Virus record (IMG/VR): IMGVR_UViG_3300007973_000016
Coordinates: 1-30,393 of that record
Length of the DNA: 30,393 bases
Strand: one strand, 5' to 3'
Origin: a virus
Taxonomy: Duplodnaviria > Caudoviricetes
This document shows positions 1-30,393 of this stretch, piece by piece. The notes below the pieces were generated by a model. It was not told where the DNA came from and made no database searches. It worked only from the letters and a program-made list of their open reading frames with translations. A program made the translations under genes and the position numbers. Every line of letters begins with the position of its first letter. The first letter of the stretch is position 1.

Positions 1-1524
1 AGTGAGAGATGATGCAGTGCCAGTCAGGCCAGTTCCTGGGCCGGTGAAATTGGTGGCAGTCAGTCCACCTGCAAATGATGCACTGCCGTCTGCCTCAATC
101 GTAGCCAGAACGGTTGCCTGATGGTTTCGTATTTGCAGTCTTCCAACACCTGCATTGCTGTACTTTCCGATTACGAAGTCGGCTCCAGGTGATGACGAGA
201 ACGCGATGCCAGCGAACGAGTTGTTTGCACCAGTGGCTTGATCATCACGGATGTGGATGGTTCCGCTATAAGTCTGGCCAGACGCCGCAGAAGAGACGTA
301 AAGCCTTCCTCCGGTCATCGTGATCCCAGCGCCTACTGTCAGCAGTCCTGAAAGAGTTCCGCCACTCAACGGCAGCTTTGTCGCGTCCGGGTATGACGTG
401 TAATTGCCGGCGTGGATGATCGTGCTTCCGTTGACCGTCGGAGTTCCGGTGAATCGAGGGGAAGGCAGGAACCCAAGCAGCGCACCAACACTCGGCTCAT
501 TGCCGTCAACCTCCTCGAAACGCGGACCCCAGAAGTCGAGCAGCGCCGCCGGGTCGGTTGAGTAGTAGAGGTAAACACGGTGGGTCTGGGCTTGCGCTCC
601 AGCCGCCATCTTGTAGTCAGTGTAGTTGAGGACTTTCTGCCCGGTCTCACCGTCGTACAAACCACCGTAGCTCGTCGTGGACCCGTCGTTGTTGGCGTGG
701 ACGTAGCCGACAGAAAGATACCACTTCGACTGGGTGAATGTGTTGATTGTGAAGTTGCCGAAATACGGGTTGGTGTTCGCCGTATTGTCCAGGTTCAAAG
801 TCGAACCAGATGAACACCCATGATAGAACTGCCCATTGGTCGATGCGCTGCTCCGCCGGACCCACACAATTGATCGGTACGTCTTGTTCGCGGTGAGCCC
901 GTTGATGTCCTTGTTCCAGCCACCATCAGCGTCAGATGTCGCGTCGTTGTTTGTTGTCGCCCAAACAAGTCCTGGAGAAGTATACGGCGTGTCCTTGTAG
1001 GATCGCGTGTTCTCGGCTGCAGTGTTTCCATTGGCAGCAAAGTTGGTTCCGTAATACCCAACGCCATCCCCTGTTCCAGCCGTCCACCCATCAGCGGCGG
1101 CGTAGTTGATGTCAGCACCAGGAGCTAGAATACCCTGACCAGCATTAAGCAATCCCGTCAGCGTGCCGCCCGTGAGAGGGAGGGCGTCGGTAATTCCGTA
1201 CCCGGCAAGGGTTGTAGGGTTCGTTCCTGCGGTGACCCGGCCCTTGGCGTCAGTTGTGACAGAACGGTAGGTTCCCGCAGTACCGACGTTCGGAAGACTC
1301 AAATTCACCGAACCAGCGGTGGATGTGACGTCTCCAGTATACGCCGGCATTCGCGCTGCAAGGATCGTTCCGGCGTTCAGATTGCCCGCATCCTGATAGT
1401 ACGCTCCATGCTGCCCATCTAGTAAGTCTGCGTTGAAGTTTGAAACAAGAGTCGAACTGTTGACAACCAACGGCGCTGACGCGCTTGGTGTGGTAATCGT
1501 GATCGGATTTAGGAATTTTGGCAT
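1..1524 (-). CDS. Tail fibre / receptor-binding protein, partial (runs off the left edge; missing from the ORF track)
   Basis: Manual translation from ATG at 1524 is open to position 1: MPKFLNPITITTPSASAPLVVNSSTLVSNFNADLLDGQHG...GTYRSVTTDAKGRVTAGTNPTTLAGYGITDALPLTGGTLTG.... NADLLDG, VTTDAKGRVT, PTTLAGYGITDA and LPLxGGTLxG are typical tail-fibre motifs. Confidence 0.9.
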   Translation of the reverse strand, partial: MPKFLNPITITTPSASAPLVVNSSTLVSNFNADLLDGQHGAYYQDAGNLNAGTILAARMPAYTGDVTSTAGSVNLSLPNVGTAGTYRSVTTDAKGRVTAGTNPTTLAGYGITDALPLTGGTLTGLLNAGQGILAPGADINYAAADGWTAGTGDGVGYYGTNFAANGNTAAENTRSYKDTPYTSPGLVWATTNNDATSDADGGWNKDINGLTANKTYRSIVWVRRSSASTNGQFYHGCSSGSTLNLDNTANTNPYFGNFTINTFTQSKWYLSVGYVHANNDGSTTSYGGLYDGETGQKVLNYTDYKMAAGAQAQTHRVYLYYSTDPAALLDFWGPRFEEVDGNEPSVGALLGFLPSPRFTGTPTVNGSTIIHAGNYTSYPDATKLPLSGGTLSGLLTVGAGITMTGGRLYVSSAASGQTYSGTIHIRDDQATGANNSFAGIAFSSSPGADFVIGKYSNAGVGRLQIRNHQATVLATIEADGSASFAGGLTATNFTGPGTGLTGTASSLT

Positions 1525-1551
1525 GGCTCAGATAACCTCTCAATTTACTGA

Positions 1552-3375
1552 TCAGAAGCCGACGATGACGACTCGGTAGTTGGTTCCAGAAGGTGGAGCA
1601 ACCGCAAACGTAACTGTGACTACGCTTGTTGAAGTAGCAGTATCGTCTGTGTATACCCTTGCTCCAGTAGAAATCTCGTACACAGCCACAATCACGTCCT
1701 TGGTTCCAAGGCTGTGCGTAATCGCGAAAGCAGTAGTTGAGCTATCTGCTGTGATTTGAGCAGCAAAGAGCGCAGGGATGTTGGCGTTCTGATCCTTGAA
1801 CGTGTACGTCCTGGTCGCAGTCGGACCAGCCACCGTGAAGAACGTGCTTCCGGTGCCACCCTTTGCAACAGGAAGCGTTCCGGATGTCATGTTGTTCAGA
1901 TCGACTGTTCCGTAAGCAATAGCACTTCCAGTGCTGTACAGAACTGTGTACTGAGACCCAACCGTGCTCATTCCTGTGCCGCCGTTGGACACTGTAAGAG
2001 TTCCAGATACAGCCGCAGCGTTACCAATGTTTATGGCTCCAAACGCCAATGCATTGCCAGCAGCGTTGATGCGTAACACCTGGTCTGCCGTGCCTGCTAC
2101 GGTCGATACATTGGCAGTCGATGGACCAGCGTTACATAGGACTGAAAGCGCATTTATCTGCGCTAGAGTTCCTGTGCTTATCCTGCCCCAGGAAGGCGCA
2201 GTGCCGACTCCGTTGGATATCAGCGCGTTGCCAGCTGCAACAGCTGCGAGCATACCAATGGAAGTGGTTCCAGAAGCATATGGAATGTCGCCAACCGAGT
2301 AGTTTGAGCTCTGGGCAAAGTGGAATTCTGTTCCAACCTGAACAATGCCTCGGCCACCAGTATATGCACCTGCTCCAGAAAACTGAGCCCATATCAATCC
2401 GGTTGTATCTAATACTGGAACACCGTTAGTTGTCATCACCCATCCGGTGTCACCATAAGCTGTTCCTTGCTCGACAAACGTAAATGAACCAGAGCTAATT
2501 TCTGCGCTTGTATTAAAATCTGACGCTCTAGTCAGTATCCAGTTTGCGCTAGCACCACCAGTTGATGTTACTACATAAATACCATTTGTTGATGTATCTG
2601 CTTGATTTTTTACAAGCACTCTGTTTCCAACTGAAAGTGGAAGACCATCTATTGTTAGTCCACTCTGTGCTCCTGAATTAGTTAGTGTGAATGTAGGAGA
2701 TCCAACATACGCTGCAGTAAGTGCTGCGGTTGTAGCTACAACTACAGACTGCTTAACATCAAGCCCTTGTGCAGTAGCATCAACGTATGCTTTTGTTGCG
2801 GCGTCCTGGGCATTAACAGGATCGGAAAGTCCTGTGATTTTATAGCTACCCATAGCCACGTCTGCTGCTGCCGCACCAAATCCAGAAAGTGGGATCGACG
2901 ACTTGGTAGTAGCAGAGCCTACGTTTCCGGCGCTGCCGACGATGAACGATCCGCTGGCTAGCGCGATGTCGCCAACAGCCACCGAGAGAGCGGTGATGTT
3001 GATGTTTACGTCTGCCGAGCCGTTGAAACTAGCCGCAGTCGCCGTAACCTTCGTGCCTGAGATTCCGATGTTTCGAGAATTCGCAAGTATCGTTGCCTGG
3101 GACGCGACACCAGTTAGATTGGCCGTGATCGTGCCAGCAGCGAAGTTTCCCGATGAGTCGCGCCGAACCTCTGTGTTCGTGGTGTTCGCGGTGTCAGACG
3201 GATAGATGTCAATGAATCCGGATCCGTTGTTCCACTTCGGGCGGTTGACGGTGGAATCGTAGAGAATCTGACCAGCACGATTCGTTGTCGGCAGGCTCGC
3301 CGTCGGAACGTTCTGAAGCAGGAAGTTCTGGATCTCCAGGTTGCTGAGATTGATCGGCGTGAGAAACTTTGGCAT
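1552..3375 (-). CDS. Tail fibre protein (607 aa)
   Basis: G/S/T/A-rich. Motifs RDSSGNFAAGTITANL, KITGLSDPVNAQDAATKAYVD, RVLVKNQ..NGIYVV, and GTLxVxxGGTG repeats. C-terminal THSLG beta-sandwich domain. Confidence 0.88.
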   Translation of the reverse strand: MPKFLTPINLSNLEIQNFLLQNVPTASLPTTNRAGQILYDSTVNRPKWNNGSGFIDIYPSDTANTTNTEVRRDSSGNFAAGTITANLTGVASQATILANSRNIGISGTKVTATAASFNGSADVNINITALSVAVGDIALASGSFIVGSAGNVGSATTKSSIPLSGFGAAAADVAMGSYKITGLSDPVNAQDAATKAYVDATAQGLDVKQSVVVATTAALTAAYVGSPTFTLTNSGAQSGLTIDGLPLSVGNRVLVKNQADTSTNGIYVVTSTGGASANWILTRASDFNTSAEISSGSFTFVEQGTAYGDTGWVMTTNGVPVLDTTGLIWAQFSGAGAYTGGRGIVQVGTEFHFAQSSNYSVGDIPYASGTTSIGMLAAVAAGNALISNGVGTAPSWGRISTGTLAQINALSVLCNAGPSTANVSTVAGTADQVLRINAAGNALAFGAINIGNAAAVSGTLTVSNGGTGMSTVGSQYTVLYSTGSAIAYGTVDLNNMTSGTLPVAKGGTGSTFFTVAGPTATRTYTFKDQNANIPALFAAQITADSSTTAFAITHSLGTKDVIVAVYEISTGARVYTDDTATSTSVVTVTFAVAPPSGTNYRVVIVGF

Positions 3376-3387
3376 ATAGGTGGTTGG

Positions 3388-3897
3388 TTAAGTTAGGTAT
3401 GCGTTTCCGCTAAAAGAGTTTGTAAAGCTGATCCGAAGCTGCGTGGTGGAGTCATGCAACACATCTCCGCAAACCTCATTTCCAATAGAGTCAATTACAG
3501 TTGCAGAAGGTTTCCATCCAAGGTTGTGAACGATAATCCATTCGGTTGAAGGAACTCCTTGTGAGTGAGTGTACCTTGCGCTGGCAATAGCGTTTGTGAC
3601 CGACTCACTGACGATTTGCTCAACCTCTTCGAGGCTGACTCCGCCTCCACTACCCCCTATCTGGACTATCGTTGTGTCTGCACTATCTGAAGTCTGATCA
3701 GGCATCGAATCGCGCACGTCTCCAATGAGTGAACGCAATATATCATCCTCACGCTTCAGAGCCTCTCGAACACGAGACCACCAGTCGGTGAATGCCGCTT
3801 GCCCTGTCTTGGACAATCCGTCCAGCACTGGCATATCAGGCAGCATGAGAAGCTGCCGGTCTGCTGTGTCCGGATTCGATTTGCGGGTGAAGCTCAT
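3388..3897 (-). CDS. Tail accessory / fibre-anchoring protein (169 aa)
   Basis: Start overlaps the nozzle stop. N-terminal helical segment (WWSRVREAL) and C-terminal YTHSQ..WIIVHNLG..PSATVIDS.G...FSGNAYL domain seen in phage tail proteins. Confidence 0.65.
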   Translation of the reverse strand: MSFTRKSNPDTADRQLLMLPDMPVLDGLSKTGQAAFTDWWSRVREALKREDDILRSLIGDVRDSMPDQTSDSADTTIVQIGGSGGGVSLEEVEQIVSESVTNAIASARYTHSQGVPSTEWIIVHNLGWKPSATVIDSIGNEVCGDVLHDSTTQLRISFTNSFSGNAYLT

Positions 3898-6323
3898 TTC
3901 CGGTGGTAGCTCTTGCTGGCGACCTGACCGAACTCCCAGGTACGCTGATGGAGTCGGATCGGCTTCTGAACGTTTGTTCTGACCTCGTCTCGGATGTAGT
4001 GAGCGATGGTGTGCAGCGGCACCAGGCCACGGCTTCCGACGCTCGAGATGTTCATGGTACCAATGGTGAACTCATCAGACTCCTGGTTGAGAGCGGTATA
4101 GAACGCTACCTCAGCCACCGGTCCATCAACCTGCTGGCTGGAGAACTGGAGGTTGTACGAGGTGACTCGCTTCTCGTTATACGGATCACCGAAGTGTATC
4201 AGTCCGCTGGATAGTGTCGCCTGGTAGGAGGCCTTGGTCTCGCTGTATGGCCTGGCGTTGCGCCGATACCAGATCGACTTCTTGTCTTCCCATGCGTCAG
4301 TCGGTTTGTCGGACAGGCCGTACTGCACAAGCACACCGTTCGACGTTCCCATGAGAAACCAGTTCGATGTCTCCTTCACCAGGGGAGCGGATGGATCCTT
4401 GACCGGTGCGGATGCAGTGAACGCGAAGTCGATTGTAGAGAACGTGCTGTAGACGTGGTCAAAGCACAGCGTCTTTGTCGGCGACGACGGACAGGTGATC
4501 CATACCTCTTGGGTTAGGTGGTTATCGGATGAGTAGATCGACTCTGTGTCAGCGATGTTCGCGGTGTCGTAGAACAGGTTTGACACGTAGTCTGCTGACT
4601 CGACCGGTGTAGGAATTCGACTCACTAGGTCGAACTGGTAGAACCTGTTTCTGCCTGCGTAGAAATGAATCCTGTTGTTGATCGATACCAGCGTGTTTCG
4701 GAAGTACAGACCGCGACCATGAGATGCGACTATGCGCTCAAACTCAAACGGACGGTCAGCCGATCCGGTGTATCTCCCAACAAATATGTTCGAGTCCTTG
4801 TAGAGAATCACTCGACCCTGTAGTCGAGCAATCTTCAGAATGGCAGAACCATCATCCTGGAGATCCTCGTAACCAGCAGTGCCTCCGATAGAGGAAAACC
4901 GCATCACGGATCCAGATCCAGACACCACGGTCTTTTCCTTGATCGTGATCACGCCAGGTCCAGTGCCTGTGACCGTGGTCTGCAGCGTTCCTCCAGCCTC
5001 ACCCGCGCCCTCAATTGCGACCACATCACCGGTCTTGATTGATCGATTCGTGCGGGTGACTGAGATCACGCTGGACCGCGCCTCAAAAGTGCATGGAATC
5101 CGAACAGCGAATCGGGTTGGTTGCTCTAGCTCAGACCAAATAGCGCGGTACTGGCGCTGGCTGTAACCGAGCGGTGTGTTCTGGCGAGACAGGTTAACTG
5201 CCGTCTTCAGATTTTTGATTCCGAGATAAGCCTTAGGATTGTCGTACTTCACCACTCCGGATTGAATCGGCCAGTCGGAGTCCACAATGGCGACTGTTGA
5301 GTTGACGACCTCGACGATAGTGCGGACGGATCCATCAGGCCAGGACATCACCTTGCCATCCATATCGAACGTGAAGAACGCTGCGGACGCGGTGATCTGG
5401 AAGGCCTTGCTGGTAGATATCTGCTGGGTGTCTGTGATGTGGAACGTACGTCCAAGTGGCACAGCATCTCCAGGTGCCACAACGATCTGGGTTTCGCTAT
5501 TGCGCGAGATGATCGTCTGCCGCTTTCCATTCGACCATACAAGCACGCGCCCAACATCTGAAGACTGGAAGAACGCAGTGTTTGCGGTGACCACGGTGCC
5601 AGTGCTGGTCGCGTTGACATTCCGGTTCCGATCGAATCCTCCCTGGTAGACAGTGATAGCTCCAGAAGTGACCAAGCCAAGGACGGTGTCCAAATCAGTG
5701 GAATCGATCTCGGTTGTGTCGCCGCCCATCAGAATCGATGAGTCCTCGCCGATGGTGCCCAGGCAGATGACGCCCTGCTCGCGAAGTTCGTAGAGCGGCT
5801 TGGTTTCCCAGTACTCGACGCGGTACTCTACCGGAAGATCGACTCCGTTGGAGAATACCGTGGATCCGTTGACATCAACAGCCTCCCATCGACGGCCATC
5901 TGGATCGAATCCAGATCCAATGATTTGCCAGCGTTTGGGTGTCGCGAAATACGGCTGAGAAATTGATCCAATAGGACCGTCAAGCAAGCCGCTCGCATAG
6001 TCAGCAGTGGTGTATCCTTCAAGAACAGCGTTGAACCGGTAAAGAGTCGTGGCGTTTCCAACGACTATCGCGCTATCACCGTTTGGTCTTCGTACGTGGT
6101 GAATGAGGTTTATCGGAGACGACGAACCAGGGAACGGAAACGCCCTGAAATCTGTTTCTTCTGGAAGCGGGTTGAAATAATCCCACCCCTCTCGCGTCAT
6201 CTCGTCTGTCAGGTCGCGACGCCAGTTCACCTTCGCAGTGTACCTCTGCGCCCCGACGTCAGCAGACGCAGCCCTCGTGATGAGGGTTCCTCCGTCCGCA
6301 GGTTTGACCGTGAGTTGCGCCAT
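3894..6323 (-). CDS. Podovirus tail nozzle / stabilisation protein (P22 gp10 / T7 gp12-like), 809 aa
   Basis: Size, position after the adaptor region, and beta-propeller-like strand pattern (AIWSELEQPTRF, VILYKDSNIF, QEVWITCP). Functional call is an inference. Confidence 0.65.
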   Translation of the reverse strand: MAQLTVKPADGGTLITRAASADVGAQRYTAKVNWRRDLTDEMTREGWDYFNPLPEETDFRAFPFPGSSSPINLIHHVRRPNGDSAIVVGNATTLYRFNAVLEGYTTADYASGLLDGPIGSISQPYFATPKRWQIIGSGFDPDGRRWEAVDVNGSTVFSNGVDLPVEYRVEYWETKPLYELREQGVICLGTIGEDSSILMGGDTTEIDSTDLDTVLGLVTSGAITVYQGGFDRNRNVNATSTGTVVTANTAFFQSSDVGRVLVWSNGKRQTIISRNSETQIVVAPGDAVPLGRTFHITDTQQISTSKAFQITASAAFFTFDMDGKVMSWPDGSVRTIVEVVNSTVAIVDSDWPIQSGVVKYDNPKAYLGIKNLKTAVNLSRQNTPLGYSQRQYRAIWSELEQPTRFAVRIPCTFEARSSVISVTRTNRSIKTGDVVAIEGAGEAGGTLQTTVTGTGPGVITIKEKTVVSGSGSVMRFSSIGGTAGYEDLQDDGSAILKIARLQGRVILYKDSNIFVGRYTGSADRPFEFERIVASHGRGLYFRNTLVSINNRIHFYAGRNRFYQFDLVSRIPTPVESADYVSNLFYDTANIADTESIYSSDNHLTQEVWITCPSSPTKTLCFDHVYSTFSTIDFAFTASAPVKDPSAPLVKETSNWFLMGTSNGVLVQYGLSDKPTDAWEDKKSIWYRRNARPYSETKASYQATLSSGLIHFGDPYNEKRVTSYNLQFSSQQVDGPVAEVAFYTALNQESDEFTIGTMNISSVGSRGLVPLHTIAHYIRDEVRTNVQKPIRLHQRTWEFGQVASKSYHRK

Positions 6324-6354
6324 GCCAGTCTGTTACCCTCGCAAAGAGGTTTCT

Positions 6355-7365
6355 TCAAGAAGTTACGACCTCCTTCAAATATTGGGACATCAAGGCTCCA
6401 TGATAAACCTTAAATATTCCGCAGTACGAGTCGTTGATTCCGATCGAAACAATCCAGTCTTCTCCGTCAAATATGGCTCCGCATGGAAGAGCAACGATTG
6501 GAGACCAATCAGACTTGCTCGTGTCAAAGCAGAAACCATCAGACGGGTCGCTAGCAACGATCGGCCATGGCGTGAACATCCGAACCCTCATCTTCTCATC
6601 GAATGCGTAAGCGCCCACGAAGTACTGACGCTTGTGGACCTTGTGCGTTCGGTATGAGTGGAAGAACGACACCCAAAGGTCTCCAGCTTTAACTGGAGGT
6701 GTTCCGCCATGAGGGATTCCGAAAATCCAATTTCCATTGTGGCGGTGATACCAAACCTTTCTGGTTTCCACCTCGAATACAATGAATGGCTCTATATTGT
6801 AGACCATCTTCAGCATTCCAGCATCACTGAAGTAGGTCCAGTTTTTCTCGTGAGACGCTCCATTCACTCCAAACCGGTTATCGTGATGAAGCAATGCTGA
6901 GCGTCCATCATTGTTCAGCTGAGCGCAGTGCATCATGCATTCCCATACGTTCCCTGCAGAATATTCTGCTGACGTGTACGAGATGTGTAGGTTTTCCCTA
7001 TGGTGGAAGATTCTTGGATCTTCAGAGTTTGGGCCGAATAGGCTTGATACAACTCTATGATTCGATGACTTGCGTAGATCCTGGTCTAGATCACACATCA
7101 CAATGTGCGAATGAACACCCAATCCAATCTCTGAGCGATCGTTGAATCCATGCCGCCTGAATGCCATCAGTGTCTTGTCTCCACTCCTGATAATGCTTGG
7201 ATTGTATGCCCTCAATCCAGGCGTGTTCATTTCAGAGTTGTCTACAATCCAGAACCTATCAGGCTTCTGTCTGTTTCTTTCAAGCGCCTGCCTAACATCA
7301 TCCGGAAGATCTCTTGAAAGCCACTGACCACATCTGGTCTCTAGAAATCCGTGATGGAGTTGCAT
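6355..7365 (-). CDS. Five-bladed beta-propeller glycoside hydrolase/phosphorylase-like protein (GH130/GH43-like clan)
   Basis: Motifs YNPSI, EDPRIF, EKNW, HGGTPP, PCGA and VSIGIND. Confidence 0.75.
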   Translation of the reverse strand: MQLHHGFLETRCGQWLSRDLPDDVRQALERNRQKPDRFWIVDNSEMNTPGLRAYNPSIIRSGDKTLMAFRRHGFNDRSEIGLGVHSHIVMCDLDQDLRKSSNHRVVSSLFGPNSEDPRIFHHRENLHISYTSAEYSAGNVWECMMHCAQLNNDGRSALLHHDNRFGVNGASHEKNWTYFSDAGMLKMVYNIEPFIVFEVETRKVWYHRHNGNWIFGIPHGGTPPVKAGDLWVSFFHSYRTHKVHKRQYFVGAYAFDEKMRVRMFTPWPIVASDPSDGFCFDTSKSDWSPIVALPCGAIFDGEDWIVSIGINDSYCGIFKVYHGALMSQYLKEVVTS

Positions 7366-7964
7366 ATATCCTCAGCCCGTTTTATCGCATCGTCCACGCC
7401 GCTGTTGGACCATGCGTGAAAGAATGTCGGCGAAGTGCTCAAGCGCGGAGATTGTGGGTTGGATACGATGGTCTCAGGAAGCATTCTGATGTGGTAACCA
7501 CAATCTCCAACCATCGTGATCGACTTCAAGCAGTCCTGCTCGTGTGTTCGATGAAGGCCACGCTGCGGAATGATTGCTGTCAATCCCGCAACGAAATCAG
7601 TAGTCCACTGGCATGATCTGTACGCCACGAATCCGGCGCATAGCCCATGGCGATCCCATGAGAAATGTATGTCTCCATCGGGCATGATGAAGTCTTTCCA
7701 AGACACCGGAATAACATCCGTGTCAGCCCATACAACAATGTCGTGGTCGCATATCAACTCCCGGACGAGCGGGTACTTCCTATAATTATGATCGTGATAG
7801 TGGTCAGCCGAATTAACGTGCCTCACGATGTGACGCCAGCCGTTTGCTTTGCACCACATCGCCATCTTAGGAATGAAGTAACGAGCGAGATCGATGTGAT
7901 TCTCGTCGTATGACTGAGCGATTACACGGCTATGCGTTGGCATAACCAGTGCAATCAACATCAC
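7341..7964 (-). CDS. GT-A fold glycosyltransferase (GT34/Mnn10-like)
   Basis: Family-like order of motifs: YRKYPLV, WADTDVI (DxD), DRHGLCAGF, HEQDCL, FFHAW. Exact start uncertain. Confidence 0.7.
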   Translation of the reverse strand: MMLIALVMPTHSRVIAQSYDENHIDLARYFIPKMAMWCKANGWRHIVRHVNSADHYHDHNYRKYPLVRELICDHDIVVWADTDVIPVSWKDFIMPDGDIHFSWDRHGLCAGFVAYRSCQWTTDFVAGLTAIIPQRGLHRTHEQDCLKSITMVGDCGYHIRMLPETIVSNPQSPRLSTSPTFFHAWSNSGVDDAIKRAEDICNSITDF

Positions 7965-9585
7965 GATCCTGCAGCTTTTGGATTGTAACTCTATCGACCA
8001 CCTCGTTATCGACGGTTACCATCTCGAACTGCATTTCGGAATCGTTTGCACTAAATCTAAGGAACCCATTTTTATCTCTGAAGAAAATCTGTGAACCGGT
8101 CGGAGTTGAAGACGTCGACTTTCCACGTTTCGTGGCACCACCAAGTCCGCAGATGACGTGCATCAGTCCATGTTGGTCTAGGATACGCTCGTAGTTGTGA
8201 GAGTGTGCGTTGACCACCAGGTCGAATCCCATCTCATGCAGGTTCAGATTCCGCATTAGCTCGCTGCCAGGAGCGTGACTCACGTCACTGGTGTACGCCG
8301 GTCTGTGGTATACTGCCACGAGCCACTTCTCCTTGGCTGCACAGGTGCGCTGCCACAGCCAGGCCTTCTGCTCAGAGAAGAACACGTTAGCATCTGACTC
8401 TCCAGATCCACTGTTCAGCACAAAGAATCGGATTGGACCCTGAGCGAACTCATACCAGTACTTGTTGAGTGTCTGGTTCGCGCCAATGACCGTCTTAAGG
8501 ATTGGAATCTCCTCGAAGAACGCAGCGCCATAGTCGGTCTCGAGATCGTGGTTTCCGAAGGCGAAGTACATCCGGTTCTCTTGAATGAAGTTCCAGTAGT
8601 GCTTTGTGAACAGGTCGCGAATAAGTGCTCGGTTTCCTCCACTCAATCCGCCTGTTCCGTATGCGGCATCTCCCATGTGGACGACGAATTGCGGGTTCAA
8701 CGCACGCACCGCACGAGCCACCTCGATAGTGTCAGCAAGTGTCGACTGCTCGCCACTGTCACCAAACATCACCCACTCGATCATTGGAGAGGTAATGGCC
8801 AGGCTCTCGCACGAACCGGTGAGAGCTTCCGGAGAAACCGTTCCGCATCCACCAGGTATGACATTGTCGAGCACCAGGATATCGTTGTTGCACGCCGTCG
8901 GAGGGGCGCAGTCAGCGTCGCTCTCTGCACGCTTGAGCCTGAGCCTCTCCTGAACCTCTGAATACAGCGAAGCAATGCTAGTTCGGTAGGTTCGCTCGTA
9001 ATCCCTGGCAAGTGCTAGGTCGCGCTCCACTTCACGAGCCAGTTTCATCTTCACATACTCGTGAACAATGGAAACCACAGGCTCATCAAACGGAACAACA
9101 TCCGTCTCGGCGTAGTCAGCATCAGCACCACGGCCGACCACGGCATCCCAGACAATCTGGATCGCGTACCCTGGAGTGAGCGCGGGGTATGCATAGATGT
9201 CTCTGGCCGAATCACGATGATCGATGCAGTACCGGAAGTGGCTTCCGCTGCATCCGATATTGATGACACCTCCAACTAGCTCACGCTTGTTTGAGAATGG
9301 CACCTCGTGCAGTGGCCGACTTGCAGAAATGCTTCCGGTCTTAATGTGGTAGAGTTCGCGCAGGCTAGCACCCTTCGGAAGCTGAGCTTTGGATGCAAAC
9401 CCCTCACGAATCACGTCGTCGTGATCCAATGTCGTCACGATGCCCTTGCGATAGTAGTCGATGAGTCGTTGAACATCTCCGACTGCAAGCCGCACTTGGC
9501 GGTCAATGAACGGCTGCACGCCGAGTCGGCGTCGCTCAATTGCGAGCAACTCATCGACGGCAGCTTTAAACTCGGACCACGTCAT
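7930..9585 (-). CDS. Putative head-tail adaptor fused to a purple-acid-phosphatase-like metallophosphoesterase (551 aa)
   Basis: N-terminal ~220 aa look like an adaptor (MTWSEFKAAVDELL, IYAYP, helical C-end). A Cys-rich linker follows, then FGDSG, MGDAAYG, FGNHD, AVYHRP and AHSHNYER metal-ligand motifs. Confidence 0.75.
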   Translation of the reverse strand: MTWSEFKAAVDELLAIERRRLGVQPFIDRQVRLAVGDVQRLIDYYRKGIVTTLDHDDVIREGFASKAQLPKGASLRELYHIKTGSISASRPLHEVPFSNKRELVGGVINIGCSGSHFRYCIDHRDSARDIYAYPALTPGYAIQIVWDAVVGRGADADYAETDVVPFDEPVVSIVHEYVKMKLAREVERDLALARDYERTYRTSIASLYSEVQERLRLKRAESDADCAPPTACNNDILVLDNVIPGGCGTVSPEALTGSCESLAITSPMIEWVMFGDSGEQSTLADTIEVARAVRALNPQFVVHMGDAAYGTGGLSGGNRALIRDLFTKHYWNFIQENRMYFAFGNHDLETDYGAAFFEEIPILKTVIGANQTLNKYWYEFAQGPIRFFVLNSGSGESDANVFFSEQKAWLWQRTCAAKEKWLVAVYHRPAYTSDVSHAPGSELMRNLNLHEMGFDLVVNAHSHNYERILDQHGLMHVICGLGGATKRGKSTSSTPTGSQIFFRDKNGFLRFSANDSEMQFEMVTVDNEVVDRVTIQKLQDRDVDCTGYANA

Positions 9586-9591
9586 GGTGTG

Positions 9592-9924
9592 TTACTTCTT
9601 GGTTGGAACTGGAGCCGCAGTCTTCACGGATTCAATCGTGGTAACCTTGACTTCAACGGATGGTTTGCTTTCCGCAAGTTGCACACGACGCACCTCCGTT
9701 ATTGGATGATACTCGTCCAAGAGCCCCTGCAGCCCCGCTTTTTTTTTGAACTCTTCAGCGTACTCCTCCTTAGAGATCTCGCGGCATCCGCGAGCTTTCA
9801 GGCGGTTGTACTCATCTTGGCTGTCGACCTCTGTGACGCCATAGAACTTATGGTTGTACTGTCCGGTGGGCTGGAAGTTGATAGCCTCGTCAGAGGCCAT
9901 TACGAAAAAGTACTTCTTCTCCAT
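9592..9924 (-). CDS. Hypothetical protein with internal A9 tract (possible recoding)
   Basis: Fills the gap in the operon; ATG at 9924 preferred over TTG at 9960. TTC AAA AAA AAA GCG at 9750-9736. Confidence 0.7.
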   Translation of the reverse strand: MEKKYFFVMASDEAINFQPTGQYNHKFYGVTEVDSQDEYNRLKARGCREISKEEYAEEFKKKAGLQGLLDEYHPITEVRRVQLAESKPSVEVKVTTIESVKTAAPVPTKK

Positions 9925-9956
9925 GGCAGTTATACTTCTATGGTGGTAGCTGTCGG

Positions 9957-10253
9957 TCAATCACGAAGGCTGTCATCGCTCTTCTTGGAAGTACCAGGGT
10001 TCTTCCATTCATCGATGCGTGCTCTAATCTTTCTCTCAACCGTAAACGCTAGTGATACAGCTGTCAGAAACGACACCACAACGCCAAGCCCAAGAGCGGC
10101 AATCTCAAGTATACTGTGAAGCATTCCAGACTTTGATGCAGCGATAGGTGCTGCGGATGCGATGAACCCAACTATCCCCTTCGATAGAACGCGGGTTGCA
10201 TCATCTCCTCCATTGTCCGCCGAAAACAGCGCGTTGATCATTGAGCGAATCAT
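9957..10253 (-). CDS. Holin-like membrane protein
   Basis: Hydrophobic segments (GIVGFIASAAPIAA; ILEIAALGLGVVVSFLTAVSLAFTV), charged C-terminus, and ATGA coupling to the upstream lipoprotein gene. Confidence 0.55.
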   Translation of the reverse strand: MIRSMINALFSADNGGDDATRVLSKGIVGFIASAAPIAASKSGMLHSILEIAALGLGVVVSFLTAVSLAFTVERKIRARIDEWKNPGTSKKSDDSLRD

Positions 10254-11044
10254 ACGTTGAGTCGTTGTCTGCGTGCCTCGATCAGTCGCTTGAAGTTGGC
10301 GTCACCAACCTCGGTGGCGTCCTTCAGTTCACCGTCGAGAATGCTGAGAACTTCTTTCGCTGAGTATGTGCGCTGTGGGCTTTCCTCAGCCGATATCTTG
10401 AGTCTCTTCCTGGCGTTTCCAACACCCTTCACTGCAGCATCGAATGCGGACTTTCCTACAAGCCCAAGCAAGTTTGTGAGCGATGGGATCTTCGATATCA
10501 GGAACGACGCGATGGCTCCCAGTACCGGAATTACCGCAGGGCAGAAAACAACCAGGGCTACGAGGCCTCCGATCCCAAACGTACTCATCGTCCAAGCCCA
10601 GATTCGCTTCCAGGTGGACTTAGCCTTCTCCTGCTCATAGAGGCGACCGAGCTCGATGAGCTTGGCGTTAGCCTGGTTGAGCTCAACCTCGAGCCTCACG
10701 CGCTCCTGGAGCCACTCCTGCTGGAGTTCCATGCGACGCTCTAGGGCATCGATCGCGGCCTTGTTGGTGGCGAGGATACCGGCGACATCAATGCGCTCGG
10801 ATGGCGTTCCCTCGATCTGCTGATCTCGCTGCAGAAATTTCTTTGCAAGATCTGTCGGCTTGTTTGTTGGAGCAAACGACAGCGCATCAAGGGCACCAGT
10901 CGTAAGTGCCTTTGATTCCTCTACCAGCTTCTCCTCCACCTTCTCAAGCGCGACAGTCTTTGCAGCTTGTTTGGACGTGGCTGGCTTAGTGAGGATGCAC
11001 CCACAGAGCATTGCCAGAATGAGTATTGCTATGGCGTGTCTCAT
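10250..11044 (-). CDS. Lipoprotein with coiled coil and C-proximal transmembrane segment; unimolecular-spanin-like
   Basis: Real start likely ATG 11044 (MRHAIAILILAMLCG-C lipobox), because the upstream extension overlaps a terminator. Coiled coil, then hydrophobic FGIGGLVALVVFCPAVIPVLGAIASFLI. Confidence 0.6.
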   Translation of the reverse strand: MRHAIAILILAMLCGCILTKPATSKQAAKTVALEKVEEKLVEESKALTTGALDALSFAPTNKPTDLAKKFLQRDQQIEGTPSERIDVAGILATNKAAIDALERRMELQQEWLQERVRLEVELNQANAKLIELGRLYEQEKAKSTWKRIWAWTMSTFGIGGLVALVVFCPAVIPVLGAIASFLISKIPSLTNLLGLVGKSAFDAAVKGVGNARKRLKISAEESPQRTYSAKEVLSILDGELKDATEVGDANFKRLIEARRQRLNV

Positions 11045-11047
11045 AGG

Positions 11048-11085
11048 AAAAAGCCCCCACCACAACTTTGCGCTGTGATGGGGGC
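11048..11085 (-). terminator. Intrinsic terminator after the capsid decoration gene
   Basis: Minus strand reads GCCCCCATCACA-9 nt loop-TGTGGTGGGGGC-TTTTT: a 12-bp stem with one G:U pair followed by a U tract. Confidence 0.8.
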
Positions 11086-11133
11086 CGGCGTCTGGGTGCC
11101 GGGAGAGGGACAGCACCCGAGAATTACTATTGG

Positions 11134-11559
11134 TTAAGCGGCCCAGTTAGTGCCATCAAGGCTGATGAGGCGTGAAACGCCCTTGGCAGCAAGGCTTAGC
11201 GCGGCGTTAGCGGAACCACCATTGATCGACCCACCAGAGGCGGGATAGATCTTCAGGATTCCAGCGCCAGCGTTGTAGATGACGAGCTCTGTTCCGGTAA
11301 CGACAACCGGCATGACAACACCCTTGGTGCCGTCGCCACCGGAGACATTGTAGACCGGGACAGCGCCCGACACGGCACCAGCATCAGCCTGAGTGCTTCC
11401 GGCAGAAGCCAGCGAAGCAACCGATCGGATGGACGGTGCAGCGTGGGATGCAGACCGCTCGAAGATAACCTCGGCGGCAAACGTACGGCGACCAGCCTCA
11501 CGCAAGGCAGGAACCTGGGTGACGCCAGTCTGGGAAGAAGGGACTTGGGAGTTAGCCAT
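11134..11559 (-). CDS. Capsid decoration / head-fibre-like protein (141 aa)
   Basis: Directly after the MCP. A/G/S-rich beta protein with LASAGSTQADA and LKIYPASGGSING motifs. Confidence 0.6.
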   Translation of the reverse strand: MANSQVPSSQTGVTQVPALREAGRRTFAAEVIFERSASHAAPSIRSVASLASAGSTQADAGAVSGAVPVYNVSGGDGTKGVVMPVVVTGTELVIYNAGAGILKIYPASGGSINGGSANAALSLAAKGVSRLISLDGTNWAA

Positions 11560-11583
11560 AAATCAAGGAAGTGAGAGTTGAAA

Positions 11584-11618
11584 GGGTGAGGCCACCGGGG
11601 CCTCCGATGACCTCACCC
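11584..11618 (-). terminator. Strong hairpin / weak terminator between MCP and decoration gene
   Basis: Minus strand reads GGGTGAGGTCATCGG-AGGCC-CCGGTGGCCTCACCC-TTTC: a 15-bp stem whose two G:U pairs work only on the minus strand. Confidence 0.65.
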
Positions 11619-11628
11619 AATTGGTTGG

Positions 11629-13428
11629 TTAGGCGACGGTGGGAGAGCACTGCGAGACAGTGACGCTCGGGCAAGCATCGCTGAAGTTCTCGATCACCGT
11701 GTGGCGGTTGGCGTTGCCGACCTGAACCTCGATGGTGCGAGAGTTCAGCTTGTAATGATTGATGTTCGGATCAATCACGCAGTTGTAGAGGTTGTCGGAC
11801 GTGTTGGTCTGGCGGGTGACAGACCGGGATCCGAGAACGCCGACCAGGATGTCGGACCAATCGACCGCCCACAGCTGACGAGCGCGGTTCTTGGTACCAG
11901 AGCCAGCACCGAGGCTCTGCGACGCCGCGATGCGATCGTCGAAGAACGTGTCGGTGAAGAACGCGATGCTGACGCCCTGGTCGGGCAGGTCGTACTTGTC
12001 GTACTCGAAGACGAACCGATTCGTCATGTTGTCGACGACCTTCTGGTTGGTCTGGAGGTTGATCTGGATGTCGGCCGATCCGTACTTGGACTTGTAGTAG
12101 CGGATCATCAGATCGCGCAGCTTGGCCTTAGTGAAACGATCACCCATGAGGTCAATGGTCTCGATCGAGGAGCCATCGTTTCCGCGCTCGCGCTTCAGGT
12201 TGTAGGCGAGCTCCATGAGGGTGTCGACGTTGAGCGCACCACCGTTGAGGTCGAGCACCTTGCCGCACTCGCCCAGCTGGGTCCGGATGCCGAGGGTGTT
12301 CGACTTGTACTCGAGCGGGCACCCCGGGTTGGTCACGTCATCGATGGTCGGCAGGTCGGTCCAGGTGGACAGAGTCTGCTTGTCGCTGATGCGCTGACCG
12401 TAGAACACGGTGTTGAAGTACCACTTCTGCATCATCATCTCCTGCTGCCGGCGCTGCTCGGCGATCGGGAGGGTGCGGAACTTCTTGAAGAACTCGCTGG
12501 TGAGCGGGGCCTCAAGCGCCTTGAGGTACTCGTCGTTGTACTGATGCGTCCAACGGTAGGTCTGACGCCAGTACTCAATGAGTCCGAGATTGTTGATCGC
12601 CGGCTGCTGGTAGCACCAGGCCTCCTTGTCGCTGACCGAGTTGGTCATAATCAAGGCGGTGCCCTTGGTGACCTCGACAGAAGCAGCACGAGCCTGAGGA
12701 GACGGAGAACCACTGGTGTTCGCCTTGAACGTAGCCCACGAAGAAGCGGAAGCCTCGTAGGACTGGAACTCGGTCGGGGCAACGATGACGTAGGCGGTGT
12801 TCGAGTCGCCAGTCTTACCGACAGCACCGACGACGCGGTACTGGTTCATCAGACCCTGGTCGATGTTGCCACCACCAACGAAGGTCTGCCAGGCAGCGCC
12901 AACGTGACGAGCGGTCGTCTCAACCGAGAGGTACATTCCGGGGAGGAAGTACTTCTCGATGTTCTTGATCGCGCTGCCGAAGCCGCCGGTCGAAGCGGTC
13001 ACGGTCAGATACCAGGCCGTAGCCGGGAGTCCGGTCGGGAACGCGGAAGCCGGATCGTTCGGGGCGCTCGCGGAGCCCGCGCTGATCAGGAAGTAGTTGA
13101 TGTTGACCATGTGGCGGCGAGGCACCAGACGGTATGGAGCAATGATCGACTGATCCTTTCCAGGGGAGCCCTCCTTGATGGGGGCGTGGCGGGAGAGGAT
13201 CAGGTCCATCAGCGAACGCTGCGGGACGCCGACGAGGCGGGCCTCCTTGGTCTGGGCGATGATGCGATCCATCCCGACCTCCTTGAAACCCTGGGCAGCG
13301 AAGTCGTCCTTGGTGAACGGACGAATGTCGGCCCGGGTGAGGGAGCATCCGGTGGAGCCATCAACGTCGAAGAACAGCGGAGTGCAGTTATTGGCGTTGA
13401 AGCCTGGGAACGTGGTTTGTGCGGGCAT
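11629..13428 (-). CDS. Major capsid protein (599 aa, enlarged)
   Basis: Order is portal-scaffold-this gene. Strongest codon bias in the window, AAAAGGA SD-like sequence, flanking hairpins, and FYGQRI...TLGIRTQL resembling HK97-fold backbone segments. Confidence 0.8.
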   Translation of the reverse strand: MPAQTTFPGFNANNCTPLFFDVDGSTGCSLTRADIRPFTKDDFAAQGFKEVGMDRIIAQTKEARLVGVPQRSLMDLILSRHAPIKEGSPGKDQSIIAPYRLVPRRHMVNINYFLISAGSASAPNDPASAFPTGLPATAWYLTVTASTGGFGSAIKNIEKYFLPGMYLSVETTARHVGAAWQTFVGGGNIDQGLMNQYRVVGAVGKTGDSNTAYVIVAPTEFQSYEASASSWATFKANTSGSPSPQARAASVEVTKGTALIMTNSVSDKEAWCYQQPAINNLGLIEYWRQTYRWTHQYNDEYLKALEAPLTSEFFKKFRTLPIAEQRRQQEMMMQKWYFNTVFYGQRISDKQTLSTWTDLPTIDDVTNPGCPLEYKSNTLGIRTQLGECGKVLDLNGGALNVDTLMELAYNLKRERGNDGSSIETIDLMGDRFTKAKLRDLMIRYYKSKYGSADIQINLQTNQKVVDNMTNRFVFEYDKYDLPDQGVSIAFFTDTFFDDRIAASQSLGAGSGTKNRARQLWAVDWSDILVGVLGSRSVTRQTNTSDNLYNCVIDPNINHYKLNSRTIEVQVGNANRHTVIENFSDACPSVTVSQCSPTVA

Positions 13429-13470
13429 AGGTTATGTCCTTTTCGCCACGCATCGTCACCCCTTGATACA

Positions 13471-13528
13471 CCCGTAAAAAGAAAACACCCGCAGTGCCCG
13501 ATTTTTTACGGGAATCACTGCGGGTGTT
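13471..13528 (-). promoter_or_regulatory. Terminator-like hairpin with a competing/pseudoknot pairing between scaffold and MCP
   Basis: Perfect 13-bp inverted repeat at 13484-13496/13516-13528, followed on the minus strand by TTCTTTTT. A second, interleaved 10-bp inverted repeat lies at 13471-13480/13503-13512. Confidence 0.7.
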
Positions 13529-13545
13529 GTGTATTTTACTTAATG

Positions 13546-14877
13546 TTACAGACCAAGGATAGAGATTATCTCTTTTCCAGGATGAGGACCATCATCAGTT
13601 TGATTCGATGGTACAGGCCCAGGAGATGCGCTGGACGAAGCGCGAACACCAGTAACAGGCTTCGGTTCCTCTGCCGGTTTGGTATTGGCCTGAGGACGCT
13701 GCCTTACAAAGCCGCGCTTCACAGCGGACTCTTCCTCGGCTTTAACCTGTGATTTTGCAGATTCGACCATGTGTGTCTGCAGCATGGTGAGCACGTCGTC
13801 ATTGTTGAATGTCCACACTCTTGAAGTGTCTTTCCCTGAGGACGCTAGCTCAGCGAACTTGACTGGAGTTACAAACTGACGTCCATCGCGGATCTTGTTT
13901 TCTCCGCCCTTGGCATCGAAGACCGCGCTCTGATGACCGATGAACTCCATGAGCCACTTGTGACGGCCCGCCTGATCCTGGTTCTTCGGCTTTGTGATGT
14001 CGTCAACCCCCTCGGCAAGTCTAACCCAGTCCGATGCGAGAGCGACGGCGCTTTCCTTGTAGCGCCCAAACACATCCTTTTCGAGCGGATCTTCTGATGA
14101 TGCAGCCTTCTCGAACGACTCGGTAAACTGAGTTACCTTTCGATCGATGAAAGGTGTGACACGAGCCTCACGGGCCTCACGCTTCGCCGCATCGATCTCA
14201 GGCTGCAGATCCTTGAGGGCTTCGCGCTTGGCCTCGTCGATGAGGCGAGCCTTGCGGATCTTGTCGCGCTGACCAGGAGCCCAGTTCGGCTTGTTCTCCT
14301 GGATGAATGTCGTGAACTCATCGTCGTTCTCATCGAACGTGCGATCAGGATCGTCCTTGTGGTCATCAACCCACTTGTCGACCGACTTGTAGAAGTCGAG
14401 AAGTTTCTTGGAGTACCCCTTCTGGGCTGGATCTTTCTGCTCGAGATACTTCGCGTCCTCGAGCTCTTCGATCTGCTCGTCGACCAGGCCGGTTATGTCG
14501 AGCTCGTCGGTCTTCTTCGGATCAGGCAGCGCAGGAACGGTCTGCGTCTGGGCCTGCGTCTTGATATCAGCCAGGTGGCGCGTCAGAGCGTCGTCGAGCT
14601 CCTTCTTTATGTCAGGGCGCTGCTTGACGCCGGCCTTGACGGTGGCTGGCTTGGTTTCTGCCGGCTTCTGATCGGCCTGCTTGGTCTCGTCAGTCTTCTT
14701 CTCTTCGACCGGCTTGATCTCTGGCGGCTCATTCTTCTGAACTGCCTGCTCGGTCTTAGCCAGAATCGATAGATCCTCTGCGAGCGAGGCCAGCAGAGGA
14801 TCGTCGATAATTCGAGACTGAGGTTGCGTTTGTGTTTGGTCGCCTTGGGCGGCTGTCTGTGTCTGATCGTTGGGCAT
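13546..14877 (-). CDS. Capsid scaffolding protein
   Basis: Between portal and MCP; charged, helical, with low-complexity termini. ATG 14877 is preceded by AAGGAGAGG. Confidence 0.7.
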   Translation of the reverse strand: MPNDQTQTAAQGDQTQTQPQSRIIDDPLLASLAEDLSILAKTEQAVQKNEPPEIKPVEEKKTDETKQADQKPAETKPATVKAGVKQRPDIKKELDDALTRHLADIKTQAQTQTVPALPDPKKTDELDITGLVDEQIEELEDAKYLEQKDPAQKGYSKKLLDFYKSVDKWVDDHKDDPDRTFDENDDEFTTFIQENKPNWAPGQRDKIRKARLIDEAKREALKDLQPEIDAAKREAREARVTPFIDRKVTQFTESFEKAASSEDPLEKDVFGRYKESAVALASDWVRLAEGVDDITKPKNQDQAGRHKWLMEFIGHQSAVFDAKGGENKIRDGRQFVTPVKFAELASSGKDTSRVWTFNNDDVLTMLQTHMVESAKSQVKAEEESAVKRGFVRQRPQANTKPAEEPKPVTGVRASSSASPGPVPSNQTDDGPHPGKEIISILGL

Positions 14878-14894
14878 TGTCCTCTCCTTAAGTA

Positions 14895-17126
14895 TCACGA
14901 TGTGGGAATCTGCGACTGCAGAGTCTCACTTGGAATCGCTGCCGCCATCCCGGGCTGGGCACCCATGACAGGCGAAGCGCCCTCACCAGGAGGAGGCTCT
15001 ACGGTCACGTCCACGCCAGCACCAGACTGACGGATGATGGTGTTGATGATGTCAGCGAGCTTCTCCTTAGTCAGCATCGAAAGAACTGCAGGCTGCATCA
15101 GAACGCCGAGCATTTGGGTGAGCGTCTGGGCTCCCTGGATGTTCGACGCACGCTCGGCACCGTCGCGGCTGTTGAAGATATATTCAGCAACCAAGTTCTT
15201 CTTGGTGCCGATCACCGAGAATTGGATCGGGTTCGATCCAGGCATCATCTCGGCAGACTCCTCATCAGCGATCGTGAATCCAGCCTTCTCAGCAACGTCG
15301 CGGCGATACCGATTAACCACCGGCAGGTAGATATCCTCGGTGCCAAGGCTGATCAGGGCGTTGTAGAGATATCGTTTCAGCGCGGAGCGACCTTCGTCGA
15401 CGGCGTCGGAAATGAACTGGTAGATGTTCTCAGTGGTGCCGGCAATAATCTGAACCTCGGTCGCGGAGGTCTCACGCGGGCTTTGCTGACCCTGCTCCTG
15501 CGGAGACAACGCCATCACCCGCTCGGCCATCATAATCGTCTGGCTGATCGAGTTGATGATCGTGTTGAGGTTCGTGTTGGGAGGCTGGCGAATGATTTTG
15601 AATACGTTGTCCAGGTCGACTCCGAGCTCGCGCATTTTCGTGAGCGACACCTCTAGGATCGATGTCTGCGCGAAGAAGTTGTCGTTCCGCATCGCGTCGC
15701 GGAATGCGTCGAGCGCCTTCTTTGCGGTCTCATTCTCCACCGGGAACGCATCGAGGTTGAGCATCGCGATTCCGAACAGGTCTCGCTTCGCGCACTCGAG
15801 CAGTTGGCTGAAGAGGTTCGACAGCTGGTCCTGGAACGGAAGGAGCTCGTGAGCCATCGACAGGTTAACCAGACGTTGCTGGCTGGGGTTGAACGAGAAC
15901 ACGAATCCCGGACAGTCGGGCATGATCTCGGCGGCGATGACGTTCTTCGAGTTGGCGATCACCAGGTGCAGCCAAACGGGGTGCGGGTAGTCACCCATGC
16001 GCCATTCGTTCGGCCGGATCTTCCAGTAGAGATGCGTGACGTAGACCGAAGAATCGCGCATCTGCGACGTGTACCGGTCCATCTGCGCCTTTCGATCGTT
16101 GTGCGAGGCGATGTCCTCGCTGTTAACCGGTGGCGAGATCTTTGTGTAGTACTGACTGAAGTAGCTCGAGTACGACTGGAACCAGGAAGTGGCGTCGGGA
16201 GAGTAAGTGATGTCCTGGCGGTTGAAGTAGGCTGGGTTGTCCAGGATCTGTGAGTACCGAAAGATGTCCCAGAATCCGAACCACTCACAGCCACTATCGC
16301 TGTTGATTGAGTGGATCGGGTGAGCGACATCGTAGAACACGCGACTTGGATGAGGCGTGATCATTGGCACACCCTCCCGCTTCACGCGACTCTTCGGCTT
16401 AATCTCCTTGTCCTGAAACTCTTCTGCCTTGTCGTCATTCTCGTCGTACCACTCGATCTCGCGATCCCACTTCGCCGCAGGGAAAGCGACAACGTACGGG
16501 TACAAAAGCATATCGCGGATCCACTGGATCTGTGAAGAGCGATATCCGTACTGATCCGCCATGATGTCTATCCGCTGTGAGAGGATATCGGCACGCAGCT
16601 TGTCGGCCTCGGAGGTGCCACGGGGCTCGAACTTGAAGAACGGGTAGAGGTTGGTGAATCTGGCGCTCTGAGCGGCCACACGGCGGCTGATAATCGACCG
16701 TAGGAGGTTGATGTTGACCTCGGTAAACTTCGGGAGGTCGATCGCCTTGGGTCGACCGCCGTCGTACTTCACGAACTGGTCAGCGCAGCTGAGATCCTTC
16801 AGCTGAGTAACGCACCGCTCCATGTCGATGCGTTTCTGGGCGTATAGGACCAACGGTATTGTTCGACGGGTGATGGTCGAAGAGTCCCATGCGAGGTCTA
16901 CGGCAGCGTACAGGTGACTTGTCCGCAGTGTCTGCAGGATCGCCTCGTCGATTCGGTTCTCAATGACTTCCTCGATCTTCTGTCGGACTCGGTAGTCGGC
17001 CAGGACGTTGTCCCTAAGCTCTTTCGGAGCATCGGCAGGAAGCCGCTCCGGAGCCGCCGTGAAGATCTCTTTAAGACGATCCTCGTGAGTCCCGAATTTG
17101 TTGAGCAGCTTGTAGTTGAGTGGCAT
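14895..17126 (-). CDS. Portal protein (743 aa)
   Basis: Size typical of P22-like portals, PRETSATEV motif, ELLPFQDQLS helix, and position upstream of scaffold/MCP. Confidence 0.85.
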   Translation of the reverse strand: MPLNYKLLNKFGTHEDRLKEIFTAAPERLPADAPKELRDNVLADYRVRQKIEEVIENRIDEAILQTLRTSHLYAAVDLAWDSSTITRRTIPLVLYAQKRIDMERCVTQLKDLSCADQFVKYDGGRPKAIDLPKFTEVNINLLRSIISRRVAAQSARFTNLYPFFKFEPRGTSEADKLRADILSQRIDIMADQYGYRSSQIQWIRDMLLYPYVVAFPAAKWDREIEWYDENDDKAEEFQDKEIKPKSRVKREGVPMITPHPSRVFYDVAHPIHSINSDSGCEWFGFWDIFRYSQILDNPAYFNRQDITYSPDATSWFQSYSSYFSQYYTKISPPVNSEDIASHNDRKAQMDRYTSQMRDSSVYVTHLYWKIRPNEWRMGDYPHPVWLHLVIANSKNVIAAEIMPDCPGFVFSFNPSQQRLVNLSMAHELLPFQDQLSNLFSQLLECAKRDLFGIAMLNLDAFPVENETAKKALDAFRDAMRNDNFFAQTSILEVSLTKMRELGVDLDNVFKIIRQPPNTNLNTIINSISQTIMMAERVMALSPQEQGQQSPRETSATEVQIIAGTTENIYQFISDAVDEGRSALKRYLYNALISLGTEDIYLPVVNRYRRDVAEKAGFTIADEESAEMMPGSNPIQFSVIGTKKNLVAEYIFNSRDGAERASNIQGAQTLTQMLGVLMQPAVLSMLTKEKLADIINTIIRQSGAGVDVTVEPPPGEGASPVMGAQPGMAAAIPSETLQSQIPTS

Positions 17127-17401
17127 TATTTCTTGAGTCCTTGGGCTCGAAACCAGTCCTGCTCACGCATATGGAACAGTAGTGCTGCGTGAGACGGAAA
17201 GAATCCGTGATTCATCCATTGGCGAAGCTGACGAATGTTGATGGCGCATGAGACTGCAAGCTCCTCCGGAGTCTCGCCAAGCAGTCGGCACGCTTTCTTG
17301 AAACGCTCGATGCCCCATCCGTCCCATACCCCAATTTGTTGATATCGTTTTACCGCACGGTAAGTTAATGGGTTTTCGGTTTCCTTAAACGATCGGATCA
17401 C
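17126..17401 (-). CDS. Small HTH (Cro/XRE-like) protein
   Basis: FKKACRLLGETPEELAVSCAINIRQLRQWMNHG fits a helix-turn-helix pattern; coupled to both neighbouring genes. Confidence 0.55.
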   Translation of the reverse strand: MIRSFKETENPLTYRAVKRYQQIGVWDGWGIERFKKACRLLGETPEELAVSCAINIRQLRQWMNHGFFPSHAALLFHMREQDWFRAQGLKK

Positions 17402-17676
17402 TTCTTTTTTGCAAACGCGATCATCACTGCGGCCGGCCCCTTTTCTGGTGCGGCCGCTTCGGATTCCCCCATAGATTCCTCCTCAGCCATAGGGGACTGC
17501 TCCTCTTCGGCGTACGCTTCAGCACTCTTGATTGAAAATGTGGCCTGCTCAGGCGTCATTTCATCCATTGATGCGGTGACCTCGAACTCGCAGGTATCTC
17601 CAGGCGATTTCTTCGAGAGGTAGTCTTTCAGTTCATCATTGCCCTCAAGGGAAATGACCATTTTGTTGGGGCTCAT
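17398..17676 (-). CDS. Acidic hypothetical protein, first gene of the structural operon
   Basis: AGGA upstream of the ATG, ATGA-type overlap with the next gene, E-rich tail. Confidence 0.7.
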   Translation of the reverse strand: MSPNKMVISLEGNDELKDYLSKKSPGDTCEFEVTASMDEMTPEQATFSIKSAEAYAEEEQSPMAEEESMGESEAAAPEKGPAAVMIAFAKKK

Positions 17677-17742
17677 ATTTTTCCTGGCTCCTTGCTAGGT
17701 ATGTTTGCCTTGGAATAGGGTAACTGGAGAGGAGAGTCAACG

Positions 17743-19287
17743 ATGCCGTCTAAGACAAGCGAAGATGAATTGGAGGCGCTAGCCTCACTGGAACTGGATT
17801 TCGATCCAGGCCACAAGCCACGCACCGCATCGAACAAGCCGTGGATGCCGGATCTCAATCCGACCCAGCTGAAGATCTTCAACGACACCGCGCCGTTCAT
17901 CCTGGCGTATGGAGAGAAGGGTTCAGGCAAGTCGATCGGTGCCGAGCACAAGATGGTGCGGCACTGCTACGAGAACTGGGACGCCCTTGGCCTGATCGTC
18001 ACGCCGTCCATCCGTACTGGTAAGTTCGGTGTGATCCATGACCTGGAGACGCTGATCCTACCGTCATGGGAGGAGGGTATAGGCCTGGAGTGGATCCCAT
18101 CGAAGCTCGATCCGAACACAAAGGACAGAATCCTTAAGGTGGCGAACCGGCATGGCGGCTGGTCGACAATCCTCCAGATCGCTATCCCGTACGCCGAGGC
18201 GATCGCTGGTCGCGTCAAGGGTATCCACCCGTCCTTCATCCTTCCCGATGAGTTAACCGACTGCGATGGGCGCGATTACTTCACGCTTATCGCGGCACAG
18301 CTGAATCGACGACGCCACATCCAGGGGCCGCAGCAGTACGTTGCGACCTGCAACCCCAAGGGTCCGAGCAACTGGGTGTACCAGGTGTTCTTCGAGGAGC
18401 CCTTCAACCACGAAACCGGAGAACGAGACAAAAACTTCTCAGTCTACCATGTCCCATTCCGAGAGAACGCGCATCGGCCCGAGATGGCCAGCTACCTGGA
18501 AACACTCGAAAGGGCTGTCAAGGGAGACCCGATCGAAAGGGCTCGGCTCATCGAAGGAAAGTGGATCGAGAGACCCACAGGAGAAGCCCTCTTTAAGCAG
18601 CACTACGCCGCAGACCGACACATCGTCGGAGACCTCAAGCTCGGAACCGGACTGACACCTGTCCCATGGGCTCCGTGCGCGATCGGATACGACCTCGGTC
18701 AGGTGTACTCGACCGCTGTTTTCATGCAGCTGGTCCCGCTCGAGAAGGAGTCAATCTGGATCGTGTTCGACGAGATATGCCACCTGAACGAGAAGATCCT
18801 CTACAAGAACATGGCCAACGAGATCGTCGATCGGATACTGGCCTGGAACAAGGCGGTGGGAAGGAAGATGGCCTGGGAGCACATCGCTGACGATTCTGCG
18901 GTGAACCAGTGGCGTCCCGGTGGAGGAGGCAGCTACGACGCATGGGACTTCGAGAAGGAGTTCAACCGAGCCGGCCTGATCCACAATCTTCCGCAGATGA
19001 AGATGGTCGGGTGCCCGAAGGGTGCGGGATCGATCGAAGCTCGCGTCCGCATGATGCAGAGCAAGCTGCACCAGGACACGATCCTGGTGTCAGCACAGTG
19101 CCCGTGGGTTCAGGAGACGCTCTTGATGCTTGAGGGGCGCAAGGACGAGCCACTCAAGCCGAAGAAGACTGCGCGTGGACTGATCCACGTTTTCGACGCG
19201 ATGACATATCCCATGCTTCGCCAGGAAATCAGCGGTGGATCGTCCGTAAATTCGGCACCTCCTGTCTCGTCGATAATTTCCGTCTGA
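17743..19287 (+). CDS. terL: Terminase large subunit
   Basis: LNPTQ adenine-binding motif, Walker A YGEKGSGKS, Walker B ILPDE, coupling motif ATCNP, and RNase H-like GYDLG and HVFDAMTY. SD GGAGAGGAG. Confidence 0.93.
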   Translation: MPSKTSEDELEALASLELDFDPGHKPRTASNKPWMPDLNPTQLKIFNDTAPFILAYGEKGSGKSIGAEHKMVRHCYENWDALGLIVTPSIRTGKFGVIHDLETLILPSWEEGIGLEWIPSKLDPNTKDRILKVANRHGGWSTILQIAIPYAEAIAGRVKGIHPSFILPDELTDCDGRDYFTLIAAQLNRRRHIQGPQQYVATCNPKGPSNWVYQVFFEEPFNHETGERDKNFSVYHVPFRENAHRPEMASYLETLERAVKGDPIERARLIEGKWIERPTGEALFKQHYAADRHIVGDLKLGTGLTPVPWAPCAIGYDLGQVYSTAVFMQLVPLEKESIWIVFDEICHLNEKILYKNMANEIVDRILAWNKAVGRKMAWEHIADDSAVNQWRPGGGGSYDAWDFEKEFNRAGLIHNLPQMKMVGCPKGAGSIEARVRMMQSKLHQDTILVSAQCPWVQETLLMLEGRKDEPLKPKKTARGLIHVFDAMTYPMLRQEISGGSSVNSAPPVSSIISV

Positions 19288-19323
19288 TTTTCAAAAATTT
19301 GACTTGATCAACAGGGAGTCTGC

Positions 19324-19351
19324 GTGCATCTTGAGTGCATCTTGAGTGCAT
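19324..19351 (+). repeat. 11-bp tandem repeat x2.5 (GTGCATCTTGA), probable operator/promoter element
   Basis: GTGCATCTTGA GTGCATCTTGA GTGCAT lies just upstream of the HTH gene ATG; TTGACT/TTGATC hexamers at 19299-19310. Confidence 0.7.
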
Positions 19352-19360
19352 ATTTGCTGC

Positions 19361-19564
19361 ATGAAAAAGACCTCTGAACATCCACTGGATTCCGAAAGGT
19401 TGATCACGGTTTCCGAACTTGCCGACAAGATCGGATACAGCGTGAGAAGGGTGAGAAAATACGCCGCCCTTGGGAAGATACCTGTCGTCAAGCTCAACAA
19501 CCGAGACCTCAGATTCCACTGGCCGAGCGTCCTAGCCAAACTGACCAATGCCACGCTGGAATGA
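19361..19564 (+). CDS. Excisionase/HTH_17-like DNA-binding protein
   Basis: LITVSELADKIGYSVRRVRKYAALGKIPVVKL...LRF pattern; ATG 19361 preferred. Confidence 0.85.
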   Translation: MKKTSEHPLDSERLITVSELADKIGYSVRRVRKYAALGKIPVVKLNNRDLRFHWPSVLAKLTNATLE

Positions 19565-19901
19565 AGACCAACTCGCCGAGTTCCTTCAACGGCGTTCCCA
19601 CAGGGGGGATCAGGATCACACTCAAGTACCGACTACCAAGCCTCAACCGACTGTTCGGAATGAACCACTGGCAGAGGCATCGAGAAAAGAAGGAGGCAAA
19701 ACGCGCATTCGAGTCGTGGTTACGAGCAGGCGCTGCAGGCTCCTCGATCCCGACAATGTGTGCCCCAAGTACGTCATCGACCTCCTTCGATATGGGGGCG
19801 TACTGCGCGATGATTCTCCAGACCTTATCGACCTCGAAATTCGACAAGAAAGGGTCAGCAAAAAAGACCAAGAAGAAACGGTAATCGAGATACTACCATG
19901 A
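19548..19901 (+). CDS. RusA-like Holliday junction resolvase, catalytic C-terminal half (frame B)
   Basis: RLLDPDNVCPKYVIDLLRYGGVLRDDSP matches the RusA DxDN-K-D-L-G-DD signature. The stop overlaps the next ATG. Confidence 0.8.
   Translation: MPRWNEDQLAEFLQRRSHRGDQDHTQVPTTKPQPTVRNEPLAEASRKEGGKTRIRVVVTSRRCRLLDPDNVCPKYVIDLLRYGGVLRDDSPDLIDLEIRQERVSKKDQEETVIEILP
19561..19884 (+). CDS. Nested ORF carrying the RusA-like N-terminal strand/helix (frame A)
   Basis: IRITLKYRLPSLNRLFGMNHWQRHREKKEAK matches the RusA-family (P)PSxN start. Its ATG overlaps the upstream HTH stop (ATGA). Confidence 0.65.
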   Translation: MKTNSPSSFNGVPTGGIRITLKYRLPSLNRLFGMNHWQRHREKKEAKRAFESWLRAGAAGSSIPTMCAPSTSSTSFDMGAYCAMILQTLSTSKFDKKGSAKKTKKKR

Positions 19902-20959
19902 GAGAGGAACTGGCCGTAGCACTGACGGCAATCAAGAGTGACGATCTGTTCTCAGCTGCAAAGGCACGAGCGATGGTCACTGTGTACGACGAGTTGTGGC
20001 GCGAGAATTGGCGCGGCTACCAGATTGTAGATGTAGAGCGCGAGTTCGCGTTCCCACTGCTGAACCCTGAGACCGAAGGCACCAGCCGATCGTTCTCTGA
20101 GGCGGGCAAGATGGACGCTCTGCTGCGTCGTCGATCTGACGGCAAGCTGATCGTGTTGGAGCACAAGACCACTAGCGATGATGTGGCACCGGAGTCGAAC
20201 TACTGGGACCGCCTTCGGATGGACACGCAGGTCTCGAAGTACTTCCTGGGCGCAATGCAGACCGGACAGGACGTGGGCGGCGTCATCTACGATGTGATGG
20301 GCAAGCCTGGTCAACGCCAGTCGCAGATCCCGCTGCGCGACGAGGCCGGATCGAAGATCGTCCTCGATGTGAACGGTAACCGCGTTCGGACCAAGGACGG
20401 CAAGAAGTGGCGTGAGACTGGTGACACTGAAGCCGGCTACGTCGTTCAGGCTCGCCCGGAGACTGCAGAAGAGTTTGAGGTCCGTGTTCTTGGGGTTCTA
20501 CGTGAGAACCCGTTCAACTTCTACGCTCAGAAGCAGGTCGCTCGGTTGGACGCGGACATTCTCGAGTACATGAGCGACGCCTGGCAACTGAGCCAGCAGA
20601 TCCTCTACTTCCGAAAGCAGCAGCTCTGGCCGCGAAATCCGAATGCGTGCAACGCTTACAACCGCACGTGCGAGTTCTTCGATCTCTGCTCGGGCCGCGC
20701 CTCGGTCGATGGCATCCGCTTCGCCAAGACCCAGTCCGCTCACAACGAGCTCAAGATCCAGTCAGACGGCGAACGTCAGCTGCTTACCAATTCTCGGTCT
20801 GCATCGCTCCGTCGATGCGCCCGTCACCATTTCCTGCACTACGAAGAGCAGGTTCGGAAAATCCAAGAGGACGATGCTTCCGAGGCTCTCCGACTTGGCA
20901 CGTTGGTCCACCTCGGTCTCGAAGCCTACTTCAATCACCTCAAACTGATTCAGAACTGA
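19898..20959 (+). CDS. Cas4/AddB-like PD-(D/E)XK exonuclease, circularly permuted
   Basis: VEREF, GKMDAL, LEHKT, QVSKY and the Cys triad C251/C258/C264. The normally N-terminal LLTNS..RRC..GTLVHxGLE block is at the C-terminus. Confidence 0.85.
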   Translation: MREELAVALTAIKSDDLFSAAKARAMVTVYDELWRENWRGYQIVDVEREFAFPLLNPETEGTSRSFSEAGKMDALLRRRSDGKLIVLEHKTTSDDVAPESNYWDRLRMDTQVSKYFLGAMQTGQDVGGVIYDVMGKPGQRQSQIPLRDEAGSKIVLDVNGNRVRTKDGKKWRETGDTEAGYVVQARPETAEEFEVRVLGVLRENPFNFYAQKQVARLDADILEYMSDAWQLSQQILYFRKQQLWPRNPNACNAYNRTCEFFDLCSGRASVDGIRFAKTQSAHNELKIQSDGERQLLTNSRSASLRRCARHHFLHYEEQVRKIQEDDASEALRLGTLVHLGLEAYFNHLKLIQN

Positions 20960-20962
20960 AAC

Positions 20963-21847
20963 ATGAGTATACTCGCAAAAGTTAAGCGCGGCGACGCCGA
21001 GCTTCCTCCTCGCATACTGATCGCCGGCCCTGAGGGTATCGGCAAGTCGACGATCGCATCCCAAGCACCGAACCCACTGTTCATCTGCAGTGAGGACGGC
21101 CTGACCGGTCTCGAGCACGTAGCTCGGTTCTCACCAAGCTCCCTACAAGAACTCAACGCCCTCCTCGATGAGTTAGCGACCAACCCGGGCGAGTACAAGA
21201 GTCTCGTCATTGATACCGCCGACTGGCTCGAGCGGATGATCTACGACGGCATCTGCAAACGTGACGGCAAGGCCAACATCGAGGACTACGGCTACGGCAA
21301 GGGCTACACCATTGCTGAGCAGGAGCTCGTGTCAGTGCTCGCCAAACTCGACCAAATCCGCCATGCCCAGCGCCTGTGGATCATTGTCCTGTCACACGTC
21401 CAGATCCGCACGTTCCAGGATCCTCGTGGTGACAGTTGGGACCGCTACGAGATGAAGGGGAACAAGAAGTTCACCGGCATCTTCCGCGAGTGGCCCGACG
21501 CCTGCCTATTCGCTGTCTTCGAGGTCTTCAAGACCAAGGAGAAGGGATCGATCAAGGAGAAGACCATCGGCGGCGATCGCGTGCTACACACCCAGTGGAG
21601 CCCCGCTTGGGACGCCAAAAATCGGCTAAACCTGCCCGACTCCATCCCGCTCAACTGGGAGAGTCTGTCCAGCGAGATCAAGACCAACAGCCCTACCTCA
21701 CTCCGTGAGCGTATCACCGCGCTGTACGCCACCGCCAAGCTCAGCGAAGCCGCCAAAGCTCAGTGGGATAAGACAATGCCGCTGATCGGCACACTCCCTC
21801 CTGACAGACTCAAAGCCGCTGTGCAGAAACTCGAAACTCTTCAGTAA
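20963..21847 (+). CDS. Sak4-like (AAA_24) recombination ATPase
   Basis: Walker A GPEGIGKST, Walker B LVIDTADWLE, GYGKGY and AKNR motifs. Confidence 0.88.
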   Translation: MSILAKVKRGDAELPPRILIAGPEGIGKSTIASQAPNPLFICSEDGLTGLEHVARFSPSSLQELNALLDELATNPGEYKSLVIDTADWLERMIYDGICKRDGKANIEDYGYGKGYTIAEQELVSVLAKLDQIRHAQRLWIIVLSHVQIRTFQDPRGDSWDRYEMKGNKKFTGIFREWPDACLFAVFEVFKTKEKGSIKEKTIGGDRVLHTQWSPAWDAKNRLNLPDSIPLNWESLSSEIKTNSPTSLRERITALYATAKLSEAAKAQWDKTMPLIGTLPPDRLKAAVQKLETLQ

Positions 21848-21853
21848 ACCAAC

Positions 21854-22402
21854 ATGAGCAATAACAAGTATATCGAACACGCAGGATCGTATGAGTGCAT
21901 CGTCGAGGCCCCCGGTGACGCCGGATGGTTCGGCGAGTCAGGAGACAAGAAGACACCGTTCATCCGCATCCCAGTGCGTGTGACCGAGGGAGTAGACAAG
22001 GGCAAGATCGCCGTCTATCGGGCGTGGCTGAGCGACAGCGCGTTCGACAACACCATCCGTCGCCTCAAGGAGGTGTTCGGATTCGACGGAGACCTAAACG
22101 CTCTGTTCGCTGGCAAGACGACGTTTGTCGGACTGCCTTGCAACATCCAGACCGAGATGGAGACCTATCAGGGCAAGGCCATGTGCAAGGTGGCGTGGCT
22201 GAATGCTCCTGGTGGTGGCGGCGGTGGCGCGACGCCGATGGAGTCCTCGAAGCTCTCGAGCCTGCTCTCACGCCTCGGGCCTAAGGCCAAGGCCATCGCC
22301 AAGGCGACCCCTGCTGCCGATGGAGTTCAGGCTGGCGGAACGAAGACATCGACGGCAAATGCCGTGACTGAGGAGGTCAATCAGGACGATATTCCATTCT
22401 GA
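21854..22402 (+). CDS. Single-stranded DNA-binding protein (OB-fold, Sak4 partner)
   Basis: Follows Sak4; beta-rich core, flexible tail, acidic C-terminus DDIPF. Confidence 0.8.
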   Translation: MSNNKYIEHAGSYECIVEAPGDAGWFGESGDKKTPFIRIPVRVTEGVDKGKIAVYRAWLSDSAFDNTIRRLKEVFGFDGDLNALFAGKTTFVGLPCNIQTEMETYQGKAMCKVAWLNAPGGGGGGATPMESSKLSSLLSRLGPKAKAIAKATPAADGVQAGGTKTSTANAVTEEVNQDDIPF

Positions 22403-22403
22403 T

Positions 22404-22937
22404 ATGACCTTCGACCAATACATTCCGTTGGCGATTCGCACGGAGTCTCCACGGTCATCATGCAGTGAGCAGAATCGACTGCTTCACGCATCTATGGGAG
22501 CGATGACAGAATCCGTAGAGCTCCTTTCGTTCAGCGATCAGTTGAACCTATTTGAGGAACTCGGGGACATCTGCTGGTACATCGCGATCGCGGCGGACAC
22601 CATCAAGCCGGTCGACTTCGAGCCCGTTGTAACGAGGGTGCTCGATAGCCTCCGTCAAGGAGTTGCTATCCGCAATCTATGTGAGCAGTCCTCTCACCTT
22701 CTGGACATGACCAAGAAGAATGTGTTCTACGGAAAGCAGATCGACAAGGTTGCATTCGCGCAGACCTGCCAGCTGATAATAGAGCTAATCAAGAGTATCT
22801 GTAACATGAACGGGATCCAATTCTCGAACGTGCTTGCAGCTAATATCCGAAAGCTACAGGTGAGATATCCTGAAAAGTACTCGGATCATAACGCTGATTC
22901 CAGAGACCTCTATTTAGAGCGCAAGGCATTGGTGTAG
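22404..22937 (+). CDS. MazG-like nucleotide pyrophosphohydrolase
   Basis: LLHASMGAMTESVEL, EELGDICWY and NIRKLQVRYP motifs, with an internal second helical repeat. Confidence 0.85.
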   Translation: MTFDQYIPLAIRTESPRSSCSEQNRLLHASMGAMTESVELLSFSDQLNLFEELGDICWYIAIAADTIKPVDFEPVVTRVLDSLRQGVAIRNLCEQSSHLLDMTKKNVFYGKQIDKVAFAQTCQLIIELIKSICNMNGIQFSNVLAANIRKLQVRYPEKYSDHNADSRDLYLERKALV

Positions 22938-22950
22938 TTGTAATACAATA

Positions 22951-22983
22951 AGGGGCTCACGGTTGGCGCTGTGAGCCTCTTTT
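22951..22983 (+). terminator. Intrinsic terminator
   Basis: AGGGGCTCACGG-TTGGCG-CTGTGAGCCTCT-TTT. Confidence 0.7.
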
Positions 22984-22998
22984 AATAGAGGAGATGGA

Positions 22999-23733
22999 AT
23001 GAATTCTGACACAAAACGTAAAGCTCCAGCGTTTCAAATGTACGCTGATGATTTTCTTGCTGGAACTTCTGACATGAGCTCAGAAGAGGTTGGTGGATAC
23101 ATTCGATTGCTTTGCCACCAATGGACTAAAGGTGGGATACCAAATGACGAAGAGCGTGCAGCTAGAATGGCAGGCCTAATGGGGTCGCCATCTATTCGCT
23201 ATGTGCTCGCCAAGTTCTCGCCATGCGATGATGGTATGCTCCGAAACGCGAGACTGGAGGCTGTTAGGGCTGAAAGTGAGGCATATAGGTCGTCCCAGTC
23301 GGAAGCAGGCCGAAAAGGGGCCATGACAAGATGGAAGACGAAGCGAAATGATGGCGACGCTAATGGCGAGCCTATAGCAACCCCAATAGCGAACACGTGG
23401 CCAAACGATAGCTCTCCATCTCCATCTCCTAATAAAGAAGAAGAGGTAGCTTCCGCTCCCCGTTCTCGTTCTCGTTTCGTTCCTCCTATTCGGGATGAGG
23501 TGGCACTAGAAGCAGCGAAGATTGGATTGCCTGATTCAGAGGTGGACAAGTTTCTGAATTACTACGAGTCAAACGGATGGAAGGTTGGAAAGAACCCAAT
23601 GAAGTCGTGGAACGCTGGTTTACGTAATTGGGCATCAAGGTGGAGGGAAACTTCTGGAAATAAAACAGCACCACCGAGACCTCCAGGAGAAGAGTGGCGC
23701 AATGATCCAACAGATTGGAGGCACTCGCTATGA
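22999..23733 (+). CDS. Replication initiator, DUF1376/YdaU-like
   Basis: PAFQMYADDFLAGT..MSSEEVGGYIRLLCHQW N-domain, SPSPSP linker, and FLNYYESNGWKVGKNPMKSW C-domain. Directly upstream of DnaB. Confidence 0.85.
   Translation: MNSDTKRKAPAFQMYADDFLAGTSDMSSEEVGGYIRLLCHQWTKGGIPNDEERAARMAGLMGSPSIRYVLAKFSPCDDGMLRNARLEAVRAESEAYRSSQSEAGRKGAMTRWKTKRNDGDANGEPIATPIANTWPNDSSPSPSPNKEEEVASAPRSRSRFVPPIRDEVALEAAKIGLPDSEVDKFLNYYESNGWKVGKNPMKSWNAGLRNWASRWRETSGNKTAPPRPPGEEWRNDPTDWRHSL
23351..23414. repeat. Probable origin iterons within the initiator gene
   Basis: RTRGC-core repeats (ATGGCGA, ATGGCGA, ATAGCAA, ATAGCGA, GTGGCCA, ATAGC) start at 23351, 23363, 23374, 23386, 23397 and 23408, an 11-12 bp period. 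Confidence 0.6.
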
Positions 23734-25043
23734 GTTTAGAAAGCTCAGATGTATACTTCGCAGAGTCGGATGAGCTTGGGATTCTTGGCGCTTGCCTAAT
23801 TGGATCTATTGAAACCTCGTCTGATGCAGTTGCTCAGATGCAGCCGGGAATGCTGACCAACGATGCGGTCAGAGAGTCAATAGAGCTCATCGATCTGATG
23901 ATTAGGGAGGGCGTGAAGCCGGCATTGGACACGCTTGGTCGCGCATGGAAGAAGGCCTACTCGAAGAAGCCCATGCCGCTGGAGCTCTGGAGCAAGGCCA
24001 TGGACTCCTGCCCATCGGAGCACAACCTGAGCTACCACGTCCAGGGAGTGCGTGAGGCCTTCGCTCGTCGCAAGTTGCGTGAGGCCGGCCAGCGGCTTAT
24101 TACCGACTCGGGCAACTCATCGACGCCGATCGATGCGGCGATCTCCCAACTCGAGTCAGGAATCGCGATGGAGCATGATGTCATGCCGGCTACCGAGAAC
24201 TCGAAGAGTGTCGTCTGCGGGTTCCTCGATGCGCTGCAGGATCGGTGGGCGAATCGCGGAAAGCTCAGTGGCGTAACCTCCGGTATCCCGATGCTCGATC
24301 GCATGACTGACGGCATCCAGTACGGCGAGCTCTTCCTCGTCGCTGCGAGGCCCAGCATTGGCAAGACCGCGATGGGCGTCTCGATCATCCAAGCGGCGTG
24401 CATCACCGAGGGCGTTCCAACGCTCTTCGTGACGGCCGAGATGAGCGAGCGGGCAATCATGCGCCGTCTGGTGTCTACCGTGGCCGGCGTGCCGATGCAG
24501 ACAATCAAGACTGCAAATCTCGACGAGGGTGACTTTAGGAAGATCAGTGCAGCTGGGGTTAAGATATCTAAGGCACCGCTGCACTTCCTCGATGTTTCAT
24601 CAGGCGGAACTGTCTCAACAATCACCGCGTCGATCCGAAGGGCCGTACGGAGGCACAAGGTGAAGATGGTGATCATCGACTACCTACAGAAGATACACGC
24701 CTCTGGTAAGCACGAGAAGCGCACCTACGAGGTTGGCGAAGTATCGACCAAGCTGAAGGGTTGCGCGGTTGCATCGAATGTGGCGATGGTCTGTCTCGCA
24801 CAGATAAACCGAGAATCTGAGAAGGAGAAAAATAGAGCGCCGAAGCTGAGCGACCTAGCGGATAGCGGGCAAATCGAAAGAGACGCGGACACGGTGTGTC
24901 TTCTCGACAGGAATAGGGCAGAGCCAAAGGGAGAGGCGAAGCTCATAATCGCGAAACAGCGCGATGGAGAATGCGGAATTGTGCAGCTTTGGTACGAGGG
25001 TCAGTTCTGCAGATTCACGGGAGTCAGTCCCATCGACGAATGA
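23730..25043 (+). CDS. dnaB: Replicative DNA helicase
   Basis: AARPSIGKT, AEMS, IIDYLQ, LAQINR, DLADSGQIERDAD and IIAKQRDG motifs. The ATG at 23730 overlaps the initiator stop. Confidence 0.95.
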   Translation: MSLESSDVYFAESDELGILGACLIGSIETSSDAVAQMQPGMLTNDAVRESIELIDLMIREGVKPALDTLGRAWKKAYSKKPMPLELWSKAMDSCPSEHNLSYHVQGVREAFARRKLREAGQRLITDSGNSSTPIDAAISQLESGIAMEHDVMPATENSKSVVCGFLDALQDRWANRGKLSGVTSGIPMLDRMTDGIQYGELFLVAARPSIGKTAMGVSIIQAACITEGVPTLFVTAEMSERAIMRRLVSTVAGVPMQTIKTANLDEGDFRKISAAGVKISKAPLHFLDVSSGGTVSTITASIRRAVRRHKVKMVIIDYLQKIHASGKHEKRTYEVGEVSTKLKGCAVASNVAMVCLAQINRESEKEKNRAPKLSDLADSGQIERDADTVCLLDRNRAEPKGEAKLIIAKQRDGECGIVQLWYEGQFCRFTGVSPIDE

Positions 25044-25231
25044 AACCGAAGACTTCGATCCGATACGTCACACCGAAAAACCGGAATGAACAACGATGCT
25101 ACCTATGTGATTCCGTCGGACACCACAAGTGGTTCGACGCAGAGATCAACCACTACGTCTGCTCCGATTGCCTTGCCCAGGCGGCTGCTGCGGAAAAGTT
25201 CCTTCAGCAATCGACGCAACACTCACACTGA
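25040..25231 (+). CDS. Small zinc-finger protein
   Basis: ATGA-coupled to dnaB; CYLC...CSDC. Confidence 0.65.
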   Translation: MKPKTSIRYVTPKNRNEQRCYLCDSVGHHKWFDAEINHYVCSDCLAQAAAAEKFLQQSTQHSH

Positions 25232-25517
25232 CTTCGCATATGAGGTGTTCGGCTACGCCAAGAAAGGCCCAGGCAACAAGCCTGCTAAGTTCGCCAGAGC
25301 TTACATCGCGTGGATCTTCTCGAAGATTTCCAAAGGTGAGCGGGTCACGCTCCCTGGCCTCGGAACCATTCACGCCACTTTTCGTGCAGAGCGGCAAGGA
25401 GTCGGGAAGTTTAGGGTGTTTCAGCCCGCGCAGTTCGTTCTGAAAATGACCCCATCTCCCGGCGTAAAGCCGCACCTGATACGTCTCGCAAAAGAAAAAC
25501 CAGACTCGTTCCAATGA
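25086..25517 (+). CDS. HU/IHF-like DNA-binding protein (start uncertain; domain begins near 25220)
   Basis: ISKGERVTLPGLGTIHATFRAERQG...LKMTPS resembles the HU signature; the stop overlaps the next ATG. Confidence 0.6.
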   Translation: MNNDATYVIPSDTTSGSTQRSTTTSAPIALPRRLLRKSSFSNRRNTHTDFAYEVFGYAKKGPGNKPAKFARAYIAWIFSKISKGERVTLPGLGTIHATFRAERQGVGKFRVFQPAQFVLKMTPSPGVKPHLIRLAKEKPDSFQ

Positions 25518-26494
25518 ATCGATTCACACGCTACATCCAAGACCCAGCCGGTGCTCATGCATTGGTCTACAAGAAGCCTTTCGAGGACTTCGAGATCGCA
25601 ACGCTGATGCTCAGCGCAATCGCGTATCGCAACATGATCGGCCCAATCACGCTATGCTGTGACGAGCGTGGAGAACAGTTCGCTGAGACCTCCGGAATCG
25701 GTCGTCTTTACGATGATGTTCGACGCCTATGGATTGATCCTCGCATTAACCAGGATACGTACTGGGCAGCAGGAAAGATTGCCGCGCTCAACCTAATGAA
25801 TGCTCCGTGCATCCTCGTCGACTTGGACGCGGTTCTGTGGCGGAGGCCGTCGACCTGGAACGACGTGAACGTCCTGCATGACGAACCGCGCCACTGGGAG
25901 GCATATGCCTGGAACAGCCTATGGTCTGAAGCCGAAGACATCATCAAGACTACAGAGCTTCCGTGCGTCTCACCGCTCAACACGGCGATACTGGGCTTCA
26001 ACGACCAGGAGATCCTCAGTGAGTACCGCTACCTAGCCGACACACTGATGGTTCGTGGGAGCGTCAAGGGCGTGACTGCAGCGCACAAGGTGTTGATCAA
26101 GGGATCTGGCCGCGACGTACCTGTCACCGAGATGGTGTTCGCTGAGCAGTACTCATTGCCGATGCTGTGCGGTGTGATGGGCAAGCGCGTTGGCAAGATC
26201 ACTACGCTCGACATCGCATCTGATCATCCGGTGAAGAACAAGACGGCCTACCACCTGTGGAACTCGAAGCGGTTCTACGCCCAGCACGGTCGTGCTCGCG
26301 AGGTGTACCTATCATGGGTGATGGACGAGATCTGGAACATCGTGGAGGGAACGAACGACGAGTCGATCGTCCGCGCCATCGCCAACAAGCTGAATCTCCC
26401 GACCATCAGGGTCATCGATGGCAATACCGACGCTGTTCGTTGGTCGCGCCAGGGTGAGTGGTTCGGGCCGGGAGAAACCGTTACGAGACTATGA
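25514..26494 (+). CDS. Putative nucleotide-sugar transferase (DUF6734-like, GT-A DxD)
   Basis: LMLSA, YWAAGKIAAL, PCILVDLDAVLW, NTAILG, FAEQY and YHLW motifs. Confidence 0.6.
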   Translation: MNRFTRYIQDPAGAHALVYKKPFEDFEIATLMLSAIAYRNMIGPITLCCDERGEQFAETSGIGRLYDDVRRLWIDPRINQDTYWAAGKIAALNLMNAPCILVDLDAVLWRRPSTWNDVNVLHDEPRHWEAYAWNSLWSEAEDIIKTTELPCVSPLNTAILGFNDQEILSEYRYLADTLMVRGSVKGVTAAHKVLIKGSGRDVPVTEMVFAEQYSLPMLCGVMGKRVGKITTLDIASDHPVKNKTAYHLWNSKRFYAQHGRAREVYLSWVMDEIWNIVEGTNDESIVRAIANKLNLPTIRVIDGNTDAVRWSRQGEWFGPGETVTRL

Positions 26495-26751
26495 ATCCAA
26501 CAAAGAAAACGAGGGTGCGCTGCTGCAAATTCGAGGCATTGGCGCAGGGGAAGGTCTGGGTGTTCCGCTGGGATCCCAGGAGGCAGATGCTTCAGGGCTG
26601 GCAGAAGCATACCAGGCTCAAGCGTAGCATCAGCGGCGACGTGCTCGCTGACGCGATCGCAGGCCAGTTCGACCTGTTCAAGGCAAAGCCTGTGCCAACC
26701 GTCTCCATGAAAGTGAACAAAGTGATGCATGAGGTTTGTTCACTTTCGTAG
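26491..26751 (+). CDS. Hypothetical protein
   Basis: ATGA-coupled start at 26491; fills the operon. Confidence 0.6.
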   Translation: MNPTKKTRVRCCKFEALAQGKVWVFRWDPRRQMLQGWQKHTRLKRSISGDVLADAIAGQFDLFKAKPVPTVSMKVNKVMHEVCSLS

Positions 26752-27037
26752 ACTGCGTGAGTGGATCGCTGTTCTCCACGCCGAGGGGAAGGATCCAGGA
26801 ATTTGGATGCTCCGATTCCTTCTTTCCCCTTGGCGATGGAGATCGCGTCGTACTACGCTCGCGCTACTTCGTCAGTGTGCTCGGTGTCCGTTGTACGGGA
26901 GGGATCTCCACAGATGCAGGCCATGGCAGAATGCGCCTTATGGGTGCGGATGCCATATGCCTACCAAGATCCGCTTTGGAGGGGGATGTTGGGCAAGGGA
27001 GACAGGACAGCCGCAAGACGTTGGTTGGCATGAGTGA
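26729..27037 (+). CDS. Cys-rich putative metal-binding protein
   Basis: RQCARCP...RC...GCGCHMPTK...GCW pattern. Confidence 0.65.
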   Translation: MRFVHFRRLREWIAVLHAEGKDPGIWMLRFLLSPWRWRSRRTTLALLRQCARCPLYGRDLHRCRPWQNAPYGCGCHMPTKIRFGGGCWARETGQPQDVGWHE

Positions 27038-27689
27038 TACATCTCACGAGATTGATTTCTGGGACTCAGTTCTTGAGACCAGGGGAGGTCAGTGGTCGAC
27101 TGATTTCCAGCACCGCATGGATCCTGAATCACAGGTATGCTGGTTCATGCGAGGAAAGCTCTTCGCAAACGCAGAGGTGCTCGATGTGGGCGCTGGACCG
27201 CTTACCACAGTGGGAAAGCGTTGCGGAGAGGATCGCATCATCGTCACTGCTGTGGATCCCCTTGCTGAGGGATACAGGAGCCTACTGAAGAAGCATGGAA
27301 TCGTTCCGCCAGTCAGGACCATCCTTGGATTTGGGGAGGGGTTATACGAGCAGTTCGGTGCCAACCGTTTCGACCTGGTCAACGCTCAGAACAGTATCGA
27401 TCACAGTCTTCACCCGATGACTGTGATACTTGAGATGATCTCTGTTGCAAGGCCAGGTGGATGGGTAACGCTGCTTCATAATCGAAACGAGGGTGAGAGG
27501 AGGAAGTACCATGGAATGCATGGGTGGAACTTCGATATGTGGGGCGATGCGCTAGTGCTGTGGAACAAGGACCGATTCTACAACGTCACGAAGCAGGTTC
27601 AGCACGTTGCCGACTGCACTGTGCAGGAGCTCGAAGGCGACATAATTTTTGCGGAGATACGCAAAAGGAAAGGAGGTGAAGTAAAGTGA
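27030..27689 (+). CDS. Class I SAM-dependent methyltransferase
   Basis: VLDVGAGP (motif I), AVDPLA, FDLVNAQNSIDH and RPGG motifs. True start likely ATG 27030 rather than 26736. Confidence 0.85.
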   Translation: MSDTSHEIDFWDSVLETRGGQWSTDFQHRMDPESQVCWFMRGKLFANAEVLDVGAGPLTTVGKRCGEDRIIVTAVDPLAEGYRSLLKKHGIVPPVRTILGFGEGLYEQFGANRFDLVNAQNSIDHSLHPMTVILEMISVARPGGWVTLLHNRNEGERRKYHGMHGWNFDMWGDALVLWNKDRFYNVTKQVQHVADCTVQELEGDIIFAEIRKRKGGEVK

Positions 27690-27778
27690 AAGGATCCAAA
27701 GGTTCTAAGCCCGTGAAGGGCGGCAAGCCGTTCCCGCCGAAGGGTGGCAAGGGCGGCAAGGGTGGCAAGATGTGCTAA
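27686..27778 (+). CDS. 30-aa Lys/Gly-rich peptide MKGSKGSKPVKGGKPFPPKGGKGGKGGKMC
   Basis: Perfect SD AGGAGGTG at 27671-27678, GTGA overlap with the MTase stop, and phage-typical codons. Below the ORF-track size cutoff. Confidence 0.75.
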   Translation: MKGSKGSKPVKGGKPFPPKGGKGGKGGKMC

Positions 27779-27801
27779 CCCCAAACCGCAACAATGTTGA
27801 C

Positions 27802-27838
27802 GCGGTATCCGGTGCGTGACTCGTGTGCCGGATACCGC
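27802..27838 (+). other. Strong RNA hairpin after the peptide gene
   Basis: GCGGTATCCGGTGC / GTGCCGGATACCGC form a 14-bp stem; there is no good U tract. Confidence 0.6.
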
Positions 27839-27846
27839 AATTCAAA

Positions 27847-28092
27847 ATGAGAACAAAAACTGAAGTGTCTTTGTCAGGTGGGCGTGTCGTTACAGTGATT
27901 CGAGGAAAGCTCAAACCAGAGACAGAGAAAAAGAAGTCCAACAAGCCGGTGAATCACGATATCACAATGACGTGCGTCTGCTCGTCATGGATGGATATGA
28001 GTGGGATTGCAAAGTTGATTCTCAAGCTCGAGGCTGTGGAGCACGTTTCGATAACTGGACCAGGATGGGTGGTATACGAGATTTCAAAATGA
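27847..28092 (+). CDS. Hypothetical protein
   Basis: ATG follows the hairpin; the stop overlaps the next ATG. Confidence 0.55.
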   Translation: MRTKTEVSLSGGRVVTVIRGKLKPETEKKKSNKPVNHDITMTCVCSSWMDMSGIAKLILKLEAVEHVSITGPGWVVYEISK

Positions 28093-28394
28093 ACGCAGAA
28101 TCAAAAGTAAAAGAAACCATCCAGCAGCGTGGCAACGTATACGGTGAGCCTCACCTATCGCATGAGAACATTGGACTCTGTTGGACCGCTGCAATACAGC
28201 AGCACTATGGAATCCGTCTACCTCATGCGCTTCCTCCGTTCGTCGTTGAACTGATGATGTCACAGTTCAAAATCCAGCGATCAATGAAGGTATTCCACGA
28301 GGACAATTACATTGATCTTAGAGCTTATGCTGGATTTGCGGAGCACGCTCAGCGTTGTCCTGGAGATCCATTCGATCGTAACGCTGTTACTTGA
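28089..28394 (+). CDS. DUF6378-like protein
   Basis: QRGNVYGEP...IGLCW...LMMSQFKIQR...HEDNYIDLRAYA pattern; start at ATG 28089. Confidence 0.8.
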   Translation: MNAESKVKETIQQRGNVYGEPHLSHENIGLCWTAAIQQHYGIRLPHALPPFVVELMMSQFKIQRSMKVFHEDNYIDLRAYAGFAEHAQRCPGDPFDRNAVT

Positions 28395-28450
28395 CAGTAG
28401 CTTGTTGGATTGCGCCTGATGGGGAGGTCAAGGGTTTTCCTCCTCCTCCC

Positions 28451-29344
28451 ATGAAGTCTATCAATCCTCTCTCCGTTGAAGTCTCCGAGCTCTCACGTAA
28501 CGTCCACTCCATACTAATTCCGTTTGGTCGTGGATCGAAACTGAAGGTGCTCCTGACGAGCGATGTCCACTTCGACTCCATGAAGTGCGACCGCAAGATG
28601 CTCAAACGCCACTTCGATGAAGCTCTCCAACAGAATGCTGTCATCATCATTGCAGGCGACTGGTTCGACGCCATGCAGGGGAAGTGGGATCCTCGAGGCT
28701 CCAAGGACGAGCTTCGACCCGAGTACCGTTCCGGTGCCTACTTTGACTCCGTCATCGATGACACGGTCGAGTTCCTGATGCAGTACCCTGTGGCACTACT
28801 AGCCATGGGCAACCACGAGACCTCGGTCCTCAAGCGCCACGAGATCAACATGAGCGAGCGTGTGGTGGCCCTGATGCGCTCCAAGGGACACGGCATTCGA
28901 CTTGGTGGCTACGGTGGCTGGGTGAAGTTCCGTGGTGCTGACCGGGAGTACAAGCCGGACCAGCGAGGAGGTGCTTCGGTTACAATGAAACTGAAGTATT
29001 TCCACGGATCTGGAGGCGGTGGAATGATGACCCATGGTGTGCTCTCGACCCGTCGCCAGGCATCGTTCCTACCCGATGCCGACGTGATACTCAATGGGCA
29101 CACCCATGACTCATGGATGGCCACCCTGGCACGGGAGCGCCTGAAAAACAGCCACGTCTCCATGGACTCGCAGGTCTTCATACGCACCCCAGGCTACAAG
29201 GACGACTACGGTGATGGCTCCCATGGCTGGGCTGTGGAGCGTGGGATGCCTCCGAAGCCGCTTGGAAGCGTCTGGATGGACCTGGTTTACTCTACCGGAA
29301 TGAACGAGAGAATGATCAAGATGGAGTTCAAAGTCGCGTCTTGA
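28451..29344 (+). CDS. Calcineurin-like metallophosphoesterase
   Basis: SDVH, GDWFD, GNHE, FHG and GHTH motifs. Confidence 0.88.
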   Translation: MKSINPLSVEVSELSRNVHSILIPFGRGSKLKVLLTSDVHFDSMKCDRKMLKRHFDEALQQNAVIIIAGDWFDAMQGKWDPRGSKDELRPEYRSGAYFDSVIDDTVEFLMQYPVALLAMGNHETSVLKRHEINMSERVVALMRSKGHGIRLGGYGGWVKFRGADREYKPDQRGGASVTMKLKYFHGSGGGGMMTHGVLSTRRQASFLPDADVILNGHTHDSWMATLARERLKNSHVSMDSQVFIRTPGYKDDYGDGSHGWAVERGMPPKPLGSVWMDLVYSTGMNERMIKMEFKVAS

Positions 29345-29373
29345 CCATCTCCAGGCCATGCGAGACCGATCTA

Positions 29374-29640
29374 TCAGTGGTCGGTCTCGTTGACCTCGGT
29401 CACCTGGGCGCTTCCAGAGGCTGCATAGATGCCCTGGACAACGCCAATGAACCCAGCAGGCACCTGCCACACCTGTCCGTTAGAGATGTCGACAGTGTAG
29501 TTGGTGGTGGAAACGGTCGTCCGAGACCCCAAAAGCACGTGCAGATGACCACCGCTCTCATTGTGGATGATCAGGTGCTTGCGATAGACATTGGCCGGGG
29601 CAATCACAGCTGCAGTCGTCGAGGTAAACGTCGATTTCAT
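29374..29640 (-). CDS. Small all-beta protein, possibly a virion spike/decoration
   Basis: GGAG SD; beta-strand pattern (RKHLIIHN, LHVLLG, VQGIYA); convergent with the right-arm operon. Confidence 0.6.
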   Translation of the reverse strand: MKSTFTSTTAAVIAPANVYRKHLIIHNESGGHLHVLLGSRTTVSTTNYTVDISNGQVWQVPAGFIGVVQGIYAASGSAQVTEVNETDH

Positions 29641-30318
29641 TGCTCCAGAGGATTCCCGCCACCCACAGAAACGTCAACACCCTTGACGCTACACCGCTAC
29701 AGGGGTAACACGAGCACGCCGAACCCAAGAGGAACGGCCGTGTAGCTCCTGGAAATCGCGTAAGGCGGTCCACGAGTGAAGGGATGGAGTGGAATGGGTT
29801 GAACCCCTCGCCACTTAATGCGCTCCAGGTGATCTGGAGAAGGCGTCAGCAGGCCCACGTAGCAGGCCAGGGTAGGACAAGGCGACCATCGCCCGAGGCT
29901 GACACAGGAGACCCCCACGCTCCAACCTACCCATCTCCCCTGGGAGGCTTCGTCGCCACGCCCCGCCCCAGCACGTGCCAGCCAGTGCCTCTCTCCCACC
30001 GGAGCAAGTGCCTGTAAGTGCCTGTACGATACATCAATAGCACAATCGTTGTAGTAGTACAGAGTTTATCACTGTTGCTGGACGAGTACTGGACGTTTCA
30101 AAACTGCCAAAGTCAGAAAGTTGAGAAAAGGGGGGTATGTGTCCACAGCCAGCATAGAGCTTCCCCACCCTCCCCCCTACCCACAGGGCCATTTGTTACC
30201 CTTGATAGTAAGGGCAACGGGCTGTTATCGCCATAAACTGTACTAGTAGAAGGGACTTGAGTCCCTACTGCAATAACAACAACGGGCAGCAACGCCCACC
30301 ACACAACAACGACACAAC

Positions 30319-30393
30319 ATGAGCAACAACAACAGCAAGTCCGTCACCGCCAAGTCCGCCAAGTCCGCACCGGCCAAGCCCGATGCCAAGGCC
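30319..30393 (+). CDS. Partial CDS with K/A/S-rich N-terminus (MSNNNSKSVTAKSAKSAPAKPDAKA...)
   Basis: A/C-rich leader, ATG at 30319, biased codons; runs off the right edge. Confidence 0.6.
   Translation, partial: MSNNNSKSVTAKSAKSAPAKPDAKA

Follow-up and report, generated by a model that had tools for sequence, protein, structure and literature searches.

A RusA-type resolvase probably assembled from two chains encoded by overlapping reading frames in phages

Two reading frames between a small HTH gene and a recombination module

The window, i.e., the whole stretch of DNA that was analyzed, is a 30,393-base virus record, and its best matches are in freshwater metagenomes. It contains two co-directional ORFs that occupy the same bases, ORF A being nested in the +1 frame inside ORF B, and both were found at the coordinates given for them by a first-pass annotation (Table 1). 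Upstream lies a small HTH/excisionase-like gene, the stop codon of which overlaps the ATG of ORF A and is 14 nt beyond the ATG of ORF B. Translation of both ORFs is likely to be coupled to this stop. Downstream, the ATG of a PD-(D/E)XK nuclease gene overlaps the stop codon of ORF B, so that the start of the nuclease is coupled to the end of B. This nuclease opens a recombination/replication module in which Pfam matches identify, in order, an AAA_24 ATPase, a MazG-like protein, a DUF1376 protein, and DnaB. Between 19200 and 20000 no promoter-like site was detected, and the single terminator-like match, on the minus strand, is at chance level.

Table 1. Features of the overlapping gene pair and its immediate neighbors
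Feature	Position	Strand	Remarks
HTH/excisionase-like small gene	19346..19564	+	Pfam HTH_17, E 1.2e-4, below cut-off; phrog_66, E 1.1e-5
ORF B	19548..19901	+	117 aa, 354 bases; holds RusA core
B N-terminal helix	19563..19598	+	residues 6-17; only in some relatives
B strand 2	19704..19727	+	residues 53-60; doubly constrained segment
B putative catalytic residues	19746..19814	+	D67, D69, N70, K74, D78, D88/D89
ORF A	19561..19884	+	107 aa; +1 frame, nested inside ORF B
A strand 1 and PSLN	19609..19647	+	residues 17-29; predicted partner, last strand of B (co-fold)
A helix	19666..19734	+	residues 36-58; second half on same bases as B strand 2
A tail	19735..19881	+	overlies B catalytic core; stop-free in most relatives, truncated in some
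PD-(D/E)XK nuclease	19898..20959	+	Pfam; first gene of downstream recombination/replication module

Other parts of the window gave three side observations. In the nuclease, the N-terminal part of the PDDEXK_1 profile (positions 5-50) matches the C terminus of the protein (residues 299-346), which suggests a circularly permuted enzyme. The gene for the terminase large subunit (17743-19287, plus strand) lies directly upstream of the HTH/replication module and is divergent from the structural genes (1-17676, minus strand). Finally, an antisense ORF of 683 aa (11701-13752, plus strand) overlies a 599-aa gene on the minus strand (11629-13428).

ORF A carries, in order, a putative RusA strand 1, a PSLN motif, an HW motif, and a long helix, followed by a tail rich in Ser/Thr and Lys. 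ORF B has an N-terminal helix and a disordered filler ahead of the RusA core, which consists of strand 2, an Arg-rich loop, the DxDN...K...D helix, a DD motif, and strands 3 and 4. This agrees with the first-pass annotation, which had assigned one half of RusA to each frame and had noticed that the helix of A and strand 2 of B are encoded by the same bases: residues 47-55 of A (19699-19725) coincide with the strand 2 segment of B. That annotation had also argued that neither a sequencing indel nor a single frameshift would restore a complete RusA. The layout is not an assembly artifact. An identical sequence is present on an IMG/VR contig (L001), and the contigs (as opposed to the raw reads) of four out of four public runs contain only substitutions, with no indels or joints, over 19200-20200. 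A metatranscriptome contig (run X19, share 0.13) spans 19473-19713, but it may derive from DNA and is too weak to count as expression.

Profile searches, which the first-pass annotation had recommended for both frames, gave matches to RusA-like families for the window's B and none for its A. Residues 42-115 of B match phrog_1682 (E 4e-4) and phrog_34 (E 1e-3). The window's B has no Pfam match, PF05866 being hit by only 1 of 25 B members (E 0.028), and comparison of either ORF with PDB sequences yielded nothing usable on RusA. Residues R62, D67, D69, K74, D78, and D89 are invariant in 25/25 members, which is partly built into the search pattern. A search with the B profile returned up to 1147 proteins at 90% identity, including some one-chain forms, and of the 118 B-type proteins listed none has a PSxN..W motif of its own. 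For A, a profile search returned 260 clusters at 50% identity. Among 136 A sequences, N29 is invariant and P26 and S27 are conserved in at least 90%; the window's A has no Pfam or PHROG match, and phrog_1682 is matched by 2 of the 136 (E 0.02). Likeness of A to the N terminus of RusA is weak by sequence (hhalign probability 31.6% over 23 columns). The A profile ranks one-chain N termini 1st, 5th, 16th, and 23rd among roughly 3100 frames scoring under 20 bits; they align at the right position but with just 2-12 bits, and two E. coli-like frames are unranked. In one singleton protein (P0022), the short N-terminal helix of B (19548-19598 in the window) is fused in frame to A instead, hinting that this helix may be able to ride on either chain.

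Distribution of the split layout and selection on both frames

Scans with alignments of B recovered 26 + 60 viral loci, the best 80 of 108 metagenome loci, and a single genome locus, in a Chthoniobacteraceae MAG. This gave 168 sequences including the window, 166 of which could be anchored on the first catalytic Asp; the two missed by the anchor pattern (L021 and L031) have the same layout. After nine sequences with short flanks were dropped, the remaining 157 formed 50 clusters with less than 85% nucleotide identity between clusters. Although these were selected on B alone, 48 of the 50 have the split layout, in a nearly fixed register. In the +1 frame, all 48 encode a strand followed by P[ST]xN, an aromatic residue, and a basic helix. 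The proline of the motif lies 110 nt before the first catalytic Asp in 37 clusters, 107 nt in 7, 113 nt in 1, and, as read by eye, 116 nt in 2, the last having a variant motif. The other two clusters (L095 and L096) are one-chain RusA-like genes whose +1 frame is full of stops, and their profile matches are to phrog_1682 (residues 5-113) and phrog_34 (residues 3-117). The distance from motif to Asp, counted in L095, is 165 nt vs. about 110 nt in the split genes.

Since selection on similarity to B could bias the openness of B, viral contigs were also scanned with a DNA pattern in which nothing but the two motifs and the spacing between them is specified. This set comprises 113 matches, 112 with flanks, in 47 clusters, 32 of them new, which brings the total of distinct clusters with the split layout to about 80. 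P[ST]xN is found in 78 of the 80 clusters (imposed by the pattern in the 32 pattern-picked ones) and the downstream Asp motif in 79, DxD and Lys being partly imposed by the search patterns. Arg is present at -5 in 76 and at -3 in 72 of the 80, again partly imposed in the B-selected set.

When the one-chain genes L095 and L096 were used as queries, only one new relative was found. Among 401 genomes of the phylum of G001 there were three matches, of which two are split (G001 and G250) and one is one-chain (G152). The layout is also present in GenBank entry BK063671 (vir555), the host of which is given in the record as Methanomicrobiales and in which A is annotated and B missed. The occurrence of the split gene in this entry (L178, 3001-3336), together with L097 and L183 from two genomes of the phylum of the Chthoniobacteraceae MAG, is suggestive of a wide host span. 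A quick tree of 89 core sequences over 68 columns, in which 7 of 86 branches are starred, neither excludes nor shows a single origin; the fixed register would fit one origin, which this tree cannot show. Three loci stood out individually. L186 (MW202801, about 680-1050) is an intact one-chain RusA-like ORF left unannotated in its record. The B frame of L263 is interrupted past the catalytic helix, with unrelated-looking sequence beyond, as in a pseudogene or a misassembly. L158-L160 are three copies of the locus with equal identity on one 105-kb metagenome contig, possibly an assembly concatemer.

The first-pass annotation had proposed examining synonymous sites for constraint, and we found it in both directions. 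For frame A, B was recoded synonymously 1000 times per cluster using local codon usage. Across the whole B core, the A frame is open in 39 of the 48 clusters vs. 2.8 expected. By zone, it is open in 47 over -48..0, which corresponds to strand 2 of B (17.6 expected), in 43 over 0..+60 (18.3 expected), and in 44 over +60..+120 (17.1 expected). The -1 frame, used as a control, is open throughout in 2/48 vs. 1.0 expected, with a mild excess in one zone (14 vs. 7.1). For frame B, A was recoded in the same 48 clusters and B was scored over the N-terminal half of A: it is open in 48/48 vs. 12.2 expected, while the third frame is open in 2 vs. 3.8 expected. The 47 pattern-picked clusters behave likewise, with B open upstream in 47, A open up to the Asp in 46, the A tail open in 37, and the third frame open in 2. 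Since the clusters are related and not independent, nominal P values for these comparisons are too small.

In strand 2 of B, the wobble bases of codons -14, -13, -11, -10, -9, and -7 are fixed as C, T, C, C, T, and C in 39, 38, 34, 36, 45, and 32 of the 48 clusters, respectively, and together they spell an amphipathic Ala-Leu-x-Ser-Ala-Leu helix in A. As the second codon position of A is the wobble position of B, the chemistry of A is almost independent of the B sequence. At codon -9, A has Leu in 43 clusters vs. Ser in 3, both stop-free, and at codon -11, Ser in 34 vs. Leu in 6; since the choice is opposite at the two sites, stop avoidance alone does not explain the fixation. Neither does shared ancestry, since the neighboring sites -15, -8, +1, +23, and +26 match expectation and look neutral, and there is no conserved RNA structure that would explain the fixation. 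Both frames are thus under selection over the shared bases.

These results bear on the reading in which frame A passively shadows B, or in which the layout is an error of sequencing or assembly. In the window alone, the chance of an open +1 frame over the B core upon synonymous recoding is 0.09, so that this frame by itself is no more than chance and relatives are needed, and the Lys-rich tail of A largely follows from the Glu/Lys codons of B. However, the layout is shared by 80 distinct clusters, wobble fixation is position specific, the +1 frames of the one-chain relatives are closed, and there are no indels in the four runs. We regard a shadow or artifact as refuted by conservation and recoding, with a negligible residual probability.

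A two-chain resolvase gives no reason for the tail of A to stay open, some contacts from A85-94 being seen in the co-fold described below, and coupling of the A stop to the next gene, found in 10/80 clusters vs. 50/80 for the B stop, does not explain it either. In two of the 80 clusters, A stops at -2, and in eight it stops at or before +55. Individual loci with natural truncations are L018, L203, and L287 (stop at -2), L104 and L114 (+28), and L099 and L108 (+55). Judging from these sequences, such truncations would define a minimal A whose essential part ends with the helix.

Translation starts and recoding signals

An upstream start codon is present in both frames in 48/48 clusters, being ATG in 44 for A and in 36 for B. 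A-frame ATG or GTG starts pile up just ahead of strand 1, with 23 of 80 at -143. A spacing of 4 nt between the two starts, as NTGA-NTG, is seen in eight of the 48 clusters, several of which have one Shine-Dalgarno-like motif ahead of the pair; these tandem starts, in which the start codon of B forms a stop before the A start, occur in L016, L026, L029, L030, L088, L092, L138, and L151. Neither start in the window has a Shine-Dalgarno-like motif, and both would depend on translational coupling at the HTH stop codon. Open upstream frames and starts in both indicate that both frames behave as genes with their own starts.

As an alternative to two chains, the first-pass annotation had suggested a -1 frameshift at the A_AAG (19686-19689) and A_AAA (19698-19701) tetramers, both of which are indeed present, at Lys/Glu-rich codons. 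This would give a shortened A-B fusion without most of helix 1. Such tetramers cluster at -65 to -53 in the relatives, with up to 16/48 at one position, but this is because of conserved Lys-Glu-Lys residues. Slippery X_XXY_YYZ heptamers occur in only 6/48 clusters, at four positions, and none is found in frame A of the window from -110 to -17 nt relative to the first catalytic Asp. A conserved 3' RNA structure was not found either in pseudoknot-free folding, with a mean z of -0.16 over -55..+15, a z below -2 in 5/80 clusters, and an empty alifold consensus. One protein in the databases (P0003) is a fusion of precisely the kind proposed. It is a singleton, however, encoded by a contig of 924 bp on which a second frameshift, into the following gene, is apparent, and we rejected it as a likely read error. 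Frameshifting would also have no need for an open upstream B frame, which is nonetheless universal in the split clusters, and it would discard the second half of the A helix, the most constrained part of the overlap. We therefore find it very unlikely that the main product is a -1 fusion, and such a fusion could still arise as a minor by-product.

A different route to a standard enzyme would be a backward hop of about 40-55 nt, by the ribosome or the polymerase, or a DNA duplication in a subpopulation, either of which would join the complete helix of A to strand 2 of B and produce a one-chain RusA. This would restore the usual enzyme and explain the nearly fixed register. We know of no backward hop of about 40-55 nt. 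Direct repeats of at least 6 nt at suitable spacing are found in 17/48 clusters (12 and 6 in controls), but they are scattered over 12 spacings, with at most three clusters at any one, so there is no shared spacing. Like the -1 frameshift, a hop or duplication needs neither the open upstream B frame (48/48 vs. 12.2 expected; 47/47 in the pattern-picked set) nor a start of its own for B; the 80 clusters have no conserved RNA structure, and no joint was seen in the contigs of the four runs. This explanation is rather improbable, if somewhat less so than the -1 fusion.

Four of 150 A-type proteins (P0065, P0083, P0100, and P0128), all singletons, end in C-terminal strands of the B type; in three of the four, the switch comes immediately behind the catalytic helix. 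Scanning with P0083 turned up no locus. If natural, they would mean that the frames swap roles mid-gene and that the fold is divided differently.

Predicted structure, possible origin, and comparison with known systems

An AlphaFold2 model of B based on 25 sequences (mean pLDDT 79.9, and 86-96 in the core) comprises a helix (residues 6-17), a coil (18-53), a strand (54-62), a helix (73-82), and two more strands (94-102 and 110-116). B alone has three strands and one core helix, without strand 1 and helix 1. The model aligns only to residues 52-116 of E. coli RusA (1Q8R), leaving 1-51 without a counterpart (Z 4.8, rmsd 2.8, 62 residues aligned), in a match tied within 1 Z with FtsZ domains. Foldseek gave no match for it at E 0.001, RusA being at ranks 7 and 48. 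A modeled alone has helices at 28-33, 36-60, and 71-92 and no strand, and a wide fold search (VIA) with it returned generic helical matches only, RusA not being listed.

The two were also modeled together, as the first-pass annotation had envisaged. Co-folding of B45-117 with A14-95 predicted a complemented fold with an ipSAE of 0.76 (0.00 for the best of three controls). The mark for a pass was reached by 116/157 solved complexes and 2/215 mismatched pairs, with the caveat that the two parts of a split gene may also reach it by resembling the solved RusA. At least 89% of contacts are shared between runs, and the partner pLDDT is at least 75. A17-25 contacts B109-117, and A42-50 contacts the catalytic helix of B around residue 79; the strand of A is thereby predicted to complete the sheet of B and its helix to pack on the catalytic helix. 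We take the pairing of A17-25 with B109-117 to be the strand order of RusA. E. coli RusA has a four-stranded sheet and two helices (PMC1636454), which is what A and B are predicted to provide together. Its catalytic residues are D70, D72, K76, and D90, and its DNA contacts comprise residues 13-16 and the 15-28 loop, both modeled in junction recognition, and the Arg-rich loop (PMC1636454). The putative equivalents of the catalytic residues in B are D67, D69, K74, and D89.

B has no equivalent of the N-terminal contacts, so B alone would lack one DNA-contact element. This weighs against B being a self-sufficient minimal nuclease, with A as a separate protein (a regulator, inhibitor, or DNA-binding factor) derived from the RusA N terminus. 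That alternative draws on the facts that B folds confidently alone and has all the predicted catalytic residues, and that the long basic tail of A and its second predicted helix are superfluous for complementation. However, every one of the 48 split clusters has A, no B-type protein among those listed has the missing motif, and the co-fold places A as the missing strand and helix. We consider it unlikely, although it is the strongest of the competitors.

Compared with E. coli RusA (1Q8R, 2H8C, and 2H8E; PF05866), phrog_1682, and phrog_34, the pair shares an Arg-rich loop before DxDN, a conserved Lys, and a downstream Asp pair, and like RusA-type phage families it lies inside a phage recombination/replication module. 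It differs in that RusA is one chain, whereas here two chains are encoded on the same bases, B covering only 52-116. In addition, the spacing from Asp to Lys is longer (D67-K74, and longer still in some relatives, vs. D70-K76 in E. coli), and both chains carry long extra segments, the filler of B and the tail of A. Closest in core sequence are the one-chain genes L095, L096, L181, and L186 (hhalign probability 98.4%), which share with A a similar N-terminal strand-S.N-HW-basic helix pattern but have all motifs in one frame, with the +1 frame closed and, in L095, the longer motif-to-Asp distance given above. Since its predicted working is RusA-like but it is not one chain, we classify the pair as a RusA-derived two-chain variant.

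Taken together, conservation of the layout, synonymous-site tests in both directions, the model of B without the N-terminal part of RusA, and the co-fold support the two-chain resolvase put forward in the first-pass annotation, and we consider it probable that the two overlapping ORFs encode a RusA-type resolvase of this kind. In the relatives, models, and contigs covered, none of the three outcomes that the annotation had named as speaking against it was encountered. Ribosomes leaving the upstream gene would restart at either start, so that both chains are made from one message. Strand 1, helix 1, and the PSxN turn for DNA contact would come from A, with B contributing the catalytic Asp and Lys residues together with the remainder of the sheet. 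Strand completion would assemble them into one resolvase subunit, and A-B units may dimerize like RusA into an A2B2 enzyme that would cut branched DNA during phage recombination and replication. As for its origin, the distances in L095 and in the split genes would fit the loss of roughly 55 nt, with a shift of frame, from a one-chain rusA (165 vs. about 110 nt). Helix 1 and strand 2 would thereby have come to share bases, after which the fragments may have been kept by complementation. The word "overprinted" in the first-pass annotation would then apply only to the filler and tail segments, the likelier origin of the pair being fission of a one-chain gene. A broader statement seems likely too, with marginally less assurance: in a widespread phage lineage, two polypeptides translated from the same nucleotides in different frames make up one enzyme domain, within which a 24-nt stretch encodes both a beta-strand in one polypeptide and a helix in its partner, after a frameshift fission locked in for the age of the clade.

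The two chains would explain two families of "hypothetical proteins", i.e., the 260 clusters of A and the up to 1147 proteins of B, the latter including one-chain forms. An annotated record may display just one of the frames, as in BK063671, and other enzymes may hide likewise.

Partners encoded by overlapping frames of one DNA stretch are known from other systems. The spanins Rz and Rz1 are interacting products of overlapping frames and exist in embedded, overlapped, separated, and unimolecular forms (PMC6139136), while XLalphas and ALEX are binding partners from overlapping frames that are stated to be structurally unrelated (PMC1186735). A and B, which are predicted to bind each other, resemble both pairs in coming from the same stretch. 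They differ in that the partners in those pairs are separate structural units, whereas A and B are predicted to interdigitate as the two halves of one enzyme domain, which close relatives still make as one chain.

In split enzymes that result from gene fission, the pieces of an ancestral protein complement one another. Out-of-frame fission is discussed in PMC8788219, which contains no mention of RusA. Split genes usually lie side by side, whereas here one is nested wholly in the other and essential elements share nucleotides. PMC10885494 has a single mention of RusA/RuvC, among genes for which frameshifts have been reported, and we found no description of a split or overlapping RusA in searches of the literature outside subscription journals.

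In the usual description of overlapping genes, their products are unrelated and the newer one arose by overprinting (PMC6195259 and PMC8227390). In the present pair, each frame appears to encode an essential half of an ancestral enzyme, and intact one-chain relatives serve as controls. How an overlap can originate by fission, and what double coding costs, can thus be tested directly on a gene of 354 bases. If the two-chain resolvase is true, it would represent a natural way for a single gene to become an obligate overlapping pair that is invisible to gene callers.
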